DNA from: an uncultured bacterium
GTDB lineage: Bacteria; Patescibacteriota; Minisyncoccia; Phycocordibacterales; UBA6065
Assembly: GCA_963841935.1 (NCBI GenBank)
Contig: CAWJEP010000005.1
Coordinates: forward strand, 164,003-228,002
Length of the DNA stretch: 64,000 nt
Reading direction: 5' to 3'
Shown: positions 1 through 64,000 of the stretch, one piece after another
How the letters are laid out: every line of letters begins with the position of its first letter
How positions within the stretch are numbered: position 1 is the first letter of the stretch
The notes under the pieces: generated by a model
The model's database searches: none
What the model was told of the DNA's origin: nothing
The model's input: only the letters and a program-made list of their open reading frames with translations
Program-made: the position numbers and the translations under genes

Positions 1-1047
1 GACACAATTCTCATCTCCATTCTCATCGTCATCGCCGCAGTAATTCTTTTTTTCCAGATAAAAAATCGCAAGCCGGAAAAAGAGGAGAAACCGGACAAAG
101 CTTTGGATTTGCTGCTTCAGCAGATGAACGAGCTTTCTCGCACCGTCGACCGCAAAATGGGCGAGACGACGAAATCGATGAGTGATTCCATTCATAAGCA
201 ATTTTCCGAATCGGCGAAACTCATCCGCGATGTCACCGAAGGCCTGACCAAGCTCGACGAGACGAACAAGCAGGTCGTGTCTTTCGCCGACCAGCTTCAA
301 TCTCTCCAAGATATTTTTTCCAATCCGAAACAGCGCGGGGTGGTGGGGGAATATTATCTCGAAACGCTTTTGAAAAATGTCTTGCCGCCGGGGAGTTTCG
401 AAATGCAATACGCTTTCAAAGACGGAACGATCGTTGACGCCATTGTCAGAGTCCAGAAAAAAATTATTCCTATTGACTCAAAGTTTTCTTTCGAGAATTA
501 TCAGCGGCTCGTCGAAGAAAGAAATCCGACGGAAAAAGAACGCTTGGAAAAAGATTTCGTCAACGACTTGAAAAACAGAATCGTGGAGACCTCGAAATAC
601 ATCAAGCCCGCCGAAGGCACGATGGATTTCGCTTTTATGTTCATTCCGCACGAGGCGATTTATTACGATTTGCTCACGAACAAAGTGGGCGCGCTCACTG
701 GAGAAAACGAGAACCTTATTCAGAGGGCCGCCGGAAAATACAAAGTCATAATTGTCTCGCCGACATCGTTCCTCGCTTATCTTCAGACGGTTCTCCAGGG
801 ACTTAAAGCCCTTCAAATCGAAGAATCGGCGAAAGAAATCCGCGGCAATGTGGAAACGCTTCAAAAACATTTAATGGGCTACGCCGAGTACCAAGAAAAA
901 CTCGGAAACGCTCTCGGCACGACGGTGAATCATTTCAATGCCTCAAGCAAGCAGTTCCGCCTTATAAACAAAGACGTCATAAAAATCACCGAGAAAGGCA
1001 AGGAATACGAGCCGGACCTCATCGAAAAACCGGAAACGGAGGAATAG
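1..1047 (+). CDS. rmuC: DNA recombination protein RmuC (5' partial; N-terminal TM helix runs off window start)
   Basis: Reading frame is open from nt 1. The hydrophobic N-terminus followed by a coiled-coil and a conserved C-terminal domain matches RmuC architecture. Confidence 0.7.
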   Translation, partial: DTILISILIVIAAVILFFQIKNRKPEKEEKPDKALDLLLQQMNELSRTVDRKMGETTKSMSDSIHKQFSESAKLIRDVTEGLTKLDETNKQVVSFADQLQSLQDIFSNPKQRGVVGEYYLETLLKNVLPPGSFEMQYAFKDGTIVDAIVRVQKKIIPIDSKFSFENYQRLVEERNPTEKERLEKDFVNDLKNRIVETSKYIKPAEGTMDFAFMFIPHEAIYYDLLTNKVGALTGENENLIQRAAGKYKVIIVSPTSFLAYLQTVLQGLKALQIEESAKEIRGNVETLQKHLMGYAEYQEKLGNALGTTVNHFNASSKQFRLINKDVIKITEKGKEYEPDLIEKPETEE

Positions 1048-1074
1048 TTGCGATTTTTTCGTATATGTGTAAAT

Positions 1075-1446
1075 ATGGCTATTCCTATGGCAACAAAGAA
1101 AACAACTAAAACCGCGACAAATCCGAACGAAATTGCCGTCATTATGACGGGAGGAAAGCAATACAAAGTTTCGCAGGGAAGCGTCCTTAAGATTGAAAAA
1201 ATTCTCGGCGACCACAAAGAAGGCGGCAAACTCGTATTTGACGAAGTTCTAATGACGGATGATGGCACAAAGACAACCGTCGGCACGCCGAAAGTCGCCG
1301 GAGCGAAAGTCGAAGGCGTCATAAAAGAAATCGGACGAAATGCCAAAGTCACGGTCATTCACTACAAGAACAAAAGCCGTTATTACAAGAAAGCCGGTCA
1401 CAGACAGCCATTTTTCAAAGTAGAAATCACCAACATCAAAGCATAA
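1075..1446 (+). CDS. rplU: 50S ribosomal protein L21 (bL21)
   Basis: The 'TGGKQYKVSQGSVLKIEKI' motif matches the bL21 family. Start chosen at the ATG at 1075 inside the longer TTG ORF. Confidence 0.85.
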   Translation: MAIPMATKKTTKTATNPNEIAVIMTGGKQYKVSQGSVLKIEKILGDHKEGGKLVFDEVLMTDDGTKTTVGTPKVAGAKVEGVIKEIGRNAKVTVIHYKNKSRYYKKAGHRQPFFKVEITNIKA

Positions 1447-1519
1447 GAAAAGCGGCGGGTATTTTCGAGCGCGTAAGTCGGAGCGAAGCGCACAAGCGAG
1501 AAAATACCCGCCGCTTTTC
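1447..1519. repeat. Palindromic repeat element copy A (19-bp perfect inverted arms flanking the conserved 35-nt core); also serves as the rplU terminator-like hairpin
   Basis: Arms gaaaagcggcgggtatttt / aaaatacccgccgcttttc flank the core cgagcgcgtaagtcggagcgaagcgcacaagcgag. The same core recurs at 8307, 31790, 46992 and (reverse complemented) 49872. Confidence 0.85.
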
Positions 1520-1579
1520 TATGGCGATTTTTGTTATTCACAGGCTATCAACATTGGCGATGGCTTATTAAGGTTTATA

Positions 1580-1837
1580 ATGGTTGCCATGCAAGGCAAT
1601 TTTCTCACTATCAAACGCGCGTCCGAACTCCTCGAGGTCACGCCGCTCACTCTTCGCAATTGGGACAAGAACGGCAAACTCTCGGCAAGGCGCCATCCGA
1701 TGAGCAATTATCGTATATACTTGAGAGAAGACATAGAAAAATTAATAAGCGAAATCACCGTGGGCTCAGCGGCTATAAAAGCCAAGCCAAGAAAATCTTT
1801 GAAGAGGAAACTCGTGGTGAGGAGCGTGAGCGATTAA
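1580..1837 (+). CDS. Small MerR-family-like HTH DNA-binding protein
   Basis: 'IKRASELLEVTPLTLRNWDKNGKL' is a MerR-type helix-turn-helix. The gene is 85 aa. Confidence 0.55.
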   Translation: MVAMQGNFLTIKRASELLEVTPLTLRNWDKNGKLSARRHPMSNYRIYLREDIEKLISEITVGSAAIKAKPRKSLKRKLVVRSVSD

Positions 1838-1857
1838 AAAAATAAAATCATTTCATT

Positions 1858-2850
1858 ATGAAGAAAATACGAGTGGCGATAAACGGTTTCGGCAGGATAG
1901 GCAGGGCATTTTACAAACTCGCAGTGGAGAGAAACGAAATCGAAGTTGTAGCAATAAACGATTTGGGCAATCGCGAGAATATGGAATATCTCTTGAAGTA
2001 CGACAGCGTCTACGGTCAAAGCGCCGTAACTCTCGAAGGCGTGGAATTTCTAAGCGAAAAAGACCCGACGCAATTGCCGTGGAAAAAATTCGACATTGAT
2101 GTCGTCGTCGAATCGACCGGACTTTTCGTCGATTACACCAAAGCCAAAGTCCATCTCGACGCCGGAGCCAAACGCGTCGTCATTACCGCGCCGGCAAAGG
2201 GCGGTATTGAAGGCAAAGACGGCGTGACGGTGCTTATGGGGCTCAATGAAGAGCGATTTAAGACTTGTCCCATAACCTCAAACGCTTCCTGCACGACAAA
2301 CGCCGGAAGCCCGCTTATGGCTATTCTCGATGAAACTATCGGCATAGAAAAAGCCGTCCTCAATACCGTCCACGCCTACACCGCGAGTCAGGCGATAGTT
2401 GACGGACCGGCGAAGAAAGATTTACGCGAGGGCAGGGCGGCGGCGCAAAACATCGTCCCGTCTTCGACCGGCGCGGCCATTGCCGTGACAAAAGCCTTGC
2501 CCCAACTAGAAAATAAATTCGATGGAATATCCATCCGCGTGCCGGTCGTCGTCGGTTCGATTGTCGACATCACATTCATCGCCAAAAGAAACACCACGAA
2601 AGAAGAAGTGAATTCCATTTTGAAAAAAGCCGCGGCAGACGCACGCTGGCAAAATATTTTCACCGTGTCGGAAGAACCACTCGTATCGTCGGATATCAAA
2701 GGTAATCCTCACGCATCCATCGCCGATCTCGAGATGACTCGCGTCGTCGGCGGAAACCTGGTGAAAGTTCTCGGCTGGTACGACAACGAAATGGGATATA
2801 CTCACACTCTAGTCGACCATGTTATCGAAGCGGGAAGTCTCGTAAAATAA
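1858..2850 (+). CDS. gap: Glyceraldehyde-3-phosphate dehydrogenase, type I
   Basis: N-terminal NAD-binding 'INGFGRIGR' and catalytic 'SNASCTTN' motifs are present. Confidence 0.92.
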
Positions 2851-2851
2851 A

Positions 2852-3304
2852 ATGAAGATCTTTATCGGAAGCGACCACGCGGGATTTGAACTTAAGAAAA
2901 CTTTGCTTGAGTATTTAAACGACCTCGGACACGATGTAAGCGACATGGGGGCGAAGAAACTTGACCCTCTCGACGATTATCCGGATTTTATAATTCCGGT
3001 CGCAAAAGAAGTCTCCCACGCGCCAGACAAATTCCGCGGCATCGTCATCGGCGGCTCGGGACAAGGCGAAGCGATGTGCGCCAACAAGGTCTACGGCGTG
3101 CGCGCGGCGGTCTATTACGGAGGGAACTCCGACATCGTGAAGCTATCGCGCGAGCACAATGACGCAAATGTTTTGTCGCTTGGCGCGCGCTTCGTCGGCC
3201 CCGACGAAGCGCGCGCCGCCGTTCGGCTCTGGCTCGATACACCTTTTTCCGGCGACGAGCGACACAAACGGCGAATTTTGAAAATGTATTCGATAAAAAA
3301 ATAA
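2852..3304 (+). CDS. rpiB: Ribose-5-phosphate isomerase B (RpiB/LacAB family)
   Basis: '[15 protein letters not shown]' N-terminus; 150 aa. Confidence 0.85.
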
Positions 3305-4017
3305 TGGCCGAAATAATCCCCGCGATTTTGGCGAAAAATTTCGACGAGTTAGACGAATCTCTTTCCTTGATTCGCGGCGTCGCTACTGAAGTCCAAATAG
3401 ATATTTGCGACGGGAGTTTCGTGTCTTCGAAAAGCTGGCCTTTTAACGCTCCTCTAGGCAAAACCGACGAAAATTTCGAGGCCATTGTTTCTCAAGAAGA
3501 AGGAATGCCTTTCTGGCAGGATTTCGATTTTGAGTTCGACATGATGGTCAAAAATCCGCTTCAGAAAATCGCGGATTTCATAGCGCTCGGCGGCGGAAAA
3601 ATCATCGTTCATCTCGACAGTGCCGACGATTCGGAAATTAAAAAAATTTTGGATGAATACGGTGGCGATGACATAAAAGAGTTTGGCGTCGAGATAGGGC
3701 TCGGCGTTAGCGCTACCACCGATATGAAGAGAGCGGAGAAATTTATTCCGCAAGCGGCTTTTGTCCAGTGTATGGGTATAAAGAAAATCGGATTTCAAGG
3801 ACAGAAATTCGACGAGAGCGTCATAGAAAGAGTAAAAACTTTGCGGCAGAAATTTCCGGAACTTATAATATCCGTTGACGGGGGAGTAAATGAAAACAAT
3901 ATCCGCGCGCTCATCGACGCCGGGGCGAATAATTTAATCGTCGGGTCGGCGATTTGGGAATCGGAAACTCCGGGAGAAACGATAAAACATTTTCAAAAAT
4001 TGGCCCGCTTCCGCTAA
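3304..4017 (+). CDS. rpe: Ribulose-phosphate 3-epimerase-like TIM-barrel protein
   Basis: 'IIPAILAKNFDEL...DICDGSFV...VDGGVN' has the pattern of the RPE family. It sits between rpiB and the transketolase genes. Confidence 0.65.
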   Translation: MAEIIPAILAKNFDELDESLSLIRGVATEVQIDICDGSFVSSKSWPFNAPLGKTDENFEAIVSQEEGMPFWQDFDFEFDMMVKNPLQKIADFIALGGGKIIVHLDSADDSEIKKILDEYGGDDIKEFGVEIGLGVSATTDMKRAEKFIPQAAFVQCMGIKKIGFQGQKFDESVIERVKTLRQKFPELIISVDGGVNENNIRALIDAGANNLIVGSAIWESETPGETIKHFQKLARFR

Positions 4018-4043
4018 AGCTACAACGAGGTAAACAAAATAAA

Positions 4044-4910
4044 ATGAATCTCACGCCGCAAAAAATAAAAGAGCTCGAAGAAAAAGCCAACACCATTCGC
4101 GAATCCATAATCGACATGCTTGTTACGGCCGGCTCCGGCCACACGGCTGGACCTCTCGGCATGGCGGATATTTTCACCGTACTTTATTTTCACACGCTAA
4201 AGCACGACCCGAAAAATACGAAATGGCCCGAGCGCGACCGCCTTGTGCTTTCAAACGGTCACATCTGTCCGGTACTTTACGCCACGATGGCGCACGCGGG
4301 ATATTTTCCTGTTGAAGAATTGGAGACACTCCGCAAATTCGGCTCCCGGCTCCAAGGCCATCCGGAACGCGAATTTTTGCCGATGCTTGAGACAAGTTCA
4401 GGGCCTCTCGGCGAAGGACTTTCGCAAGCCGTCGGTATGGCGATTGCGGACAGGATGGACAATGGGGTCTCGTCCTCAAGACGAATTTATTGTCTGACTT
4501 CCGACGGCGAGCACGACGAAGGCAATACTTGGGAAGCGGTGATGCTCGCGGGAAAAGAAAAGTTGCACAATCTCGTCGCAGTGATGGATAGAAACAACAT
4601 CCAAATAGACGGCTTCACCGAAAACATAATGCCTCTCGATCCGGTCGCCGACAAATACCGCGCTTTCAATTGGCATGTCATAGAAATTGACGGGCACAAT
4701 ATGGAGGAGATAGCGAGCGCTTTCGAAGAAGCGCGAGCGATTTTCGAAAAGCCAACAATGATTATCGCCCACACTATTCCGGGCAAGGGCGTGAAAGAAT
4801 TCGAAAATAAATTCGAATGGCATGGCAAACCGCCGAATCGCGAGGAAGCAAATATGGCCTTGCGCGAGCTTCGCACCCTCGGCGGTAAAATAAAAAGCGA
4901 ACACGAATAA
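4044..4910 (+). CDS. Transketolase, N-terminal (thiamine-diphosphate-binding) subunit
   Basis: 'GSGHTAGPLGMADI' and 'CLTSDGEHDEGNTWEA' match transketolase. This is a split-transketolase arrangement. Confidence 0.85.
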   Translation: MNLTPQKIKELEEKANTIRESIIDMLVTAGSGHTAGPLGMADIFTVLYFHTLKHDPKNTKWPERDRLVLSNGHICPVLYATMAHAGYFPVEELETLRKFGSRLQGHPEREFLPMLETSSGPLGEGLSQAVGMAIADRMDNGVSSSRRIYCLTSDGEHDEGNTWEAVMLAGKEKLHNLVAVMDRNNIQIDGFTENIMPLDPVADKYRAFNWHVIEIDGHNMEEIASAFEEARAIFEKPTMIIAHTIPGKGVKEFENKFEWHGKPPNREEANMALRELRTLGGKIKSEHE

Positions 4911-4911
4911 A

Positions 4912-5910
4912 ATGCTTAATCCTTCACAAAAACTCAATACGAAAATGTTTGACGCTGATGTCGAGCAAATGCCGATACGAAAAGGTTTCGGAGAAGGACT
5001 CGTCGTCGCCAGCGAAGAAAACAAAAATGTCGTTGGGCTTTGCGCCGACCTGACCGAGTCCACGCAGATGTATCTTTTCAAAAATAAATTCCCTGAAAGA
5101 TTCGTCGAGGTCGGCGTCGCCGAACAAAACCTTGCCACAGTCGCGTCAGGCATGGCGGCGATGGGCAAGATTCCTTTCATAAGTTCTTACGGTACTTTTT
5201 CTCCCGGAAGAAATTGGGAACAAATCAGGACGACTATTTGTTTCAACAATCAGCCGGTCAAAATTGCCGGCAACCACACCGGCGTCTCCGTCGGTCCCGA
5301 CGGCGGCACGCATCAGGCGATTGAGGACATCGCCATCGCCCGCGTTTTGCCTCGTATGGTAGTAATTTCGCCTTGCGACGCTCTGGAAGCCAAGAAAGCC
5401 ACTATTGCCGCGGCAAAGACCAACACGCCCGTATACATTCGTCTCGCGCGCGAGAAAACCCCCGTGATGACGACAGACGCGACGCCGTTTGAAATAGGCA
5501 AAGCGCAAGTTTTCTACGACCCGCCGGCGGGGAAGCCGGATGTCGCGATAATCGCCACAGGTGCACTTCTCTATAAAGCCCTCGTCGTTGCGCGCGAATT
5601 TCAAAAAGAAAATATCGGCGTCCGCGTCATAAATCTTTCGACAATCAAACCGCTCGATGAAAAAACGATTTTAAGAGCGGCAAAAGACGCGAAAGCAATA
5701 GTTACCGTCGAAGAACATCAAATCGCCGGCGGTATGGGAAGCGCCGTCGCGGAGTTTCTCTCGGCAGTCTATCCTGTGCCGATGGAACGCATCGGCGTCA
5801 AAGACCAATTCGGCCAAAGCGGCACGCCGGAAGAACTCATCGAACATTACGGTATGGGTGTCACGCACATCAAAGAAGCGGTAAAGAAAGTTTTGAAGAG
5901 AAAAATCTAA
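4912..5910 (+). CDS. Transketolase, C-terminal (pyrimidine-binding/C-terminal domain) subunit
   Basis: 'FVEVGVAEQNLATVASGMA' transketolase pyrimidine-domain motif. The gene follows the N-terminal subunit directly. Confidence 0.85.
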   Translation: MLNPSQKLNTKMFDADVEQMPIRKGFGEGLVVASEENKNVVGLCADLTESTQMYLFKNKFPERFVEVGVAEQNLATVASGMAAMGKIPFISSYGTFSPGRNWEQIRTTICFNNQPVKIAGNHTGVSVGPDGGTHQAIEDIAIARVLPRMVVISPCDALEAKKATIAAAKTNTPVYIRLAREKTPVMTTDATPFEIGKAQVFYDPPAGKPDVAIIATGALLYKALVVAREFQKENIGVRVINLSTIKPLDEKTILRAAKDAKAIVTVEEHQIAGGMGSAVAEFLSAVYPVPMERIGVKDQFGQSGTPEELIEHYGMGVTHIKEAVKKVLKRKI

Positions 5911-6533
5911 GGAAGCGGTTCTTGTTTGCGGCCCGAGAGAGCGTCGGAAAGAGTTTCGCGGTCGATGTATTCGATTTCAGCGCCGGTAGAGAGTCCGCGA
6001 CCGAGAACGGAAACTTTTATTTCGTGTTTTTTGACCGACTCGCGGATTGCGTCTTCGATTGTGGCTCGTGTGTTATCGCCTTCGGGATTGAGGCTCGTGG
6101 CGATAATAATTTCTTTCAAATCCTTTCTGTCTTTATTTATGCGAGAAACCAATTCTTTCGTACGAAGCGGGCTTTGTTTTTTTGCGGAGAAAGCCGACGT
6201 GCCGCCGAGAATAAAATACAAACCTTTGTAGAGATTGGTATTTTCGATACTTTCAAAATCCACATCGCGCGGCAAAACCATCAGTAGGGAATGGTCGCGG
6301 CCGCCATCGGCGCAAATGCCGCAGGCATTTGCGCCGCCTTTGGCTTCAAAAAACCGAAAGCACACGGAGCATTGCCTGACATTTTCGTCCATAAACTCTA
6401 TTTCTTTGACGAAATCTTCGCGGAAAGTTTTGTTTTTATGCAAAAGAAAATAAACGAAGCGTTCGGCTTGGCGCGGGCCGATACCGGGAAATTCGCGGAA
6501 TATTTCTTTGAGCTTTTCGAGCGAGTCAGCCAT
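5907..6533 (-). CDS. recR: Recombination protein RecR
   Basis: The C4 zinc finger 'CSVCFRFFEAKGGANACGIC' and a Toprim domain match RecR. Start is the ATG at 6533 (MADSLEK). Confidence 0.85.
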   Translation of the reverse strand: MADSLEKLKEIFREFPGIGPRQAERFVYFLLHKNKTFREDFVKEIEFMDENVRQCSVCFRFFEAKGGANACGICADGGRDHSLLMVLPRDVDFESIENTNLYKGLYFILGGTSAFSAKKQSPLRTKELVSRINKDRKDLKEIIIATSLNPEGDNTRATIEDAIRESVKKHEIKVSVLGRGLSTGAEIEYIDRETLSDALSGRKQEPLP

Positions 6534-6534
6534 A

Positions 6535-7913
6535 TTAATTTTCCGCTTGCGCGAATTCTCCGAAATCGGCTTTCTCAATCGGCACGAAAGATGACTTGTC
6601 CTTATCGAAAGAGAGCTGAATCCTGCCGGTCGGGCCGTTCCTGTGTTTCTCAACGAGGATTTCGGTGGTGATGAAACTTTTTTCCCTGTTTTCTTCGCTG
6701 TATTTGTCTTCCTGATGAATAAACATCACGATGTCCGCGTCTTGCTCGATTGAGCCAGAGTCGCGCAAGTCGGAGAGGCGAGGGCGACCGCCGCGGCTTT
6801 CCACGGCGCGGGAAAGCTCGAGAGCGCGAGCACTGGGATATCGAATTCTTTCGCCATTTGTTTGAGCGAGCGGGAAATTTCGGTGATTTGCTGGACCAAG
6901 TTGTCGTTTTTGATGTTCGTCGGCATCATAAGCTGGAGATAGTCGACGATGACGAGGCCGAGCTTGCCTTCACGCTGTAGGCGACGAGCGACGGCGCGCA
7001 TTTTGACGATGCTGTTACTGCTTTGGTCGTCGATGTAAATCGGAGCGGTGGAAAGAGCCGCCAAGCCGTCACGAACAATGCTTAAATCTTTATCGATGTT
7101 TAATTTTCCGGTACGAAGTTTGAAAGCGTTGACGCGCGCTTCGGCGGCGAGCATCCTGTCGACAAGCTGAGGCACGGCCATTTCAAGAGAGAAAATACAA
7201 ACCGGAATCTTGCCGCGCACAGCGACATTTCTCGCGATATCGAGAGCGAGGGATGTTTTACCCATCGAGGGGCGAGCGGCAAGAATAATGAGGTCGGAAG
7301 GCTGAAGGCCGGAGAGGAGGTTGTCTATGTCTCTAAATCCTGTCGGGATGCCGCGCAGAGCGCCTTCGTTGTTGTGAATGTGGTCGAGGCGCTCCCAAGC
7401 TTCGTCAAGAGCGTCTTTGAGATTTATGATCCTGTTTTGCGGCACCATTGCCGAGACGTCGTGAATGATTTTGTTGGCCGCGTCCACTATTTCGTCCACG
7501 TTGCTATCTTCGTCCACGCCGACGTCTTTTATCATTTCTCCGGCTTCTATCATTCGCCTCATCAAAGCTTTCTTGTGGACGATGTCGGCGTAATTTTTTA
7601 TGTTCGAAGTGGACGGCACAGCGGAGACGAGCTCGCCGAGATACGCCGAACCGCCGACGGATTCGAGTTGGCCTTTTTCCGAAAGAAGGTTTGAAAGAGA
7701 GAGTAAATCTATCGGCTCGTTTTTGTTCGAGAGTTCGAAAATAGAATCCCAAATCGTCTTGTGTTTGTTCGAATAGAAAACGTCACCCGTGACAATGTCC
7801 ACGACATCGTGAATAGTGTCGGGTTTGATGATGATAGCGCCAAGCAAAGCGCGCTCGGCTTCGAGAGATTGCGGCGGTGCTTTGAGCAATGCGTCTTTGC
7901 TACGGTCTGCCAT
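6535..7913 (-). CDS. dnaB: Replicative DNA helicase DnaB, interrupted by an apparent 1-nt frameshift near 6810-6818
   Basis: The N-terminal domain and Walker A/B lie in ORF 6726-7913. The C-terminus ('SRGGRPRLSDLRDSGSIEQDADIV') continues in another frame in ORF 6535-6804. The expected 'ALSxLSRAVE' junction is missing one nucleotide. Confidence 0.8.
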
Positions 7914-7983
7914 ACATTCATTCTACGCATCTATCTTTGTCGCGCAAAGCCAAAATCTCACAAAAAAGTGAATATGGTGGGGA

Positions 7984-9384
7984 TTAAGATTTTGCTCTGA
8001 CGGATGAGTCTTTTTCCGAATCCAAGACTTCATAGCCGAGTTTTTCGATTTGAATACGGATTTCGTCGGATTTGGCGAAGTCTTTGGCCGCGCGCGCTTT
8101 AGCGCGCGCGGCGAGAAGCTCCGATATTTCTTTCGGAATTTCCGCTTGAGGCGCGAAAAGTTCCAATCCCAATATTTCGTCGGCTGATTTTATGAAAGCA
8201 AGTTTTTCTTTTGCGTCAGCGTCGCTCTCCAACATATTCCAAACCTCAGCGAGAAGTTTCGGCGTATCTAAATCATCCGCGGCGAAGGAAATCGCCAATG
8301 GCGCGCGCGTAGTCTTAGCGGAGTCCTCGGAGCGCACAAGCGCGCCATTGGCGATTTCCGCAGCCTTCGCCTTTAATCTTTTGAACGCATTCGCCGCATT
8401 GTCGAGAGCTTCGAAACTAAAATTGAGCGGCGCGGAATACCTCGCGGTCAAAAGAAAATATCGGTAGGCGAGAGGAGAGTAGCCTTTTTCGACAAGCGTT
8501 GAAAGCGTCAGGAAATTGCCGGCGGATTTCGCCATTTTTCCGCTGTCGATGGTGACGAATGCGTTGTGGATCCAGTAATGTGCGAATTTTTTTCCCGTGG
8601 CGTGTTCCGATTGGGCGATTTCGTTGTTGTGATGGACGGGAATATGGTCGATGCCTCCGGTGTGAATGTCGAAAGTCTCGCCGAGAAATTTCATCGACAT
8701 CGCCGAACATTCTATGTGCCAGCCCGGGTAGCCGAGGCCGAGAGGACTTTTGAAACCCATATGGCCGTCTTTGGAAAATTTCCACAAGGCGAAATCGCGT
8801 GGATTTTTCTTTCCGCCGTCAGCCATTCGCGTCTGACTTTCGCCCAAAGGCGTCAGTCCGCCGAGCCTGCCGTAATCGGAAATTTTTGAAGTGTCAAAAT
8901 ATATTCCGTCGTCCGCGCGGTAAGTCAGACCTTTTTTATCCAACTCTTTGATAAGTTTTAGGTCGGCTTTTAGATAACGGCTCGCGCGCGGGAACTTCGT
9001 GCCTTTGGTTTCGATATTCAAAAGTTTCAAATCATTTTTGAAAGCCGATTCGTATTTGTCGGCAAGTTTCTTTAGTCCATCGAGCGTCATCGGCAAATTT
9101 TCGCGTTTGAGACCTTTGACCATTTTGTCGTCGCCCGAATCGGCGTCGGACGATAGGTGTCCGATGTCGGTAATGTTTATGACTTGTTTTATTTTGTATC
9201 CCGCCGCTTCAAATGTCCGACGCAAAGTATCGGCAAAGACATACGAACGCAAGTTTCCGATATGAGCGAAATCATAGACGGTTGGGCCGCAGTGATACAT
9301 TCCGACCTTGCCATTTTTTATCGGGACGAAAACATCTTTCTTTCCCGAAAGGGAATTTTCCAGTTTTATTTCCTGATATTTCAT
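7984..9384 (-). CDS. cysS: Cysteinyl-tRNA synthetase (carries an in-frame palindromic-element insertion)
   Basis: HIGH-region 'CGPTVYDFAHIGN' and 'KMAKSAGN' motifs. The ORF runs continuously through the repeat copy at 8291-8356. Confidence 0.9.
   Translation of the reverse strand: MKYQEIKLENSLSGKKDVFVPIKNGKVGMYHCGPTVYDFAHIGNLRSYVFADTLRRTFEAAGYKIKQVINITDIGHLSSDADSGDDKMVKGLKRENLPMTLDGLKKLADKYESAFKNDLKLLNIETKGTKFPRASRYLKADLKLIKELDKKGLTYRADDGIYFDTSKISDYGRLGGLTPLGESQTRMADGGKKNPRDFALWKFSKDGHMGFKSPLGLGYPGWHIECSAMSMKFLGETFDIHTGGIDHIPVHHNNEIAQSEHATGKKFAHYWIHNAFVTIDSGKMAKSAGNFLTLSTLVEKGYSPLAYRYFLLTARYSAPLNFSFEALDNAANAFKRLKAKAAEIANGALVRSEDSAKTTRAPLAISFAADDLDTPKLLAEVWNMLESDADAKEKLAFIKSADEILGLELFAPQAEIPKEISELLAARAKARAAKDFAKSDEIRIQIEKLGYEVLDSEKDSSVRAKS
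8291..8356. repeat. Palindromic repeat element copy B, inserted in frame within cysS (16-bp perfect inverted arms atcgccaatggcgcgc/gcgcgccattggcgat)
   Basis: Core gcgtagtcttagcggagtcctcggagcgcacaagc belongs to the same family as 1466-1500. It translates as ...EIANGALVRSEDSAKTTRAPLAIS... in CysRS. Confidence 0.8.
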
Positions 9385-9385
9385 A

Positions 9386-10300
9386 TTAGAGCCAATCTTT
9401 TTTGGCGAAATACACGAGCATGGAAATGCCGATGATGGCGAGTCCGCCGAGGAGAACCCAGAAATCGTTCGGGGCGCCGAGAGCCGAGCGGGCGATATTG
9501 TCCACGGCGAAAAGTCCGAGGAATATTTGCATCACCGCGGTGATGAAAAGAATGACGGTCAAGACCTTGATGATTTCGTTTTGCTTGTTGGAGAGGAGCG
9601 AGTCGTTGGTGTCGCGCAGTTCGTCGAGAGACTCGGTATAGCCGGCGGCGAGCCGAGAGACTTGAGAATATTCTTTTTGAATCAGTCCCATTTCGTATTC
9701 ATATCCCTTGCCGAAAAAATGCACCGACGCGGCGTGGTAAGCCGAAAGTATGTCATCCTGCAAACCCATAGCTTCGCGAAAAGTGATGAGCTCGCGAGAA
9801 AGTTTCGAAAGTTCGCGCACCATTTCGCGCTCGCGCCCCGCGAACATTTTCTCCTCGATGTCCCCTAGCATATCGCGGGCGGTCGATAGCTCGTCACGCA
9901 GAGACTGATAGATTTCTCGCATCATAAAATAGAAAACGCTGCCGGCGTGCATAACCTCGGTCGCTCTCTTGTTCAAGACTTCGAAAACTTCGAATTTCTT
10001 GGCGAATTTGTGCAAAGCGTCCACCGAATCGTATCTGGCGGTGATGATGAAATCGCGGCCGATAATAAAGTCTATTTCCTGGATTTTACCGCTGTGAGTG
10101 TGTTTCCAAGCGGGAAAATGGAGGACGAGATAAATATACGAGGAATATTTCTCGAGCATTTGGTCGGGAGAAGGGAATAGTAGCTCTTCCGCGACGGCCG
10201 GCTCTATGCCGTAAGTGCTGATGATGAGGCGAATGTCCTCCGGACGCGGTGATTCCATGTCGACCCAAGTGATGTTCTTGTAGCGATAGGTGCGTATCAT
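9386..10300 (-). CDS. CorA/ZntB-family divalent cation transporter-like protein (no GMN motif; 'AVDN' in the loop instead)
   Basis: Cytoplasmic N-domain, two C-terminal TM helices and a C-terminal '...KKDWL' tail as in CorA. Start is the ATG at 10300. Confidence 0.5.
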   Translation of the reverse strand: MIRTYRYKNITWVDMESPRPEDIRLIISTYGIEPAVAEELLFPSPDQMLEKYSSYIYLVLHFPAWKHTHSGKIQEIDFIIGRDFIITARYDSVDALHKFAKKFEVFEVLNKRATEVMHAGSVFYFMMREIYQSLRDELSTARDMLGDIEEKMFAGREREMVRELSKLSRELITFREAMGLQDDILSAYHAASVHFFGKGYEYEMGLIQKEYSQVSRLAAGYTESLDELRDTNDSLLSNKQNEIIKVLTVILFITAVMQIFLGLFAVDNIARSALGAPNDFWVLLGGLAIIGISMLVYFAKKDWL

Positions 10301-10372
10301 GGGAATTATTCTACCACACCGAAAAATCGGCATATCGTTGCGCGAGTGGAAAGCTTTTGCGATAATCATTTT

Positions 10373-11650
10373 ATGGAAGAAGGAAAAAACTCCCGGACGA
10401 AAACAAGTCTCGCCATAGTCATCGTCGTGTTATTGGCTTTCGTCGCGGGATACTTTACCGCGAAATCTTCGAATGAAGTCGGGCCGAGTCCCGAGCTTTC
10501 AAACGCCACAACGAGCGAGCCCTCAAGCGTGGACTTTTCTCCTTTTTGGAAAGCTTGGAATGTCTTAAACACCAACTATGTCGACGCCACCACGAGCGCT
10601 TCGACGACTCAAAACGAAGTTTGGGGAGCGATCCAAGGAATGACAGCGTCACTCGGAGACCCTTACACCGTATTTTTCCCGCCGACCGAAAATCAAGATT
10701 TTAACGACGAAATCAGCGGGAGTTTCGGCGGCGTCGGCATGGAGATGGGCGTGCAAAAGGGCGATATTGTCATCATCGCCGCGTTAAAAGGCACGCCCGC
10801 CGACTTGGCCGGAGTTAAATCCGGAGATATTCTGGTGGGAGTCAACGGGCAAGACGCGACGACGATGACGCTCGACCAAGTCATCAACATCATTCGCGGC
10901 AATCCGGGCACGACCGTGACCATAAGCGTCGAGAGACATGGCGTCGCCGCTCCGATAAACTTCACACTCACGCGCGCGACCATAAACGTGCCGACCATCG
11001 AGACGAGCACCGCTCAATCTTCCATAAGCACCATAAGCACGACGACTCTCTCCACTTTGTCGAATGACCGTATTTATCTCATCGCCCTTTACACTTTCAC
11101 CTCCGACGCGGCAAATCTCTTCCGAAACGCTCTCAAACAATTCGCCGCGTCGGGCGACCACAAACTCATCATCGACCTGCGCGGGAATCCCGGCGGCTAT
11201 CTCGACGCCGCCGTCGACATGGCGAGCTGGTTTCTCCCGTCATCCGACATTGTAGTGAAAGAACAATATGCCGACGGCCAAGAAGATATATATCAAAGCA
11301 AGGGCTACGACGTCTTCGACAACGGCAACACCGAAATAGTCATCCTCGTCGACGGCGGTTCGGCATCGGCATCGGAAATATTTTCCGCCGCTTTACATGA
11401 TTATCACAAGGCAACTCTCGTCGGCGAGAAAACTTTCGGCAAGGGCTCTGTCCAAGAACTTTTTCCGATTACTCCCGATACTTCGCTCAAAGTGACCATC
11501 GCTAAATGGCTCACGCCCGACGGCGTTTCAATTTCCGAAAAAGGCATCACGCCCGACTATGTCGTCGCGGCCACTTCCACTCCGGTCATTAGCGGCGTCA
11601 GCGACCCGCAAATGGCGAAAGCCATAAGTCTCCTCGAAGCGCAAAACTAA
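10373..11650 (+). CDS. ctpA: Carboxyl-terminal processing protease (peptidase S41) with PDZ domain
   Basis: N-terminal TM anchor, a PDZ domain ('GDIVIIAALKGTPADLAGVKSGDILVGVNG') and the S41 catalytic region ('LIIDLRGNPGG...SASASEIF'). Confidence 0.85.
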   Translation: MEEGKNSRTKTSLAIVIVVLLAFVAGYFTAKSSNEVGPSPELSNATTSEPSSVDFSPFWKAWNVLNTNYVDATTSASTTQNEVWGAIQGMTASLGDPYTVFFPPTENQDFNDEISGSFGGVGMEMGVQKGDIVIIAALKGTPADLAGVKSGDILVGVNGQDATTMTLDQVINIIRGNPGTTVTISVERHGVAAPINFTLTRATINVPTIETSTAQSSISTISTTTLSTLSNDRIYLIALYTFTSDAANLFRNALKQFAASGDHKLIIDLRGNPGGYLDAAVDMASWFLPSSDIVVKEQYADGQEDIYQSKGYDVFDNGNTEIVILVDGGSASASEIFSAALHDYHKATLVGEKTFGKGSVQELFPITPDTSLKVTIAKWLTPDGVSISEKGITPDYVVAATSTPVISGVSDPQMAKAISLLEAQN

Positions 11651-11710
11651 TTAGTCCGCCGACGAGGCGGATTGGAAAAAACAACACCTCTGTGTTAGAC
11701 TGAAAAACCT

Positions 11711-12154
11711 ATGAAAGTAGCACTGCTAAAAGATGTTCCGGGTTTGGGCAAGAAAAATGACATAAAAGATGTCTCCGACGGCTACGCCCTAAACCTTCTC
11801 ATCCCGCGCCGCCTAGCGGAAGCGGCAACGACCGGTGTCATATCCCGCATCGAAATCGCCAAGAAATCGGAAGAGGCGGAGAAACTCATCAAAGAAGACT
11901 TGCTCGGCAAAAATCTCCACACGATAGACGGCAAGACTGTGGAAATAGAAGCCGAAGCGAACGAAAAAGGAAGTCTCTTTGCCGGTATTCACAAAGACGA
12001 GATAGTAAAAGCGGTCAAAGAAGAAATCGATGTCGACCTCCTCCCTGATTTCATCGTTCTCGACAAAGCCATAAAAGAAGTTGGCGAACACAAAATCGAA
12101 CTCAAAGTCCACGGCAAATCGGCGGCGTTTACGCTGAATATTGAGAAGAAGTAA
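11711..12154 (+). CDS. rplI: 50S ribosomal protein L9 (bL9)
   Basis: 'MKVALLKDVPGLGKKNDIKDVSDGYALNLLIP' matches bL9. Confidence 0.88.
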   Translation: MKVALLKDVPGLGKKNDIKDVSDGYALNLLIPRRLAEAATTGVISRIEIAKKSEEAEKLIKEDLLGKNLHTIDGKTVEIEAEANEKGSLFAGIHKDEIVKAVKEEIDVDLLPDFIVLDKAIKEVGEHKIELKVHGKSAAFTLNIEKK

Positions 12155-12165
12155 GTACTCTGTTT

Positions 12166-12846
12166 ATGAAATTAAACATCAAAAAACTCTTAGATTTTTT
12201 TGATGATAAAGAGGATTCTCAAAAAGGAGATGCAAATGCTTTTATGGCAATGTTTGGTGAGGATTTAAATGCTTCGGCATATGAACATTTTAGAAAAAAC
12301 AAGGTAACAATTCTTAATAGTTCAGTCCTCACCGGTACCGGTAAAGGTAAAATGCTGGATAGGTGGATATTAGACAATGGGAAATTATATCAATGTGAAA
12401 TTAAAAATTGGGCTGCAGGTGCCATTGGAGGTAAGAGGTTAAAATCTATTCCAAGCGATGATAAAAGAAAAGAGGTTGTTAAATATTATTGGGAACGCGA
12501 GTTAAAAGATAATTTCTCAAGTAAAACAAAACATCCGACCGGTGTTTCTAAGGTGTTACTTGAAATGAAACCACCAGGAGATTATAAAAAATTTAAAATC
12601 GAACCGTTACTTATATACTGGATGCCAATTTCTTCTGATAAAAAAGGACTAAACCCGTTGTCCGTCCTTTCTATAAAACCTCTGAAGTTAAAGATAGAAA
12701 CTAAATTTTCAAAAATTCATATCTTTTCCGTATCTCTATATCTTCGTCAGCTATACAAAAAAAGTAGGGGACAAAAAATCATCGACCTATATATGCCGCA
12801 CTTTGAACACAGAATGAAAATATTACGTGCCTTTCAAAAGAAATGA
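12166..12846 (+). CDS. Hypothetical protein, strongly AT-rich (likely horizontally acquired); possible PD-(D/E)xK-like motif 'WILD...CEIK'
   Basis: GC is about 25-33%, against about 50% in the flanking ribosomal genes. It is wedged between rplI and rpmA. No family recognised. Confidence 0.45.
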   Translation: MKLNIKKLLDFFDDKEDSQKGDANAFMAMFGEDLNASAYEHFRKNKVTILNSSVLTGTGKGKMLDRWILDNGKLYQCEIKNWAAGAIGGKRLKSIPSDDKRKEVVKYYWERELKDNFSSKTKHPTGVSKVLLEMKPPGDYKKFKIEPLLIYWMPISSDKKGLNPLSVLSIKPLKLKIETKFSKIHIFSVSLYLRQLYKKSRGQKIIDLYMPHFEHRMKILRAFQKK

Positions 12847-12861
12847 TGCAGAGCGGTTTTT

Positions 12862-13134
12862 TTATTTCACGCTGACGATGTTTTTTATTTTCGTCTTGTT
12901 GTTGAAACCGAGTTTGCGTTTCGTGGAGAAAGAAACGATGCCAGGCTTTGCGGCATAGATAGTAAAGTCGCGGCCGAGAGAAGTGTTTTTGCCCGCGAGA
13001 GTGTTGAGACCTTCTTGGCGGATGATGATAGAGCCGACTTTCGCCGTTTCACCAGCGTAAAGCTTCACGCCTAGGTAGCGTGGGTTGCTGTCTCGTCCGT
13101 TTTTGACTGTTCCGCCGGCTTTTTTAGTTGCCAT
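12862..13134 (-). CDS. rpmA: 50S ribosomal protein L27 (bL27)
   Basis: 'ATKKAGGTVKNGRDSNPRYLGVK' matches bL27. Confidence 0.88.
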   Translation of the reverse strand: MATKKAGGTVKNGRDSNPRYLGVKLYAGETAKVGSIIIRQEGLNTLAGKNTSLGRDFTIYAAKPGIVSFSTKRKLGFNNKTKIKNIVSVK

Positions 13135-13155
13135 ATTCGTTTATAATTAAGCTCT

Positions 13156-13518
13156 ATGAGATTAACTGAAAGCTTGGAAAAAATCAAGTCTTTGGCGCTG
13201 TTACTCACCAGAAAGGACATTTATGTTGCTCTCATCATAATCCTCGTGGGAATTGCGTCTTTTTGCCTCGGAGCGTTGTGGCAAAAAGACGCGAGCCGTC
13301 CCGATATTACCATTCAAAACGCCGCTTCGGCCGATTTGGCGGCAGGCGAGGAGGGAAGCACTACCGACGCTTATGTCGGCTCTTATACGAGCAAAATCTA
13401 TCGTTTAAAGACCTGTCCGGGAGTCAGCGCGATAAACCCTCAAAACGAGGTCTTTTTCGCGACCAAAGACGACGCCGAGGCGGCCGGATATATAGCGGCC
13501 AAAAACTGCAAGATGTAA
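13156..13518 (+). CDS. Small membrane-anchored protein with a C-terminal Cys-containing motif (Y-R-L-K-T-C-P ... AGYIAAKNC)
   Basis: An N-terminal TM helix and a conserved-looking C-terminal module. The function cannot be assigned from sequence alone. Confidence 0.4.
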   Translation: MRLTESLEKIKSLALLLTRKDIYVALIIILVGIASFCLGALWQKDASRPDITIQNAASADLAAGEEGSTTDAYVGSYTSKIYRLKTCPGVSAINPQNEVFFATKDDAEAAGYIAAKNCKM

Positions 13519-13606
13519 AAAATGGCTTGAAATCGAGGTATTGACGACTATTCGATTTCATTACCAAATATTGACAAAAAAGAGCCCATATGATAAGCTT
13601 GGCGTA

Positions 13607-13637
13607 GCCAGAGCGAGCCTCTGGTCTTTCTTTTTCT
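13607..13637 (+). terminator. Putative intrinsic terminator hairpin (gccagag-cgagc-ctctgg followed by a U-run)
   Basis: A 6-7 bp GC stem, 5-nt loop and a tctttctttttct tail lie 90 nt downstream of ORF 13156-13518. Confidence 0.4.
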
Positions 13638-13703
13638 AAAAACTTTTCTCTCAAAGACGCAAGTCGACAGGGAATATTCTTAGAAAAATCCTTCTTTGAA
13701 ATT

Positions 13704-14183
13704 ATGATCGGTCTTACAACGGGACTCTTTATGTTGGCCACGGCAGCAATGCCGATGACCTTGGACGCTTCGACTATTGCAGGAGCATCGACAACCATAC
13801 AGAGCCCCACTTCAACTGACTCGAAATCATCGACAACGACTCCTCAAATCGCTTTGCAAGATTTCAAGACTCTCGAAGCGTATGTCCGAGCGTATTTCAA
13901 AAATACGCCGGAGCTCGCAGAGATCGCGAAATGTGAATCAAACTTCAGACAATATGATGACAAGGGTGCCATCCTAAAGGGAACAGTGGACAAGGACGAC
14001 ATCGGCATCATGCAAATCAACAAGTATTACAACGGAGACAACGCCGAGAAACTCGGCTACGATATTTACACCATAAAAGGCAACCTCGCTTACGCGAAAG
14101 TCCTCTACGATAAATTCGGAACCGACCCGTGGCAAAGTTCGCAGAAGTGTTGGGAAAGCAAAGTTGTTGCGATGAAGCAATAA
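13704..14183 (+). CDS. Secreted lytic transglycosylase-like (lysozyme-like/SLT-type) protein
   Basis: Signal peptide. 'AKCESNF...GDIGIMQINKYY...YAKVLY' resembles the catalytic motifs of transglycosylase/SLT domains. Confidence 0.5.
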   Translation: MIGLTTGLFMLATAAMPMTLDASTIAGASTTIQSPTSTDSKSSTTTPQIALQDFKTLEAYVRAYFKNTPELAEIAKCESNFRQYDDKGAILKGTVDKDDIGIMQINKYYNGDNAEKLGYDIYTIKGNLAYAKVLYDKFGTDPWQSSQKCWESKVVAMKQ

Positions 14184-14187
14184 AAAC

Positions 14188-14218
14188 AAAAAGCCCCGCC
14201 TCATCGGCGGGGCTTTTT
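14188..14218. terminator. Bidirectional rho-independent terminator (aaaaagccccgcc-tcatc-ggcggggcttttt)
   Basis: A perfect 8-bp GC stem with an A-run and a T-run on either side. It lies between convergent genes 13704-14183(+) and 14308-14595(-). Confidence 0.8.
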
Positions 14219-14307
14219 GTTGTGAGGGGATAGAGGGAGCTATATTATATGTATGTCGCACAATGTATGTTTTGGGTAGTATAAGTCTAATCGCTTTTGG
14301 GTAGCTT

Positions 14308-14595
14308 CTAAATCGCCTGTGGAGACACTTGCTGAATGTTCGGCGTGTTGTTATTTACCTTTATGTTTTGTATGCCCTGGGTAAAAGCGTTCCAGAGGGT
14401 CTGACCTACCGTGTTCCAAATGTAGTTAAACGGCGCGGAGAGATAGTTGTTCCAGACGTAGGTAGCGCCGTTTAGAACATATGAGATGTTGCTTTGGCCC
14501 GTCGGCGAATTTACGACTTGCTGAATGTTAATGCCGAAATAACTCAATACGAGAATAAGTATTATGAAAATTATAATCCATTTAATCATGAGCAA
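14308..14595 (-). CDS. Small N-rich membrane-anchored hypothetical protein (AT-rich)
   Basis: N-terminal TM helix, low GC, no recognisable family. Confidence 0.35.
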   Translation of the reverse strand: MLMIKWIIIFIILILVLSYFGINIQQVVNSPTGQSNISYVLNGATYVWNNYLSAPFNYIWNTVGQTLWNAFTQGIQNIKVNNNTPNIQQVSPQAI

Positions 14596-14628
14596 AGTAT
14601 ATCAAAATCCGGACTTAAACTTTCGGGC

Positions 14629-15954
14629 TTATACACACAACTTGACAGCACGCTCAATTCGTGAGATTGCTGTTTTCTTTCCCAAAATAGAGCAAAGCGT
14701 AAAAGGGTCCGGAGATTTGTCTTTGCCCGATAGCGCGAACCGTAGAGCCCAAAGCACCGGTCCGCGGCCTTCTTTCTCCGAATAAGGCCAGATGACGACT
14801 TTAACCTTTTCAGCGGTAAAATCTTTGTCCGAGACTTTTTCCAGTAATGCCGCGACGGCGGTCAAATGTTTTTTCACGGCGGATAAATCCCCTTCACCTT
14901 TCCAAAGGAGTTTCTCCGGAGAGAATTTCGGCTCTTCGAAATAAAAATCAAATTCGCCTTTCTTCGCCATATCGGCAATGTCGCCGAAAGTTTCAACGCG
15001 CTCGATAATATTCGGCGTGATGCGTTTGACCATATCGTCGCTTTTACCGAGCCATTTCGCCACTTCCCTCTCCTCCTCCTTCAGGGGCATTTTTTTTATA
15101 TGCTCTTTGTTGACCCAGCGAAGTTTTTCTTCGGAAAAAATGGCGCCGGATTTCTGCACGCGTTCGAGAGAAAAAACTTTTATAAGTTCTTCTTTGGAAA
15201 ATATTTCCTGCTCGGTTCCCGGATTCCAACCGACGAGCGCCATGTAGTTAATAAGGGCTTCGGGCAGAAATCCGGCGTCGCGATATTCCGTCATAGCTTT
15301 GGCACCTCGGCGCTTGGAAAGTTTGGAACGGTCGGCGGCGAGGACCAGAGGCAAATGAGCATACTGTGGGATTTTCTCGCCCAAAGCTTCGTAGAGAAGA
15401 ATGTGGCGCGGCGTATTTGAGATATGGTCCTCGCCGCGAATGACGTGCGTGACGCCGGAATACGCGTCGTCAACGACAACCGCGAGGTGGAATACCGGCT
15501 CATCGAGCGATTTCGCCACGACAAAATCGCCAAGTTCCGTGGTGTCAAACTCCACTTTGCCTCGGATGATGTCGTCCCAAGCGACTTTCCTGTTGGGATT
15601 TTTAAATCTGATGACTTCGGCTCGGTCGCCTTCTTTTTGGATTTTTTCCTTAGAAACGTAAGCTTTGCCTTCGGCGATGAGTTTCTCCAGAGCTTTTTTA
15701 TGCGCGGCACTACGACTCGATTGTCGATACATTTCGTCGTATTCGAGGCCAAGCCACTTTAGACTTTCAATAATGTTTTCCTCGTATTTTTTTTTGGAAC
15801 GAAGAGTGTCCGTGTCTTCAATGCGTAAAATAAATTTCCCGCCTTTTTGTCTGGCGAAAAGATACGAGAAAACGGCCGTTCGATAACTTCCCGCGTGAAA
15901 AAGCCCCGTCGGAGACGGCGCGAAACGTGTGACGATGTTTTTCTTGGTTTCCAT
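14629..15954 (-). CDS. gltX: Glutamyl-tRNA synthetase
   Basis: 'APSPTGLFHAGSYRTAVFSYLFAR' (HIGH-type) and 'KLSKRRGA' (KMSKS-type) motifs. Confidence 0.88.
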   Translation of the reverse strand: METKKNIVTRFAPSPTGLFHAGSYRTAVFSYLFARQKGGKFILRIEDTDTLRSKKKYEENIIESLKWLGLEYDEMYRQSSRSAAHKKALEKLIAEGKAYVSKEKIQKEGDRAEVIRFKNPNRKVAWDDIIRGKVEFDTTELGDFVVAKSLDEPVFHLAVVVDDAYSGVTHVIRGEDHISNTPRHILLYEALGEKIPQYAHLPLVLAADRSKLSKRRGAKAMTEYRDAGFLPEALINYMALVGWNPGTEQEIFSKEELIKVFSLERVQKSGAIFSEEKLRWVNKEHIKKMPLKEEEREVAKWLGKSDDMVKRITPNIIERVETFGDIADMAKKGEFDFYFEEPKFSPEKLLWKGEGDLSAVKKHLTAVAALLEKVSDKDFTAEKVKVVIWPYSEKEGRGPVLWALRFALSGKDKSPDPFTLCSILGKKTAISRIERAVKLCV

Positions 15955-17082
15955 TTATGATTCGTGAGCGAGCGCGATGTTGATGATTTCTCTGGCGATT
16001 TTATCGGCGGCGTCGCGAGTGGCGAAAGTTTTCGTCGCCGCCGCCATTTTCGAAGAAATCGCGGGATTTTCCAAAATACGCCTGACCTCGGCGAGGAGAA
16101 CGTGCGGCGTGAGATTTACTTCTTCGATGACCGAGCAAGCTCCCGTGGCGGCGTAAGCGAAAGCGTTTGACGTCTGGTCGTGGCTGACTTCTTCAGAAAT
16201 CGGAATGATGATGGAAGGTTTTTTCCACAAAGCGATTTCGAATATGGACGAGCCGCCGCGCGATATGACGAGAGATGACGCGCCGGCGGCCATTCGAAGC
16301 GCGACGATGTTTAGATATGAAAGCGGCTTGTAACGATTTCTAAACGGATTATCTTTGAGAACCACGGCGACTGTGGATACGACAGCGTCGTAATTGGTCT
16401 TGCCGGTCTGATGAATGACCGAGTAATTTTCGACAAGTTCCGGCAAGATGTCTATGATACTTTCATTTATTTTCTGCGAGCCCTGAGAACCTCCAAGAAC
16501 AAATATTACGGGAGAAGACGCTTCGAGTCCGAAAAACTTCCAGGGCTCCGTCGTAATCGGGTCCATGATTTCCGGCCTGACGGGATTGCCCGTGTGGGCT
16601 ACTTTGTCTTTTGGAAAATACTCGGCCGCCGATTCATAAGACACGGCGATACGCTTGGCGAATTTTCCCGCCCATTCGTTCACTTTGCCCGGCTTGGAGT
16701 CCGACTCGTGGATGACGACGGGAATGCGCAAAAGTCGCGCGGCAAGTAGCGGCGGAAAGCTGGCATAACCGCCTTTACCGAAGACAACATCCGGATATAT
16801 GGACCAGACGGCGACGACGGCCTTGACCACGCCTATGCCCGTCTTGAAATAATCAAAAATATTTTTAAAAGAAAAATATCTGCGTATCTTGCCGGCGTAA
16901 GAACGTCTAAAAACTATACCGTTTTCAAAAAGCAGACGTTCGTCGTAAGGCGACGGCGCCATGTAATAAATCTGGGCGTCTATAAATCTCTCGGCCTTGA
17001 CTATTTTTTTCAGCGATTCCGCCACGGCTATTATGGGGTAGAAATGACCGCCCGTTCCCCCGCCGGCAAGCAATATTTTCAT
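15955..17082 (-). CDS. murG: Undecaprenyl-PP-MurNAc-pentapeptide-UDPGlcNAc GlcNAc transferase
   Basis: 'MKILLAGGGTGGHFYPIIAV' GT28 N-terminus. It is adjacent to ftsW. Confidence 0.88.
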   Translation of the reverse strand: MKILLAGGGTGGHFYPIIAVAESLKKIVKAERFIDAQIYYMAPSPYDERLLFENGIVFRRSYAGKIRRYFSFKNIFDYFKTGIGVVKAVVAVWSIYPDVVFGKGGYASFPPLLAARLLRIPVVIHESDSKPGKVNEWAGKFAKRIAVSYESAAEYFPKDKVAHTGNPVRPEIMDPITTEPWKFFGLEASSPVIFVLGGSQGSQKINESIIDILPELVENYSVIHQTGKTNYDAVVSTVAVVLKDNPFRNRYKPLSYLNIVALRMAAGASSLVISRGGSSIFEIALWKKPSIIIPISEEVSHDQTSNAFAYAATGACSVIEEVNLTPHVLLAEVRRILENPAISSKMAAATKTFATRDAADKIAREIINIALAHES

Positions 17083-17095
17083 GGAGAAAATTATA

Positions 17096-18199
17096 TCACA
17101 GGGCTTTCGAGGAACGAGAGATGTTGAAAATAATTCCCACTTCTATTAAAAGCAAGATAAGCGCCGTGCCGCCCTGCGAAACGAATGGGAGTGGAATGCC
17201 GGAAAGCGGTAGAAGCCCGATCATGGCGCCGATGTTGACGAACGCTTGAATGAAAATATAAGAAGCAATGCCGACGACCAGATATGAGCCGAAAGAATGG
17301 TCTACTGCGCGCGCGACTTTGAGAGCCCGCATGACAAAAAACATAAAAAGTCCGAGAAGGGCCACGGAGCCGACGAAACCGAATTCTTCGGCGGCGACGG
17401 CGAATATCGAATCGCCGACTGGCTCGGGTAGGTCGCCGAATTTTTGGATACTTTGGCCGAAACCTCTCCCCACCGCGCCGCCGGAACCGACGGCGATGAG
17501 AGATTGTTGTATTTGGTAGCTAGCCGTCAAAGAATTTTCCGACGGATTGAGATACGTCTCGATGCGTTGCATGACGTAAGGGCGAAGAAACGCAACGGAG
17601 CCGAGAAGGACCACGCCTATGACGATAAGCGTGGTTATGTGGGAAAGTTTTCCTCCGGCGGAAAAATACATGAAAAAAAGCGAAGCGGCAATGACGAAAA
17701 AAGTGTCGGTATCTTTTTGAAGCAGGCAGAGCGTGGCGACGATACCAATGATAATGACGGTCGGAAGAAGTCCGAGCCTCCAAGTCGCCACTTGGTCCTT
17801 GGCGGCGGAAAGCCACATAGCAAAGTATATTATCGAGGCGATTTTCAAAAATTCTGACGGCTGGAAAGAAAGCGCGCCAAGATTTAGCCAGCGTATGGCG
17901 CCGCCGTACTCGAGTCCCAAATGCGGAACAAAAAGCAAGAGGTTGAGAAACACGGCGGCAATAAAAATATACAAGGCAAAAGGACGGATTTTCTTGTAAT
18001 CAATCTTGGAAAAGACCCACATTAAAATCAGTCCGGGAATGAAAGCAAAAAATATTTGCTTTAGGGCTATGGAAGTGAAATACGAAGTGCCGCGCGAAAG
18101 AAATCCGAGCGCGGCCGAAAGAAAAATCAAAATCCCGACGGCGCAAAGTATCAAAGTCGAGACGAGAAGCTGTTTGTCTACGGAACCTTCGGTTCTCAT
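17096..18199 (-). CDS. ftsW: SEDS-family cell-division/peptidoglycan polymerase FtsW (RodA/FtsW family)
   Basis: A multi-TM SEDS protein in ftsW-murG synteny. Start is the ATG at 18199 (MRTEGS...). Confidence 0.8.
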   Translation of the reverse strand: MRTEGSVDKQLLVSTLILCAVGILIFLSAALGFLSRGTSYFTSIALKQIFFAFIPGLILMWVFSKIDYKKIRPFALYIFIAAVFLNLLLFVPHLGLEYGGAIRWLNLGALSFQPSEFLKIASIIYFAMWLSAAKDQVATWRLGLLPTVIIIGIVATLCLLQKDTDTFFVIAASLFFMYFSAGGKLSHITTLIVIGVVLLGSVAFLRPYVMQRIETYLNPSENSLTASYQIQQSLIAVGSGGAVGRGFGQSIQKFGDLPEPVGDSIFAVAAEEFGFVGSVALLGLFMFFVMRALKVARAVDHSFGSYLVVGIASYIFIQAFVNIGAMIGLLPLSGIPLPFVSQGGTALILLLIEVGIIFNISRSSKAL

Positions 18200-18218
18200 G
18201 CAAACATTGTAGCAAAAA

Positions 18219-19139
18219 TTATTCTTTTTGAGCTTCGGCTTGCATCGCGGCGGCGGCCAGTGCTTCCATGTCGGTAAATCTGCCGTCATAGGACGATCCG
18301 AGAACGACAAGGGCCACGGGATGCATGAGACCGGCATCGAGAATAACGGCGAGATTACCTCCGGCAAGGTCGGTATAACCAGTTTTTGAGCCGACAACCG
18401 ACGGAATATAAGGCAGGGCGTCGTCGGTGTTCGTCGCCACGTGGTTCACTAGATTCGAAGACAGGGTGATTTTTTCGTTTGTCGTGGCGGATAGAATCGA
18501 TGGAAAGTTTTTAAGAATATAGCCGACCAAATTCGCCACGTCTTTGGCCGAACCGTAGCCGCCGGAGGTCGTCGTGCTTTCATCCAGGCCGGAAGGATTG
18601 TAAAAATACATGTCGGAAAGGCCGAGCGCCTCCGCGGTATCGTTCATCTCCTGAACAAAAACGCTTTCAGGGTCGCTCGCCGAAGAAGTGGCGATGACAG
18701 AGCCCGCGACGTCGGCAATGGAGTCAATGCCGTCGTTCGACGACACAACTAGGGTAAAAGCCAAAAGATTTTTGAAACTCCAAACTTCTCCGGGGTCGAG
18801 CCCGTCGCTGTCTCCAGTCGTAATCGGAATATTGGTCTCCGGAGGAAGATATTTTTCCGCGACAACGGCGGAAACGAGCTTGGTAATGGACGCGAGCGGC
18901 AAGACTTCTTCGGCATTTTTGTCGAAAAGAATTCTGCCGGTGGATAAATCTAGGGCATAAGCCGCTTTGGCTTCTAGGTTTAAAGAAGCAAAAGGGTCAA
19001 CGAGCGGAGCCGCGCCCGCGGGCGCGGGCGCGGCGACGTAAGTTTTATGTGAAATGGAAATGGCCAAAGCGGCGACCAAAATCGCCAGAGCTGCGAGAGC
19101 TAGCGCTATATGCGCTTTTCTTTTTATCAAAAATTCCAT
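18219..19139 (-). CDS. D-alanyl-D-alanine carboxypeptidase (serine-type, PBP5-like)
   Basis: SxxK 'ASITK', SxN 'SSND' and KTG 'SKTG' motifs. N-terminal signal/anchor. Confidence 0.8.
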   Translation of the reverse strand: MEFLIKRKAHIALALAALAILVAALAISISHKTYVAAPAPAGAAPLVDPFASLNLEAKAAYALDLSTGRILFDKNAEEVLPLASITKLVSAVVAEKYLPPETNIPITTGDSDGLDPGEVWSFKNLLAFTLVVSSNDGIDSIADVAGSVIATSSASDPESVFVQEMNDTAEALGLSDMYFYNPSGLDESTTTSGGYGSAKDVANLVGYILKNFPSILSATTNEKITLSSNLVNHVATNTDDALPYIPSVVGSKTGYTDLAGGNLAVILDAGLMHPVALVVLGSSYDGRFTDMEALAAAAMQAEAQKE

Positions 19140-19147
19140 TTAAAAAA

Positions 19148-19675
19148 TTATAAGTCCGGCGTCTCTTCGAATTTCTTCAAAGCTTCTTTTACCTTATCAA
19201 ACTCCGGCAACTCTTCAAGTTTGGCGACGCCGAGATGGGCGAGGAGATCAGTCGTCGGCTTGTATAGAAATCCCCTTCCGCCGTCTACTTCCCTTTCAAT
19301 AAGTCCGCGAATAAGCAAATTGCGCAAAATGAAAGAAGAATTAACGCCACGAATATAATCAATCTCGCTTCTCTTTGCCGAACCCTTGTAAAGAATCACG
19401 GCGATGGTTTCAAGTCCGGCTTTGCCCAAATCTCTCGAGAGTTCTTCTTTCGTCAGCGTCTCGATGAGCGCCGAAACGGAGGGCGATGTGCGGAGTTCCA
19501 CTTCTTCTCCGTTACGAATCAAAGATATACCTCGATTCACGAGTGTATTTTCCAATTCCGAAAGCGCGGCGGCGATTTCGGATTCTTTGACTTTCAAAGC
19601 GGCGGCGAGTTTCTTTGTTGTCATCGGTTCGGCTTTGAAAAAAAGCACCGCTTCTATTTGCGATGAGAGATTCAT
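19148..19675 (-). CDS. scpB: Segregation and condensation protein B
   Basis: ScpB winged-helix repeats. It lies directly downstream of scpA. Confidence 0.8.
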   Translation of the reverse strand: MNLSSQIEAVLFFKAEPMTTKKLAAALKVKESEIAAALSELENTLVNRGISLIRNGEEVELRTSPSVSALIETLTKEELSRDLGKAGLETIAVILYKGSAKRSEIDYIRGVNSSFILRNLLIRGLIEREVDGGRGFLYKPTTDLLAHLGVAKLEELPEFDKVKEALKKFEETPDL

Positions 19676-19678
19676 ATT

Positions 19679-20395
19679 TTATTGTTCGGAAACTGCGACT
19701 TTTTCCGTCTCCATTACAATATCATCAAAATGCCTTTCTTGAACGACGGAAATTATTCCCTGCTTCACGAGCTCGAGCATAGCGAGAAAGCTAATGATGA
19801 CATTGACCTTTCCCTCTTTGTCTTTGGCGAATTCCTTGAAACTCATTTTAAGTCCCGTTGTGATTCGGTTCGTGAGATTGGAAATCATTTCCTCGAGCGA
19901 AATGACTTTGTCCACGACGGCTTTCGGCAAGAATTCTTTTTTCGGCAAATTGGCAAGCACCGCGCCGATACTTTCAAAGAGGTTGGAAAGCGTCATTGAA
20001 TTGTCCGGCGAGAAAACCGGCTCGATTTTCCTTTCTGCCCGGGCGAAAAGAAAATTTTTGCCGAAAATCTTCTGCAAAGCGGCGGCTCGCTCGCGATACA
20101 TTTTGTATAGAGCGAGCCGCCGCTCGAGATCCGCTATATTGCCTTTTTCGTCTTCCGAGAGTTCCAAATTCGGCAAGAGAGATTTCGATTTGATGAGAAG
20201 CAGGGTCGAGGCGATGAGCACGAATTGCGCCGATTCCGAAAGCGGAAAATCCCCCACCGTTCTCACATACGCGACATAATCGTCGGCGACTTTGGAAAGC
20301 GATATGTCGTTTATGAAAAGTTTCCTCTTCTCGATGAGGTCGAGCAAAAGTTCCAGCGGTCCTTCGAATTTCTCGTGTTTCAGCGCAAAAGGCAT
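19679..20395 (-). CDS. scpA: Segregation and condensation protein A
   Basis: 'FEGPLELLLDLIEKRKLFINDISLSKVADDYV' matches ScpA. Confidence 0.85.
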   Translation of the reverse strand: MPFALKHEKFEGPLELLLDLIEKRKLFINDISLSKVADDYVAYVRTVGDFPLSESAQFVLIASTLLLIKSKSLLPNLELSEDEKGNIADLERRLALYKMYRERAAALQKIFGKNFLFARAERKIEPVFSPDNSMTLSNLFESIGAVLANLPKKEFLPKAVVDKVISLEEMISNLTNRITTGLKMSFKEFAKDKEGKVNVIISFLAMLELVKQGIISVVQERHFDDIVMETEKVAVSEQ

Positions 20396-20396
20396 T

Positions 20397-21797
20397 TTAT
20401 TTCTTCGCTTTCTTGATTTCTATACCGAGTTCGCGCAGTTGCTCGGAGGAAACTTCCGACGGAGCTTTCATCATCAGGTCGCGACCTTCGCCGGTCTTGG
20501 CGAAAGCGATGACTTCGCGAATGTTCGGTTCGTTTTGGAGAATCGCCATAAGTCTGTCTATGCCCCACGCGATTCCTCCGTGCGGCGGCGCGCCATAGGA
20601 AAGCGCATCGAGCATGTGACCGAAATTTTCTTTTATTTTTTCCGGTTTGTGTCCCATAATTTCAAAAACTTTCTGCAAAGCTTCCGGCCGATGATTTCTT
20701 ATGCCGCCGCCACCAAGCTCGTAACCGTTTAACACGATGTCGTATTGCGTGGCGACTATTTCTCCGATTTTTTCTTTCTTCATAAGCAAATCCATATCTT
20801 CCGGCCTCGGCGCGGAAAAAGGATTGTGACTGAATGTCCAACCACCTTCGTCCGTTTTTTCGAATTGAGGAAAATCTATGACCCAACAGAAAGCCAAAAG
20901 GTTCGGGTCATTCTTGTCCGAGCGAATGTCCGGCTTATCGCTTTTGTATTTTTCCATCGCTTCCTTGTACGAAATTCTCGGAAAAGGAATGGCTTGGATT
21001 TTTTTCTGGGGCGCAAGGGTCTTTACGAGTTCTATGAGAAGTTTTTCGTTGAGCGCCATTACATCTTCCTGCTCGACGAAACTTATTTCCATATCAAGCT
21101 GGGTAAATTCCGGCTGGCGGTCGCCGCGAGTGTCTTCGTCACGCATACAACGCGCGAATTGAAAATATTTTTCAAAACCCGCGACCATTAGAAGCTGTTT
21201 GTATTGCTGGGGCGATTGAGGCAAAGCGTAGAATTTTCCGTTTTCGAGTCTCGACGGCACGATATAGTCGCGCGAACCTTCCGGCGTGGATTTTGTCAGC
21301 ATAGGCGTCTCGATTTCCGTGAAGCCTTCTTTCGTAAGCCAATTCCTGACGAAAAGATTGACCGCGTGGCGAAGACGCACATTTCCCTGCATTCTAGGGC
21401 GACGCAAATCTAGATAGCGGTATGTCAGACGGCTCTCCTCGCCGATTTCTTTACCGTCGCTTCGCACATCGATTGGCGGCGTCTGTGCTTCGTTAAGTAC
21501 GCTAATTTTAAGAATTTCGAGTTCGATAGTGCCGTTTTGTTTGTCTTTTTGAATATTTTTTTCCGGTCTGCCGTTTATTTTTCCTTCGACTTCGACGACC
21601 CACTCCGAGCGAACCTTTGAACCGACTTCGTGGGCCTCTTTGGCGTTCGGAAGAATGACGCCTTGGACATAGCCAGTCATATCGCGGAAATCAAAGAAAA
21701 TCATTTTGCCTTGGTCGCGACGAATATCCACCCAGCCTTTTATCGTAACTTTCTCTCCGACTTCTTTCTCCAAATCTTTTATGTATGTTCTTTTCAT
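20397..21797 (-). CDS. aspS: Aspartyl-tRNA synthetase (compact form lacking the bacterial GAD insertion)
   Basis: Class II motif 2 'FRDEDTRGDRQPEFTQLDMEISF', motif 3 'PPHGGIAWGIDRLMAIL', N-terminal OB fold. Confidence 0.85.
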   Translation of the reverse strand: MKRTYIKDLEKEVGEKVTIKGWVDIRRDQGKMIFFDFRDMTGYVQGVILPNAKEAHEVGSKVRSEWVVEVEGKINGRPEKNIQKDKQNGTIELEILKISVLNEAQTPPIDVRSDGKEIGEESRLTYRYLDLRRPRMQGNVRLRHAVNLFVRNWLTKEGFTEIETPMLTKSTPEGSRDYIVPSRLENGKFYALPQSPQQYKQLLMVAGFEKYFQFARCMRDEDTRGDRQPEFTQLDMEISFVEQEDVMALNEKLLIELVKTLAPQKKIQAIPFPRISYKEAMEKYKSDKPDIRSDKNDPNLLAFCWVIDFPQFEKTDEGGWTFSHNPFSAPRPEDMDLLMKKEKIGEIVATQYDIVLNGYELGGGGIRNHRPEALQKVFEIMGHKPEKIKENFGHMLDALSYGAPPHGGIAWGIDRLMAILQNEPNIREVIAFAKTGEGRDLMMKAPSEVSSEQLRELGIEIKKAKK

Positions 21798-21801
21798 ATT
21801 T

Positions 21802-22758
21802 TTATCTTACGCCAATGGCTTTTCGCACGATTTCCATTTTCTTCTCGGCCGCTTCGCGAGCCCTATCGGCACCCTTTGCTAAAATTTTCAAAACTTTCTT
21901 CGGGTCGCGCGCGATTTTCTCCCTGCGCTCGCGAAGCGGCCGGATAAATGCGATGAGGTCGGCAATCAAAGTTTCTTTCAAATCCTTGTACTTGCCTTTC
22001 TTCTCCGCGTATAGTTTTTCAAGCTCGGCTTTCGAGCGGAAGAGTGAGTGAATGGCATAGACATTTTCCGGTCTTTCGCCGGAAGAATCTGTGACAATTG
22101 TCATAACAAATTTCCTTATTTCTTCATCTGTCGCGAAAAGTCCGAGGTCATTGCCGTAGCTTTTAGACATCTTCCGGCCGTCATTTCCGGGAACAACCGC
22201 GACGGTCGAGAGAATCAAATCGGTCGGCAATTTGAAAACTTCGCTGTGCGAAAGTTCTGTTGAATTTTTGCGCCGTGTCGCGCGCGTATTCGACATGTTG
22301 TTTTTGGTCCTGCCCCACCGGCACGACATCGGTGTCGTAAAGCAAAATATCCGCCGCCATAAGCATCGGGTAATTGAAAGTGCCGACAGAGATTTCCTTG
22401 TCTTTGGCTTCGGCGTTTTTGTAAGCGTGCGCGCGCATTAGATATGGCATCGTCGTGATGGTGTCGAATATCCAAGCAAGCTCGGTATGCGTCGAGAACG
22501 TCGGATTGTTTGAAGATTACAGACTTCTTCGGGTCGAGGCCGATGGCGAGATAGTCGATGGCGAGGTTCAAGATTAAGTTGCGCATTTCCGTCGCCGTTT
22601 TGAATGAGATTTAGTCCGTGATAATCGGCAATGAAAAAGTAGCAGTCGTATTTGTCCTGCAAGTCGACGAATTGCTTCATCGCGCCGAAATAATTGCCTA
22701 TATGCGGCCGTCCCGTCGGTTTGACGCCCGAAAGAAGGATTTTCTTAGCCATCGCCAA
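21802..22758 (-). pseudogene. trpS: Tryptophanyl-tRNA synthetase, fragmented into 4 reading frames by at least 3 short indels (about 22255, 22490, 22590)
   Basis: ORF pieces 22438-22758 (HIGH 'TGRPHIGNY'), 22215-22586, 22181-22450 and 21802-22329 ('KMSKS') read in order as one TrpRS of about 319 aa. Removing a single C near 22490 restores 'VLEHTELAWIFD'. Confidence 0.75.
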
Positions 22759-22773
22759 ATAATACCAAAAAAT

Positions 22774-23361
22774 CTAACTTTTTTCAGCTGTTTTAAAAAT
22801 CCTCTTTCTTAATACCGAAATCGATAATAATAGGTTTATAAAAACAAGGTAAACGGGAAAAATATATTGTGGGAGTATCCATATTTTAACCGCAGCAAAA
22901 GCCGACACGGCGTTGATTATTCCTGTGGTAAATGGGTAAACATTCTCCGTTTCGGGGTATTTCCACGCCTTTATAATTGTAGGCAACGCAGCACTTCCGT
23001 CGCTTAATATGGCAAAGAATATAGCTGTAAGCGGATCTTTGGTAATCCACCAAAATATTAGAGCAAGTATCGAAAATCCTCCGCACACCCAATCAAAAAT
23101 TTCTAGTTTCCAGTAAGAATTTTTATTGGTAAAAGAAAAAATGAATACTAGAAGCGGTCCAAAGCCGGACATAAATATTGGAAGTGCCGCCCAAGTCACT
23201 CCATCTGCGAGTGCTGCCGCCGTAGCGATAAGCGGCGCAACTGACCACATAAACCAAGTTATCCTATTCGGCTTAGTGGTCCCCCGAAGAGTGTCTCTTA
23301 TGTAAGGAAAAATTCCGGCAAGATTGGCGAGCCCTCCGACGATAACTATATATTGGAGCAT
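22774..23361 (-). CDS. Integral membrane protein (about 6 TM), unknown function
   Basis: A run of hydrophobic helices. No family assignable. Confidence 0.5.
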   Translation of the reverse strand: MLQYIVIVGGLANLAGIFPYIRDTLRGTTKPNRITWFMWSVAPLIATAAALADGVTWAALPIFMSGFGPLLVFIFSFTNKNSYWKLEIFDWVCGGFSILALIFWWITKDPLTAIFFAILSDGSAALPTIIKAWKYPETENVYPFTTGIINAVSAFAAVKIWILPQYIFPVYLVFINLLLSISVLRKRIFKTAEKS

Positions 23362-23364
23362 GAA

Positions 23365-23721
23365 TTATTTTGAAAGATCTTCTCCAAGCTCGAGCGCTAG
23401 GATGCCGAATTCTTTTATTTTCTCGTCATAATCGGGATACGAAGAATAGACCTTCTTCATTTCATCGACCGATTTGACTCCCGGCATTATTTTGTTAAAG
23501 GGAATCGCCTTTACCATAGCGTCTATGCTCGGAAAATGTTGTCTTTTGACGACTTGTTTCGAGAGACGTTCTTTGCCGCAAGTGAAAACCAAAATATCCC
23601 CCGCTTGGATATTTTTGTGTTTGAAGCTTGCCGCGCGAGTCTCGACAGTTTTCAGTCCGGCTTTCATTTCATCGAACATCGCCTTGTCCGTCTGCCTAAG
23701 CTTAAGCGTCCACGTTTTCAT
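23365..23721 (-). CDS. ASCH-domain-like (PUA-fold) protein
   Basis: 'MKTWTLKLRQ...FDEMKAGLKTVETRA' resembles the ASCH N-terminal signature. Confidence 0.45.
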   Translation of the reverse strand: MKTWTLKLRQTDKAMFDEMKAGLKTVETRAASFKHKNIQAGDILVFTCGKERLSKQVVKRQHFPSIDAMVKAIPFNKIMPGVKSVDEMKKVYSSYPDYDEKIKEFGILALELGEDLSK

Positions 23722-24305
23722 TATTTTTTCTTAGCTAATAACCATTCCGGCGGAGGTGTGAATGTGATTGATTCCCAATAATCGATTTCGTCATCCGTGA
23801 AATCATAATGCATCTGATATATCGGTTCGACGCTTCCGTGTATAGCCTTGCTCCAATCAAGGCCTAAAATTTTCGCTGTCTCTCTGACGATTTTTTCCGA
23901 CGGACCTTCGAGTTCGACGAAAGTCGGCACCCACGGCCATGTATCTATCGTTATTTCAACATCGTTCAGCTTCCATTTCTCGCGTTTCGTTTCTTGATAC
24001 GACTTCACCTTGAGACCTATCGCGAGCAGGAATTCGCCCGTCGTATCGAAATCATCGACGACCACCGTGACTTCTTTCGTGCCGTGAAGCGATCTATCAT
24101 CAACTTGTTTGTAGCTTAGTGTGATTTTGTTTCCCTCGTCTCTAACTCTCACCCAGCCTTTTATTTGTTGTCTGTTCGGGAAATCAAAATTCTTCCTTCT
24201 CATGAGAATTTCCGAATACTCACAAACAGCCCTTGATTTTTTGAGAATTTTTCTGAATTCAATTTTATCTACGTCTGGGAATTTCGCTTCGATTTCTGTT
24301 TCCAT
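23721..24305 (-). CDS. CYTH-domain protein (triphosphate tunnel metalloenzyme)
   Basis: N-terminal 'EIEAKF' ExExK signature of CYTH/class IV adenylyl cyclase-like enzymes. Confidence 0.65.
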   Translation of the reverse strand: METEIEAKFPDVDKIEFRKILKKSRAVCEYSEILMRRKNFDFPNRQQIKGWVRVRDEGNKITLSYKQVDDRSLHGTKEVTVVVDDFDTTGEFLLAIGLKVKSYQETKREKWKLNDVEITIDTWPWVPTFVELEGPSEKIVRETAKILGLDWSKAIHGSVEPIYQMHYDFTDDEIDYWESITFTPPPEWLLAKKK

Positions 24306-24306
24306 T

Positions 24307-25545
24307 TTATTTAATTTCTTTTACCGCTTCTTCGAGAGTCATAACTTTCTTGTCGCGAGTTTGCATATTTACGAGTTTGACTTTGTTTTCCTTTGCTTCG
24401 CTTTCGTCGATAACGATGGCAAAAGGAATATTTCTGTCTTCGGCATATTTCATCATTTTCTTGAAATCGGAAGTCTCGAAAAGATACTCGGTGTTAATAC
24501 CTGCGGCGCGAAGCGTAGCGGCGGTCTGCGCGTCCGGCGCGAGAACTTTCGTCACGGTTTTTATTTCCGGCACGAGTTTTAGTTCAACCAAAGCGGCGAA
24601 AAGTCGGTCTACGCCGACGGACATTCCGACGGCGGGAATGCTTTTATTGGCGAATGTGCCGATGAGATTGTCGTATCGTCCGCCGGAGAGCACCGAGCCG
24701 TATTCGGGCGCGTCGAGAAGTTTAACTTCGAAAACCATTCCCGTGTAATAGTCTAGTCCGCGGGCAATCGAGAAATCAAAAACGATTTTGGCTTTCGGAT
24801 TGAGATTTTTCGCGGCGGAAATGATTTTCTCCAGTTCGCTTCCCGCCGGCAATTTCTTTTCAGCAATTACCTTTACCAGTTTTTTATCAACACCGATTTC
24901 GGCCAACTCTTTTGCCACGATTTCTTCGCCGATTTTGTCCAACTTGTCGATTATTCGCAATATCGAAGTCTTTTTCTCCGCGGAAATTTTCTGCTCATCA
25001 AAAAAACTATCTAGAAGTCTGCGGTCGTTCACTCGTATCTCGAAATTTTTCACACCAAGTTTTTCGAGAGTAAATCCCGCGAGCGCGAGGATTTCCGCGT
25101 CGGCATTTATACTGTCACTTCCGACGATATCCGCATCGCACTGGCAGAATTCGCGATACCTCCCCTTCTGCGGATTGTCGGCGCGAAAAACATTGGCTAT
25201 TTGATATCGCTTGAAAGGCTTTTTGATATCGCCATACTGCGCGACGACGCGAGCGAGAGGTATCGTCAGGTCATAGCGAAGCGCCACGTCGCGGTCGCCG
25301 TTGTCCTTGAATCGATACATTAGTTTGTCGCCTTCATCGCCGTATTTGCCGGTCAAAATATCGGAGTATTCGAGTGTCGGAGTTTCAATCGGAGAGAAAC
25401 CAAAAAGCTCATACGATTTGCGTATGTTTTCGACCATTCCTTGCCGCGCTATCTCTTGTTCTGGGAGAAAATCCCTAAAACCCTTGAGTACGCGCGGTTC
25501 TATTTTGTTCTTTTCGGTCATTTCCAAAATATACAATATTTTCAA
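24307..25545 (-). CDS. hisS: Histidyl-tRNA synthetase
   Basis: Class II motifs ('FRDFLPE', 'KRYQIANVFRADNPQKGRYREFCQCD') and a C-terminal anticodon-binding domain. Confidence 0.88.
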   Translation of the reverse strand: MKILYILEMTEKNKIEPRVLKGFRDFLPEQEIARQGMVENIRKSYELFGFSPIETPTLEYSDILTGKYGDEGDKLMYRFKDNGDRDVALRYDLTIPLARVVAQYGDIKKPFKRYQIANVFRADNPQKGRYREFCQCDADIVGSDSINADAEILALAGFTLEKLGVKNFEIRVNDRRLLDSFFDEQKISAEKKTSILRIIDKLDKIGEEIVAKELAEIGVDKKLVKVIAEKKLPAGSELEKIISAAKNLNPKAKIVFDFSIARGLDYYTGMVFEVKLLDAPEYGSVLSGGRYDNLIGTFANKSIPAVGMSVGVDRLFAALVELKLVPEIKTVTKVLAPDAQTAATLRAAGINTEYLFETSDFKKMMKYAEDRNIPFAIVIDESEAKENKVKLVNMQTRDKKVMTLEEAVKEIK

Positions 25546-25581
25546 GCTTTTTTAAAGCCCAAAGAAATCAGGGACTGATAT

Positions 25582-25610
25582 TTGACCGAGTGAAATTAGT
25601 GTGATATTAT
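25582..25610 (+). promoter_or_regulatory. Sigma70-type promoter (-35 TTGACC, 17-nt spacer, -10 TATTAT) for the ABC exporter gene
   Basis: Near-consensus hexamers at 25582-25587 and 25605-25610, then GGAAAGGAAG upstream of the GTG start at 25664. Confidence 0.6.
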
Positions 25611-25663
25611 ATTAAAGAATTCTTCAACCATCAACAACCTAAAAAACGGAAAGGAAGTTACTC

Positions 25664-27505
25664 GTGAAGCACCTTACAATGAAAGATTGGTTCGCATCCG
25701 TGCGAAAGCTCGGGCGCGTTTCTCGTCGTGCGTTTTCAGACGCATGGAAAGATAATGAAATACTGATTGTTCGAGGCTTCGGCCTAGCAATCATCACGGC
25801 TGTACTGCCCTACGGCATCTATTGGTTCTATTCGCGCGCCATCGGCGCACTCTCGAACCAGGAAATGCGAAGCACGGCGGTGATATACATTGTAGGGGCA
25901 CTCGCGGTATCATTCGCGATCGACCTCTTCAATGTCTTGTCGTCGTTTAGCGAACGACAGTTCTGGCACCGACTGCAACTTCGGTTCAATGTGCTCTTCT
26001 TCAGCAAAAAGGGCGCGCTAGGAATCGATGTTCTGGAAAACCCGGAATTTCGGGACACCGTCACTCGAGCTCAAGAAAACCTCATTTGGCCGATTATGCA
26101 AGTTGCTGAGGGACAGTTTGTAAACCTCGGAAACTTCGTGCGGTTATCTGTGGCACTCTCGATAGTCGGCGTATACGACTGGCGTTTGTGTCTTCTGGTT
26201 ATAGCGGCTCTCGTACCTCAGTTTCTCGTAGATATCCGCCACGGCACAACCCAATGGATGATTTTCAGCGCGGAGACGGATGTGCGGAGGCACTACAATG
26301 AACTGCGGCGTCACTTCATGAATCGTAATCTGCTTGCGGAACTCAAGTTGTTCCAAAATGTAGAATACTTTATGAAGCGTATGACGGGCATCCTCGATGA
26401 TTTCCGCAAGACGCAAGAGATCGCCGAAAAGAAGCGACACCTGTGGTCAGCGGTGGCCGTCGGGATAAGCGTCTTACTCATCGGAACGGTCCTGGTTATT
26501 ATCGTCTCCCGCGTCGCGCGTGGGAGTATGCCGATAGCCAAGTTCGTATTCTTGTGGGGTTCTATGCAAAGCTTGCATACGGCGCTTAGCGGAACGCTTA
26601 GAAGCATCGCTCAACAGAACGAATGGGCGCTCAATGCGGCAGACAATTATGCCGTAATGGACGCCGTGCCCGAGAAAACAAACCGAACGGGCACTATAGT
26701 CTGCGCAAGCAGAATCCCCGAAATCGTCTTCGACAATGTCACCTTCCAATATCCTTGGGACGGTCACGAAAGGGTCATTCTTCGGAATGTTTCTTTCAAG
26801 ATTCGACCCGGTGAACGGACGGCGCTCGTCGGCATCAACGGTGCCGGCAAGACAACCTTGATCAAACTTCTCTGCGGAATTTACTACCCCACCGGAGGCA
26901 AGATCACGATTGACGGAGTCGATCTGCGCGAGCTCAATATCGATTCGTGGCGCGCGCAGTTGTCCGTACTCTTCCAGAACTACGCCAACTACCACATGCC
27001 CGTGAACGAAGCTATTGCCCTCGGTAACACGCAAACCGCGCTTGATGCAAATCTCGTGCGAGAGGCGTCTGTAGCCGGAGGCGCGGATTCGTTCGTAGCG
27101 GACTTACCACACGGATACGAAACGATGATCGGAAAGGATTTTACCGGCGGTATCGATCTCTCCGGCGGGCAACATCAACGGATGGCGCTCGCCAGAGTCT
27201 TCTACCGAAAAGGCAAAGTCATCATCCTCGACGAGCCGACGGCGTCACTAGACGCCTTTGGCGAAGCGGAGATATTCCAAGAACTCGAAGCTCGTCCGCG
27301 CGACGCGTCGATGATACTCATCACCCACCGTTTCTCGACCATCAAGAATGTCGACCACATCGTCGTACTTGACCGAGGCACAGTGCTTGAGGAAGGCAGT
27401 CATTCGGCGCTAATGAAGCGTAATGGCCTCTACGCCGAAATGTTTCTCAAACAAGCGCGTGGCTATGGCATCGAACCAGTCGTTGGAAAAAACGAGGAGG
27501 ATTAA
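25664..27505 (+). CDS. ABC exporter, fused permease-ATPase (type I exporter)
   Basis: 6-TM N-domain. Walker A 'GINGAGKTT', signature 'LSGGQHQR', Walker B 'ILDEPT'. Confidence 0.88.
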   Translation: MKHLTMKDWFASVRKLGRVSRRAFSDAWKDNEILIVRGFGLAIITAVLPYGIYWFYSRAIGALSNQEMRSTAVIYIVGALAVSFAIDLFNVLSSFSERQFWHRLQLRFNVLFFSKKGALGIDVLENPEFRDTVTRAQENLIWPIMQVAEGQFVNLGNFVRLSVALSIVGVYDWRLCLLVIAALVPQFLVDIRHGTTQWMIFSAETDVRRHYNELRRHFMNRNLLAELKLFQNVEYFMKRMTGILDDFRKTQEIAEKKRHLWSAVAVGISVLLIGTVLVIIVSRVARGSMPIAKFVFLWGSMQSLHTALSGTLRSIAQQNEWALNAADNYAVMDAVPEKTNRTGTIVCASRIPEIVFDNVTFQYPWDGHERVILRNVSFKIRPGERTALVGINGAGKTTLIKLLCGIYYPTGGKITIDGVDLRELNIDSWRAQLSVLFQNYANYHMPVNEAIALGNTQTALDANLVREASVAGGADSFVADLPHGYETMIGKDFTGGIDLSGGQHQRMALARVFYRKGKVIILDEPTASLDAFGEAEIFQELEARPRDASMILITHRFSTIKNVDHIVVLDRGTVLEEGSHSALMKRNGLYAEMFLKQARGYGIEPVVGKNEED

Positions 27506-27550
27506 CTTCCTCACGCGAGCCGCGTTTCGAAAGAGACGTGGCTTTTTTAT

Positions 27551-27719
27551 TTTTTAATCTCCAAATTTGAATCCGAGCCAGAGACCGAGAAAACCGCCGA
27601 TGAGTGCTAAGAAATAATGAAGACATAGAAAGTAGACTCCCATTCCAAAGCATCGGAATAAAACTGCCGATGGTCGATCCGACAAGTATTCCTATCCAAA
27701 TGAGAGTTTTGCGTGGCAT
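27551..27719 (-). CDS. Small 2-TM membrane peptide. The ORF track extends it to 27447 as a tail overlapping the ABC gene; a -1 shift would end it '...ALIGGFLGLWLGFKFGD*' at 27559.
   Basis: 'MPRKTLIWIGILVGSTIGSFIPMLWNG...' is hydrophobic. An alternative frame gives a second clean TM helix and a stop at 27558-27560. Confidence 0.3.
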
Positions 27720-27720
27720 T

Positions 27721-28308
27721 TTAATTTTTATTAATCTTTTCCGGAATCACCATTTCTATTTCCGGCATAATGGCGCCGCTTTTCATGCGCCACCTCTCAT
27801 CCACGATTCGTTTGCCTGTATCTCTGAATCCAAGCCCTTCATAAAACTTCTTGGTTTTGGCATTGTATTCGATGAGTTTCACTATCGTCCCCTTTTTCGG
27901 GTCAAAAAATTTTCTGATTTCTAGCCACAACGCCGTGCCGACGCCTTTGCCCTGGTATTCGGGTAAGACATAGAGCATTTTCAATTCGTTTTTGTCTTCG
28001 TTTACTATTCCGGCGCAAACGCCAACAATCTTGTCGCCGATTTTTGCCGTAATCTGACGCTCGTTTTTCGGCAGATTTTTGATGCGCTCCTTTCTTTTTT
28101 TCTGATTTTCTTCCGTGTACGAATCTTTGTAACTTTCGTCCACATCCTCCGCTGTCACGCCGTGTTCCTTGTTCGGATATGTCGCGAGCCATGTCTCGTG
28201 AAGTAATCTCGTGGTTTGTAGCACGTCTTCGGAGACAGCGTCTGAAATAATAATTTTTTCCATATGATGCGGTTTTATTTTAATTCGCCATTTGGCTCCG
28301 TCCGACAT
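27721..28308 (-). CDS. GNAT-family N-acetyltransferase
   Basis: 'IVGVCAGIV...LYVLPEYQGKGVGTALW' is an acetyl-CoA binding motif. Confidence 0.8.
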   Translation of the reverse strand: MSDGAKWRIKIKPHHMEKIIISDAVSEDVLQTTRLLHETWLATYPNKEHGVTAEDVDESYKDSYTEENQKKRKERIKNLPKNERQITAKIGDKIVGVCAGIVNEDKNELKMLYVLPEYQGKGVGTALWLEIRKFFDPKKGTIVKLIEYNAKTKKFYEGLGFRDTGKRIVDERWRMKSGAIMPEIEMVIPEKINKN

Positions 28309-28346
28309 TTCCTCTGCAAACGAATAAGAATTTCATTTATGATATT

Positions 28347-28775
28347 TTACAAATCTTTATCTATAGAAAAATGTAGATATTTCCTAAAAAGCTCTTTAGC
28401 ATGATCATGCTGTTCACCAAACCATGATTCAATTTCATATAATTCTTGAGACAGCTCTTTGCGTTTACCAATTTCTAGATCCATGTCTTCAAGTTGCTCG
28501 CCTAAATGTATAGACCTCAAGCCTTTTTTATCAATTTCACTAACATAAGACTTGATCTCTCGACCAAATAAAAAATCTGAATCAGATGATTCAAAATAAA
28601 ATTTTCCGAGCTCCTTACGGTCTAACTTCCCGTTTTTTATAAAATACATAAACAATTCTTGGCAAGCTTTAAAAACTTCATGTCGACGCTCAAACAAATC
28701 AAGTCTTAATTGATCTTTTTGTATGTGTGCTGAGGACTTACTAATTTTATAATTCTGCCATGCTATGAAAGCCAA
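28347..28775 (-). CDS. Hypothetical protein, AT-rich
   Basis: An open frame in a low-GC island between the GNAT and dnaJ-like genes. No motif recognised. Confidence 0.35.
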   Translation of the reverse strand: MAFIAWQNYKISKSSAHIQKDQLRLDLFERRHEVFKACQELFMYFIKNGKLDRKELGKFYFESSDSDFLFGREIKSYVSEIDKKGLRSIHLGEQLEDMDLEIGKRKELSQELYEIESWFGEQHDHAKELFRKYLHFSIDKDL

Positions 28776-28846
28776 AATATGGCTATAGAAATATTAATTA
28801 TGGTGATCATAAACTTTATTCTTATATTCCCTCTTTTTTTAATTCC

Positions 28847-29683
28847 TCAATTTTCTTTCTTCGCATCGCGAGAAAGTCGGCGAGGCATTACAATATGGAT
28901 GCGCACAAGCGCGTCGCCGCGGTGACGACCTTGGGGTACGCCACGGCCTCTGATGCGCAGGATTTCGCCGTGAGCGACGCCTTCGGGAACTTTAAGCGAG
29001 ATTGCCCCGTCGAGAGTCTCTAGCGGGTATTCGGCGCCGAGGAGGGCGTCGGAGAGTTTCACTTGGAGGTCGCCGACGATGTTCACGCCTTCTTTATGCC
29101 AGAATTTGTGCGGCTCGATGTGAATGCGCACATATAGGTCGCCCGAGACGCCGCCGTCGATAGGCTCGCCTTGATTCGCGAGCTTGAGCATTTCGCCGTC
29201 GTCGATGCCCGCCGGAATTTTCACTTTCAGATTTTTCTTGTAGTTTATTTCCCGCTCGACGCCAAAGACCGCGTCGTGAAGCGTCACATACAAATCCACC
29301 TGAATGTCGCGGCCGCGCCTCTGGCGCGGCCGCCCGCCTCCGAAAATGCTGCCGAAGAGGTCGTTGAGGTCAAACTCCACTCCGCCTTGGCCGAAGCCGC
29401 CCTGCTGAAAACCGGAGAAATCAAAACCGAAATCGTTAGGATTAAATCCCGCTCCGCCGAATCCGCCGGTGTTGCTACCGGCTGTGCCGAAAGTGTCGTA
29501 TTGCTGGCGTTTTTTGTCGTCGGAAAGGACGCTATACGCCTCGCTGACTTCTTTGAATTTCTCGGCGTTGCCGCCTTTCTTGTCGGGATGGTGTTCGTGG
29601 GCGAGTTTGCGGAACGCCTTTTTGATATCGTCTTGCGACGCGTTTTTCTCCACTCCGAGTGTTTTGTAATAATCTTTTGCCAT
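28847..29683 (-). CDS. DnaJ-class chaperone (J-domain + G/F region + C-terminal domains, no CxxCxGxG zinc finger; CbpA/type II-like)
   Basis: 'DYYKTLGV...HPDK' J-domain with HPD and a Gly/Phe-rich linker. There are no cysteines. It lies downstream of dnaK. Confidence 0.8.
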
Positions 29684-29816
29684 TTAATTTTTGACCTTTT
29701 TCCGTGCCGATGCCTGTGCGAGAGCACGCATATTTTTCTGCTGAAAAATTGCTCTGCTCGGCTCGTCAGCCTGCGCAAGGCTTCGCCCAAGCACCGGCAC
29801 GGAAGCCGGTTTTAAT

Positions 29817-31718
29817 TTACTTTTTTTCCTCCTTGAAGTCGGCATCTCTCACATTCCCCTCTTCCGGCGGTTTGTTCTGATTCGGCGCGGACTGCTGATT
29901 CTTCATCATCGCCTCGCCAATCTTTTGCATAGCGAGCGACAAGTCCTCGGTCGCCTTTTTGATGGCGGCGATATCCGTGCCGCCTGCCTCACCGGCAGGC
30001 AGGTCTTTTACTTTTTTGACCTCGGCGATTTTCGCTTCGACATCGGTCTTCACTTCTGCCGGAACTTTATCTGCGCCATCTCTTATCGCCTTCTCCGCCG
30101 TGTAGATAGCTTGGTCGGCAAGATTGCGAGTTTCGATTTCGTCTTTCTTGGCTTGGTCTTCGCTCGCGTGCGCTTCGGCGTCGCGTTTCATTTTCTCGAT
30201 GTCGTCTTTCGAAAGTCCCGAGCTTCCCTGGATTTTAATCGACTGCTCTTTGCCCGAAGATTTTTCTTTGGCCTTGACCGCTAGAATGCCATTTGCGTCG
30301 ATGTCAAAAGTCACTTCGACTTGAGGCATACCGCGAGGAGCCGGCGGTATGCCATCGAGGACGAACCTGCCAAGTGATTTGTTGTCTCGAGCGAGAGCTC
30401 TTTCGCCTTGAACGACGTTTATCTCAACGGACGGCTGATTGTCGGCCGCCGTGGAAAATATTTGCGAACGCGAAGCCGGAATCGTTGTGTTTTTGTCGAT
30501 GAGATGCGTCGCGACACCGCCCATCGTCTCAATGCCCAGCGTTAGCGGAATGACATCAAGAAGCAAAACGTCTTTGACGTCGCCTTTGAGAATGCCGCCC
30601 TGGATAGCCGCGCCGAGCGCCACGACTTCGTCGGGATTGACCGACTGATTGGCTTTTTTCTTGAAGTAATCCTCGACTATCTTCACCATCGCCGGCATTC
30701 TGGTCTGTCCGCCGACTAGAATGACTTCGTTGATCTCAGGAAGTTTGAAGGGAGATGCGTCCATCGCGCGTTTCGTAATCATCATCGCGCGGTCAAGGAA
30801 TTCTTGGGTAAGTTCTTCGAGTTTCGCGCGAGTGATTTTCTGGACGAGGTGAAGAGGACCGTTTACGCCGCTTGATATAAACGGAATATTGATTTCAGTT
30901 TCGATTGCCGTCGAGAGTTCGATTTTGGCTTTCTCCGCCGCGTCGTCGAGACGCTGTTTGGCGAGAACGTCTTTTCGCAAATCGACGCCGTTTTCTTTCT
31001 GAAATTGGTCCGCGAGCCAGTTGATGATTTTCTGGTCGATGTCTTTACCGCCGAGATGGGCGTCGCCGTCGGTTGATTTCACTTCGATGACATCGTCGCC
31101 GACTTCCAAGACGGAAATGTCGAATGTACCGCCGCCGAAATCGAAGACGACTATTTTTTCGTTTTTCTTTTTGTTGAATCCATAAGCGAGGGCCGCCGCC
31201 GTGGGCTCGTTTATAATGCGCATCACTTCGAGTCCGGCGATTTTTCCGGCGTCTTTGGTCGCTTGTCGCTGGCTGTCGTTGAAGTATGCGGGAACAGTGA
31301 TAACCGCTTGGGTCACCGGCTCGCCGAGGCGCGCTTCTGCGTCTTGTTTCATTTTCTGGAGAATCATCGCGGAAATTTCTTCCGGTCTTTTCCATTCGCC
31401 GTTTAGATTGACCTCAATGCCGCCGTTTGCCGCTTTGCGGCATTCGAAAGGCACCGAAGCGATGTCTTTTTGCGCCGCCGGCTCATCCCAAGAGTGGCCG
31501 ATAAATCTTTTGATTTGATAAATCGTGTTTTTGGGATTGGTCACCGACTGCCTCTTGGCCGTGACGCCGACGAGCCGTTCGCCGGTTTTCGAGACGGCGA
31601 CGATTGATGGCGTGGTGCGCATGCCTTCGCTGTTTTCGAGGATTTTCGGCTCACCACCTTCGACAACCGCTACCGCCGAGTTGGTTGTTCCTAGGTCTAT
31701 ACCGATTATTTTTGACAT
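29817..31718 (-). CDS. dnaK: Chaperone DnaK (Hsp70)
   Basis: '[12 protein letters not shown]', 'DLGGGTFD' and a C-terminal lid domain. Confidence 0.95.
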
Positions 31719-31768
31719 AAGTTTTTTAAGTTAGAGATTAATGAACGCAAGAAAAACCGCGCCGGAAG

Positions 31769-31843
31769 CACAGGATGTGCGATATTTTTGAGCGCGTAAG
31801 TCTTAGCGAAGCGCACAAGCGAAAAAATATCGCACATCCTGCG
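31769..31843. repeat. Palindromic repeat element copy C in the grpE-dnaK spacer (arms gcacaggatgtgcgatattttt / aaaaatatcgcacatcctgcg)
   Basis: Core gagcgcgtaagtcttagcgaagcgcacaagcga matches copies A, D and E. Confidence 0.85.
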
Positions 31844-31855
31844 TGAGGCGCTAGA

Positions 31856-32143
31856 TTAGAAATTAGGTGCTCGTGTGGGTTGGCTTATGACGAATGAAAA
31901 ATCGGAGACGATATTTTTCGATGATTCAAAATAAGGACTCTTTATAGAAACGACAAAAGCGTTTTTCGCCTTGGCTTTCGGCAAAGCGATGGTTTCGGCA
32001 CGGTCCATATATCTGAAATCAACGAGGCGAACGGAATATCCCTCTATTCCCTCGACAACGGCAAAAAACGCGAGGACTTCTCGGCCGTTAAAAGTGCCTT
32101 TCTTGGCTATGATTTGGGAGTTTTGGACGAGGGACTTTGACAT
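31856..32143 (-). CDS. Hypothetical small protein between grpE and dnaK
   Basis: A 95-aa ORF with no recognisable motif; it may not be a real gene. Confidence 0.3.
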   Translation of the reverse strand: MSKSLVQNSQIIAKKGTFNGREVLAFFAVVEGIEGYSVRLVDFRYMDRAETIALPKAKAKNAFVVSIKSPYFESSKNIVSDFSFVISQPTRAPNF

Positions 32144-32162
32144 GCGTTTATTATATCACTTC

Positions 32163-32759
32163 CTACGATTTTGTATATTCCCCGACGACGACTTTGGCCG
32201 GACGGAGAAGTTTCGTCCCGAGCATATAACCTTTCTCCACCACGGCTACGACTTTGTGATTGTCGGATTCCTTTTCCACCGGTTCGTGTTTCGTCGCTTC
32301 GTGCTCTTTGGCGTCAAACATTTTTCCGAGCGGATTGATTTCTTTCAAACCATTTGCCGTGAGCGTGTCTTTGAGTTTGTTGTAAATGAATTCCACTCCG
32401 ACGCGCCAATTTTTGTCTATTTTCTCCCAAGCTTCCCTGTTAGCGAAAGCCATTTCAAACGCCTGAAGCGTCGGTAAAAGTTCTTCGATTAATCCTTCGT
32501 TCGCGAGGGATATGGAGTCACGGAGCATTTCTTGATTGCGCTTGTTTGCGTTTACGAAATCCGCTTTGGCCCTCTGCCAGCCGTCTAGATACTCCTGTTT
32601 TTCGGCGACAGCTTTCTTCAATTTCTCCCGCAATTTTTTTATCATTTCCTGCGCGTTTTCTTCCGCCACGACAGAATCGTCGAGTGTGTCATCGACTTCT
32701 ATAGAAACATCTTCTGCTTTTTTCTCTTCGTCTTTTTTCATGTTTTTAAATATTAACAC
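32163..32759 (-). CDS. grpE: Nucleotide exchange factor GrpE
   Basis: Coiled-coil N-terminus and a GrpE C-terminal beta domain. It neighbours dnaK. Confidence 0.85.
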   Translation of the reverse strand: MLIFKNMKKDEEKKAEDVSIEVDDTLDDSVVAEENAQEMIKKLREKLKKAVAEKQEYLDGWQRAKADFVNANKRNQEMLRDSISLANEGLIEELLPTLQAFEMAFANREAWEKIDKNWRVGVEFIYNKLKDTLTANGLKEINPLGKMFDAKEHEATKHEPVEKESDNHKVVAVVEKGYMLGTKLLRPAKVVVGEYTKS

Positions 32760-32760
32760 A

Positions 32761-32780
32761 AGAGCACCTTTCGGTGCTCT
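32761..32780. promoter_or_regulatory. Perfect 8-bp inverted repeat (agagcacc-tttc-ggtgctct) between the rpsI stop and the grpE start; a candidate operator or terminator
   Basis: It sits in the 27-nt rpsI-grpE spacer. The GAGCAC/GTGCTC half-sites are reminiscent of, but not identical to, CIRCE. Confidence 0.35.
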
Positions 32781-32786
32781 TTGTTT

Positions 32787-33194
32787 CTAGCGTTTAGACC
32801 ATTGAGGCGCTTTCCTTGCCTTCTTCAAACCGAACTTGCGGCGTTCTTTGGCGCGCTGGTCGCGAGTGAGGAATCCGAGCTTCTTCAATTTCTTTCGCAT
32901 TTCTTTGTCGTATTCGAGAAGGGCGCGAGCAATGCCATGACGCAGAGCTTCGGCTTGGCCGTTTATGCCGCCGCCGTTTAGCTTGCCGGAGACGGAAAAC
33001 TTCTGGTCGATTTTTGATTTTACGAAAGCGTCTTCGGCAATCGCTTGGAGCATTTTGGTCGGAAAATATCCGGCGAGGTCCTTGCCGTTAAGCGTAAATG
33101 TAGTTTTGGTCGCCGGCGTGAGGCGCACGCGAGCCACGGCCGTCTTTCTTCGTCCCACCGCTTCGAAATATTTGTGTTTGGTTTCGGTTGTCAT
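32787..33194 (-). CDS. rpsI: 30S ribosomal protein S9 (uS9)
   Basis: C-terminal '...RAKERRKFGLKKARKAPQWSKR' matches uS9. Confidence 0.9.
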   Translation of the reverse strand: MTTETKHKYFEAVGRRKTAVARVRLTPATKTTFTLNGKDLAGYFPTKMLQAIAEDAFVKSKIDQKFSVSGKLNGGGINGQAEALRHGIARALLEYDKEMRKKLKKLGFLTRDQRAKERRKFGLKKARKAPQWSKR

Positions 33195-33198
33195 AAAT

Positions 33199-33552
33199 TT
33201 ATTCTTTTACGGTCAGATTTTTCATTATTCTCGGTGTAAGTTTGTTTTTCGGCAGCATTCCTTTGACCGCCATTCTGAAAATCTCGCTCACGCCTTTCTT
33301 CGAGATGATTTTCGCCATCGTCGGCTTTTTCAAGCCGCCAGGATATCCCGAATAGCGAGCGTATGTCTTTTCCAATTTTTTCTTTTCAGAAATGTCGGCT
33401 TTGGAAACGTTTGTGATAACGACCGAAACATCGGCGACCTTGTTTGCCGCGTAGCTTGCCGACTGCTTGCCCATCAAAATCTTTGCCGCTTCGCTCGCGA
33501 CACGTCCGATTCTCTTGCCTTCCGCGTTTATGGTGTGTGATTTCTTTTCCAT
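33199..33552 (-). CDS. rplM: 50S ribosomal protein L13 (uL13)
   Basis: 'AVKGMLPKNKLTPRIMKNL' matches uL13. It is in rplM-rpsI synteny. Confidence 0.85.
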   Translation of the reverse strand: MEKKSHTINAEGKRIGRVASEAAKILMGKQSASYAANKVADVSVVITNVSKADISEKKKLEKTYARYSGYPGGLKKPTMAKIISKKGVSEIFRMAVKGMLPKNKLTPRIMKNLTVKE

Positions 33553-33553
33553 T

Positions 33554-33904
33554 TTATTTTACGAATGAAATTTGAGCCATCTTGGCGCCGTCTTTCTTGC
33601 GAATCGGCAATTTGATGATTCTCGTGTAACCGCCGGCGCGTTTCATGGTCGGCGCTATAGTGTCGACAAGTTTCTTCGCGGCTTTCGGGTCTCCTATGCG
33701 CGCGACGAGTATGCGGCGGTCGGCGACGGTCGCGCTTTTCGCTCGCGTCACGAGCTTTTCCACGACCGGTCTAAGGGATTTGGCCTTGGCTTCCGTGGTG
33801 GTGATGGCTTCGTGAATGATGAGCGAGCGCACCAAAGACTTCAAAAGAGCGCGGCGCGGGCCCGCTTCCCTTCCGAATTTTCTGTTTTTGTCGTGTTTAC
33901 GCAT
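33554..33904 (-). CDS. rplQ: 50S ribosomal protein L17 (bL17)
   Basis: 'MRKHDKNRKFGR...RRALLKSL' matches bL17. It lies downstream of rpoA. Confidence 0.88.
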   Translation of the reverse strand: MRKHDKNRKFGREAGPRRALLKSLVRSLIIHEAITTTEAKAKSLRPVVEKLVTRAKSATVADRRILVARIGDPKAAKKLVDTIAPTMKRAGGYTRIIKLPIRKKDGAKMAQISFVK

Positions 33905-33910
33905 TGGAAA

Positions 33911-34864
33911 TTATTTAAGGGTCATACCGAATTCGCCGAGAACTTTTTTGATTTCCTGAATGGCTTTCGGTCCGAGTCCCTCGATATTTTCGAGGTCGTC
34001 TTCCTTCTTTCGGACGAGTCCTCCGACCGTGCGAATGTTGGCGTTTGTTAGCGCCGTCGTCGTGCGAGTCGAGAGACCGAGAGTTTCGATGCGGGTCTTG
34101 AGGAATTCCGTGTCGAGCTCTTTTTTCTCTTTCGGCTCGGCCTTTTCCTCTTTGACCGCGATGATTTCCTCTTCTTTGAAGCCGACAATGGCTTTGAGCT
34201 GGTGAATCATGGTCTCGATTGACTTGCTCAAAGCGTCGTGCGGACTCATGGTGCCGTCGGTCTCGACGGTGATGCGCAAGCGGTTGAAATCCGTGCGATC
34301 GCCGACGCGCATATTCTCCACCTCGTAATTTACTCTTTTTATCGGGGCGAAGACGGCGTCGAGTGCGATAGCGCCGATGTCGGCGCGGTCTTTTTGGTAA
34401 ACGTCTTTCGAAACGAATCCCGTGCCGCGCTCGACTTTGATTTCAATGTCGAGAGAAGTGGCTTTGTCGGTAATGCTCGCTATGTGCTGACCAAGGTTTA
34501 CTATTTCCACCTGACCCGGAGCTTCAATGTCTTTAGCCGTGATATCTTTGACGCCTTTGGCCTTGATGACGAGAGTTTGCGGCTCTTCAGTGAGCATTTT
34601 CACGCGGACTTTTTTCAAATTGAGAATGATGGCGATGACGTCTTCTTTGACTCCCGGGATGGTCGAGAATTCGTGGGAAACGCCGGCGATTTTTACCTGC
34701 GTTATGGCCGCGCCGGTCAAGGACGATAGAATGATGCGGCGCAAGGAATTGCCGAGCGTGTGGCCGTAGCCCGGATAAAGGCCGTCGATTTCATAAACTC
34801 CAAGCGCGCCTTCTTCGCGGACGATTTTCGGCTTTGAAGGAAGTGTGATGTTGTTTTCGCTCAT
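33911..34864 (-). CDS. rpoA: DNA-directed RNA polymerase alpha subunit
   Basis: N-terminal dimerisation domain and a C-terminal domain with HhH. In rpsD-rpoA-rplQ order. Confidence 0.9.
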   Translation of the reverse strand: MSENNITLPSKPKIVREEGALGVYEIDGLYPGYGHTLGNSLRRIILSSLTGAAITQVKIAGVSHEFSTIPGVKEDVIAIILNLKKVRVKMLTEEPQTLVIKAKGVKDITAKDIEAPGQVEIVNLGQHIASITDKATSLDIEIKVERGTGFVSKDVYQKDRADIGAIALDAVFAPIKRVNYEVENMRVGDRTDFNRLRITVETDGTMSPHDALSKSIETMIHQLKAIVGFKEEEIIAVKEEKAEPKEKKELDTEFLKTRIETLGLSTRTTTALTNANIRTVGGLVRKKEDDLENIEGLGPKAIQEIKKVLGEFGMTLK

Positions 34865-34891
34865 ATATTTATTTAAATAAAGTATTAAAAA

Positions 34892-35494
34892 TTAACGGCT
34901 ATAAAACTCCAATACGGCTTTGATGTCGAAATGATTGTCTCTCGGCTCGTATTTTGGCGCTCCCATGACCTTCGCGTCCTTTTTCTCCACGTCGTAAGAA
35001 AGCCACGAAGGCACTTTCACCTCTTTCATCTTTTCGGCAAGCGTGGCGAACAGGGGCTTGCCCGCGCTTCCCGGTCGAATGGAAATGATTTCTCCGACGG
35101 CAACGGAATAGGACGGTATGGTAACGCGCCGCGCGCCCACCTTTATGTGACCGTGAGAGACCATCTGGCGCGCGGCGCTTCGGGTCGGCGCGAAGCCGAG
35201 ACGGTAAACGACATTGTCGAGGCGATACTCGAGTTTCTGAAAAAGAAGCTCGATGGAGTTGACGCCTTTTTTGGCCACGGATTCGCGGACATATTTGGAG
35301 AACTGGCGCTCGTTTAATCCGTAAGTAAAACGGGCCTTCTGTTTCTCGAGCATCTGAAGTCCGAAGTCGGACTTCGGACGCCACGCGCCTTTGTCTTTTC
35401 TCTCTTGGCGCAAAGTATATTTGGCCGTTTGAGTTTTCTCAAAAAGCGGAGCGCCGAGGCGGCGAGCGACTTTATACTTGGATTTAATAATCAT
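34892..35494 (-). CDS. rpsD: 30S ribosomal protein S4 (uS4)
   Basis: 'SKYKVARRLGAPLF...ERKDKGAWRPK' matches uS4. Confidence 0.9.
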   Translation of the reverse strand: MIIKSKYKVARRLGAPLFEKTQTAKYTLRQERKDKGAWRPKSDFGLQMLEKQKARFTYGLNERQFSKYVRESVAKKGVNSIELLFQKLEYRLDNVVYRLGFAPTRSAARQMVSHGHIKVGARRVTIPSYSVAVGEIISIRPGSAGKPLFATLAEKMKEVKVPSWLSYDVEKKDAKVMGAPKYEPRDNHFDIKAVLEFYSR

Positions 35495-35517
35495 AATAAT
35501 TTAAAAAATATTGAAAT

Positions 35518-35949
35518 TTATACTCTGCGGGCTCTCGGCGGGCGCGGACCGTTGTGCGGAACCGGCGTCTCGTCCTTGATGGACGAGAGACCGAAACCTT
35601 TGGCGATAAAAGCGCGAACGGCCGATTCGCGGCCGCTACCAACGCCTTTGACAATGACGGAAACTTCTTTGACGCCGAGGGCTTTGGCTTTTTCCGCGAC
35701 GGTCTCGCCGACTTTGGCGGCCGCGAACGGCGTGCCTTTCTTGGCGCCTGCAAATCCTAGAGCGCCGGAGGAAGAAGAAACCAAAGCGTTGCCGAGGGTG
35801 TCGGTCAAAAGCACGACGGTGTTGTTGAAAGTCGAGCGGACATGAAGCACGCCCGTATCGACTTTCTTTTTTGAAACTTTCGAAGCCGCCGCCTTCGGCG
35901 CGCCCTCTGTTTTCTCTCCTTCCGTTTTAACTATTCGTTTCTTACCCAT
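35518..35949 (-). CDS. rpsK: 30S ribosomal protein S11 (uS11)
   Basis: 'HVRSTFNNTVV...TD..GNAL' and a C-terminal 'PHNGPRPPRARR' match uS11. Confidence 0.9.
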   Translation of the reverse strand: MGKKRIVKTEGEKTEGAPKAAASKVSKKKVDTGVLHVRSTFNNTVVLLTDTLGNALVSSSSGALGFAGAKKGTPFAAAKVGETVAEKAKALGVKEVSVIVKGVGSGRESAVRAFIAKGFGLSSIKDETPVPHNGPRPPRARRV

Positions 35950-35972
35950 TGTGATTGCTGTATTAAGGAAGA

Positions 35973-36353
35973 TTATTTTTTATCCGCTATCTTTCGTCCC
36001 GTGCCCATGGTCTTTCTCGTATTGCCCCTTCGGGTTCTCGAGTTGGTCTTGGTGCGCTGACCTCGAGACGGAAGACCTTTTTGGTGGCGAGTGCCGCGAT
36101 AGCTTTTTATGTCCTTGAGACGCTTGATGTTCCCCGCCACTTCACGTTTGAGATCGCCTTCGACTTTGACCGACTCGACGATTTTCCTGATGGCGTTCTC
36201 CTGTTCCGGAGTAATTTCTTTGGCTTTGACGCCGTAACCGACTTTGGCCTGGTCTAGAATCGATTGCGCCCGCGAGCGGCCGATTCCGTACAAAGCGGTG
36301 AGAGCGATTTCAATTCTTTTGTTGTCGGCAAGGGTTATACCCAAAATACGCAT
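35973..36353 (-). CDS. rpsM: 30S ribosomal protein S13 (uS13)
   Basis: 'MRILGITLADNKRIEIALTALYGIG' matches uS13. Confidence 0.9.
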   Translation of the reverse strand: MRILGITLADNKRIEIALTALYGIGRSRAQSILDQAKVGYGVKAKEITPEQENAIRKIVESVKVEGDLKREVAGNIKRLKDIKSYRGTRHQKGLPSRGQRTKTNSRTRRGNTRKTMGTGRKIADKK

Positions 36354-36441
36354 TGTATAAAAAATAAGACGCGTAAAAACACACTTCGTGTGTTTCGCGC
36401 GCAGAAAATTACCTTAACATAACGCCGAAAAACGCGCAACT

Positions 36442-36558
36442 TTAGCCCTGCCTCTGCTTGTGGCGCGGATTGCCCTTGCAAATAACATAGACATAGCCGC
36501 CGCGGCGGACGATTTGGCATTTAGCGCATTTCTTTTTCACTGAAGATTTGACTTTCAT
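36442..36558 (-). CDS. rpmJ: 50S ribosomal protein L36 (bL36)
   Basis: '[38 protein letters not shown]' is 38 aa with a zinc ribbon. Start is the internal ATG of the longer ORF. Confidence 0.88.
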
Positions 36559-36568
36559 GTTTTTTATT

Positions 36569-36784
36569 TTACATTCTTTGGACAATTCGTCCTTTACCGC
36601 CGTATTCGTCGAGTTCGACCTTGACTTTATCCCCCACAAGCACTCTAACGCGGTTTAGTCTCATTCTACCCGCGAGGTAGGCCATGATTTCCGTGCTGTC
36701 TTCGAGCGTCACCCGAAAAAGCGTGTTAGGCAGTGCTTCCGTCACCACTCCCGATACTTGGGTCTTGGCTTTCTTTTCGATCAT
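36569..36784 (-). CDS. infA: Translation initiation factor IF-1
   Basis: S1-like OB fold '[31 protein letters not shown]'. Confidence 0.9.
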
Positions 36785-36824
36785 TGTGTGGAAGAGTGCA
36801 TACTAATCAAATAAATGAATGATG

Positions 36825-38132
36825 TCAATCGGCGCTTGAAGTCGCAATGTTAATTTCGGAAGCGTCGTTTGGAAAACTTCCAAGCCAGAACGGAAAAAAA
36901 GAAACGCTGGCACGACTTACGTGCGGATAGCCTTGAAGTATGGTGGTAAAATCGCTTTTTGGTTTGCCGGCGAGCTGCGCAGCGAAAGTCTCCGCGTCAA
37001 CCGTCCAGACGAATTTCGCCGTGCCGGATAAATTGAACGACATCGAAGATGTCGTTGCCGTCGGCACGGCGTTTGTCGAGAAAATCAGGTTGCCGAGATT
37101 GCTAATGGTTATCGGCTCGCCGGCATATCCTTTCACGACGTCACTGGCCAAAGCCAAACTCAAATCGCCGGCGCTCAAAGCAAAACCGGTGAGCTCGGCC
37201 TGCTCGTTTATCGTCACTTTGTTGCCGTTCGAATCGATGGTATCCGGAAGAGACGTGAAGTCCACGCGGTAAGCGTTTGGATACAAAACATATCCGCTCG
37301 GCACGGATGTTGAAGCGGCCGCGGTTATCTCCGATTGCAGATTTGAACGAACAACAGCTTCTGCGGAACTCCTGTCCGCGCCGTCAATCACTGGCTCGGT
37401 ACCGGAAAATCCTCCGGTCATCTGCGTTTTCGAACGAGCGAATATGCCGTCGTACTCCGGCTCGCCGGCAAAGCCCGGAATATTGAAATCGGAAAGGTCG
37501 ATGTTGTATTTGTTTCCAACTTGGTCGGCGGTGACCGTCACAGTGACGCTTCCGGGCGTCGTCACTCCTCCTTTTGTCGTCTTGCCGGGAACGGAAATTG
37601 ACGAAGCGATGCGGTAAATAAGTCCGCCGGAAGTTTCAAAGCGCGTGTTGGCAAGGAGTTTCTGCGGAGTCGTGGAATAATCGTTGAAAACAATGATGGT
37701 ACCGGTGGCTTTCGTCTCTACGTCTTTCGTGGTGGTGGCGGAAAGAGTTATGGAACCAGTTTTCGTAATGGATATTACCGAGTCGGTAATGCCATTCGTG
37801 GTCGAAGCCAAGGAAATGTTACGAGTCGTGAATGAGCCATCTACCGGAGCGCTTTCACTTCCCAAAGTTACCGAAACCGTGGCGTGAGCGAAAGCGTCGG
37901 CGGCAAAATAAAGAGCGACAAGAACAACTACGACGCCGCCGATGATGAAATATTTTTTGGACTTATTGCCTCCGCCGTGGCGGTGTTTAATTTCCTCTCT
38001 AATATTTTCCGCGGCATTGTCATCTTTATGAATATGGATCTCGCGAGCGCGTTCGCGGCTATGAGGAATGGGAATATCTCTAATACTTTTTCTCGCGGAA
38101 GGAATTATGTCTTGGATTATGCGTCGTTGCAT
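36825..38132 (-). CDS. Hypothetical single-pass membrane protein with a large Thr/Ser-rich extracytoplasmic domain
   Basis: A roughly 60-aa cytoplasmic N-terminus, one TM helix ('YFIIGGVVVVLVALYFAADAF') and a roughly 360-aa outside domain. It occupies the position where map/adk/secY normally precede infA. Confidence 0.5.
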   Translation of the reverse strand: MQRRIIQDIIPSARKSIRDIPIPHSRERAREIHIHKDDNAAENIREEIKHRHGGGNKSKKYFIIGGVVVVLVALYFAADAFAHATVSVTLGSESAPVDGSFTTRNISLASTTNGITDSVISITKTGSITLSATTTKDVETKATGTIIVFNDYSTTPQKLLANTRFETSGGLIYRIASSISVPGKTTKGGVTTPGSVTVTVTADQVGNKYNIDLSDFNIPGFAGEPEYDGIFARSKTQMTGGFSGTEPVIDGADRSSAEAVVRSNLQSEITAAASTSVPSGYVLYPNAYRVDFTSLPDTIDSNGNKVTINEQAELTGFALSAGDLSLALASDVVKGYAGEPITISNLGNLIFSTNAVPTATTSSMSFNLSGTAKFVWTVDAETFAAQLAGKPKSDFTTILQGYPHVSRASVSFFPFWLGSFPNDASEINIATSSAD

Positions 38133-38150
38133 GCGCTTAATTATACACTA

Positions 38151-38777
38151 TTATTTCGTCAATAAATCTTTCCCGACACGCGCGGCGAGGATGAGAAAAG
38201 CTGGGTCGGCGGAAATGGAATTGCTCGTGGAAACTTTGGAACCAAGGAGTTTTTTCGTCACGTCCTTTCCGGAAAGACGTTCGTCGACGGTTTCGGAAAC
38301 AACACGGTCAAACGACAAGATTTTGTGTTTATGGTGGAGTGACGACACTATATCATGTATTTCTCTCGGCAAAGCGACGGCGTCTTCTATTATGACAAAT
38401 GCTCCTTTCGGAACGCCGAAGTCTGAAGAAAGTTTTGATAGAAATTTTTCCGCGGTGAGATTTTTCGGCTTGGATTCTATCCAAGGCGATGAAAAAGAAA
38501 AATAAACGTTTTTGTTCGAATATGAGTCGAAAAAATCGTGGCGAAGTATCCGGCGGCGAATATGTTCGTCGAGACGATAAAGGGTTTCGCGCATAGCGCT
38601 TATCATCCGCCGTGCGCTTTGCTCGATTGCGCCATTTGGAAAAAAATATTCCCGACAGACATAAACGATGTGAGGCATGCCGCCTTTTGCCGACAAGAGA
38701 ACGGCGGCTCCGACCGAGTCGGCGCAAATATCGTAGACGACGGAAACTTCCCCGTTTTTGCGAGAAGCGGAAAACAT
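38151..38777 (-). CDS. Hypothetical protein (weak resemblance to the N-terminal half of actin-like PilM/FtsA ATPases)
   Basis: Only 'VSVVYDICADSVGAAVL' resembles the phosphate-1 loop of actin-fold proteins. Confidence 0.3.
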   Translation of the reverse strand: MFSASRKNGEVSVVYDICADSVGAAVLLSAKGGMPHIVYVCREYFFPNGAIEQSARRMISAMRETLYRLDEHIRRRILRHDFFDSYSNKNVYFSFSSPWIESKPKNLTAEKFLSKLSSDFGVPKGAFVIIEDAVALPREIHDIVSSLHHKHKILSFDRVVSETVDERLSGKDVTKKLLGSKVSTSNSISADPAFLILAARVGKDLLTK

Positions 38778-38786
38778 ATGTCTATA

Positions 38787-40481
38787 TTATAGCAAAACCG
38801 CTTTGATACGGCGCACGCCGGCGCTGACGGCTTCTTCTTTTTGGATTTTAAAAACTCCGAGTTCCGAAGTGTTTTTGACGTGAGGACCGCCGCAGAATTC
38901 TTTCGAATACGCATGGTCGAGAGAATCTCCAACGTAATAAATACTGACGTCGTCGCCGTATTTGTCGCCGAAAGCGTGGTAAGCGCCAGTCTTCTTCGCT
39001 TCCGTTTTTTTCATTACGACTTTACCGACCGGCAGAGCGGCTTTTATTTTTTCGTTGACGATATCTTCAACTTTTTTCTTTTCCTCGTCCGTCATCTTGC
39101 GCGGAAATGTGAAATCGAAACGCAAACGCTCCGGCGTGATATTACTTCCTTTCTGGGTAATTTCCGTTTTCAAAACATCGTGAAGCGCTTGGTGCAAAAG
39201 ATGCGTGGCCGTGTGATAACGCACGGATATTTCCGACGTGTCGCCGAGACCGCCTTTAAACATTCCCTCGGAGGACGTGCGCGAAAGTTCCTGATGGTTT
39301 TTCATTTTCTTATTGAAATCGTCCATATCGACGACGCCCAACTCCTTCGTGAGTTCTACGGGAAAACCGTATGTCGTCCAGAGAACAAAAGCGTCCGTGC
39401 CTTTTTCGAGTTCCCTTTTTCCTTCCGCGAGCGTCACCGAGAATTTTCCTTCTTCTTCTTTGAATACGGCGGGGATTTTCTCTTCTTTCAGATTCGGATA
39501 GATTTTTGAATATTCGTTCGCGTACCATTTTATGATTTGAGACCCCAAATTTTCATGTCCGGAAGTATTCATGCTCATTCTAAAAATCGCCCGACGCAGA
39601 AGTCGGCGCAAGACGTATCCCTGGTCTTTGTTGCTAGGCAAAACTCCGTCGGCAATGAGAAACGTCGCCGTGCGCATATGGTCGGCGACGATTCTGGCGC
39701 TCTCATCGCTCCAATTTTTACCATTCTTTTTTATTAAATCGATGACGGACGCGAAGAGGTCCGTCTCAAAAACATTTTTTTTGTTTTGCACGGTGGCGAG
39801 CAGGCGTTCAAAACCCATACCGGTGTCGATGCCGAGGGTCGGAAGTTTTTCAAACCTCGCTTCGCCGTTATCGAGCATTTCTCGCGAGCCATCGCAAAAA
39901 TATTCGTTGAAAACAATATTCCAAATTTCCACATCTTTGCCGTCGGCATTCTTGCAGTATATTTCCGTCGTCGGACCGCACGGACCGCTTTCCCCCGTCG
40001 GCCCCCAGAAGACGTCGCTTCCCTCTTCGCGAATATCTTTGACGCTCAATTTCTCCCAAATCATTTTCGATTCGTCGTCGCGCGGAACGTTGGCGTTGCC
40101 TCTGAAAAAAGTCACATAAGAAATCGGCAAAGCGAGTTCCTTCATAATAAATTCGTGAGCGTATTTTATCGCCTCTTCCCTGCCGTATCCGCCGAAAGAA
40201 AAATTGCCGAGCATTTCGAAAAAAGTCAGGTGCGTGGCGTCACCGACTTCGTCGATGTCGGATGTGCGCACGCATTTCTGCACCGTGGTCGTGTTTTTCG
40301 AACCGAAATCTTTCAGGGCGTTTCTGTCGCCCGTATAATATGTTTTAAACTGCTGCATTCCCGCCGTGGTAAAAAGCACCGACGGGTCGCTTTCCGGCAA
40401 GAGTGAAGACGACGGAATGATAACGTGTCCGCGTTTTTTGAAAAATTCGAGAAATTTATTACGCAGTTCCGTTGAAGTCAT
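38787..40481 (-). CDS. alaS: Alanyl-tRNA synthetase, short form (catalytic + editing domains, no C-Ala domain)
   Basis: 'FTTAGMQQFK' class II motif and editing-site 'HTATHLLH'/'CGGPHV' motifs. Only 564 aa. Confidence 0.85.
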   Translation of the reverse strand: MTSTELRNKFLEFFKKRGHVIIPSSSLLPESDPSVLFTTAGMQQFKTYYTGDRNALKDFGSKNTTTVQKCVRTSDIDEVGDATHLTFFEMLGNFSFGGYGREEAIKYAHEFIMKELALPISYVTFFRGNANVPRDDESKMIWEKLSVKDIREEGSDVFWGPTGESGPCGPTTEIYCKNADGKDVEIWNIVFNEYFCDGSREMLDNGEARFEKLPTLGIDTGMGFERLLATVQNKKNVFETDLFASVIDLIKKNGKNWSDESARIVADHMRTATFLIADGVLPSNKDQGYVLRRLLRRAIFRMSMNTSGHENLGSQIIKWYANEYSKIYPNLKEEKIPAVFKEEEGKFSVTLAEGKRELEKGTDAFVLWTTYGFPVELTKELGVVDMDDFNKKMKNHQELSRTSSEGMFKGGLGDTSEISVRYHTATHLLHQALHDVLKTEITQKGSNITPERLRFDFTFPRKMTDEEKKKVEDIVNEKIKAALPVGKVVMKKTEAKKTGAYHAFGDKYGDDVSIYYVGDSLDHAYSKEFCGGPHVKNTSELGVFKIQKEEAVSAGVRRIKAVLL

Positions 40482-40510
40482 ATTGAAAATCTAACACAGA
40501 ACGAGAAGAT

Positions 40511-41104
40511 TTATAAGTATTTCTTTATGGCTTTAAAATCCTCTTTCATCACGTCGCGAAGCGAACCGTTGTATAAAGCGGCGGCCGGATGATATAGGGC
40601 AATGACCGTGACGGCGCCATACGGCGCTTTGCCCGTGTAGGCGTTGCCGTGGATTTTTGAAACTGAAGCCAAGGCGGTCGACAGTCCGTATTTTTCGAAA
40701 ACATATTTCATCGAATGACGTCCGAGAGTGGCTATGACTTTCGGCTGAATGATTTCTATCTGTCTATCGAGAAATGGGCCATAGAGGGCAATCTCCGGCG
40801 GTTCGGGGTCGCGATTTTCCGGCGGACGGTCTTTGACCAGATTCGTGACATAGACACTTCTTCTGTCGATGCCGATAGACGCTAGAAGTTCATCGAGAAA
40901 CTTGCCGGATGCCCCGCAGAAAGGCCGAGCCGTTTTGGCTTCGTTTAATCCCGGCGCTTCGCCAACGAATATTATTTTCGCGTCATGACTGCCCTCGCCT
41001 ATTACCGGAAAATATTTATTTTCCACGCGGTAAGCGTAAAGCGGAGACTCCTTCAAAACTATCACCTCGTCGCGGATTTTTTTCAGTTCTTCGGTTTTGT
41101 TCAT
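40511..41104 (-). CDS. Uracil-DNA glycosylase, family 4
   Basis: 'GEAPGLNEAKTARPFCGASGKFL' is a family-4 UDG motif. Confidence 0.8.
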   Translation of the reverse strand: MNKTEELKKIRDEVIVLKESPLYAYRVENKYFPVIGEGSHDAKIIFVGEAPGLNEAKTARPFCGASGKFLDELLASIGIDRRSVYVTNLVKDRPPENRDPEPPEIALYGPFLDRQIEIIQPKVIATLGRHSMKYVFEKYGLSTALASVSKIHGNAYTGKAPYGAVTVIALYHPAAALYNGSLRDVMKEDFKAIKKYL

Positions 41105-41364
41105 ACGGCTTTTTCCTTTTTTAGAATCTCCGCTTTACTTTTTCCACGCAAACCGTTGTAACCGCCGACTTTCCCGTCGCTTCTGATGACGCGATGGCAA
41201 GGAATATTTTTGTCGGAATTTTTGCTCAAAATCATGCCGACGGAGCGCGCCGCGCCGGACTTACCGGCGCGGCGCGCCACTTCTTTGTACGTCAAAACTT
41301 TTCCTTTTGGAATTAAAGCGACTATTGCCAAAACTTTCTTGGAAAAATCAGAATAACGTTTCAT
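41101..41364 (-). CDS. MGMT-family DNA-binding protein (methylated-DNA-protein-cysteine methyltransferase C-terminal domain only)
   Basis: 'IPCHRVI' active-site motif. The 87-aa protein lacks the N-terminal domain. Confidence 0.75.
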   Translation of the reverse strand: MKRYSDFSKKVLAIVALIPKGKVLTYKEVARRAGKSGAARSVGMILSKNSDKNIPCHRVIRSDGKVGGYNGLRGKSKAEILKKEKAV

Positions 41365-42190
41365 TTAAAGGTTTTTCCTCGCTATTTTTTTTCGGTTTGT
41401 TGAGCTTTGCAAGCCTTGAAACTTTTGTCGACGGCTTTGCCGGTGCGACTGCGTCGAGAACCATTTTTCTGTAAGCGCAAAACTCGCATTCACGCGACGG
41501 CTCAGGCAATTCTTTCGAATCCAAGCATTTTTTGATTTCAAAAATCGTTTTCTCCACCCACGCGTCGCTACCTTTGTGGGCGATGAGGGTAATGTCAAAT
41601 TCCAACTTGCCTTCGAAAGCTTCTTTGTCTTTTTTGCCGTTGACATAGACGAAATATCCCGTGTCGGAAACTTTGAAACCGTTGCGGCGCAAAAGCCATT
41701 GATAGATTTCCATTTGGCGCTTGTATTGCGCGTCCCAACCGGAATCCGCGAGCGATTCCACTGCGGTATCTTTTGAAGTGGCTTTGTAATCAACGACGAT
41801 AAACTCGCCGTCTTTGTTGACCCAAATATCGTCTATGGCGCCGGAAATAGTCAGCCCCGTCGGCTTATGGAAAAATTCTATGCCTTTGAAATTCTCCCGC
41901 CAGACATTTAAAAGTTCGTGCGATAGCGGCACGGCGTCGACGCCGTATTTTTTCATCAAAGGGTGTGCCGTACCTGCCGCGCGATGAATGTCGAATTCTT
42001 TTTTCAAAAGAGCGTCGACGGCTAGGTTTAATGTGAATGCCGGCGGACGCGGACGAGCGACGCCCAATTTGTTGTCCAAATAGAAACATCTCCGACATTC
42101 GGTAAAAAGGTCTACCTTGGAGCGCGACAAACGAAACTTCGAACCGCCGTAATTCCAGTCCTTGCTTCTGGCTTCTCCCCTGATTTTCAT
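41348..42190 (-). CDS. PD-(D/E)xK nuclease-superfamily protein, Cas4/RecB-like, with four Cys (CxxC ... CxxC)
   Basis: 'IVVDYKATSK...EIYQWLL' core with N-terminal 'CRRC' and C-terminal 'CEFC'. No CRISPR array is nearby. Confidence 0.55.
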   Translation of the reverse strand: MKIRGEARSKDWNYGGSKFRLSRSKVDLFTECRRCFYLDNKLGVARPRPPAFTLNLAVDALLKKEFDIHRAAGTAHPLMKKYGVDAVPLSHELLNVWRENFKGIEFFHKPTGLTISGAIDDIWVNKDGEFIVVDYKATSKDTAVESLADSGWDAQYKRQMEIYQWLLRRNGFKVSDTGYFVYVNGKKDKEAFEGKLEFDITLIAHKGSDAWVEKTIFEIKKCLDSKELPEPSRECEFCAYRKMVLDAVAPAKPSTKVSRLAKLNKPKKNSEEKPLNETLF

Positions 42191-43023
42191 GCGACGCCGC
42201 AAATTAATTCCGCGTCCTCACCAATGATTTTCGCCTCGTCTTCGGAAATGCCCAGAGAAACGAGTGAATCTTTTTTCGCCAATATGTCTTTACACAATAC
42301 CAAGCCGTTCGATATGAGAATGCGGCGATTGCTTTCTGAAAGATTCGGGATGGATGTCACCGGATGTAGGCCAGCGTCTTCAATCATATGCTCGAGGTTG
42401 CCCTGCGCAGGATAGTTCCAGCCGACGAGGCGCAGTCCCTCGCAAGCGGCGTAGGCGATGGCTTTGTCGGTAAATTTAGTGTTGGTCACGAGAATACCTT
42501 GCGTCAATTTTCTGATTTTTCCGCCGAAATCAAATTGCGAGAGCGATAAGTCGTCGGTGCGGGCTTTGACGTAAAGCGCCACCTTCAAATCTGATTTTAT
42601 TCCTATTTCGTTGTGGAATTTCGCCTCAACCATAATGAGCTCTTCGCCTTTCCAAGCGACGACGTCGACTTCATGCTCGACGCATTTGCCGCGAACGATT
42701 TGATCTGTCACCGCTTCGTAGCCACGAGCGCGGAAAAGGTCGGCGACGAATTTTTCAAAAGGATAACCCGCCGGACCTAAATCCAGGATGGCCCGGCGCA
42801 AAGAATATTTATGCGCCGCCGGACGGGAATCCCTAGACAGAAGGTCAAAGGCATGAGTGTAGATTTCCGAAGTGGTCATGCCTTCTTTGAGTTCGCTCTC
42901 CACGTGGTCGGCGATTTTTTTTGTCATTTCTCTGTCGGCGCCGGTGCGAATCAAGGAGGATTCCAGTTTTTTGCGATTAAAAGTTTCTTTGGTGCCGTCG
43001 GCTTTGACGATTTCTATACTCAT
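42187..43023 (-). CDS. ATP-cone domain fused to Mrr-like restriction-endonuclease domain
   Basis: The N-terminal 'IEIVKADGTKETFNRKKLESSLIRTGAD' has ATP-cone character. 'VDVVAWKGEELIMVEAKF' is the (D/E)xK core of the Mrr/NucS-like fold. Confidence 0.55.
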   Translation of the reverse strand: MSIEIVKADGTKETFNRKKLESSLIRTGADREMTKKIADHVESELKEGMTTSEIYTHAFDLLSRDSRPAAHKYSLRRAILDLGPAGYPFEKFVADLFRARGYEAVTDQIVRGKCVEHEVDVVAWKGEELIMVEAKFHNEIGIKSDLKVALYVKARTDDLSLSQFDFGGKIRKLTQGILVTNTKFTDKAIAYAACEGLRLVGWNYPAQGNLEHMIEDAGLHPVTSIPNLSESNRRILISNGLVLCKDILAKKDSLVSLGISEDEAKIIGEDAELICGVA

Positions 43024-43045
43024 ACCGAAAGTATATCAAATTATT

Positions 43046-44083
43046 TCATTCGATAATTCCCCCGCCTAGACATTCGTCTCCATCGTATAAGACGAGCGAT
43101 TGGCCGGAAGCGACAACGACGGGCCCATCGAACATGATTTTGTTTGAATCAAAAGTGGCGGGCGCGCGGACGCCCCGATGGCGGACGCGCGCCGTATATC
43201 CCTTGCCCGCTTGTGGCTTATCGGCAATCCAATTTACATCGGAAATCTCTACTTCCCTGCGAGCAGCGGAATTTTCTTTTTTGTGTCCGACAGTAATCGT
43301 GTTTTTTTTCATATCTTTGGCGATGACGAAATATGGCTCGTCATGGGGAGTTTTTTCCGTGACCGTAAATCCGTGCCTCTCTCCTATCGTAAAGAAAAGA
43401 GCGCCAGGATGATTTCCTATGACTCTCTTTTTGTCATCAATCACCTTCCCTTCTCTTTGCGGCGCGTACTGCGCCAAAAAATCTTTTACTTCGACCGGAC
43501 CGACGAAACAGAGTCCCTGACTGTCTTTCCTTTCGGCGTTGGGTAACTTAAATTTTTTCGCCAAACGCCTGACTTCAGATTTTTCCAAATCGCCAACGGG
43601 AAAAAGCGTTTTCGATAACTGTTTTTGCTTGAGTGTCCAAAGAAAATAACTCTGGTCTTTGTTTTCGTCTTTGCCCGCGAGCATTTTGAAAACACCGTTT
43701 TCTTTTTTTGTCCGCGCGTAATGCCCCGTGGCGACAAAGTCCGCGCCTTCTTTTACCGCCCAATCGAAAAATATTCCGAATTTTATGTGTTTGTTGCAAA
43801 AAACGTCCGGGTTCGGCGTACGACCGATTTTGTATTCGCGAATCATGTAATCCACGACTTCTTTTTTATATTCATTCGTCAAATCGATTTCTTTATACGT
43901 AATTTCCAGATGCGCCGCTACCCTCATGGCATCGAGTCTGTCTTCGCGCGACGTGCAGAAAAGCCACTCCGGACTCCAGATTTTTATGAAAACCCCAACG
44001 ACATCGTATCCGCCATTCTTGAGTAGGGCGGCGGAAACGGCGCTGTCAACGCCGCCGGAAAGGCCAACAAAAACTTTTTTCAT
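43046..44083 (-). CDS. mnmA: tRNA-specific 2-thiouridylase
   Basis: PP-loop 'VGLSGGVDSAVSAALL' and a C-terminal MnmA domain. Confidence 0.88.
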   Translation of the reverse strand: MKKVFVGLSGGVDSAVSAALLKNGGYDVVGVFIKIWSPEWLFCTSREDRLDAMRVAAHLEITYKEIDLTNEYKKEVVDYMIREYKIGRTPNPDVFCNKHIKFGIFFDWAVKEGADFVATGHYARTKKENGVFKMLAGKDENKDQSYFLWTLKQKQLSKTLFPVGDLEKSEVRRLAKKFKLPNAERKDSQGLCFVGPVEVKDFLAQYAPQREGKVIDDKKRVIGNHPGALFFTIGERHGFTVTEKTPHDEPYFVIAKDMKKNTITVGHKKENSAARREVEISDVNWIADKPQAGKGYTARVRHRGVRAPATFDSNKIMFDGPVVVASGQSLVLYDGDECLGGGIIE

Positions 44084-44105
44084 AGGACGATAATAAACAA
44101 GAAAG

Positions 44106-45365
44106 TTAAATGGGCAAATTCGCCGGAGCGTCGGCGCGCTTTGAAGGAATGCGCTCCAATGTCGGCGTGGCGGCGACGGAGCCGGGGAAATGATAGACGG
44201 TCGCCAGTTCTTCGGTGTTGAGAACGAGCGCCTTGCTCAAATATGGCGGCATGAAATAAATCCTGCGCCGGTACGCTTTGAGGACTTTTTTAGACAAATA
44301 ATCTCGACGGATATTTTTGTAATCTTGCCACGGAAAACCGAACTGCGCGTGCCATTTGTCTCCGTTCGGCCGAAAACCATTCAGATTTTCCGTGTTGAAA
44401 TGCTTGAAGAAAGAAATGATTCCGCCTATGCCGAACGGCGTGTCGAAAGTGTCTTTGGCCGCGATGTAAACCGCGCGGATACCGACGTCAAAAGCCGGCT
44501 TGGTAATGCTGCGGCTCAAAGCGTCCAACAGGTCCTTGTCCGCCGGAGACATGGTCGGCATTTTCGAAAAACCGGATTCTTCGTCCAAAATTCCGGAAAC
44601 TTTAGTTACCGGATTGCGTTTCATTATCTCGTTCATGAGCTTTTCCGCGCCGTCTTTCCATAAATCGGTTTTCTTAAACATGTGTCCGGGGGCTTTCTGG
44701 TCTTTTTTGTGGGCGCGAACTATAAGCTGAATCCAAACTTGCTGGTCCGCCCTGACGCTTCCGAGCCACTCGAGTCCAGGCGTAAGTGGATCCACTTTGA
44801 ACTCTTCTTTGGGGTCTTTGTCGAGGCCGTAATCGACGTAAGTCCTTATCGGGTAGGCGTCGTCTTTGGTGAAACTCATCTCGCAACTCCAGATTTTTAC
44901 TTTTTCCGGGTCGAAATGAACGGAGCGCGCGTAATCGTCGACTTCCTGGACGGAAATATTCGGGAATTGAGAATATAGCGCGCTGATGAGACCGGCCTTG
45001 CGCCTGTCTTCGGTCCAAATCATAAATTTCACGACGCCGCCGAAAGAAACCATTTCCAAGGAATACCAAGGGCGCATTTCGCCGTTGATGTATTGCGCGT
45101 ACCAATTGCCGTCGGCGGTGTTGTGAATGGCGTTTAACACAAGTTCCATGGCAAGCGGCGATTTTAACGTCTCTTGAGGAAGTTTAATTTCCAAAACCGT
45201 CTTGGGAACTTCAATCATCCACTTGAGCCGGATGTATCTCACCCACAAATCCCAGGCCAAGGTCATGGAAATCAAAGGCACCCAGATAGGCGCGAGAAAC
45301 GAAAGCCACGCGGACGACTGCGGTAAAACGGAGGTGGAAACAAAGTTTTGAACAGCGGCTAGCAC
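44106..45365 (-). CDS. Hypothetical membrane-associated protein
   Basis: N-terminal TM segment. 419 aa. No family recognised. Confidence 0.45.
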   Translation of the reverse strand: MLAAVQNFVSTSVLPQSSAWLSFLAPIWVPLISMTLAWDLWVRYIRLKWMIEVPKTVLEIKLPQETLKSPLAMELVLNAIHNTADGNWYAQYINGEMRPWYSLEMVSFGGVVKFMIWTEDRRKAGLISALYSQFPNISVQEVDDYARSVHFDPEKVKIWSCEMSFTKDDAYPIRTYVDYGLDKDPKEEFKVDPLTPGLEWLGSVRADQQVWIQLIVRAHKKDQKAPGHMFKKTDLWKDGAEKLMNEIMKRNPVTKVSGILDEESGFSKMPTMSPADKDLLDALSRSITKPAFDVGIRAVYIAAKDTFDTPFGIGGIISFFKHFNTENLNGFRPNGDKWHAQFGFPWQDYKNIRRDYLSKKVLKAYRRRIYFMPPYLSKALVLNTEELATVYHFPGSVAATPTLERIPSKRADAPANLPI

Positions 45366-45372
45366 CTAAAAA

Positions 45373-46404
45373 TTATACCACATGGTATTTTCCGTCTTTG
45401 TCTTTCTTGAAATATTTAGGATTCTGGAGATTGACCGTGATGGTGTTCTCTTTGACGTAGCGCTCTTTGAGAACTTTGTCGATAACTTCTTTTTTGGTAA
45501 GCGGACCGTTTTTTTCTATGACCGATTTCACGACGTCTTTGACCACGCCCGGAACGTATCCCCATTCGGAGAGAGCGTAGAGACCGCGACCGACGAGGAC
45601 AAAACGTTTGTCTTTGATGAGCTCGTTGTGAGTCGTCGCCACGTGAGCTTTCTTGTTGAAAAGCTTTTCAATTTGCTTGGCCACTTCGCTAAAATGAATC
45701 GGAGAGCCGTGCTTGCGAACCACGAGAAAAGCGTAATCCTTGATGCCTCGGGCCTTAATATTCGGAGATTTTGCTATGCCCCATTCGCCGAGAGGATTCT
45801 TGCCTACTTGTTTGGAAAGTCCGAGCCAACGTTTGAGAATTTCCTGGTCTTTATAATTTTCGTTGAGACCTTCGAGGTGTTTGAGGAACGATTCGATGAA
45901 TTCCGATTCCGGAATAATGTCTTCGTCTTTGAGACTCTTATAAATCTTGCGTAGAGCTTCTTCGATTCTCTTGGCGTGAGTGTCGTCTAGATGCCAACGA
46001 TGGGTGAATTCATCGTCCTCTTTCTGACGCTTGAAAGCCCGACCGAGAATGAGAAGGAAATAAATATGATTTTGGACGCTTTCGTCTTTTGAAACGCTGT
46101 CGAGCAAGTCTTCCTCGGCGATGATGCCGCCGAGAGCTTCCAAATGCTTTTCGAGTTCGGCAAATGCCGCCGAAGCGTCGGTGTATTCCTTGGATTTTTG
46201 AATGTTGGCGATAGCGTAGTTTTCGATTTGGCGAACGCGTTCACGAGTGATGCCGTAGCCCTTGCCGATGGCATCCAGTGTCATTTTTTCCGCGGAGGCG
46301 CCCAAGCCGTAACGCTTGGTGATGACGTCTTTGGCGCGGACAGGCAGGGCCTTGAGAAGGTTCTTGACCACTTGTTTCGGTTTGAATGAGAGAGTCGTTG
46401 TCAT
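45373..46404 (-). CDS. Sigma-70 region-4-like HTH domain protein with a long C-terminal extension
   Basis: 'ITKRYGLGASAEKMTLDAIGKGYGITRERVRQIENYAIANI' matches the sigma-70 region 4 HTH. Confidence 0.6.
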   Translation of the reverse strand: MTTTLSFKPKQVVKNLLKALPVRAKDVITKRYGLGASAEKMTLDAIGKGYGITRERVRQIENYAIANIQKSKEYTDASAAFAELEKHLEALGGIIAEEDLLDSVSKDESVQNHIYFLLILGRAFKRQKEDDEFTHRWHLDDTHAKRIEEALRKIYKSLKDEDIIPESEFIESFLKHLEGLNENYKDQEILKRWLGLSKQVGKNPLGEWGIAKSPNIKARGIKDYAFLVVRKHGSPIHFSEVAKQIEKLFNKKAHVATTHNELIKDKRFVLVGRGLYALSEWGYVPGVVKDVVKSVIEKNGPLTKKEVIDKVLKERYVKENTITVNLQNPKYFKKDKDGKYHVV

Positions 46405-46507
46405 ATAAATACTGGATAATTTCTAATAAATAACGCTAATCGCCAAATACTTGATACAAAGTCAATCTTATGCGCTATTGGTTTTTTGTCAAGATAATGT
46501 CAAGAGT

Positions 46508-49393
46508 CTAGTTTGGAACAATAAAATTTATTATTTTGTTTTTCACGTAAATTATTTTCGACGGTGTTTTTCCGGAGAGCCATTTCTCTAATTCCGACGC
46601 GGCAAAAGCGACTGCTTTTGCCGCGTCTTCGTCGGCATCCGCGGGCACCTCAATCACCGCGCGAACTTTGCCGTTTACTTGTACGGCAATATTTACTTTG
46701 GCGTCTTTGATAAACGCTTCATCCCACTTAGGCCAATCGGAAAGATGTATGGACTTTTTGTTTCCAAGCGAGCGCCATAATTCTTCGCTTATGTGTGGAG
46801 CGAAAGGCGCGAGAAGCTTCAAATAGCTCTCAAAATCGGCGCGAGCTATTGTCGGCACCTTGTCAAAAGCGTTTTGCAAAATCATAAGCGAACTTATCGC
46901 CGTGTTGAAACGCAAATTGGCGATGTCTTCGGTAACTTTCTTGATTGTTTTGTGTAAAAGCGTGTTTGTCGAAGAAAAAACAGCCTCTGGCGAGCGCGTA
47001 GTCTTAGCGGAGTCGGCGGAGCGCACAAGCGAGCCAGAGGCTGTTTTTTCGGAGACTTTCCACACGCGTTCGATGAACCGCCGCGAGCCAATCATACTGT
47101 CGGTGGACCATGCTATGGCTTGATCGAAAGGTCCCATAAACATTTCGTAAACGCGCAAAGTGTCGGCGCCGTATGTCGCGACTATGTCGTCGGGATTTAC
47201 GACATTGCCGAAACGTTTGGACATTTTTCTGCCGTCTTCGCCCATTATGAGTCCGACCGACTGCAATTTTTTAAACGGCTCGATTGTCGAGACAACGCCA
47301 ATGTCGTAAAGAAATTTGTGCCAAAAACGCGCGTATATGAGATGGCGTGTGGCGTGCTCGGCGCCGCCCACATAAAAGTCCACGCTGTTCCAATATTTTT
47401 CTTTTTTCGGAGAAACTAAAACCTTGGAGTCTTTCGGGTCCATATATCGCAAGTAATACCAAGAGCTCCCTGCCCATTGCGGCATCGTATTCGTCTCTCG
47501 TTTCATTCCTTTGAAATTGACCCATTTAGAAATCTCAGCCAAAGGCGACTCCCCCGTTCCCGTCGGTTCGTAATATTTCACTTTCGGCAATACCACCGGC
47601 AAATCTTTTTCCGAGACCGGCACTATTTTATTTCCGTTATGAAGCACCGGGATCGGCTCACCCCAATAGCGCTGCCGTGAGAAAACCCAATCTTTCAATT
47701 TGTATTTCGTCACCCATTTTCCGCCGGCTTTTTCGATGGCGTTCCTATCGGCAAACGGTTCGTCCTTTACGGGCAACTTGAACTTTTCCGCGAACGCCGC
47801 GTCTCTCTCGTCGTGTTTCGGCACTCCCATCACGGCTCCCGTGCCGTAATCGGCAAGGACATAGTCAGCAATCCAGACCGGCACCTCTTCCCCATTCACT
47901 GGATTTACCGCCTTGATTCCTTTCAATTCAACGCCGGTTTTTTCTTTCTTTGCGTCCGTGCGCTCAATTTCCGTTTTGATTCTCGCGGCGGCGACATATT
48001 TCACGACTTCTTTTTCGTTTTTCACTTCATGCAAAAGTTTTTCCACGAGCGGATGCTCCGGAGAAAGCACGACATACGTCACGCCGAAAAGCGTGTCTGG
48101 ACGAGTAGTGAAAACTTTTATTTTTTCCGTTTGATTTTTTATGGCGAAATCGATTTCCGCGCCTTCGCTTCGGCCAATCCAATTTCTCTGCGCCTCTTTT
48201 ATGGATTCCGGCCAATCAAGAAGCGGCTTCACAATATGGCGTGGCGCGCCGTCCATTACCAAATCCCAGCCGAGTTTCGAACCTTCGGCCGTCATTGCGT
48301 CACGAACTTTTTCCTCGGGAAGCCAAGTGACTTCGTGTTTGGCTTGTTCGTCAGCTACGACAGGAGCTTGTTCGCCGTCTTTTAGTTTGAAATAAAAAGA
48401 AGTGAAATGTCCGACGCGGTTTTCGTCTTTCGGCGGATGGAAAAATGTCGAGTGGTATTGACCGGCGCTTCTTTTCACGAGCGTCAGGTTTTTAAATCCC
48501 GTCTCTTCGAATATTTCCGCTCGCGCCGCTTCTTCCGGCGTCTGGCCTTTTTCGATGCCGCCAGTGATAGGAGTCGTCCAATCCACCTTTTTCCATTTGA
48601 GAACTATAAATTTCTTCTCCGACCAGTGTTCGACAAAAGCGCATATGGCGTTTCTCGGAACAAACGGCTTGTCCAATCTCACTTTGCCCGGAACATCGCT
48701 ATTCATATGGGTGATTCCAAATTCGCCATTCGGCAATGTCTCAAAAATGTCGCCGTTTGGCAAAACATTGGTGTCCAAGTCTTTCAAAAGTCTGTCGGCG
48801 TAATCGGTGATTTTCAAAACCCACTGGCGCATCGGTTTCTTCTCGACCGGCGTGCCGCAGCGCTCGCAGCGACCGTCTTCGACGTCTTCGTTCGCGAGGC
48901 CGGTCTTACACGACGGACACCAATTTATCGGCTCGTATGATTCGTAAGCCAAGCCTTTTTCCAAAAGTTTGAGAAAAATCCATTGCGTCCATTTGTAATA
49001 TTTCGGGTCGGTCGTGTTGATTTCCCTACTCCAATCATAATCAAAACCAATGATTTCCAGCTGTTTTTTGTACCTTGCGACATTTTTCGCCACGGCCACG
49101 ACCGGATTGGTCTTGGTCAAAATGGCGTAATTTTCCGCCGGCAAGCCGAAAGCGTCGAAACCCATTGGATGTAAGACGTTGTGCCCCTGCATCCTTTTCA
49201 TTCGGGAGACGATGTCGGTCGCGATGTAGCCCTTCGGATGGCCGACATGAAGACCTTCGCCCGAAGGATACGGAAACATATCGAGAACATAAAACTTGGG
49301 CTTGGGAGAATCATCCTTGGTCGCGTATATTTTCTTTTTCGCCCACCCCTTCTGCCACTTTTTTTCTATTTTCTTATGGTCGTATTGTTTCAT
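46508..49393 (-). CDS. leuS: Leucyl-tRNA synthetase carrying (i) an inserted NUDIX hydrolase domain and (ii) an in-frame palindromic-element insertion
   Basis: 'HVGHPKGY' HIGH motif, 'KMSKRFGN' and editing/anticodon domains. A Nudix box 'GGIEKGQTPEEAARAEIFEETGF' sits between '...LKDLD' and 'WPESIKEAQRNWIGRSEG'. Start is the ATG at 49393. Confidence 0.9.
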   Translation of the reverse strand: MKQYDHKKIEKKWQKGWAKKKIYATKDDSPKPKFYVLDMFPYPSGEGLHVGHPKGYIATDIVSRMKRMQGHNVLHPMGFDAFGLPAENYAILTKTNPVVAVAKNVARYKKQLEIIGFDYDWSREINTTDPKYYKWTQWIFLKLLEKGLAYESYEPINWCPSCKTGLANEDVEDGRCERCGTPVEKKPMRQWVLKITDYADRLLKDLDTNVLPNGDIFETLPNGEFGITHMNSDVPGKVRLDKPFVPRNAICAFVEHWSEKKFIVLKWKKVDWTTPITGGIEKGQTPEEAARAEIFEETGFKNLTLVKRSAGQYHSTFFHPPKDENRVGHFTSFYFKLKDGEQAPVVADEQAKHEVTWLPEEKVRDAMTAEGSKLGWDLVMDGAPRHIVKPLLDWPESIKEAQRNWIGRSEGAEIDFAIKNQTEKIKVFTTRPDTLFGVTYVVLSPEHPLVEKLLHEVKNEKEVVKYVAAARIKTEIERTDAKKEKTGVELKGIKAVNPVNGEEVPVWIADYVLADYGTGAVMGVPKHDERDAAFAEKFKLPVKDEPFADRNAIEKAGGKWVTKYKLKDWVFSRQRYWGEPIPVLHNGNKIVPVSEKDLPVVLPKVKYYEPTGTGESPLAEISKWVNFKGMKRETNTMPQWAGSSWYYLRYMDPKDSKVLVSPKKEKYWNSVDFYVGGAEHATRHLIYARFWHKFLYDIGVVSTIEPFKKLQSVGLIMGEDGRKMSKRFGNVVNPDDIVATYGADTLRVYEMFMGPFDQAIAWSTDSMIGSRRFIERVWKVSEKTASGSLVRSADSAKTTRSPEAVFSSTNTLLHKTIKKVTEDIANLRFNTAISSLMILQNAFDKVPTIARADFESYLKLLAPFAPHISEELWRSLGNKKSIHLSDWPKWDEAFIKDAKVNIAVQVNGKVRAVIEVPADADEDAAKAVAFAASELEKWLSGKTPSKIIYVKNKIINFIVPN
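46974..47050. repeat. Palindromic repeat element copy D inserted in frame within leuS (arms aaaaaacagcctctgg / ccagaggctgtttttt)
   Basis: Core gagcgcgtagtcttagcggagtcggcggagcgcacaagcgag. It is translated as ...KTASGSLVRSADSAKTTRSPEAVFS... in LeuRS. Confidence 0.8.
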
Positions 49394-49823
49394 TTTTAAA
49401 TTTGCGCAGAGCGAGATATATGAGTGCGATGAGAGCAATGCCGAGAATGACGACTCTCATCCAGCCGTAAGCCGACGACCAATATCTGAAAGACGCTATG
49501 ACAAGCGTGAGTATTCCGGAGAACGAAAGCGATGTGGAAACCACGGCATTTGTTTTCAAAAAGAAACTTAGGACGATGAGAATGACTCCGACGGCGACGA
49601 GAGTCATAAAGACTTCCGCCTGATAATTATTTTCCGCGGCGGTGTAATTATTTGAGCAAATGACATCGTTGGATTGCGGCGTAATAACGTCCGTTTGCGG
49701 GCAGAAATCGTTATATTGTGGCTCTTGGTAAATAAGCGAAAGAGAATAATTTATGAACATATTGGCGACGATGACGATGCCAATGATGAGCGACCATTTG
49801 AGAAGTTTTGATTGCTTTTGCAT
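49374..49823 (-). CDS. Hypothetical membrane protein (3-4 TM)
   Basis: Hydrophobic helices. It overlaps the leuS start by about 20 nt. Confidence 0.5.
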   Translation of the reverse strand: MQKQSKLLKWSLIIGIVIVANMFINYSLSLIYQEPQYNDFCPQTDVITPQSNDVICSNNYTAAENNYQAEVFMTLVAVGVILIVLSFFLKTNAVVSTSLSFSGILTLVIASFRYWSSAYGWMRVVILGIALIALIYLALRKFKNETIRP

Positions 49824-49847
49824 GAGTGTAATATAGCATTTCACCAC

Positions 49848-49932
49848 AAAAATAAAAAACGCACGTATTTTCTCGCTTGTGCGCTTCGCTCCGACTTACG
49901 CGCTCGAAAAATACGTACGTTTTTTATTTTTT
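49848..49932. repeat. Palindromic repeat element copy E (core reverse-complemented relative to copies A-D; arms aaaaacgcacgtatttt / aaaatacgtacgttttt, one mismatch)
   Basis: ctcgcttgtgcgcttcgctccgacttacgcgctcg is the exact reverse complement of the core of copy A. Confidence 0.85.
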
Positions 49933-49945
49933 GTAACAACCGACT

Positions 49946-50191
49946 TTACATCTTCGGGGCCATTGCCGCGTCCGACGCGCAAGTCTTGCAATCCTTCTTG
50001 TGGGTAAAGACTAGGACAAGCGCCGAAACGCCGACTAGAACATAGACCAATGCCTCAAGCCACGGCCACGAGCCGAGGAGAAGATTGACCACGTTCCAGT
50101 TGCCGCCGAACCAATCTCCCAAACCGACGAGTCCCCAGTTGAGGCCGCCGATTATGAGAAGAATGAAGGCGATTTTATGAGTTGCTCTCAT
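49946..50191 (-). CDS. DUF378-family small membrane protein
   Basis: 'KIAFILLIIGGLNWGLVGL' is the DUF378 signature. Confidence 0.7.
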   Translation of the reverse strand: MRATHKIAFILLIIGGLNWGLVGLGDWFGGNWNVVNLLLGSWPWLEALVYVLVGVSALVLVFTHKKDCKTCASDAAMAPKM

Positions 50192-50316
50192 TTTTCGTAA
50201 AAAATTAATGAATAATGTCTGCGACTTACGCTACATATTTTACCATTTTGGCGATATCTAGAGATTATAAGTTATCCACTACTCCAAGTCGTCCAAACTG
50301 CGAATTTCATTGGCTA

Positions 50317-52062
50317 TTAGGAAAATCTCTGGTCTATATCGCCCATCTTTTTGTGAACGACTTTCTCTATGTCGCTGATGTTGTTCTTGAGGCGTTTAAT
50401 GAGCGCTTCTTCTTCGTTCGTAAGTGTCCGACGAGTTTTGGCGCGTTCCAAAAGTCGTATGTGGTCTTCAAGGTCTTCTTGAAGAACCTTAAACGAATTG
50501 TCAATGACGAATTCCGCTCCGTGTAATTCTTTGCGGAAATTTTTCTTCATCAGACGGAGTTTGTATGTCGCGAAAAAGACAAGAAATATAAGAAGGAATA
50601 TAAGAGCGAGGGTTGGAATGATGATGATTAGAGCATTCAAGGCGTACGAACCTATGACGAAGATAATGGGCGTGCTTACGATAACCACCACGCTTTGCGA
50701 AGGTAAACTTTTCGCCCCGCGACTGTCGGTCGCTACGGCATAGATAGTGTAAGCGCCGGATGTCAATGGTTTTTCAAATACCGCTGACCAACTGCCGCTC
50801 TTGTCCGAAGTAACTTGGTTGTCAATCGGAGTGTTGCTACCGCTTGTCGCAAAGACGTCAATGGTCACGTTGGGAAGAGCCGTTCCCGTGATTCTTACCA
50901 AATCGCCGTTTTTGGCCTGTTGCGGATACTCGGTAATGGAAGGAGTCGCAATGCCGACAACATTCACGTCAACGGAGGCGATGTCAAAGTTGCCGGCTCC
51001 GTCAAACACTTTACCAATAATGGAATGGTCGCCGGGAGCGAGAGGCCCCGTATTGTAGACACCGGTTCCGTCATCAACCCATTTGACCGGGTCGGCTTTG
51101 TCAATCTGAATCGTGTAATACGGCGTGCCGGAAATACTGTCCAAGGATGAAAGAGACAGCTGTACATTGGGGTCGGTCGGGTCGCTTCGCGGGATTTCTT
51201 TCATCACGAAAGATTCCGGCGGCGTGGTATCCACTTTTATGACGAAGTCCGATATGGCTCCCCAGCCATTCGCGTTTTCATCCTGTACGTGGAAATGCCA
51301 TACACCGGGTGTTATATCCGTTAGCTCTTTTGAACTTATGGCCGGCTTATAGACAACCGTCGGAACAGCATCCGACAACCTGCCGAAAAGAACCCGGGTG
51401 GCGATGGTGTCCGGTGAATTATTCCACGAGAGTTCGGCTGTCGTGCTCGTGTACCAATCGTTTTGGTTCGGATGCGTTGACGAAGTAATATTCGGAGCGG
51501 GTGGCGTGCCGGAAGAAGGAACAAAGGACGGCGTCGCCGGAACGACAACCTGACCGTTACTGGTTCCTAAAGTAAACGACGCGGAACCGATGGTCTTGAG
51601 AATGTTTGTCCCTTGTCCGTCATTGGCCAAAACCGACGCCGAAGAAAACGAGACTGGCGCCGAGCCGCCGGCGATAACTTTGAAATTGATAGTCGCGACG
51701 ACGGCGTCCGGACCTTGAAAACCGGGATTGGGAATTATACCCTCGAAGGAAACCGTGCCAGCGGCGTTTGAAAACGTCGGTTGGGTTACCCAAAGAGTCA
51801 CGACTGACCCAGTCGTTGAGACCGACGATACTTGCAGTTTATCCGTGGGAAAATTAATTAGACCGGAGACGGCGTTTATTGATTGGGCGGCGCTTGAAAC
51901 GACGACTTGAACCGAGAATGAATTGTCGAGATTGTATGTTCCACTTGACGGAGAAAGAATGAGAGAGTCGTCGGCGTAGACGACACTTGTTGACATTGCA
52001 AAAACCGCGAGAGAGACAACTAACGCGTAGAAAAACGCCGCGAATATATGAGGTACACGCAT
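50317..52062 (-). CDS. Surface protein: signal peptide, cohesin-like domain, Ig-like domains, C-terminal TM anchor and cytoplasmic coiled-coil tail
   Basis: The cohesin-like beta-sandwich 'LILSPSSGTYNLDNSFSVQVVVSS...ATINFKVIAGGSAPVSF' and a C-terminal 'IIIIPTLALIFLLIFLVFF' helix. Confidence 0.65.
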   Translation of the reverse strand: MRVPHIFAAFFYALVVSLAVFAMSTSVVYADDSLILSPSSGTYNLDNSFSVQVVVSSAAQSINAVSGLINFPTDKLQVSSVSTTGSVVTLWVTQPTFSNAAGTVSFEGIIPNPGFQGPDAVVATINFKVIAGGSAPVSFSSASVLANDGQGTNILKTIGSASFTLGTSNGQVVVPATPSFVPSSGTPPAPNITSSTHPNQNDWYTSTTAELSWNNSPDTIATRVLFGRLSDAVPTVVYKPAISSKELTDITPGVWHFHVQDENANGWGAISDFVIKVDTTPPESFVMKEIPRSDPTDPNVQLSLSSLDSISGTPYYTIQIDKADPVKWVDDGTGVYNTGPLAPGDHSIIGKVFDGAGNFDIASVDVNVVGIATPSITEYPQQAKNGDLVRITGTALPNVTIDVFATSGSNTPIDNQVTSDKSGSWSAVFEKPLTSGAYTIYAVATDSRGAKSLPSQSVVVIVSTPIIFVIGSYALNALIIIIPTLALIFLLIFLVFFATYKLRLMKKNFRKELHGAEFVIDNSFKVLQEDLEDHIRLLERAKTRRTLTNEEEALIKRLKNNISDIEKVVHKKMGDIDQRFS

Positions 52063-52895
52063 ATGCTTAATTCAAGAATTATTATAACAAAAATAATCAA
52101 GGCAAGTCGATGATGCGGTGCATAAACCATTTCAACGCGAATATTGCCTGATTTATCAACGGCTTTTACGTAAACCTTTTGGATGCCGGACTGATTGGAA
52201 AGCTCGTAAGGACTTGTTGCTATCTTCCAATCGCCCGCGCTCGGCGGAAAAAGGAATGTCTCGGCTATTTCAAAGTGGTCAATGCCGCTATCCTTATCCG
52301 TGGTATCAAACGAAACGAAATATTTTCCGCCAAATAAAGAATCGCTGCGCGAGATGAGCGGAGTAAACTGCTCCGGCGGGATAGTGTCGGAAATTTCCGC
52401 CCTCTGCGGATACTTGGCAACCGGAGCGATGGTGAAAGTAAGAGGTAAAGATGAAGCGGTTATTTCCGTACCAAGACCGTCGTTTTTCAAAAGAGTCATT
52501 TCGTCAACGGAAACCATGGCGTCGCCTTCCTTCTCGGCGCTAAACAGAAGAGTAAAGATTACTTGATGAGCTCCTTCCAGGCCGCCGGGAATGATTCCGG
52601 AGAAAGATATTTCGTTCGTCGTAGTCCCATATGTCGGACGTTCTATCCAAAGCGGCACGACGGAATTGTCGTATTCAATACCCTGGAAGGAAAGCGTGTC
52701 GGAGAAAGACACGGCACCGGAAAGAGCGTTCACCGAATCGTTGGCAGATGAGAAAGAAAGTGACGTGAGGAAACTGTCGCCTTGGTGAACTTGCGTTGCC
52801 GGCGCGTCAAAGCCGACAGACGCGGCGTAGATAAAGGCAAAAGGCGCCAAAAGAAAAATAAAAGTGAAAAATGAAATGTAAAAATTTTTATGCAT
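52020..52895 (-). CDS. Surface protein with cohesin-like domain and C-terminal TM anchor
   Basis: Signal peptide 'MHKNFYISFFTFIFLLAPFAFIYA', cohesin-like 'FLTSLSFSSANDSVNALSGAVSF...VIFTLLFSA' and a C-terminal TM 'LALIIFVIIILELSICVYLI'. Confidence 0.6.
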   Translation of the reverse strand: MHKNFYISFFTFIFLLAPFAFIYAASVGFDAPATQVHQGDSFLTSLSFSSANDSVNALSGAVSFSDTLSFQGIEYDNSVVPLWIERPTYGTTTNEISFSGIIPGGLEGAHQVIFTLLFSAEKEGDAMVSVDEMTLLKNDGLGTEITASSLPLTFTIAPVAKYPQRAEISDTIPPEQFTPLISRSDSLFGGKYFVSFDTTDKDSGIDHFEIAETFLFPPSAGDWKIATSPYELSNQSGIQKVYVKAVDKSGNIRVEMVYAPHHRLALIIFVIIILELSICVYLIYSRRFSTR

Positions 52896-52899
52896 AGTA

Positions 52900-54252
52900 T
52901 TATCCCGTCCAATGCGAGGCCATGATACTGAAGTCAACGAGGTCAACCTTGCCGTCACCGTTTAAGTCCGCCGACTTTGGCGGATTTGAACGATTAAACC
53001 AATACGCGAGAATGGAAAAATCAATGAGATTTACCTTACCGTCGCAGTTTATGTCTGATTTTATGCAAGCGGTGGAAACTGGTACTAAAACGTCTTGCGT
53101 GCCGACGGAGAAACCAACCGAGGCGCTAAACTCGCTTATATTGCCTTGAGTTGAGGATTTTGATTTCGTCGTGTGGTCGCCGTAGTCAAGCGGCGTGGTA
53201 TCAAGATTGTAAAGATAAATACCGCTTTTATCCGACGCGGTAACTCCAAAAAGGGTCTGGTCGGAATTTACTTGTATGGTAACCGTGCTTGAAGCGGATG
53301 TTTGCCCGAAAATAGCAAGATTGTCGCCTTTCTTAACCTCGCTTTTATCAACGGCAATGGTGGGAACGATGAAAATACTCCCAATGTTTGTCGTCACGCC
53401 GGATGTCACGCTTGCCGGAAACGTTAAGAGGTCGGAACGCCGTCCCGCGTTGTCGCTTCCATAAACGGAAAACAAATAATTTCCCGCCGGGACACCGCTT
53501 ACCTCTACTTGAAAATTAGCGTCGGCGTCGGCAATAGTGGAAGCGACAACTTGAGCATCTTCAAGAATCGTCACATCACTTGACGGATACGCCCGACCAG
53601 AAAAAATCACGTTGCCCATGCCGGAGGGAGTTGAATTATAATTTCCGCCGCCGCCCCCTCCACCACCTCCTCCGCCTCCACCTCCACCACCGCCTCCACC
53701 GCCGCCACCTGATGATGCCGGAGTCGCGGAGACCTCGGACGAAGTCGCGATAACATTGCTGAACGTGTCCAATACATCCACCACAAAATAGTAAGTCGTG
53801 CCATTGGAAAGACCTGTTTGCGCGTGAGAAAACGTGTTACCGACGGAAGTGAAAGAGTAAGGTCCGCCCGGCGTCGTCCCCTGCCCTATTGAATATCCGG
53901 AAATGCTAAGTCCGCTTCCGGCGGTTGCCGACGTCCAAGACAAAGATACTTGAGAATCGCCGGGAGTCGTCTGGACGACGGGCGAAGAAAAATAGGGAAA
54001 ATAAAGAAAACCACCTAGAACGTCAAAAGAGTTCCCCGTTGAGATGCCTATGGCCGCCTGGTCCATGGCTCCGAGCAATTCAAAACTATTGGACGAACTA
54101 TAATTCCCGGAGTTTATAATCGGATTACGGACTTGATAATCAGAGGAATAGAATGTTTGTGAATGAACGGGTTTTATGTTTAAAAAAAATGTGCCGGAAA
54201 TTAGCAATAAACAAATTAGAAAAAATTGTTTCTGTAAATTTTTAAAATACAT
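52900..54252 (-). CDS. Secreted protein with FN3/Ig-like domains, a (Gly)23 linker and a C-terminal type-I dockerin domain
   Basis: Two Ca-binding dockerin repeats 'DINCDGKVNLIDFSILAYWF' and 'DLNGDGKVDLVDFSIMASHW', a 23-Gly run and a signal peptide. Confidence 0.7.
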   Translation of the reverse strand: MYFKNLQKQFFLICLLLISGTFFLNIKPVHSQTFYSSDYQVRNPIINSGNYSSSNSFELLGAMDQAAIGISTGNSFDVLGGFLYFPYFSSPVVQTTPGDSQVSLSWTSATAGSGLSISGYSIGQGTTPGGPYSFTSVGNTFSHAQTGLSNGTTYYFVVDVLDTFSNVIATSSEVSATPASSGGGGGGGGGGGGGGGGGGGGGGNYNSTPSGMGNVIFSGRAYPSSDVTILEDAQVVASTIADADANFQVEVSGVPAGNYLFSVYGSDNAGRRSDLLTFPASVTSGVTTNIGSIFIVPTIAVDKSEVKKGDNLAIFGQTSASSTVTIQVNSDQTLFGVTASDKSGIYLYNLDTTPLDYGDHTTKSKSSTQGNISEFSASVGFSVGTQDVLVPVSTACIKSDINCDGKVNLIDFSILAYWFNRSNPPKSADLNGDGKVDLVDFSIMASHWTG

Positions 54253-54272
54253 GTTCTAAAAACCCATGTGGT

Positions 54273-55217
54273 TTATTGCGTCTGTCCGTCAGTGGTATCC
54301 GATGCGGTAGTTGTTTCAACAGTCGGCGCCGGCGTTTCGGTTGTGGATGTGGCCTCCAGCGTTGGCTCTTGAGTCGTATCCGAAGTTGACGTGGCGGTTT
54401 CCGAAGTCTCTGTTGAAGTTGTAGCCGTCGCGGTCGTGTAATCGGTTGCCGTTTCTGTAGTTGTCGCGGTTGCGGTTTCAGTTGTAGTTGCGGTTGAAGT
54501 TGTCGCGGTTGCGGTTGAAGTTGAAGTTACGGTTGAAGTTACCGTCGGTTCTTGCGCGGATTCCGTTTGAGATGAAGTCGGATTTGAAGTCTGGTTTACT
54601 TGGGATTCCGGGTTCGGAGTAGAAACTACGACCGATGTTTGCCTTGCTTCTACGGTAGCGGCAACTTCCGGAACGGCTTCCGGTATGACCGGATTATAAC
54701 CTTCTATGATTTCTGTTCTGGGATTCAAGAATTTTCCGATAAGGCCGGAATATTCCACCGTAACTACTTTTTGAGACGACCCTGCCGCTTCTTCCAGTTT
54801 CTGAACTCTTTTCAAAGAAGATAGTTCGTAGTTGATATTGTCACTCAACTCTTTTGCAACATAGAGCCCGAGGTCTTTATCGCCCAAAGCCGCCTTGCTT
54901 ACCGTCAAAGTTTTTTCTACCTGTTTTACCTGCCAGGCACCGTCAACAATTGCCAGCGTCTGATAGGAATAATCGGCATAATAATTTTTATCGTCATCGG
55001 TAATGGAATTTATCTTCAGATTGAAATTAAAGTTATCCAAATCGGTAGAAAGAATCAAACTATTATCCACGGAAGTCACTGCGGTTCTGCTGGAATATAT
55101 ACTATCGCGCGCCGTTGGGCTGGCGGCAAAAACTATTCCGGAACTAAAAAAACAAACGATAAAAACAATGGTAAAAGCGTTATTGTATTTTACGAAATTG
55201 AGAACTTTTTTATACAT
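54273..55217 (-). CDS. Secreted protein with a Thr/Ser-rich mucin-like C-terminal tail
   Basis: Signal peptide, then about 100 residues dominated by T/S/A/E ('TSTVTSTSTATATTSTATTTETATATTTETAT...'). Confidence 0.6.
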   Translation of the reverse strand: MYKKVLNFVKYNNAFTIVFIVCFFSSGIVFAASPTARDSIYSSRTAVTSVDNSLILSTDLDNFNFNLKINSITDDDKNYYADYSYQTLAIVDGAWQVKQVEKTLTVSKAALGDKDLGLYVAKELSDNINYELSSLKRVQKLEEAAGSSQKVVTVEYSGLIGKFLNPRTEIIEGYNPVIPEAVPEVAATVEARQTSVVVSTPNPESQVNQTSNPTSSQTESAQEPTVTSTVTSTSTATATTSTATTTETATATTTETATDYTTATATTSTETSETATSTSDTTQEPTLEATSTTETPAPTVETTTASDTTDGQTQ

Positions 55218-55259
55218 ATTCGGCTTTAATTATAGTGAAAAAAAAGATGTAAAGCAATA

Positions 55260-58200
55260 TTAACAATTCCAAATCACTCCGTTTATATCCATAATCGACG
55301 CGGCCGGCATTCCATTGACTGTTTTTATTGAAGTTTTATCGAGATTGTTTATTGTTTTTAGTTCCACGACGCAAACAGATGGGCTGACCGAAGGTGAGAT
55401 ACTCGGTGACGGGCTGACGCTTGGACTGGGAGAAACGCTCGGTGAAATTGACGGTGATGGACTGATTGATGGTGAAGCTGATGGACTTGGAGAAGTGCTC
55501 GGTGAGAGTGACGGTGAAAGTGACGACAAAGGTGACGGTGATATGGATGGCGATATCGATGGAGATTCGGATGGAGAGATAGATGGACTAAGAGACGGCG
55601 AAGGGCTGACGCTCGGTGACAAAGATGGGCTCGGACTGACAGATGGAGATACCGAGGGTGAAAGGCTTGGGCCGATGGACGGCGAAAGTGACGGCGAAAG
55701 TGATGGGCTGATACTCGGCGAGAGACTTGGCGAGAGAGACGGTGATGGAGAAACTGACGGGGAAACTGAAGGACTTAAACTTGGACTAAGAGATGGTGAG
55801 GGCGAAACCGAAGGAGAAATGCTCGGAGAAAGCGATGGTGAAAGTGATGGGCTCGGACTAACTGAAGGTGAAATGCTCGGCGAGAGAGACGGGCTGAGTG
55901 ACGGCGACAAACTCGGCGAAAGTGAAGGACTTGGAGATACGGACGGCGAAACGGACGGAGAAATACTCGGCGAGAGAGATGAACCAGCTGAAGGAGAAAC
56001 CGAGGGAGAGATACTTGGCGAAAGTGACGGACTTGGGGAAACGGACGGCGAAACCGAAGGTGAAATGCTTGGCGAGAGTGATGGGCTTGGCGAAACCGAC
56101 GGCGAAATACTCGGTGAAAGTGAAGGAGAAAGTGACGGAGACAAACTCGGCGAGAGAGACGGCGATGGAGAAACTGACGGACTAACTGAAGGACTTAAAG
56201 ATGGCGAGAGCGAGGGACTTGGTGAAGTCGAAGGTGAAACGCTTGGGCTAAGCGAAGGTGAAAGAGACGGCGAGAGACTCGGCGATAGACTTGGGCTCGG
56301 TGAAACTGAGGGTGAAACCGACGGAGAAATACTTGGCGAGAGTGAAGGGCTTGGACTAACCGATGGTGAAATACTTGGTGAAAGAGATGGAGACAAACTT
56401 GGCGAGAGACTCGGCGAAATGCTCGGGCTCGGTGAGACCGAAGGGCTGACTGATGGTGAGATGCTCGGTGAGAGTGATGGCGAAGGTGAAACCGATGGTG
56501 AGATCGATGGTGAGAGAGATGGACTAAGTGATGGAGAAAGTGATGGCGATATCGAAGGGCTTGGACTGACTGATGGTGAGACCGAAGGACTCAAACTCGG
56601 TGACAGAGACGGTGATGGCGAAACCGACGGCGAAATACTCGGTGAAAGTGAAGGAGAAAGTGACGGAGACAAACTTGGCGAGAGAGACGGCGATGGAGAA
56701 ACTGACGGACTAACTGAAGGACTTAAAGATGGCGAGAGCGAGGGACTTGGTGAAGTCGAAGGTGAAACGCTTGGGCTAAGCGAAGGTGAAAGAGACGGCG
56801 AGAGACTCGGCGATAGACTTGGGCTCGGTGAAACTGAGGGTGAAACCGACGGAGAAATACTTGGCGAGAGTGAAGGGCTTGGACTAACCGATGGTGAAAT
56901 ACTTGGTGAAAGAGATGGAGACAAACTTGGCGAGAGACTCGGCGAAATGCTCGGGCTCGGTGAGACCGAAGGGCTGACTGATGGTGAGATGCTCGGTGAG
57001 AGTGATGGCGAAGGTGAAACCGATGGTGAGATCGATGGTGAGAGAGATGGACTAAGTGATGGAGAAAGTGATGGCGATATCGAAGGGCTTGGACTGACTG
57101 ATGGTGAGACCGAAGGACTCAAACTCGGTGACAGAGACGGTGATGGCGAAACCGACGGCGAAATACTCGGTGAAAGTGAAGGAGAAAGTGACGGAGACAA
57201 ACTTGGCGAGAGAGACGGCGATGGAGAAACTGACGGACTAACTGAAGGACTTAAAGATGGCGAGAGCGAGGGACTTGGTGAAGTCGAAGGTGAAACGCTT
57301 GGGCTAAGCGAAGGTGAAAGAGACGGCGAGAGACTCGGCGATAGACTTGGGCTCGGTGAAACTGAGGGTGAAACCGACGGAGAAATACTTGGCGAGAGTG
57401 AAGGGCTTGGACTAACCGATGGTGAAATACTTGGTGAAAGAGATGGAGACAAACTTGGCGAGAGACTCGGCGAAATGCTCGGGCTCGGTGAGACCGAAGG
57501 GCTGACTGATGGTGAGATGCTCGGTGAGAGTGATGGCGAAGGTGAAACCGATGGTGAGATCGATGGTGAGAGAGATGGACTAAGTGATGGAGAAAGTGAT
57601 GGCGATATCGAAGGGCTTGGACTGACTGATGGTGAGACCGAAGGACTCAAACTCGGTGACAGAGACGGTGATGGCGAAACCGACGGCGAAATACTCGGTG
57701 AAAGTGAAGGAGAAAGTGACGGAGACAAACTTGGCGAGAGAGACGGCGATGGAGAAACTGACGGACTAACTGAAGGACTTAAAGATGGCGAGAGCGAGGG
57801 ACTTGGTGAAGTCGAAGGTGAAACGCTTGGGCTAAGCGAAGGTGAAAGAGACGGCGAGAGACTCGGCGATAGACTTGGGCTCGGTGAAACTGAGGGTGAA
57901 ACCGACGGAGAAATACTTGGCGAGAGTGAAGGGCTTGGACTAACCGATGGTGAAATACTTGGTGAAAGAGATGGAGACAAACTTGGCGAGAGACTCGGCG
58001 AAATGCTCGGGCTCGGTGAGACCGAAGGGCTGACTGATGGTGAGATGCTCGGTGAGAGTGATGGCGAAGGTGAAACCGATGGTGAGATCGATGGTGAGAG
58101 AGATGGACTAAGTGATGGAGAAAGTGATGGCGATATCGAAGGGCTTGGACTGACTGATGGTGAGACCGAAGGACTCAAACTCGGTGACAGAGACGGTGAT

Positions 58201-60012
58201 GGCGAAACCGACGGCGAAATACTCGGTGAAAGTGAAGGAGAAAGTGACGGAGACAAACTTGGCGAGAGAGACGGCGATGGAGAAACTGACGGACTAACTG
58301 AAGGACTTAAAGATGGCGAGAGCGAGGGACTTGGTGAAGTCGAAGGTGAAACGCTTGGGCTAAGCGAAGGTGAAAGAGACGGCGAGAGACTCGGCGAAAT
58401 GCTCGGGCTCGGTGAGACCGAAGGGCTGACTGATGGTGAGATGCTCGGTGAGAGTGATGGCGAAGGTGAAACCGATGGTGAGATCGATGGTGAGAGAGAT
58501 GGACTAAGTGATGGAGAAAGTGATGGCGATATCGAAGGGCTTGGACTGACTGATGGTGAGACCGAAGGACTCAAACTCGGTGACAGAGACGGTGATGGCG
58601 AAACCGACGGCGAAATACTCGGTGAAAGTGAAGGAGAAAGTGACGGAGACAAACTCGGCGAGAGAGACGGCGATGGAGAAACTGACGGACTAACTGAAGG
58701 ACTTAAAGATGGCGAGAGACTCGGCGATAGACTTGGGCTCGGTGAAACTGACGGACTGACTGAAGGACTTAAAGATGGCGAGAGCGAGGGACTTGGTGAA
58801 GTCGAAGGTGAAATGCTCGGCGAGAGAGAGGGCTGAAAGTGACGGCGAGAGACTCGGCGATAGACTTGGGCTCGGTGAAACTGAGGGTGAAACCGACGGA
58901 GAAATACTTGGCGAGAGTGAAGGGCTTGGACTAACCGATGGTGAAATACTTGGTGAAAGAGATGGAGACAAACTTGGCGAGAGACTCGGCGAAATGCTCG
59001 GGCTCGGTGAGACCGAAGGGCTGACTGATGGTGAGATGCTCGGTGAGAGTGATGGCGAAGGTGAAACCGATGGTGAGATCGATGGTGAGAGAGATGGACT
59101 AAGTGATGGAGAAAGTGATGGCGATATCGAAGGGCTTGGACTGACTGATGGTGAGACCGAAGGACTCAAACTCGGTGACAGAGACGGTGATGGCGAAACC
59201 GACGGCGAAATACTCGGTGAAAGTGAAGGAGAAAGTGACGGAGACAAACTCGGTGAAAGACTCGGCGAAAGACTTGGACTTGGAGATACGGAGGGTGAAA
59301 TGGACGGAGAAAGAGATGGAGAAATACTCGGACTAAGCGATGGACTAAGTGACGAAATAAACCATGTGATTTGAATGACTCCGTTTCCTCCCTGTCCTCC
59401 TGTGTTACCGTTTCTTCCCGACCCTCCACCACCGCCTCCATAGTTTGCTCCGTTAGCGCCAGTTGCGTTTACTCCTCCAGCTCCTCCGTTTCCGGCTGGA
59501 GTTCCCCCATTTGCTCCACCAGCGTGAGTTCCCGACCCATTCGCTCCGGTTCCTCCGTTTCCAGTGTTCCCGGCTCCTCCACCTCCTCCACCTCCGTTGT
59601 TGCTACCTCCGTTTCCTCCGTTTCCTCCGTTGTGTGACGTCCAAGTGACGACTCCGTTACCGGTTGTGTTGCTATTACCCCCGACTCCACGTGCGCCACC
59701 GGCGTTGCCTCCACCACCTCCACCGGCCGCCTCGATGATAAGAGTGTTGCCCGCAGTATTGAAAAATGTGGTTCCGCCAGCGCCGCCGGATGCGTTTGCG
59801 GTTCGTGTTCCGCCGTTTCCGGCGGAATAATTAAAAGCGATGTTCGGACCAGATATGGTTATAGTTGTCTGAGCCCAAGCGCCACCACCACCACCACTAC
59901 CGTTGTTGCCTCCACCACCTCCACCTCCACCTCCAATAACCTGAACAACCGCGGAAGTTGCTGTGGTGCTATTCCATGTACCGCTACCTGTAAGATTTGA
60001 TGTTGTCGCCAT
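55260..60012 (-). CDS. Giant (about 1580 aa) protein: Gly/Asn-rich N-terminal domain followed by more than 1100 aa of (S-P-S-L/I/V)n low-complexity repeat. Interrupted by one frameshift at about 58836-58850.
   Basis: ORF 58690-60012 starts with a non-repetitive Gly-rich domain and runs in frame into SPSx repeats. ORF 55260-58652 continues the same repeat. The repeat consensus gains +1 nt at about 58845. All neighbours are minus-strand. The plus-strand alternative (acidic GExxGE repeat, ORF 55315-58836) cannot be excluded. Confidence 0.55.
55400..59340. repeat. Tandem-repeat DNA: 12-nt (4-codon) units organised into 528-bp higher-order repeats (at least 4 near-identical copies at 56101-58212, plus partial copies)
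   Basis: 'accgaaggactcaaactcggtgacagagacggtgatggcgaaaccgacggcgaaatactc' recurs at 56581, 57109, 57637, 58165 (period 528) and again at 58561 (period 396). Confidence 0.9.
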
Positions 60013-60042
60013 TAATTTTGGTCGGAGGCCTTTGTTAAATTA

Positions 60043-61236
60043 CTACCGACTATCAAATGCTTTCCTTGTTTTATCTATAGACCATATATTTCCCGCTTCA
60101 TTTTCGCTGTATATATCAAATTCGAAAAGCGCGTCTTTGACACTCTGTCTATCAAAGTCATGTCCGCAAAGAATTTTTTTACACTTCGGATACCACGCGT
60201 TTAGGTCTCTTAAGACGGACTCTTTGTCATGAGCGCCGTCGATAAAGACCATGTCTATGGAGTTATCTTCAAAATGCTTCGCCGCCTCGGCGCTATCCAT
60301 TTTTAATATTTCGACGTTTTTGAAACCCGACATATTCCGTCTCAAATCCGATTCGGCGTCGGGATTAAATTTTGATTTCTGAGAGAAATTATCTACAAGT
60401 GTCACTTTCCCGGGACATCCGCTGGCGATGGCGTGACCGCTTTTTCCTTTCCAGCTTCCAATTTCAACGACCGATTTCATTTTTTTGGCCGTGAGATAAA
60501 GCCAGGTCATTTCCGACAAGAGCAAATACCCTTCTATTTTGGGGTCTTTATAATCGCTGATTTCCCAATTAGCCAAAGTTTTTATCATTCCTTTAACTTT
60601 TTGCTTGGTAGGTATTACATATTCATGCCACAGGTAGTTTCCTCCGGCGTTTATTTCCTGGGTCAGTTGTGTGACGGTTTTGAATTTCAACCCGTATTTG
60701 GCTATGTTTCTTGAAAGAGTGTAATCGTCAATGAGATGTTCCCGCGTAACAACTGTGTTTAACTCTTTCTGAATGGGAAAAATATTTCCAAGCGCCTCTT
60801 CGTAGGGAATATCAAGAGGGTGCCAGAGGTCAAGGCACCAATCCGAGGCAATGGTGAACCAGTTGCAAGAACCGATATTCCTGCCGTCACGGATGAAATA
60901 TTTGTCATAACGCGAACGGTTATTGGCCATGTCACAACCGTTATGAACCACGGTGTCTTTCTTGATAAAATTCGTCACATCAAAAAAATCCGGGTGAACC
61001 AGAGCGTCCGAGTCGATATAAATATTCCAATCGTTGCCCATTTTTTTGCCGAGCTCGTAAATTTGCAATTTTTCGTAAACCGGCGGCATATTTGGAAATT
61101 TGCGCTCGGAAATTATGTGGAAATCCGCTCCGATTTTCTCCGCGTAGCGTTTTATCAAGGGATAAGTAAGCTCTGTTATTTCCGGAGCGTAATTATCGAC
61201 GTTCAAAGTGAAAATTGTTTTTTTAAGTTTTGACAT
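60043..61236 (-). CDS. Putative GT-A-fold glycosyltransferase (DxD) fused to a C-terminal class-I SAM-dependent O-methyltransferase domain
   Basis: N-terminal half is paralogous to the next two genes ('KKTIFTLNVDNY...YEKLQIYELG...IDSD'). C-terminal 'VVEIGSWKGKSG...IDMVFIDGAHDKESV' is an O-MTase (Methyltransf_24-like) motif. Confidence 0.5.
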   Translation of the reverse strand: MSKLKKTIFTLNVDNYAPEITELTYPLIKRYAEKIGADFHIISERKFPNMPPVYEKLQIYELGKKMGNDWNIYIDSDALVHPDFFDVTNFIKKDTVVHNGCDMANNRSRYDKYFIRDGRNIGSCNWFTIASDWCLDLWHPLDIPYEEALGNIFPIQKELNTVVTREHLIDDYTLSRNIAKYGLKFKTVTQLTQEINAGGNYLWHEYVIPTKQKVKGMIKTLANWEISDYKDPKIEGYLLLSEMTWLYLTAKKMKSVVEIGSWKGKSGHAIASGCPGKVTLVDNFSQKSKFNPDAESDLRRNMSGFKNVEILKMDSAEAAKHFEDNSIDMVFIDGAHDKESVLRDLNAWYPKCKKILCGHDFDRQSVKDALFEFDIYSENEAGNIWSIDKTRKAFDSR

Positions 61237-61237
61237 T

Positions 61238-61969
61238 TTATTTTATATAATTCCAATTTTTTAATTTCTCCCTGATTTTCTCGGCTCTGTCTTTTTCTTG
61301 AACCGAAAAATCATAATAAAAATATTCATCTCCGCCCCTTCCTATTTCATTGAGAAGGTTCACGAAAGTTTTGAATTTTATGCCGTATTTGGCGATATTT
61401 CTGCTTACAACGTAATCATCAATGCCTTGCTCATTGGTGTGTCCGGTCATTTCTTCACGGTGAATGATATTAATATTTTTGAGCGCTTCGGGAGCTGTCA
61501 TATCGTCAAGCGGTTTCCAAATCTCATGACATAGTGATGAAGCGACTGTTAGAAATGATGTGCTGTTTATATTTCTGCCGTCTCGTCTAAAGAAATTGTC
61601 GTAACTGAAACGGTTACCCGCGAAATCAACGCCGAAATTTAAAACCGTATCTTCTGGAAGAACTTCAGTTATGTCAAAAAGGTCCGGATGAACCAAGCAG
61701 TTCGGGTCGATGTAATAGTTCCAGTCATTATCCTTTCCAAGTTCGTAAATCTGAAGTTTTTCGTACATTACGGGGTAATTCGGAAACTTGCGTTCATTGA
61801 TTATCTTCAAATCCGCGCCAATTTTGTCTGCGAATCTTTTAAGAAAAGGTAAGGTAAGTTTCACTACTTCGATATCATAATTGTCAAAACCCAGCGTGAA
61901 AATGGTTCTCTTTAATTTTTTTTGTGGTTGGTCGGAGTACATATATAAATTATTAATTAATAACCCCAA
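61238..61969 (-). CDS. Putative GT-A-fold glycosyltransferase, paralog 2 of the tandem triplet
   Basis: 'KRTIFTLGFDNYDIEVVKLTLPFLKRFADKIGADLKIINERKFP...YEKLQIYELGK...YYIDPN' is paralogous to 60043-61236 and 61957-62649. Confidence 0.5.
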   Translation of the reverse strand: MGLLINNLYMYSDQPQKKLKRTIFTLGFDNYDIEVVKLTLPFLKRFADKIGADLKIINERKFPNYPVMYEKLQIYELGKDNDWNYYIDPNCLVHPDLFDITEVLPEDTVLNFGVDFAGNRFSYDNFFRRDGRNINSTSFLTVASSLCHEIWKPLDDMTAPEALKNINIIHREEMTGHTNEQGIDDYVVSRNIAKYGIKFKTFVNLLNEIGRGGDEYFYYDFSVQEKDRAEKIREKLKNWNYIK

Positions 61970-62649
61970 GAACTAATGCGTTCCTTTATTTCTTTGATTT
62001 TTTTTTCTTTGGGGATACCGAACTGGTGGTATATAAGCCCATAATCCTGTAAGCCCCTCTCGACGAAGACATCCCTTAGGGCCTTATATTTTAGGCCGTA
62101 TTTGGCGATATTTCTGGAAATAAGATAATCATCAATAAGATAATCGGGTGTGTAACCTATTAATTCTTCGTTGTGCCAAGGGTGGAAACGGCTGAATATT
62201 TCTTTCTTGGTCAGATCGGTAATCGGCTCCCACATTTCGCGACACAGATTTGAAGCGAACATCATACAACTTCCCATAGACACGTGTCTTCCGGCTCGCA
62301 AAAAATAATTGTCGAGCTCGTAGTGTCCCTCCAGAGGATTTACTCCCCATGTTGAAACAGTGTCGTTTGAAATAACCTCGGTGATGTCAAAAAGTTTGGG
62401 GTTAATCAAAACATCGCAATCAAAAAAAAGTCCCCAATCAATATCTTTACTCAGTTCGTAGATTTGAAATTTTTCGTAAATAACGGGATATTCCGGAAAT
62501 TTTCTTTTGTTAATTTCCACGAACTCGGCGCCGATTTTGTCGGCATACATTTTCATATATGGATAAGTAAGCTTGGTTATATCGTCAGCGTAACCATCAA
62601 TATTGAGGGTAAAAATCGTTTTCTTGATTTTTCTAGGTATGTCATTCAT
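61957..62649 (-). CDS. Putative GT-A-fold glycosyltransferase, paralog 3 of the tandem triplet
   Basis: 'KKTIFTLNIDGYADDITKLTYPYMKMYADKIGAEFVEINKRKFP...YEKFQIYELSK...FFDCD'. Start is the ATG at 62649. Confidence 0.5.
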   Translation of the reverse strand: MNDIPRKIKKTIFTLNIDGYADDITKLTYPYMKMYADKIGAEFVEINKRKFPEYPVIYEKFQIYELSKDIDWGLFFDCDVLINPKLFDITEVISNDTVSTWGVNPLEGHYELDNYFLRAGRHVSMGSCMMFASNLCREMWEPITDLTKKEIFSRFHPWHNEELIGYTPDYLIDDYLISRNIAKYGLKYKALRDVFVERGLQDYGLIYHQFGIPKEKKIKEIKERISSWGY

Positions 62650-62791
62650 ATTATTTCTTAATAATTTCCCATTAATTCCCCCGTTCACATAAAGAAAAGG
62701 CAAGTTTATTTTAGTAAACCCGTGAACATATTGTAGCATTTTTAAAATCGGACCTTACATTACGGCATCGCCTTCACTCAGACTCTGGATT

Positions 62792-63757
62792 TCATTTGAT
62801 TTTCTTGATTTTATCCAAATCTTCCTGTTTCCAACCATTTACCGGCCAGAACTTTTCCAAGAGCCAGGACATGGGATAGATTTGTTTCGGCCAATTATTA
62901 TCAAAAAATAAATTCCAGACTTTCTTTTTTGTCTTTTGAACTTCGCTCTCGTGTTGCGGATATGGGAACCCGAAATCCCCGCCTTGTGTCCTGAACATAT
63001 GGGCATACCAAGTTTTATGATTGACGAGTACCCTGCCACCGGAGAGCCATGTCTTTACGGCCACTTCTATTCCCTGATTGCCCCAGTTGCCGAGTTTCTC
63101 GTCGCAGATATTGAGCTCCCAGTATTTTTCGCGAGTCAGCATAAAGCATGAACCTTGGAGCGACAGCGTTTCGGTTAAACCCGTTTCTTCCAAATCTTTT
63201 TTATATCCCGGTCTTTTGGTGTAGTCGTTGAAATATTGAAAATGCGGTTCGGCGTCGAAACTGTACGAATTGCTTTGAGGCCTTTCCTTGCCGACCCATA
63301 TCATTTTTCTCCTCATGTGTTTTTCGTCTCCGCATTGTTCGCATTTCTTCGGTGTCGGACCTTGATACTTTTTCCAACCGCACTTGTAGCATTTCCAATC
63401 AAAGGCCCAGAGATTTCGCATGGTCGGCACCATGGTCACGTTGTCCCCGACTTTCTTGAAAGCTTCTATCATTTTGCGGTCAAAACCTTTGTCAAAAGCG
63501 CAGTGAGCGTCGACTTTCATCACGTATTTGGCCTTTGAAAGTTTGCAGGCGAGATTGGCCGTGGCTCTTTGACCAATGGATTCCGGGACATATATGACGT
63601 TTACCCTCTCGTTTTGGAGCACGGGCGGGTCGGCCCACTTCCCATCCAAGACGACTATGACCTCCGTATCGGCTTCTATGTTGGCCAAAATGTCCTCTAT
63701 GGTCCTTTGGAGGAACATTTCATTTCTGGCGGGTATAAGTATGGATAATTCTTTCAT
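62792..63757 (-). CDS. Family-2 glycosyltransferase with an inserted CxxC...CxxC zinc-ribbon
   Basis: 'LSILIPARNE...VVLDGKWAD...DAHCAF' is a GT2 signature. 'CYKCGWKKYQGPTPKKCEQCGDE' is an insertion. Confidence 0.7.
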   Translation of the reverse strand: MKELSILIPARNEMFLQRTIEDILANIEADTEVIVVLDGKWADPPVLQNERVNVIYVPESIGQRATANLACKLSKAKYVMKVDAHCAFDKGFDRKMIEAFKKVGDNVTMVPTMRNLWAFDWKCYKCGWKKYQGPTPKKCEQCGDEKHMRRKMIWVGKERPQSNSYSFDAEPHFQYFNDYTKRPGYKKDLEETGLTETLSLQGSCFMLTREKYWELNICDEKLGNWGNQGIEVAVKTWLSGGRVLVNHKTWYAHMFRTQGGDFGFPYPQHESEVQKTKKKVWNLFFDNNWPKQIYPMSWLLEKFWPVNGWKQEDLDKIKKIK

Positions 63758-63820
63758 AAATTAAGTTTTCCCAGATCGCCGTCTTCGTCTTGGTAAGTAA
63801 AACATTTAGTTTTATTTTAT

Positions 63821-64000
63821 TCAAGAATTCGCGTGGTTTTTTATGAAATCCAACAACACGCCGGTATCTCTTTGCCTTTGAGCTTTCATCGCTCTGTATT
63901 GTTTCAAAGGATTGGTTCTTTCGACTTCCGCGGTATATTCCATGTGAGTTTTGTCGTTTGTGATATTCATATCGCTGAATTCCACCTCACTTATATAAAC
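63821..64000 (-). CDS. Hypothetical protein, 3' end only (gene continues beyond window end)
   Basis: The minus-strand frame is open from the window end to a TGA at 63821-63823 ('...LLDFIKNHANS*'). Confidence 0.3.
   Translation of the reverse strand, partial: VYISEVEFSDMNITNDKTHMEYTAEVERTNPLKQYRAMKAQRQRDTGVLLDFIKNHANS

Follow-up and report, generated by a model that had tools for sequence, protein, structure and literature searches.

The minus strand of positions 55260-60012 of the window (the whole stretch of DNA that was analysed, 64,000 nucleotides) is one protein-coding gene of a Patescibacteria-type genome. This gene, referred to here as the fibre gene, encodes a glycine-rich N-terminal head, a very long serine-rich stalk and a short C-terminal tail, and it follows a set of genes for glycosyltransferases (GTs) and methyltransferases. 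The features of the locus are listed below.

59362..60012, minus strand: head domain, residues 1-217, with the ATG start at 60012; Pfam PF21722 (Gly_rich_2)
58834..59361, minus strand: first part of the stalk, in the frame of the head, ~176 aa of SPS[LIV]; from the translation of ORF 58690..60012
58833, minus strand: surplus G, a +1 frameshift, after which the head ORF stays out of register for 47 codons, up to the stop codon at 58690
55377..58832, minus strand: main part of the stalk, ~1,150 aa, in frame +1 relative to the head; ORF 55260..58652 plus its open upstream extension
56149..58397, no strand: perfect tandem array of a 528-bp unit, 4.26 copies at 100% identity; from the lag-528 profile, run detection and TRF
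55260..55376, minus strand: non-repeat C-terminal tail of 38 aa, VCVVELKTINNLDKTSIKTVNGMPAASIMDINGVIWNC, and the stop codon
55315..58836, plus strand: antisense ORF, GExDG-like, 1,173 aa; a by-product of the repeat, not a gene
60043..61236, minus strand: upstream gene, 30 nt from the fibre gene, a GT-A glycosyltransferase domain (residues 1-238) fused to Methyltransf_24 (Pfam)
61238..61969 and 61957..62739, minus strand: two tandem GT-A paralogues, 53% and 45% identical to the GT-A domain of 60043..61236
62792..63757, minus strand: family 2 glycosyltransferase (Pfam Glycos_transf_2); the GT/methyltransferase cluster extends past the window
54273..55217, minus strand: downstream gene, 42 nt from the fibre gene, encoding 314 aa, hydrophobic in an N-terminal segment and rich in Thr/Ala in the tail

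The minus-strand translation begins with MATTSNLTGSGTWN, directly in the head domain, runs to GGNGVIQITW and then enters hundreds of SPS[LIV] tetrapeptides. The initial annotation described a giant protein of ~1580 aa whose head continues into the repeat without interruption. The architecture, in which a huge S/P-rich stalk comes after a Gly-rich head, was borne out in the frame-corrected translation, but it is not carried by a single ORF in the sequence as given. A single surplus nucleotide, the G at 58833 (context CACTTTCA[G]CCCTCTC), splits the gene into an ORF of 440 aa (58690-60012) and a second frame reaching 55260: frame 0 from 60012 leaves the SPS register at ~58833 and ends at the stop at 58690, and the SPS register resumes in frame +1. 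Deleting this G restores one ORF of 1,583 aa, composed of a 217-aa head, a 1,325-aa stalk (1,325-1,328 aa, varying with the head/stalk boundary chosen) and a 38-aa tail. The surrounding patch of ~30 nt deviates from the canonical 528-bp unit and, without the G, encodes SLSPSLSPSISP.

The most probable origin of this frameshift is a fault in the assembly or consensus, or else a mutation that arose very recently; it is not a designed feature. Alternatively, the frameshift may be genuine, leaving either a recent pseudogene or only a truncated 440-aa product (the head and ~176 aa of stalk, ending in 47 residues read out of frame), with the remaining 3.5 kb of repeat untranslated; we consider this unlikely, though well worth weighing. 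The extra base is present in the sequence as given, long perfect repeats are prone to mutation, and independent contigs of the same run agree with the window at 100% in their overlaps, which indicates that the assembly is not generally error-prone. The orthologue at related locus L005, fully spanned in a closed Woesebacteria genome, is also split, two interruptions giving three ORFs; both of its breaks, however, are located exactly at the start of an identical downstream block, which looks like a repeat mis-join. Further points against a genuine frameshift are that the 3.5 kb downstream of 58833 shows no decay and is perfectly open in the SPS register to the conserved tail, and that orthologues with an intact ORF exist. 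In addition, three frameshifts are clustered in 400 nt of another gene of the window, the essential TrpRS gene, and an independent assembly of the same run stops exactly at the first of them; this contig is therefore affected locally by consensus errors or by a mixture of strains.

Open frames on both strands of low-complexity DNA do not alone constitute evidence of coding; at this locus, the coding signal exceeds chance in both the substitution pattern and the orthologues. Among the four 132-nt sub-units (57-67% DNA identity), codon differences in the SPS frame comprise 170 synonymous versus 14 non-synonymous changes, whereas the same comparison in the antisense frame gives 85 and 106, respectively. 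The serine codons of the stalk are drawn from both sets (416 TCN and 161 AGY). These counts, together with orthologue heads and tails on the minus strand, uphold the earlier choice of the minus strand as the coding strand, and the accompanying caveat that the plus strand is also open proved correct (ORF 55315-58836, 1,173 aa, an acidic GExDG-like repeat). That this ORF is a real gene is already effectively refuted, and we assign almost no probability to it, even though it stays open over its whole length, automatic gene calling in related contigs mostly picked the antisense ORF, and in codon usage it scores no worse than the sense frame does; the codon-usage comparison of both frames that had been proposed was run and did not discriminate the strands. 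The sub-unit differences in the plus-strand frame are mostly non-synonymous, no conserved non-repeat or flanking domain belongs to it, and the conserved head and tail are both on the minus strand in all orthologues. The plus-strand ORF is interrupted at the same indel as the minus-strand gene.

The search for homologues with the same N-terminal Gly-rich domain, also suggested in the initial annotation, yielded orthologues that keep head, stalk and tail in the minus-strand SPS frame at loci L001/L017, L002, L005, L013, L026 and L027. The L001/L017 head is 78% identical to that of the window, and the 38-aa tail is 46% identical, in the same frame, to the tail of the L002 orthologue, although a Pfam search of the tail gave no match. 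Intact single ORFs of 790 aa (L013) and 2,264 aa (L026) indicate that the architecture is expressed as one protein. As a separate observation, the tail and a small downstream paralogue in L005 and L026 resemble modular fibre parts.

The stalk is composed of Ser (49.9%), Pro (27.1%), Leu (11.1%), Val (6.6%) and Ile (4.4%) and contains 286 SPS[LIV] units. What stays constant, however, is not the SPS[LIV] unit but the alternation of serine: the stalk is a (Ser-x)n sequence in which 99.5% of alternate positions along the 1,325 aa are Ser and x cycles through Pro and Leu/Ile/Val, a pattern missed in the earlier reading. The repeat is hierarchical, with protein lags of 4, 22, 44 and 176 aa and DNA periods of 66, 132 and 528 nt; since the 528-bp unit is 100% identical over its 4.26 copies, the copy number depends on the assembly. 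Among lineages, the stalk motif varies (SPS[LIV], SSS[VP], SPS[VIA], S[AP]S[VLA] and poly-S), and alternating Ser is kept throughout, at 96.8% in the L013 orthologue. Selection across lineages has kept the strict alternation of serine, and the residues in between have drifted.

The head matches Pfam PF21722 (Gly_rich_2) at 37.7 bits (gathering threshold 24.3; E 2.9e-9) over profile positions 4-225 of 226, and has 194 homologues at E<=1e-3 in a representative library. Its AlphaFold model (pLDDT 93.3, pTM 0.89) presents a predicted TNF-like beta-sandwich combined with a glycine-rich (polyglycine) lattice. In Foldseek searches, this model matched the Bxb1 tail tip (9d93_Qb, E 4.2e-7) and the Pam3 fibre (7ypx, E 3.3e-6), with probability 1.00 and TM 0.58-0.59. 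A polyglycine lattice on a TNF-like scaffold is also found in the extracellular glycine-rich domain (GRD) of ALK/LTK (Pfam Gly_rich), but there the structural match is much weaker (E 2e-3 to 1e-1, TM ~0.35), the context is that of eukaryotic receptor tyrosine kinases and the Pfam family is different. The head-family profile also matches the Pam3 fibre and RemZ, which is secreted and homologous to a gliding adhesin (PMC10994853). RemZ is a large surface protein that is secreted, as the fibre protein presumably is, and likewise has a Gly_rich_2-type domain at its N-terminus, but it has a type IX secretion (T9SS) C-terminal domain and no serine-repeat stalk, and belongs to a different phylum and secretion system. 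The initial annotation had not recognised the head as an established Pfam domain that folds like a phage receptor-binding tip.

In phages, a module of the head type recognises the host receptor, and the fold of the head is the one with which phage tail fibres end distally, at their receptor-binding tip; the tips of cyanophage Pam3 (gp24) and Bxb1 (9d93_Qb) share this fold and belong to the same Pfam-level family. Unlike in phage tail fibres, the tip domain of the fibre protein is N-terminal (residues 1-217) instead of C-terminal or distal, and it is fused to the 1,325-aa serine stalk; the protein has neither a helical baseplate-docking region nor an N-terminal attachment or trimerisation shaft, no phage genes lie nearby, and a counterpart of the chaperone gene of Pam3, gp25, was not recognised. 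Lacking a phage tail module and a C-terminal tip, it falls outside the class of phage tail fibres and receptor-binding proteins. It is nevertheless conceivable, if improbable, that the gene encodes a phage-derived structural part, for instance a prophage or tailocin-like tail fibre, that lysis would set free, rather than a cell-surface fibre. In addition to the shared fold, this would fit the lack of a signal peptide, the appearance of the L005/L026 tail and small paralogue as modular fibre parts, and the position of the GT-A + Gly_rich_2 pair in L004 and L008 amid phage structural genes (virion structural protein, head-tail adaptor, minor tail protein and PHROG tail-fibre families). By contrast, the ~30 larger ORFs scanned in the window are housekeeping or envelope genes with no phage structural genes among them, and none were seen in the ORFs of L002, L005 and L026, as inspected by translation only. 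The head itself matched no PHROG family and, by tblastn, none of 50,697 cultured-phage records, and the GT-cluster synteny is kept across several Patescibacteria lineages, as for a cellular operon.

The neighbours of the fibre gene in the window are GT, methyltransferase, dockerin, LeuRS and sigma-factor genes. A model of the GT-A domain of 60043..61236 (pLDDT 89.5) gave 100 PDB matches at E<=1e-3 in Foldseek, all of them GT-A enzymes (A64R, COLGALT1, UGGT, GT6 and XXT1), the best being PBCV-1 A64R (2p73, E 9.5e-7). The domain has the Rossmann-like GT-A fold and its acidic metal/nucleotide-sugar motif, with D75 invariant and D77 nearly invariant in the YIDSD stretch. The search for homologues gave 1,819, and the GT-A family is unnamed because no Pfam, NCBIfam or PHROG model fits it. 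A064R of chlorovirus PBCV-1 combines glycosyltransferase domains with a sugar O-methyltransferase (PMC7826918), and the upstream gene similarly encodes a soluble GT-A domain and a methyltransferase as a single chain. The glycan that A064R assembles in the cytoplasm is protein-linked; the enzyme acts on N-linked capsid glycans, has two GT domains and shares only 13% sequence identity with the upstream GT-A domain.

One to three GT-A paralogues lie directly upstream of the fibre gene in every related lineage seen, and the three-gene array also occurs in L002, L012, L013 and L017. In L012, from the same genome, 14 genes point in one direction, Methyltransf_21 and Methyltransf_24 among them. In 14 of 80 metagenome loci, the ORF directly downstream of the GT-A gene encodes a Gly-rich head; in the roughly ten of these 14 with coordinates compared, it starts at most ~160 nt from that gene. 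The gene had been placed between cohesin/dockerin genes and a GT cluster; the link to the GTs stands, given the GT-A fold and the upstream position in every related locus, but the cohesin/dockerin link is not conserved, as that neighbourhood is missing from L005, L013 and L026, and TatA/TatC occur there in other lineages. In the window, Pfam Dockerin_1 was found only in 52900..54252, and no Pfam cohesin was detected in 52020..52958, 50317..52062 or their L002 counterparts. A cohesin-dockerin system was rejected, since only the dockerin has Pfam support and the fibre tail matches nothing in Pfam. Among related loci, the 54273..55217 gene adjoins the fibre gene in L002 only, and its product matched nothing in Pfam, PHROG or NCBIfam.

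Members of the GT-A family also occur beside stand-alone Gly_rich_2 proteins devoid of a serine stalk, in the phage-like L004 and L008 and in other metagenome loci, so it may be the head, or something other than the stalk, that the enzyme serves. The full-length protein might then be real but its stalk an unglycosylated disordered or intracellular spacer, with GT-A acting on an envelope glycan, the head or another substrate. We judge this no more probable than a phage origin. Such a spacer would accord with the stalkless pairings and the lack of an export signal, and glycosylation of the stalk is itself something that we infer. However, the alternating serine selected across lineages is a pattern otherwise known from O-glycosylated serine-rich repeat (SRR) rods, and the fibre gene always comes immediately after GT-A/methyltransferase genes.

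No signal peptide, twin-arginine (RR) motif, LPXTG motif or transmembrane segment was found in the fibre protein, which weighs against the reading as an exported, anchored fibre. The N-terminal hydrophobicity maximum is low, the orthologues being alike in this respect, and the C-terminus is not hydrophobic and carries no LPxTG-like motif. Searches of the 64-kb window (~30 larger ORFs against Pfam, and tblastn for TatC) revealed no secA2/secY2, sortase or Tat genes. GtfA/GtfB were likewise missing among the ~30 ORFs scanned, and the GTs present belong to a different (GT-A) family.

Alternating serine is the defining pattern of SRR domains, which are O-glycosylated rods presenting an N-terminal binding region (PMC6973325). 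Compared with the Gram-positive SRR adhesins (Fap1, GspB, PsrP, SraP and the Lactobacillus reuteri SRRPs), the fibre protein shares a near-N-terminal binding domain, very long and length-variable alternating serine of the SRR-2 kind, GT genes in its locus (dedicated GT genes in SRR loci) and a stalk that would act as a rod projecting the binding region, as proposed for SRR stalks (PMC6973325). Unlike these adhesins, it lacks the long (~90 aa) aSec signal peptide, AST domain, SRR-1 and LPXTG, and no secA2/secY2 or gtfA/gtfB were seen in the window; its partner enzymes are the distinct unnamed GT-A family and methyltransferases, its intervening residues are Pro and Leu/Ile/Val versus Ala/Val/Thr/Glu, its head fold is different, and its host is a Patescibacteria-type bacterium. 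We read it as a serine-rich glycoprotein-type fibre, a variant in Patescibacteria.

No support was found for the S-layer role raised in the initial annotation, and its description of a fibril or hair, probably O-glycosylated, is the best reading. On balance, we lean towards a modular fibre gene whose stalk would be O-glycosylated by the neighbouring enzymes and exported, with the binding head displayed at the surface; glycosylation, export, surface location and adhesive function are what we infer from the locus. The most likely mechanism is modelled on the Gram-positive SRR adhesins. The fibre gene is the last in a cluster of genes, all read in one direction, for soluble GT-A glycosyltransferases and SAM methyltransferases, and the stalk serines would be O-glycosylated in the cytoplasm, with methylated sugars, before the glycosylated product is exported. 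The stalk is expected to be extended, reaching ~0.4 um if polyproline-II-like, and the short lineage-specific C-terminal tail probably anchors or docks the fibre. The stiff glycosylated stalk would thereby keep the binding head off the cell, for contact with a partner cell or surface.

The fibre gene at 55260-60012 on the minus strand combines a glycine-rich head, a serine-repeat stalk, and a tail. Although the initial annotation described an uninterrupted protein of about 1,580 aa, ORF listing and six-frame translation show that this interval is not one open frame, and a +1 shift is introduced by an extra G at 58833. The main features are as follows.

60012 (ATG) to 58690 (stop), minus strand: head ORF, 440 aa, MATTSNLTGSGTWN...GGNGVIQITW and then some 176 residues of SPS[LIV]
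From about 58830 to 55260 (stop), minus strand: SPS register resumed in the +1 frame
56149-58397: perfect tandem array, 4.26 copies of a 528-bp unit

In the six-frame translation, the head ORF exits the repeat register near 58833, a break attributable to a single surplus base, the G in CACTTTCA[G]CCCTCTC. Without this base, the gene forms a single ORF of 1,583 aa, in which a 217-aa head precedes a stalk of about 1,325 aa and a 38-aa tail; a junction peptide predicted from the frame-corrected ORF is ...GVIQITWFISSLSPS... The architecture proposed earlier, a Gly-rich head running into hundreds of SPS[LIV] tetrapeptides, holds after this correction (286 units). The stalk is composed of S (49.9%), P (27.1%), L (11.1%), V (6.6%), and I (4.4%), with only 13 residues outside this set. 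Its deeper rule is (Ser-x)n, as serine occupies every second position in 99.5% of cases and the alternating register is kept through frequent SPSPS steps. Repeat units are nested at periods of 4, 22, 44, and 176 aa, and since the 528-bp unit is 100% identical over its copies, the copy number is only as reliable as the assembly.

The plus strand is also open over the repeat, as the initial annotation had cautioned, and bears an ORF of 1,173 aa in the ORF listing. Within one 528-bp unit, the four 132-nt sub-units share only 57-67% DNA identity; in the SPS frame, 170 of the 184 codons that differ between them are synonymous, whereas the open antisense frame yields 85 synonymous versus 106 non-synonymous differences. 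Serine in the stalk is encoded by TCN and AGY codons alike. In related loci, the conserved non-repeat head and tail share a frame with the serine repeat. Because of this substitution pattern and the shared frame of the orthologous heads and tails, the minus strand, to which the gene was originally assigned, is the coding strand and the plus-strand ORF a by-product of the repeat. Codon usage, a comparison also suggested in the initial annotation, was scored for both repeat frames against 17 window genes and proved uninformative as a strand test, both frames being atypical (-0.09 and -0.01; the eight reference genes shown range from +0.01 to +0.14).

The patch of about 30 nt at 58833 departs from the canonical unit, yet it codes for SLSPSLSPSISP after removal of the G, and the 3.5 kb downstream are undamaged; for these reasons, the frame break is an artefact unless it arose very recently. 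A programmed frameshift or an arrangement as two genes was rejected because of the intact orthologues and the single-base nature of the break in an otherwise coding patch. Probably, the extra G is an artefact or a mixed-strain consensus, and the native gene is a single ORF. This explanation is favoured by a tryptophanyl/tyrosyl-type tRNA synthetase gene in the window (21802-22760, minus strand), which contains three frameshifts within 400 nt (about 22601-22629, 22489-22511, and 22236-22267, passing from frame 0 to 1 to 2 to 0). An independent assembly of the same sequencing run (ERR11630400) stops exactly at the first of them, at 22615; Logan contig L103 from this run matches the window at 100% and ends at that position, within the first site. 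However, independent contigs agree with the window at 100% wherever they overlap it, and the orthologue in L005, a closed Woesebacteria genome, is likewise interrupted. There, two -1 shifts (12976 and 13479) divide the coding sequence into three ORFs, both lying at CCCCTCAATTGGAGTAAGTGCATCACC and at the start of an identical block, with differing sequence upstream and identical sequence downstream, so these breaks look like repeat mis-joins or a duplicated lesion.

The head (residues 1-217) matches the whole profile of Pfam PF21722 (Gly_rich_2) above the cut-off. An exhaustive HMMER search recovered 194 relatives with highly varied architectures, the closest among 1.8 billion representatives having 43% identity, whereas heads encoded by orthologous DNA loci are 78% identical to that of the window. 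An AlphaFold model built from an alignment of 27 sequences (pLDDT 93.3, pTM 0.89) had as its top PDB matches a Bxb1 mycobacteriophage tail-tip chain (E 4.2e-7) and the cyanophage Pam3 tail fibre (E 3.3e-6), followed with weaker scores by the ALK/LTK glycine-rich domain. The head-family profile also matches the Pam3 fibre and RemZ of Flavobacterium johnsoniae, a secreted gliding-adhesin homologue (PMC10994853). Because of these Pfam, structure, and profile matches, the head is a known binding-tip module, here placed at the N-terminus. It had no match in PHROG and NCBIfam scans or in a tblastn search of 50,697 phage records, a word-indexed protein search swamped by glycine words gave only 6 weak matches, and no SP-rich stalk occurred among the 150 best representative matches. 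A metagenome scan with a four-sequence head alignment gave 600 pattern matches, none of which was confirmed, and the upstream enzyme served as the query in its place.

The fibre gene starts 30 nt downstream of a gene fusing a 238-aa domain to Methyltransf_24; beyond that gene come two tandem paralogues of this domain and a GT2 gene. For the 238-aa domain, 1,819 homologues were found, but none of the Pfam, NCBIfam, or PHROG models matches it. Its structural model (pLDDT 89.5) is that of a GT-A glycosyltransferase; the best structural match is A64R of PBCV-1, ahead of further GT-A enzymes that include several with protein substrates. A064R likewise couples glycosyltransferase domains with a sugar O-methyltransferase (PMC7826918). 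By tblastn against the 50,697 phage records, the GT-A domain had a single match, in an unannotated marine virus. On a contig of the same genome, the cluster runs on for 14 co-directional genes. The link to a glycosyltransferase cluster previously noted for the fibre gene holds, the upstream genes having a GT-A fold and preceding the fibre gene in every related locus seen. Promoter-like sites were low-scoring (9-10 of 12), terminator-like sites occurred at chance level, with none between the cluster genes, and the tRNA scan found no tRNA.

Related loci were retrieved via the upstream enzyme, and the sought homologues with the same N-terminal Gly-rich domain were found among them. In several lineages, the order recurs of GT-A genes followed by a Gly-rich head fused to an alternating-serine stalk, and all orthologous loci have one to three GT-A paralogues before the fibre gene.

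Related loci outside the window
L001 and L017-L021: stalk motif SSS[VP]
L002 (MAG labelled Zambryskiibacteria): SPS[VIA]; tail and downstream genes as in the window
L005 (closed Woesebacteria genome CP066693.1): SPS[VI]
L013-L016: stalk motif S[AP]S[VLA]
L026 and L027: GT-A genes and Gly-rich head fused to an alternating-serine stalk
L071: near poly-Ser
L005 15106-16499, L013 13624-15376, and L026 18039-19416: small (about 66-aa) paralogue of the fibre C-terminal domain, then TatA and TatC

The stalk of L071 (1368-4502) is near poly-serine with periodic Arg (SSSSSSRSSSS...), and in L026 (11216-18010) globular inserts separate the serine-repeat blocks. Intact single-ORF orthologues, with the whole gene spanned, occur in L013 (790 aa) and L026 (2,264 aa). 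Short-read contigs mostly end within the repeat, and the recorded gene calls over the fibre gene are antisense in L013-L021 and L102 (e.g., L017 11365-12639 and L102 3-749, both minus strand), which accounts for the near absence of the family from protein databases. Exact look-ups of the 440-aa ORF, the plus-strand ORF, the 466-aa neighbour, and the TrpRS fragment found no record. The tail motif was found only in the window and L002, and the PHROG scan of the tail gave no match; for tails of the L005/L026 type, Pfam gave only a sub-threshold DUF7360 match, to the L026 tail and its small paralogue. TatA genes number two in L005, two in L026, and four in L013, and none of the Tat genes was found within the 64-kb window. 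Two small genes upstream of the GT cluster in L013/L014 (3250-3678) are 45% and 42% identical to the L005/L026-type tail, and this locus has its own fibre with a different tail type.

A GT-A gene also lies next to a Gly_rich_2 gene without a serine stalk in L004 (9280-10732), L008 (9602-10925), L048, L051, L052, L061, and L063. In L004 and L008, the genes around the pair are structural genes of phages, with matches to PHROG families for virion structural protein, head-tail adaptor, minor tail, and tail fibre. This pairing seems to be older and more widespread than the fibre.

The window itself is cellular chromosome and includes LeuRS, HisRS, AlaRS, DnaK/DnaJ, RpoA, FtsW, and a sigma factor. 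Its leucyl-tRNA synthetase (46508-49438, minus strand, 976 aa) carries a NUDIX domain at residues 286-382 (Pfam E 7.4e-12), between the catalytic core and the editing domain. Downstream of the fibre gene, both the window and L002 encode a membrane-associated protein (314/271 aa) and then dockerin-type proteins. Of the cohesin/dockerin genes named in the initial annotation, dockerin was recovered in the product of 52900-54252, but Pfam found no cohesin domain. This dockerin-bearing protein (minus strand) contains an uninterrupted 24-glycine run, and the last ~100 residues of the 314-aa neighbour (54273-55217, minus strand), which had no match in PHROG and NCBIfam scans, are almost pure Thr/Ala/Ser/Glu; the fibre operon thus brings together several low-complexity linkers.

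The closest functional analogue of the fibre is the Gram-positive serine-rich repeat glycoprotein adhesin (SRRP). In SRRPs, a long alternating-serine region projects a binding region near the N-terminus as a rod-like stalk and is O-glycosylated in the cytoplasm by locus-encoded glycosyltransferases (PMC6973325). The fibre shares alternating serine, variable length, head position, and linkage to glycosyltransferase genes. Unlike SRRPs, it lacks the aSec signal, the AST domain, and LPXTG, no SecA2/Y2 or GtfA/B was seen among the roughly 30 window ORFs scanned, and the enzymes and head fold differ, so by analogy the fibre may work like an SRRP while standing outside the SRRP family. The head has a predicted phage receptor-binding-tip fold, yet the gene is not in a phage. 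An SRRP-like design, hitherto tied to Firmicutes and accessory Sec, would thereby also exist in a distantly related lineage, where other enzymes accompany it and the fibre shows no recognisable signal for export.

The fibre gene is real, conserved, and poorly annotated. We infer stalk glycosylation, export, and surface location; the missing signal peptide is the main gap in the export and surface reading, and the Tat genes next to three of the orthologues amount to a lead rather than evidence. A broader proposal, which we consider rather unlikely, is that Patescibacteria (CPR) episymbionts carry an unannotated class of host-contact fibre with a phage-type tip, a glycosylated serine stalk, and its own enzymes. 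In such a fibre, a phage-type receptor-binding tip would have been captured at the N-terminus of an alternating-serine stalk of ~0.2-0.7 um, an unnamed GT-A/methyltransferase family dedicated to this task would glycosylate the stalk in the cytoplasm, and in some lineages folded export might be aided by the adjacent TatA/TatC and the small C-terminal-domain paralogue. Among the papers searched, none was on PF21722/Gly_rich_2 or on serine-rich, glycine-rich, tail-fibre, or adhesin proteins of Patescibacteria/CPR, and none describes the fibre. If the proposal is true, such fibres would have stayed unseen because assemblies fragment within the repeat and gene prediction takes the antisense strand. 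The case is also a practical warning: related contigs nearly always end in the repeat or bear an antisense call. To our knowledge, little has been established about how Patescibacteria recognize partner cells and stay attached to them. A conserved locus with a phage-type head, a very long serine rod, and its own glycosylation enzymes offers a concrete, testable candidate for this host contact, and its fibres, if the proposal is true, would be candidate deciders of which host cell these ultra-small bacteria attach to.

Follow-up and report, generated by a model that had tools for sequence, protein, structure and literature searches.

In the Gram-positive surface proteins GBS alpha C/Rib, Staphylococcus Aap/SasG and Enterococcus Esp, the DNA of in-frame repeats hundreds of bases long is almost the same from copy to copy, and homologous unequal exchange alters their copy number and with it the length of the projecting protein. 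Repetition is also a hallmark of the SRRPs (GspB, Fap1, PsrP and Lactobacillus SRRP), which combine a serine-alternating stalk with a ligand-binding domain and a dedicated glycosyltransferase cluster (PMC6973325, PMC7661464), while the polyglycine domains of phage fibres and adhesins form PPII-helix bundles (PMC13243192) and spidroin genes nest short motifs in long units as hierarchical ensemble repeats (PMC9779670). Here we describe a gene that shares features with each of these systems. It lies in a stretch of 64,000 nucleotides from an uncultured bacterium (GCA_963841935.1, CAWJEP010000005.1:164003-228002; the window hereafter) and is part of a CPR/Patescibacteria (ultra-small bacterium) chromosome.

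Like alpha C/Rib, Aap/SasG and Esp, the gene carries long in-frame tandem repeats that are identical in DNA. However, the repeats of those proteins are folded domains (Rib, G5-E), whereas the array here encodes low-complexity tetrapeptides, and its long unit combines, at a higher order, four older 44-aa motifs whose codons have diverged. The resemblance to SRRPs lies in a very long alternate-serine stalk, a non-repeat domain and a location amid glycosyltransferases; the stalk of ~1325 aa contains 50% serine, placed at 99.6% of alternate positions in SPSL, SPSV, SPSI and SPSP tetrapeptides, and represents the long serine-rich repeat region that typifies SRRPs. By contrast, the aSec-type signal peptide and the LPXTG anchor of SRRPs are missing, the polyglycine head occupies the extreme N-terminus, the host is a CPR bacterium, and the glycosyltransferases are GT-A fold paralogues instead of GtfA/GtfB; neither secA2/secY2/asp nor gtfA/gtfB was found among the genes scanned (50-64 kb of the window and 7 kb further upstream). 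The N-terminus MATTSNLTGSGTWNSTTATSAVVQVIGGGG, read by eye without a predictor, contains no basic or hydrophobic leader, the C-terminus …KTVNGMPAASIMDINGVIWNC has neither an LPXTG motif nor a hydrophobic tail, and sequence inspection revealed no membrane anchor or sorting motif elsewhere in the protein. A surface location is therefore assumed.

As in phage polyglycine fibres, the N-terminal 220 aa match Gly_rich_2, covering profile positions 4-225 of 226 above the gathering threshold. An AF2 model of this head, of moderate confidence (pLDDT 73, from an 8-sequence alignment), matched the Bxb1 tail tip (9d93_Qb, E 1e-6) and the Pam3 fibre (7ypx, E 2e-5) in Foldseek, though with TM of only ~0.5, and weakly the ALK glycine-rich domain. 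Its putative PGII-bundle kin comprise Salmonella phage S16 gp38, Bxb1 gp33/gp29, the Pam3 fibre and the ALK/LTK glycine-rich domain. Unlike the phage domains, this one heads a 1583-aa serine-rich protein encoded in a cellular chromosome, and its binding function is putative. A PDB sequence search with the head gave no matches, a word-indexed homology search with it was swamped by poly-Gly words (7 weak matches, the query itself being missed), a literature search on PF21722 found nothing, and a search with aligned C-terminal domains returned no homologues. Finally, the gene is similar to spider silk, mucin VNTRs and alpha-satellite DNA in that its long units resemble one another far more closely than do the motifs that compose them, but those systems occur in eukaryotes, where copies are much more numerous and homogenisation is sustained, whereas we observed one young burst of ~6 unit-equivalents in a bacterial gene.

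The coding strand reads as the minus strand, given that the minus-strand frame continues from the Pfam-recognised domain and that all neighbouring genes share this strand. In the sequence as given, a 1-nt insertion at 58833/58834, sitting on a repeat junction, divides the gene into a 440-aa ORF (60012-58690) and a 1130-aa ORF (58652-55260). The upstream ORF stops at 58690 after 47 out-of-frame codons, and the downstream frame offers no start codon ahead of an internal Leu TTG. Deleting base 58833 restores a perfect SPSL pattern and a single ORF. Comparison with orthologues likewise argues that the two ORFs are one gene: locus L018 holds an intact single ORF of 2264 aa with a matching head/stalk/tail plan, and locus L004 has the C-terminal motif and neighbours found in the window, together with three N-gaps. 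A phase-variable tract at the frameshift was considered and rejected, the site being TCA-G-CCC-TCT with a longest run of C3 and no long homopolymer or short-unit tract. A programmed ribosomal frameshift, which would have to be +1, was also rejected on reading the site, since UCA to CAG, GCC to CCC and CUC to UCU cannot re-pair. The features of the locus are collected in Table 1.

Table 1. Features of the repeat gene and of the glycosyltransferase genes upstream of it (window positions).
Feature	Position	Strand	Remarks
Entire gene: glycine-rich head, (Ser-x)n stalk, small C-terminal domain	55260..60012	-	1583-aa ORF after removal of one base
N-terminal glycine-rich domain, PF21722 Gly_rich_2	59350..60012	-	Pfam 37.7 bits, cut-off 24.3
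First SPSx stalk repeats, outside the 528-nt family	59251..59349	-	identity to unit decays past 59256
Detached partial 528-nt unit (positions 179 to 60 through unit end)	58841..59250	-	410 nt, 0 mismatches
Mosaic junction (122 nt)	58719..58840	-	mismatched unit pieces 190-226 and 80-159; 1-nt insertion 58833/58834
Partial unit, unit positions 1-123	58596..58718	-	one mismatch, 58656
Shortened 396-nt unit, 528 minus one 132-nt (44-aa) block	58200..58595	-	crossover inside 17-nt microhomology GGCGAGAGACTCGGCGA, ~58381-58397
Four full 528-nt (176-aa) units	56088..58199	-	sole difference at 56148
Older SPSx repeats, array 3' end	55381..56087	-	in-register identity to unit 36-59%
C-terminal non-repeat domain (…ELKTINNLDKTSIKTVNGMPAASIMDINGVIWNC) and stop codon	55260..55380	-	conserved in orthologue of locus L004
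Three tandem GT-A glycosyltransferase-domain paralogues, unannotated	60043..62739	-	directly upstream of repeat gene; AF2 and Foldseek
GT-A paralogue 1, fused to Methyltransf_24	60043-61236	-	
GT-A paralogue 2	61238-61969	-	
GT-A paralogue 3	61957-62739	-	
GT2-family glycosyltransferase, same island	62792..63757	-	PF00535, E 1.4e-12

A sequence-only reading of this DNA had claimed a 528-nt periodicity beyond the 12-nt unit of the stalk, and our lag analysis bears it out. The top autocorrelation peak was at 528 nt (identity 0.62 over 55200-60100 and 0.71 over 55300-59350), with further peaks at 1056, 132 and 396 nt, and only a single mismatch (56148 versus 56676) was found in the 1782 positions compared between 56088-57869 and 56616-58397. 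A BLAST search with the unit located four full copies, starting at 56088, 56616, 57144 and 57672, with 99.8-100% identity; no further copies were found elsewhere in the window. The array extends from 56088 to 58400 (4.38 copies), arranged head to tail without spacers. Thus, the repeat marks placed earlier at 56581, 57109, 57637 and 58165 are in register with the unit, and the limits proposed for the array (56101-58212) fall inside it but short of its true ends. Given that 528 = 4 x 132 = 44 x 12 and that the adjoining 528-nt copies are nearly identical while the inner 132-nt blocks share 57-67% of their DNA, the array represents a higher-order tandem repeat with levels of 12, 132 and 528 nt, of which that reading had named the first and the last. 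Its shortened 396-nt unit was also recovered as a clean loss of exactly one 132-nt block, the register moving from ~198 to ~314 at the crossover, beyond which the match to the unit is perfect up to 58718 save one mismatch. The further partial copy that it placed at 58840-59340 is indeed present beyond the frameshift; however, it ends at 59250 and is traceable to 59256, not to 59340. Repeat junctions sit at microhomologies of 8-17 nt. TRF listed periods of 132, 264 and 396 nt for the array but not 528, under-reporting it because its period limit is 500, and a generic repeat finder returned only one 300-nt family of 60-87% identity; the repeat anatomy was taken from direct lag analysis in place of both.

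The longest exact repeat in the gene is 1721 nt, compared with 24.6 nt (maximum 32) in synonymous re-encodings of the same protein, and identity at lag 528 across the whole repeat region is 0.766 versus 0.575 under random synonymous re-encoding. The 528-nt repetition is therefore far above chance. The four 132-nt blocks within the unit behave otherwise: they share 91-98% identity as protein, and their codon identity at identical residues (0.23-0.39) is that expected of random synonymous choice (0.28±0.07), indicating that their DNA is at synonymous saturation and has not been homogenised. The concerted evolution invoked earlier for the array was thus an overstatement, whereas the recent out-of-register exchange invoked with it is supported, since long units this close to identity imply that slippage or out-of-register recombination amplified them very recently. 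Taken together, these results indicate one very young amplification atop an old codon-scrambled repeat layer. Surface-protein genes are well known to undergo in-frame repeat expansion; here an ordinary mechanism acts in a little-known gene family.

We consider it quite probable that the locus as a whole is explained by a fibre gene whose stalk consists of an old 44-aa motif and underwent one recent 528-nt amplification. The stalk would have been built from this 132-nt motif, with copies remaining alike as protein while their codons drifted to saturation, so that almost no DNA homology would be left for recombination. In this lineage, a short microhomology would have allowed a block of four motifs (528 nt, 176 aa) to be duplicated, either by slippage or by an exchange out of register, and, once two perfect copies were present, ordinary homologous unequal exchange could add or remove copies fast. 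The outcome would be the 4.4 perfect copies, the 396-nt derivative minus one 132-nt block and the detached 410-nt copy; we infer this recombination mechanism from the arrangement of the units. The gene is a clean example of two repeat layers, in which the old layer keeps only exact repeats of chance-level length (~25 nt) and the fresh amplification restores kilobases of perfect homology, which should make stalk length unstable.

An alternative that we regard as doubtful is that the gene is a decaying pseudogene with a true frameshift, no longer functional in the lineage, whose amplification reflects neutral repeat instability devoid of functional meaning. The broken frame, with early closure of the upstream ORF, and the lack of a plausible slippery sequence for programmed +1 frameshifting at the site would fit such decay, as would the orthologue in locus L007 (Woesebacteria, finished chromosome), which is likewise broken, by two identical 1-nt deletions. 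However, 1130 codons remain open past the shift, with a flawless (Ser-x)n pattern (99.6% Ser) reaching the conserved C-terminal domain, so any inactivation must be extremely recent. Decay is also at odds with the intact relative in locus L018 and with amplification steps that are all multiples of 3, changing the stalk in frame by 176 or 44 residues. Under the fibre-gene reading that we favour, the shift at 58833/58834 would be an error in the consensus or else an inactivating change of very recent date. Against that reading, the gene is frameshifted as given, so its long stalk may go untranslated in this organism.

It is unlikely that the array was created during assembly, with the 528-nt block present once or twice and an assembler or curator looping through a graph cycle, from which the 4.4 copies, the 396-nt variant, the mosaic junction and the frameshift would all result. 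The region 56063-59224 defeats an independent k=31 assembly of ERR11630400, in agreement with the earlier warning that assemblers collapse or expand such arrays, and the stop of that assembly at 59224 is exactly the last unique 31-mer; the left Logan contig, ending at 56063, falls 54 nt short of where the window itself predicts the break, a shortfall that may reflect heterogeneity in the sample (a literature search on this accession found nothing). Orthologous genes in other MAGs are similarly gapped with Ns or end contigs, those of L001, L003, L014, L016 and L019 ending inside the arrays. The frameshift and a cluster of mismatches fall within the mosaic, which is flanked by perfect tracts on both sides and is a place to expect errors in the consensus, and none of the 440-aa, 1130-aa and 1173-aa ORFs has an exact match on record as a called product, though flanking genes are recorded. 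By contrast, the flanks match the independent assembly at 100% across 7.1 kb, and the junction microhomologies are shorter than any usual assembler k, so the junctions are not de Bruijn mis-joins. Moreover, short-read assemblers normally collapse or break tandem cycles instead of giving out 4.4 copies with two distinct derivatives, whereas the 268-kb source contig fits long reads, which span 3 kb easily. The short junctions, together with a number of perfect copies atypical of short reads, therefore suggest that the layout derives from long reads. That the copy number given here is wrong or variable is plausible: ~3.2 kb lies beyond the reach of k-mer assembly, and protein length, including that of MAG relatives, is untrustworthy without long reads. 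Longest exact repeats in fully assembled orthologous arrays reach only 26-143 nt, which points to a recent amplification specific to this lineage, although lineage-specific may be an overstatement, since short reads would fail to assemble any array containing long perfect repeats and the comparison is biased accordingly.

The genes upstream of the young amplification in this CPR fibre gene are predicted glycosyltransferases. An AF2 model of the GT-A domain (pLDDT 93) found GT-A glycosyltransferases in all top 50 PDB matches, a local HMM matches all three paralogues, and the DSD motif (D75-S76-D77) is invariant or nearly so in 39 sequences; by these models the neighbours have the Rossmann-like fold with DxD motif of GT-A enzymes. 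The best match was PBCV-1 A64R (2p73, E 1e-7), a chlorovirus capsid-glycosylating enzyme, which, like the similarity of the head to phage fibre and tail-tip proteins, could be taken to mean that the gene and the glycosyltransferases belong to an integrated phage in which expansion alters tail-fibre length for host range. GT-A homologues do occur on 84 IMG/VR contigs, often followed by an ORF with a Gly-rich domain, and some of these contigs carry terminase, portal, major head and tail-fibre genes. A prophage is nevertheless very unlikely, because the surroundings of the gene (46-64 kb of the window) revealed no genes for phage structure or replication and SPSx-stalk versions were found only in CPR-type loci. 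In four such loci of CPR genomes, the 10-kb stretch upstream contains sugar-nucleotide synthesis, polysaccharide, carbamoyl- and methyltransferase genes instead of phage structural genes, and the genes downstream of the repeat gene encode Ig-like/dockerin surface proteins and LeuRS. The neighbours at 50-64 kb and 7 kb further upstream comprise GT-A, GT2, methyltransferase and Ig-like/dockerin genes; no tRNA or Rfam family was detected in the window. It is scarcely credible that the real gene is the plus-strand ORF (55315-58836, 1173 aa, with acidic G-E/D-rich repeats), and this reading was rejected, for although the 1173 codons of that ORF are open, it is antisense to all neighbours, has no recognised domain, has its start within the C-terminal domain encoded on the minus strand and encodes a peptide only 50-64% conserved between 132-nt blocks versus 91-98% in the minus frame, which is the type of frame that orthologues retain joined to the Gly-rich head.

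For the minus-strand fibre gene, adjacency suggests that the GT-A enzymes could O-glycosylate the serine stalk, which would act as an extended spacer; extended behaviour of low-complexity Ser/Pro stalks has been documented in staphylococcal surface proteins (PMC9881980). A bolder proposal, offered as speculation with little confidence, is that the GT-A and polyglycine-head pair is an undescribed glycosylated-fibre module common to phages and CPR bacteria, the version in CPR episymbionts being a very long O-glycosylated serine-proline host-attachment fibre whose length higher-order repeat expansion would tune in 176-residue steps. Under the same proposal, junction frameshifts may also switch the gene off, because, of the three loci assembled in full, L018 alone is intact and the window and L007 both carry interruptions. 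The pairing itself is suggestive of an uncharacterised glycosylated fibre system in organisms whose host attachment is poorly understood: members of the large unannotated GT-A family (>1800 proteins) consistently have a polyglycine-head protein as partner, the pair being found repeatedly in phages as well as in CPR genomes, and an ORF with an N-terminal Gly-rich domain comes directly after the GT-A gene in ~50 of 173 related loci.

Tandem-repeat and ORF tools depicted the region from about 55.4 to 59.3 kb as a dense repeat field with long open frames on both strands. Because the period ceiling of TRF is 500, self-identity at each lag was measured directly instead, and the highest peak fell at a lag of 528, bearing out both the 528-nt super-repeat proposed by the sequence-only reading and the periodicity that a self-comparison was expected to reveal. 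BLAST with one unit returned four full copies (starts at 56088, 56616, 57144 and 57672), and position-by-position comparison showed 56088-57869 to equal 56616-58397 with a sole mismatch at 56148. The register map extended the array to 58400, or 4.38 copies; the array had thus been described correctly, but its limits are 56088-58400 and not 56101-58212. The shortened 396-nt unit reported at the same time was recovered as well and is produced by a register jump from unit position ~198 to ~314, while the partial copy reported past the frameshift is present but ends at about 59256 rather than 59340. Perfect or near-perfect repeat totals about 3.1 kb, and the longest exact repeat is 1721 nt, compared with 24.6 nt (maximum 32) when the same protein was re-encoded with random synonymous codons.

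Features beyond the four full copies of the 528-nt unit
Feature	Position	Strand	Basis
Shortened 396-nt unit	58200-58595	-	register map
123 nt of the next unit	58596-58718	-	register map, one mismatch
122-nt mosaic of short unit pieces	58719-58840	-	register map, several mismatches
Detached 410-nt copy of the unit	58841-59250	-	register map, 0 mismatches
Three tandem GT-A paralogues (a GT2 follows)	60043-62739	-	homology and model

The four 44-aa motifs of the unit each read roughly SPSL-SPSL-SPSL-SPSI-SPSV-SPSP-SLSP…, and the same codon was used at just 23-39% of the residues identical between motifs. Given that 28±7% is expected when synonymous codons are drawn at random from the gene's own usage, the 44-aa layer is conserved as protein and saturated as DNA. 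By contrast, the young layer of 528-nt copies shows 1 difference among the 1782 positions compared. The pattern is that of a single recent amplification of a four-motif block against a codon-scrambled background, and not the general homogenisation implied by the concerted evolution suggested earlier. An exchange within a 17-nt microhomology (GGCGAGAGACTCGGCGA) removed exactly one motif to give the 396-nt derivative, and the microhomology at the remaining joints is 8-15 nt. We regard the array as probably a real, very recent in-frame amplification through out-of-register exchange. Such exchange would duplicate the four-motif block in frame, perfect homology once present would ease further unequal exchange, and every step would alter the stalk by 176 or 44 residues. 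Identical long in-frame repeats are well known in projecting surface proteins (alpha C/Rib, Aap/SasG), and silk, mucin and satellite arrays provide known cases of hierarchical repeat units.

The minus-strand frame starts at ATG 60012 with a 220-aa glycine-rich head, which exceeds the Pfam threshold for PF21722, and passes directly into SPSx repeats. In a second minus-strand frame, SPSx repeats extend from about 58830 to a C-terminus free of repeats, with the stop codon at 55260. Deleting one base at 58833 or 58834 yields a single 1583-aa ORF; the local peptide then reads …SPSLSPSLSPSLSPSLSPSI… without a flaw, and 99.6% of alternate positions across 1325 stalk residues are serine. The downstream frame has no start codon except an internal leucine TTG, and no slippery site exists at 58833/58834, where a +1 shift would be needed. 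The longest homopolymer at this site is C3, and the extra base sits at the exact edge of the perfect 410-nt copy, a repeat junction; it may be either an error in the consensus or a genuine mutation of very recent date. A recently dead pseudogene with neutrally drifting repeats is compatible with the repeat anatomy, and we consider it unlikely.

Exact-protein look-up of the two flanking genes led to one contig each in the independent Logan assembly (k=31) of run ERR11630400. The two contigs match the window at 100% identity; one (L001) ends at 59224, the other (L002) at 56063. In the window's own 31-mer graph, repeated 31-mers run from 56088 to 59223, so that the right-hand break coincides exactly with prediction; the left-hand break falls 54 nt earlier than predicted and 25 nt before the perfect array, and this early stop may reflect a second left-junction variant in the sample. 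Among related loci retrieved from genomes and metagenomes with the anchor gene (60043-61236), the orthologous repeat gene of a Zambryskibacteria MAG (L004) has three N-gaps within the array, and MAG and metagenome contigs (L003, L014, L016, L019) end within it, as does one Logan contig (L001, ERR11630400). The warning that assemblers mishandle such arrays was thus well founded. The joints of 8-17 nt, however, are shorter than the k-mers that assemblers use and so favour biological junctions, or a long-read consensus, over graph mis-joins, making assembly expansion or mis-ordering distinctly unlikely.

A metagenome contig (L018) encodes a single intact ORF of 2264 aa. In a finished Woesebacteria chromosome (L007, CP066693, 12960-13500), two identical 1-nt deletions, each reading …TCCCCTCAATTGGAGTAA… and separated by 503 nt, break the gene into three ORFs, indicating that either the frameshift-bearing unit itself was duplicated or the finished genome is mis-assembled there. 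The longest exact repeats in fully assembled orthologous arrays are just 26-143 nt, the level expected of random synonymous coding, in a comparison biased because short reads would fail to assemble long perfect arrays. L003 and L014, the nearest relatives judged by the anchor gene (89% identity), have a Gly-rich head that is closely similar, and their last ~400 nt carry SSSV/SSSP/SPSS rather than SPSx repeats, inside which both contigs stop. On its contig, L016 carries a second SPS/SAS-type array (229-3132) some 9 kb upstream of the anchor gene, indicating two such repeat genes in some relatives.

The AlphaFold head model (pLDDT 73, 8-sequence alignment) matches Bxb1 tail-tip chains 9d93_Q (E 1e-6), the cyanophage Pam3 fibre (E 2e-5) and, weakly, the ALK glycine-rich domain, domain types that have been grouped as polyglycine/PPII-helix bundles found in phage fibres and adhesins (PMC13243192). 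In an exhaustive HMMER search, 196 cluster representatives contained the head domain, their lengths ranging from 129 to 5418 aa. The next gene upstream encodes, at its N-terminus, a 225-aa domain that has a conserved DSD motif and over 1800 homologues and is covered by no Pfam or NCBIfam model; the top 50 PDB matches to its structural model (pLDDT 93) are all GT-A glycosyltransferases, led by the capsid-glycosylating enzyme of chlorovirus PBCV-1. We infer a glycosylated fibre with a polyglycine head and a long extended serine-proline stalk, of which the adjacent GT-A enzymes are likely modifiers. Ser- or Pro-rich low-complexity stalks act as extended spacers in staphylococcal surface proteins (PMC9881980). 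The serine stalk, putative binding head and adjacent glycosyltransferases resemble those of serine-rich repeat glycoproteins (SRRPs), whereas, among the features checked, neither a signal peptide nor an anchor (LPXTG) was visible and no aSec genes or GtfA/B were seen among the neighbouring genes scanned.

In CPR genomes the GT-A family occurs as tandem paralogues, and it is frequent on IMG/VR contigs too (84 loci), several of them true phages that carry terminase, portal, major head and tail-fibre genes, as a prophage fibre gene would predict. In four CPR loci, however, the next 10 kb upstream hold no phage structural genes, and encode RmlD-like and epimerase/dehydratase enzymes, a CapD/PseB-like protein, UDP-GlcNAc 2-epimerase, carbamoyltransferases, methyltransferases and a flippase-like protein; a prophage origin is thus very improbable. 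A Gly-rich-head ORF immediately follows the GT-A gene in about 50 of the 173 related loci, with tails that vary between globular domains and serine runs (SPSx in the CPR group, SSSS(R/C) in L063 and L151). The repeat event is of a well-known kind; the uncharacterised part is this GT-A/polyglycine-head pair, common to CPR bacteria and phages, which merits a separate look.

That the 1173-aa plus-strand ORF (55315-58836) is the coding frame is hardly credible, since peptides of the unit's four 132-nt blocks are 91-98% identical in the minus frame and merely 50-64% in the plus frame, indicating a by-product of codon periodicity. This antisense ORF of G/E/D/L repeats is open purely through the SPSx codons, and gene callers may choose it in error. 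Neighbouring genes all lie on the minus strand, tightly spaced, and those downstream encode a Thr-rich protein, an FN3/Ig/dockerin protein, Ig-like proteins and then LeuRS. The gene product just downstream (54273-55217, minus strand), kept in the same position in L004, has a hydrophobic segment at its N-terminus and a low-complexity tail of Thr/Ala/Ser/Glu (TATATTSTATTTETAT…). A secreted FN3/Big_6/dockerin protein (52900-54252, minus strand) contains a run of 23 glycines; Logan contig L002 has its other end in this run (window 53672), which makes it a second site where k-mer assembly breaks. In the 976-aa LeuRS (46508-49438, minus strand), a NUDIX hydrolase domain (PF00293, E 7e-12, residues 286-382) is inserted before the editing domain, a fusion unusual among aminoacyl-tRNA synthetases.

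Follow-up and report, generated by a model that had tools for sequence, protein, structure and literature searches.

Three adjacent minus-strand genes at positions 60043-62649 of the window (the whole 64,000-nucleotide stretch of DNA analysed here) encode paralogous predicted GT-A glycosyltransferases, one of them fused to an O-methyltransferase, beside the gene of a giant fibre in a bacterium with a tiny genome. On balance, we favour the explanation that these GT8-like transferases and the sugar O-methyltransferase glycosylate the adjacent fibre, methyl cap included. Because such a pair of enzyme and fibre is otherwise typical of phage tail-fibre modules, the locus most likely decorates its fibre with a methylated glycan. 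The features of the locus are as follows.

60043-61236, minus strand: c1, 397 aa, GT-A domain plus C-terminal methyltransferase domain
60559-61236, minus strand: GT-A domain of c1 (aa 1-226), with DSD at 61006-61014 and His204 in WHEY at 60619-60630
60064-60519, minus strand: class I SAM methyltransferase domain of c1 (about aa 240-391; PF13578)
61238-61942, minus strand: c2, 234 aa, stand-alone GT-A domain, with DPN at 61700-61708 and Tyr210
61957-62649, minus strand: c3, 230 aa, stand-alone GT-A domain, with DCD at 62413-62421; gta HMM match at E=2e-97
62792-63757, minus strand: GT2-family glycosyltransferase, 321 aa (PF00535, E=1.4e-12), with a CxxC...CxxC zinc-ribbon-like insert
59347-60012, minus strand: glycine-rich N-terminal domain (Gly_rich_2) of the fibre (PF21722, E=2.4e-8)
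55260-59346, minus strand: stalk of Ser-Pro-Ser repeats with the short C-terminal end of the fibre, from the open reading frames and frameshift analysis
54273-55217, minus strand: Thr-rich protein with an N-terminal hydrophobic segment, downstream context gene
52900-54252, minus strand: Big_6 and Dockerin_1 protein, downstream context gene

The open reading frame of c2 spans 61238-61969, and its real start was placed at the ATG at 61942 from orthologous gene calls in a related locus, L001; for c3 (open reading frame 61957-62739), the start is the ATG at 62649, which is also where the earlier note had ended the region. That note had described three adjacent minus-strand paralogs with shared N-terminal motifs, and the open reading frames of the window bear this out: the copies are 43-54% identical, all of the quoted N-terminal motifs were found, and translation confirmed the DSD, DPN, and DCD motifs, one per copy. 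The two other copies share 54% and 43% identity with c1, and BLASTP aligned c1 with c3 at E=1e-55. The most divergent paralog is c3, which carries NPK instead of HPD and RAGR instead of RDGR.

The window belongs to a cellular genome, as aminoacyl-tRNA synthetases, RpoA, DnaK, FtsW, and MurG are encoded within it, and housekeeping genes, among them LeuRS and MnmA, flank the locus. The closest relative of this genome is a Saccharibacteria MAG. No tRNA or Rfam match was found in the window. GC content in 1-kb bins across 60001-63000 was 0.42, 0.37, and 0.39, below most of the remaining window (mostly 0.44-0.55, with a few other low bins), as had been claimed. Of the operon genes that the window captures, the GT2 gene stands furthest upstream; most of the glycan cluster beyond it is located past the end of the window, as are the priming enzyme and the donor-sugar functions. 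The GT2 product gave a weak rubredoxin-like match and has no transmembrane segment, and its orthologue in L001 is 541 aa long with an extra C-terminal domain.

Fold and family of the enzyme domains

Direct Pfam and NCBIfam scans of the N-terminal domain of the three proteins returned nothing significant, and a PHROG scan gave only a weak match of c1 to phrog_28746 (unknown function, E=0.018). The 52 family members likewise gave only sub-threshold matches, to Glyco_transf_21, GT8, and GT2; the GT8 model PF01501 matched none of c1, c2, and c3 at E<=1 and two of the 52 members, both at E>=0.04. NDUFB10 (E=0.018), the sole PDB match of the three-paralog profile, was rejected as spurious. Assignment of the domain as a GT-A fold glycosyltransferase is nonetheless well supported by predicted fold and by the DxD-type motif. 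The AlphaFold model of c2 (pLDDT 93.9) is a Rossmann-like alpha/beta/alpha domain with a central mixed sheet that matched GT-A glycosyltransferases in the fold search, and the motif directly follows core strand 72-76. Across the family alignment (A2), the first Asp of the DxD never varies, and conservation of the second reaches 96%. In its second half, the domain carries motifs of its own (RDGR and IDDYxxSRNIAKYG) and no GT8 KPW motif.

Profile comparison connected the family to GT8. Aligned by hhalign with A6, a set of GT8-positive domains, A2 gave a probability of 98.9% (E=1.1e-17) over 200 columns, with DxD falling on DxD and the family His on the GT8 metal-binding His. Of the five A6 domains, four were scanned and carry PF01501 at 24-41 bits against a cutoff of 24.3 bits: three lie at 27-41 bits, and P0278 is just below the cutoff (24.1); the fifth domain is P0310. 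A PDB search with A6 recovered the GT8 domain of WbbM (2e-6) and LgtC (4e-4). The family therefore appears, by full-domain profile homology to GT8 (LgtC, the WbbM GT8 domain, glycogenin, and GlyE), to be a divergent relative of CAZy GT8, although the PF01501 threshold is unmet. As divergent GT8 relatives, its members probably take a nucleotide sugar as donor and act by a retaining mechanism, which is probable also by analogy with the nearest structural neighbours, A64R domain 1, XXT1, and LgtC, all of which are retaining. A hydropathy scan found no transmembrane segment in any of the three copies; we infer that they are soluble cytoplasmic Mn2+/DxD-type GT-A glycosyltransferases, with catalysis and sugar donor predicted. 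It is very improbable that the N-terminal domains are something else with a GT-A-like fold, such as sugar-phosphate nucleotidyltransferases or fibre-folding chaperones. The earlier note had named assignment to a non-glycosyltransferase family as the outcome that would overturn its proposal, and what the profiles returned was homology to GT8-positive domains. The family comprises about 1,100 representative clusters at 50% identity, is encoded on 219 viral (IMG/VR) contigs, and has no Pfam, PHROG, or NCBIfam model.

The C terminus of c1 is a Methyltransf_24 class I SAM methyltransferase, as proposed for the 397-aa copy, and this assignment is well supported: PF13578 matched aa 257-354 at E=1.9e-15 (58.1 bits versus a cutoff of 26.3). 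The SAM-binding motif VEIGSWKGKSG occupies aa 257-267 (60436-60468), and FIDGAHD lies at 60226-60246. A model of the complete fusion, built on an alignment without locus-derived sequences, reached a pLDDT of 94.2 and has a Rossmann fold in the methyltransferase domain. The top Foldseek match of that domain was MeT1 (6g7d, E=3e-10, 21% identity), followed by catechol and tRNA O-methyltransferases; by sequence, the isolated domain matched PDB entries weakly at best (TrmR, E=0.026). MeT1 is a mannoside O-methyltransferase that works on free methylmannose polysaccharide in the cytoplasm. Other members of the family have TylF/Methyltransf_24 methyltransferases fused at either end of the domain, and GT8 and GT9 domains also occur as fusion partners. 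The MeT1 match and the TylF-type fusions indirectly suggest a sugar hydroxyl as the predicted methylation target.

Age of the paralogs and the altered motif of c2

The three genes had been described as a tandem triplication. Three paralogs are indeed present, but a recent tandem duplication was rejected, since the paralogs are 43-54% identical to one another versus 89% to their orthologues, and in the tree the copies fall into three orthologous groups, each of them old. These groups are also found in Saccharibacteria genomes and in one Zambryskibacteria genome, and orthologues of c3 occur in L001 and in the Zambryskibacteria locus L007 (also fetched as L033). Gene order is shared as well: c3-c2-c1-fibre recurs in L001 and L007, and c2-c1-fibre in L004. 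All three copies are under purifying selection, with dN/dS values of 0.09-0.12 (0.097 for c2 and 0.12 for c3). Upstream in the relatives' clusters (L001, L004, and L033) are GT2 enzymes, methyltransferases, an NAD-dependent sugar epimerase/reductase, and an RGP mutase, so that the glycan-biosynthesis partners whose search had been suggested are present in orthologous clusters.

Grouping DPN of c2 with the DxD motifs held only in part. The motif is found at the expected site, but it is not an equivalent variant: c2 has the sole Asn at the second DxD position among 27 locus-derived copies, 25 of which keep D-x-D (the other exception being DSE in L015), and Asn stands there in 2 of the 52 rows of A2. 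Alongside this change, the second predicted metal ligand, a His conserved in the family, is Tyr210 in c2, and both Saccharibacteria copies of c2 have Tyr at this position, which aligns with the GT8 metal-binding His. With these substitutions, two of the three predicted metal ligands are gone in c2, whose metal binding may be unusual. Tentatively, c2 might be inactive or mechanistically altered, a pseudo-glycosyltransferase serving as a scaffold or presenting substrate to c1 or c3; we regard this as possible but clearly less probable than fibre glycosylation itself. Decay of c2 was rejected, as its dN/dS of 0.097 indicates a gene kept for some function. Set against a loss of activity are the ability of Asn still to coordinate metal, the intact remainder of the conserved c2 surface (YEKxQ, RDGR, and IDDYxxSRN), and the retention of both Asp and His in the c2 orthologues of L004 and L007; a single D-to-N change could also be a sequencing error. 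A pseudo-enzyme reading of c2 is compatible with fibre glycosylation.

The fibre gene and its neighbourhoods in cells and phages

The fibre gene lies downstream of c1 across a gap of about 30 bp. A neighbour with SPS repeats had been noted, and it does adjoin the locus; it is, however, one gene with the preceding glycine-rich open reading frame, from which a single frameshift near 58835 of this assembly's sequence separates it, giving open reading frames of 440 aa and 1130 aa. An intact 1802-aa equivalent is present in L004. The product of about 1570 aa consists of a glycine-rich tip and a Ser-Pro-Ser stalk. A hydropathy scan of the N-terminal domain found no signal peptide and no transmembrane segment, and with no recognisable signal peptide a surface location of the fibre is itself presumed. 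By profile, the glycine-rich domain matched RemZ of Flavobacterium (E=1e-6), the phage tail wing brush protein gp33 (8e-5), and the cyanophage Pam3 tail fibre gp24 (2e-3), and it thus resembles phage receptor-binding fibre tips at the profile level. Such glycine-rich tips recognise the host receptor in phages. Unlike those tips, the glycine-rich domain here sits at the N terminus, ahead of Ser-Pro-Ser repeats that span more than 1300 aa, and its accessory neighbour is a glycosyltransferase, whereas a Tfa-like chaperone has been described for Pam3. A literature search on PF21722 found no papers. Candidate acceptors are SPSLSPSISPSV peptides and the glycine-rich domain (aa 1-222).

Across loci of the family, a gene with a glycine-rich domain was directly adjacent on the same strand at 13 of about 20 evaluable genome or metagenome loci and at 17 of 79 viral loci; about a third of the cellular loci and most of the viral ones had no glycine-rich neighbour detectable with the HMM used. 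The earlier note had tied the enzymes to a Ser-Pro repeat fibre. A fibre neighbour does recur, but several partner proteins are without any Ser/Pro repeat, and the conserved partner of the family is the glycine-rich domain, not the Ser-Pro repeat. In the viral loci, terminase, portal, and capsid genes are found at a distance of 2-3 genes, and four further loci (L011, L013, L016, and L017) resemble prophages in carrying portal, head, tape-measure, and baseplate genes. The c1 glycosyltransferase domain shares 70-72% identity with phage copies located immediately before glycine-rich fibre genes. Outside the CPR loci considered here, the enzyme-fibre pair is mostly an element of phage structural modules. 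Among deposited phage genomes, tblastn found one weak homologue of the enzyme (MH319737, 31.7% identity); with the glycine-rich query it found nothing, probably through the low-complexity filter. Both a Ser-Pro stalk of more than 1300 aa and a set of three paralogs occurred only in CPR and CPR-like cellular loci and in none of the viral contigs fetched.

Known systems share parts of this arrangement, and GlyE, A064R, and the Corndog cassette are published precedents for its logic. GlyE, a GT8 enzyme of the pneumococcal PsrP island, acts on PsrP; the GtfA/GtfB (GT4) pair and SecA2/SecY2 of SRRP islands were absent among the roughly 35 window open reading frames scanned with Pfam, and none was found in the precomputed Pfam annotations of L001, L004, and L033. 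In chlorovirus PBCV-1, A064R combines a GT-A rhamnosyltransferase, a glycosyltransferase, and a sugar 2-O-methyltransferase domain, in that order (PMC9614988). It offers a precedent for the logic of glycosyltransferase plus methyl cap in c1, but differs in its second glycosyltransferase domain, in its target (an N-glycan on the capsid protein of a eukaryotic virus), and in sequence, where identity is about 12% with no sequence-level homology seen. The cluster O mycobacteriophage Corndog has, within its structural module, an O-methyltransferase of TylF/Methyltransf_24 type (gp35) and three small tandem glycosyltransferases (gp36-38, 206-289 aa) that reportedly modify capsid and tail-tube proteins. 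It differs in having GT2-like and GT25 enzymes, a separate methyltransferase gene, hosts among the Actinobacteria, and targets other than a glycine-rich fibre. As family homologues, gp36-38 were rejected (family HMM E>0.2). Structural-gene neighbours of the kind found in the Corndog module accompany the family's viral loci, whereas PHROG detected none at the window locus.

Proposed fibre glycosylation and competing explanations

In the mechanism that we favour, c1-c3 would lie at the 3' end of a larger operon for glycan assembly, which terminates at the fibre gene. The canonical phage-type partner of the receptor-binding-like glycine-rich domain would be c1, whose methyltransferase domain would O-methylate a sugar, most simply the one added by c1 itself, giving a methyl cap as in A064R. 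As old CPR-specific paralogs, c2 and c3 most likely add further, different sugars in sequence, or c2 may alternatively be an altered or non-catalytic partner. The acceptor would most likely be the adjacent fibre, which would receive its glycan in the cytoplasm and be exported afterwards. The identity of the acceptor, O-linkage to Ser/Thr, and the order of action are what we infer from this arrangement; with the glycine-rich neighbour missing at many loci, the acceptor there may differ or be another structural protein.

The enzymes could instead build a non-protein glycan, such as a methylated envelope polysaccharide, a glycolipid, or a cytoplasmic methylated polysaccharide, with the fibre merely encoded in the same surface island. 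The orthologous clusters do resemble polysaccharide loci in their several GT2 enzymes, several methyltransferases, and epimerase/reductase, the best structural match of the methyltransferase domain acts on a free polysaccharide, and some family members are fused to an LPS-type GT9 domain. We nevertheless consider this unlikely, given that no flippase, polymerase, ABC exporter, or polyprenyl-phosphate priming transferase was found within about 10 kb in L001, L004, and L033, that the pair of glycosyltransferase and glycine-rich protein recurs in phage structural modules without other glycan genes, and that so short a gap separates c1 from the fibre gene. Still less probable is a phage-derived cassette that continues to serve a phage, whether as a prophage remnant or a satellite, with the fibre as tail fibre and virion proteins as glycosylated targets. 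Its appeal lies in the many IMG/VR contigs with terminase, portal, and capsid genes nearby, the four prophage-like loci, the closeness of the c1 domain to phage copies, the homology of the glycine-rich domain to phage fibre tips, and the low GC of the locus. A PHROG search of the flanking genes of the window and of the L001/L033 cluster genes tested returned no match, and on the negative result for its flanking genes the window locus was rejected as a prophage. The housekeeping flanks and the cell-specific stalk and paralogs also speak against a phage role, as does the matching chromosomal arrangement in the Zambryskibacteria genome, where the order at L033 is likewise fibre, unknown gene, and Big_6/Dockerin gene.

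Speculatively, a mobile two-gene cassette for a glycosylated fibre, made up of the GT8-like family and a polyglycine tip, might be common to phages and bacteria. Ultra-small CPR bacteria (Saccharibacteria, Zambryskibacteria, and Woesebacteria) would then have adopted this phage-type tip, set it on a Ser-Pro stalk of more than 1000 residues, and multiplied its lone transferase into three specialised paralogs with a methyl-capping domain, yielding a heavily glycosylated attachment fibre that possibly holds host cells, with c2 turning non-catalytic. Taken as a whole, we hold this scenario to be doubtful.

CPR/Patescibacteria are mostly episymbionts, and to our knowledge the molecules that attach them to their host cells are largely unknown. 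The locus offers a testable candidate for attachment: a giant fibre whose tip resembles the receptor-binding tips of phages and which comes with predicted glycosylation and methylation enzymes of its own. It also brings to light a newly defined glycosyltransferase family, a substantial minority of whose loci lie directly beside glycine-rich fibre genes. Should the tips be unglycosylated, GT-A enzymes and an O-methyltransferase in a glycan operon would still be a correct, ordinary annotation. If the tips are glycosylated, this would be a widespread and so far undescribed modification of receptor-binding proteins in phages and bacteria, one that, if true, would have implications for host range, for immune recognition, and for how phage fibres are engineered.

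Three paralogous genes and their neighbourhood

Three neighbouring minus-strand ORFs, c1, c2 and c3, were found at the site claimed in the earlier note, together with the shared motifs it had quoted and the DSD, DPN and DCD motifs.

Paralogous genes and DxD-type motifs (window positions)
60043-61236, minus strand: c1, ORF of 397 aa
61238-61969 as listed, minus strand: c2, 234 aa from the ATG at 61942, a start taken from orthologous gene calls in the Saccharibacteria MAG L001
61957-62739 as listed, minus strand: c3, 230 aa from the ATG at 62649, the coordinate of the earlier note
61006-61014, minus strand: DSD of c1
61700-61708, minus strand: DPN of c2
62413-62421, minus strand: DCD of c3

Intergenic spacing is tight: 14 bp separate c3 from c2, 1 bp separates c2 from c1, and the gene after c1 follows at 30 bp. 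The other two copies share 54% and 43% identity with c1, and BLASTP of c1 against c3 gave E = 1e-55, which places their paralogy beyond chance. GC content is lower here, as had been claimed (0.37 to 0.42 across 60-63 kb versus mostly 0.44 to 0.55 elsewhere in the window, with a few other low bins).

c1 is followed on its own strand by a fibre gene of approximately 1570 codons, split by a single frameshift near 58835 into two ORFs:

58690-60012, minus strand: 440-aa glycine-rich ORF, the 5' part
55260-58652, minus strand: 1130-aa Ser-Pro-Ser ORF, the 3' part

The frameshift falls inside the repeat, and misassembly, genuine pseudogenisation or slippage-type variation could account for it; the intact equivalent in the metagenome contig L004 has 1802 aa. 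The first 222 residues match Pfam Gly_rich_2, and the Ser-Pro-Ser repeats come after this domain. The domain profile matched RemZ, a phage protein named 'tail wing brush' and the tail fibre of cyanophage Pam3, where the glycine-rich domain is the receptor-binding tip (PMC9608196). Eight N-x-S/T sequons were counted in its 222 residues (59347-60012, minus strand); they would be relevant if glycosylation turned out to be N-linked, and their number may merely reflect an Asn/Ser/Thr-rich composition. Plus-strand 'GE/GD-rich' ORFs at 55315-58836 (1173 aa) and 58775-59374 (199 aa) were rejected as genes, being antisense readings of the Ser-Pro-Ser repeat.

Upstream of c3, a soluble GT2 enzyme (62792-63757, minus strand) carries a zinc-ribbon-like insert (CxxC...CxxC, rubredoxin-like); only 243 bp of the window remain past its start codon. 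It lacks an approximately 220-aa C-terminal domain, with no Pfam match, present in its orthologues at L001 7559-9184 (541 aa) and L004 7399-9054 (551 aa). Glycan-biosynthesis partners, which the earlier note had proposed looking for, are present upstream in the clusters of relatives. Besides the 541-aa version of this GT2, L001 has two other GT2 enzymes and four additional methyltransferases. L004 encodes three GT2 enzymes together with methyltransferases and an NAD-dependent sugar epimerase/reductase, and the Zambryskibacteria locus (L007, also labelled L033) encodes a GT2 along with an RGP-type mutase and an RmlD-like reductase.

As a whole, the window represents part of the chromosome of a bacterium with a small genome, encoding LeuRS, AlaRS, HisRS, AspRS, GluRS, CysRS, RpoA, DnaK, FtsW, MurG, DnaB, GAPDH and transketolase. 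Of the genomes in the collection, the closest to it is a Saccharibacteria MAG, with proteins 89% identical. Several unusual genes were also observed, all on the minus strand: a leucyl-tRNA synthetase (46508-49438, 976 aa) with a NUDIX hydrolase domain at residues 286-382 (E = 7e-12), an unusual arrangement in which this domain follows the first catalytic-core match and precedes the editing domain; a short alanyl-tRNA synthetase (38787-40481, 564 aa); an ATP-cone and Mrr_cat nuclease fusion (42187-43023); and a Sigma70_r4 and HARE-HTH protein (45373-46404).

Domain identity and divergence of the copies

Direct profile scans of the N-terminal domains of c1 to c3 gave no significant match in Pfam, NCBIfam or PHROGs (one weak PHROG match for c1, E = 0.018), and among 52 family members scanned, glycosyltransferase matches were sub-threshold only. 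A family profile recovered 1,087 relatives at E ≤ 1e-3 from 1.84 billion representative proteins, 190 of them at E ≤ 1e-30. Fusion partners in multidomain members are TylF/Methyltransf_24 methyltransferases, N- or C-terminal, GT9 heptosyltransferase-like domains, or a second domain matching Pfam GT8 (four members scanned, three above threshold). These GT8-positive domains match WbbM and LgtC by sequence; hhalign aligned them with the family over 200 columns (98.9% probability, E = 1e-17), pairing DxD with DxD and the family His with that of the GT8 'HYAG' motif. In the AlphaFold model of c2 (52 homologues; pLDDT 93.9, pTM 0.91), the D-x-(D/N) motif directly follows the strand at 72-76, and the fold matches GT-A glycosyltransferases. 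We therefore place the N-terminal domain within the GT-A fold, in an unnamed family that is a divergent sister of GT8; it is not filed as a GT8 member because the Pfam GT8 threshold was missed. No assignment to a non-glycosyltransferase family emerged, and the earlier proposal of a glycosyltransferase is supported. That these domains are not glycosyltransferases at all is very improbable. Two members from the representative search (P0238 and P0259) have a glycosyltransferase domain interrupted by a LAGLIDADG-type intein just past the invariant RDGR motif, a position that fits RDGR as a functionally critical site.

The C-terminal methyltransferase claimed for c1 was recovered above cutoff: residues 257-354 match PF13578 Methyltransf_24 (58 bits, cutoff 26), and the domain carries the SAM-binding motif VEIGSWKGKSG. 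The best PDB matches of the full-length c1 model (pLDDT 94.2) were four chains of Mycobacterium hassiacum MeT1 (E = 3e-10, 21% identity), a 1-O-methyltransferase of methylmannose oligosaccharides (PMC9883506), followed by catechol-O-methyltransferase-like enzymes. Homologues of the domain are mostly stand-alone proteins of approximately 175 aa, named 'predicted O-methyltransferase YrrM' by JGI. We infer that a sugar hydroxyl is most likely its substrate.

The supposed tandem triplication stands as three tandem paralogs but is not recent, since a neighbour-joining tree (without support values) placed c1, c2 and c3 in three separate groups, each including the corresponding gene of L001 and L007; signature residues are concordant, and L004 holds c2 and c1. 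Values of dN/dS between the window and L001 (0.091, 0.097 and 0.122) indicate that all three copies are maintained. Identity to viral-contig copies reaches 70-72% for the c1 glycosyltransferase domain versus at most 51% for c2 and 48% for c3, making c1 the canonical form and c2 and c3 lineage-specific divergent paralogs. c3 shows approximately 14 departures from family-conserved residues, including HPD to NPK and RDGR to RAGR. In c2, Asn replaces the second Asp of DxD (the sole Asn among 27 locus-derived copies compared; two of 52 rows in the family alignment, window c2 included), and a conserved His is Tyr, as in its L001 orthologue. By GT8 alignment, these are two of three predicted Mn2+ ligands, so c2 may be mechanistically altered or non-catalytic. 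Pseudo-enzyme status for c2 is possible, though less likely than not, and would be compatible with our main explanation.

Fibre partnership, phage relatives and a proposed pathway

Other loci were examined with HMMs built from our own alignments. A glycine-rich-domain gene directly adjoins the family gene, on the same strand, at 13 of approximately 20 evaluable genome and metagenome loci and at 17 of the 79 viral loci. Several partners lack Ser/Pro repeats, so the earlier link to the Ser-Pro-Ser protein survives as direct adjacency, but the conserved partner is the glycine-rich domain, not the repeat. A methyltransferase is fused or adjacent at nine of those genome/metagenome loci and at 19 of the 79 from viruses. 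The window, L001, L004 and L007 all combine multiple copies with a methyltransferase fusion and a long Ser/Pro-rich stalk. Woesebacteria L019 shares the fusion and a Ser/Pro-rich fibre but encodes a single copy; these loci (three named taxa being CPR lineages, L004 a metagenome contig) are not phylogenetically independent.

The order fibre, unknown gene, Big_6 and Dockerin protein is shared with the Zambryskibacteria genome (Big_6 and Dockerin_1 at window 52900-54252, minus strand, and L033 15992-17359), suggesting that a cohesin-dockerin type of extracellular assembly is conserved. The orthologous clusters have, close to their ends, TatA (L001 166-351) or TatA with TatC (L004 17700-18882); no twin-arginine signal is present in the fibre protein, and a tie to its export is speculative.

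The family is encoded on 219 IMG/VR contigs; those retrieved carry genes for terminase, portal and HK97-like capsid at a distance of two or three genes. Often a radical-SAM gene comes next: of 79 viral contigs, 17 (e.g., L041 9264-10205) encode an approximately 312-aa radical-SAM-like protein (CxxxCxxC; PF04055 E = 1e-5, sub-threshold) located downstream of the glycosyltransferase by one to three genes. In the 'genome' loci of Chloroflexia, Phycisphaerales, Cyclobacteriaceae and Patescibacteria UBA926, the pair has portal, head, tape-measure, tail-fibre and baseplate genes for neighbours, and these loci are prophages or phage contigs. For all this, a cassette still serving a phage is improbable in the window: a PHROG scan of its flanks and of the cluster genes of L001 and L033 gave no match, the next recognisable flanking genes are housekeeping, and gene order is shared with Zambryskibacteria. 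The window locus is thus most likely a cellular one, using a gene pair otherwise typical of phage fibre modules.

The best overall explanation, to which we give slightly better than even weight, is that glycosyltransferases and a methyltransferase decorate the adjacent fibre. That the three proteins are glycosyltransferases, with a methyltransferase, acting on a glycan is highly probable; that the fibre is the acceptor has about an even chance or a little more. That these enzymes build a glycan unattached to protein is unlikely. No transmembrane segment or signal peptide was found in GT2, c1, c2, c3 or the fibre protein, so assembly would be cytoplasmic. In the proposed order, upstream enzymes would prime and extend the glycan, c3, c2 and c1 would add further sugars, and the methyltransferase fused to c1 would methylate a sugar, probably as a terminal cap. 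Precedents exist for this logic. In A064R, a single protein combines a GT-A domain with a further glycosyltransferase domain and a 2-O-methyltransferase domain, and GT8 enzymes act on serine-rich repeat adhesins. Mycobacteriophage Corndog encodes an O-methyltransferase (gp35, in the same Pfam families as the c1 domain) and three tandem small glycosyltransferases, reportedly modifying capsid and tail tube, although the latter enzymes are not homologous to our family.

GT-A transferases, Methyltransf_24 methyltransferases and glycosylation operons beside repeat-rich fibres are known kinds. To our knowledge, what is new within the libraries searched is the family, for which no curated model exists; its repeated pairing, in phages and in bacteria, with glycine-rich receptor-binding tips; and, in CPR bacteria, its expansion to three specialised paralogs with a methyl-capping fusion beside a giant Ser-Pro fibre.
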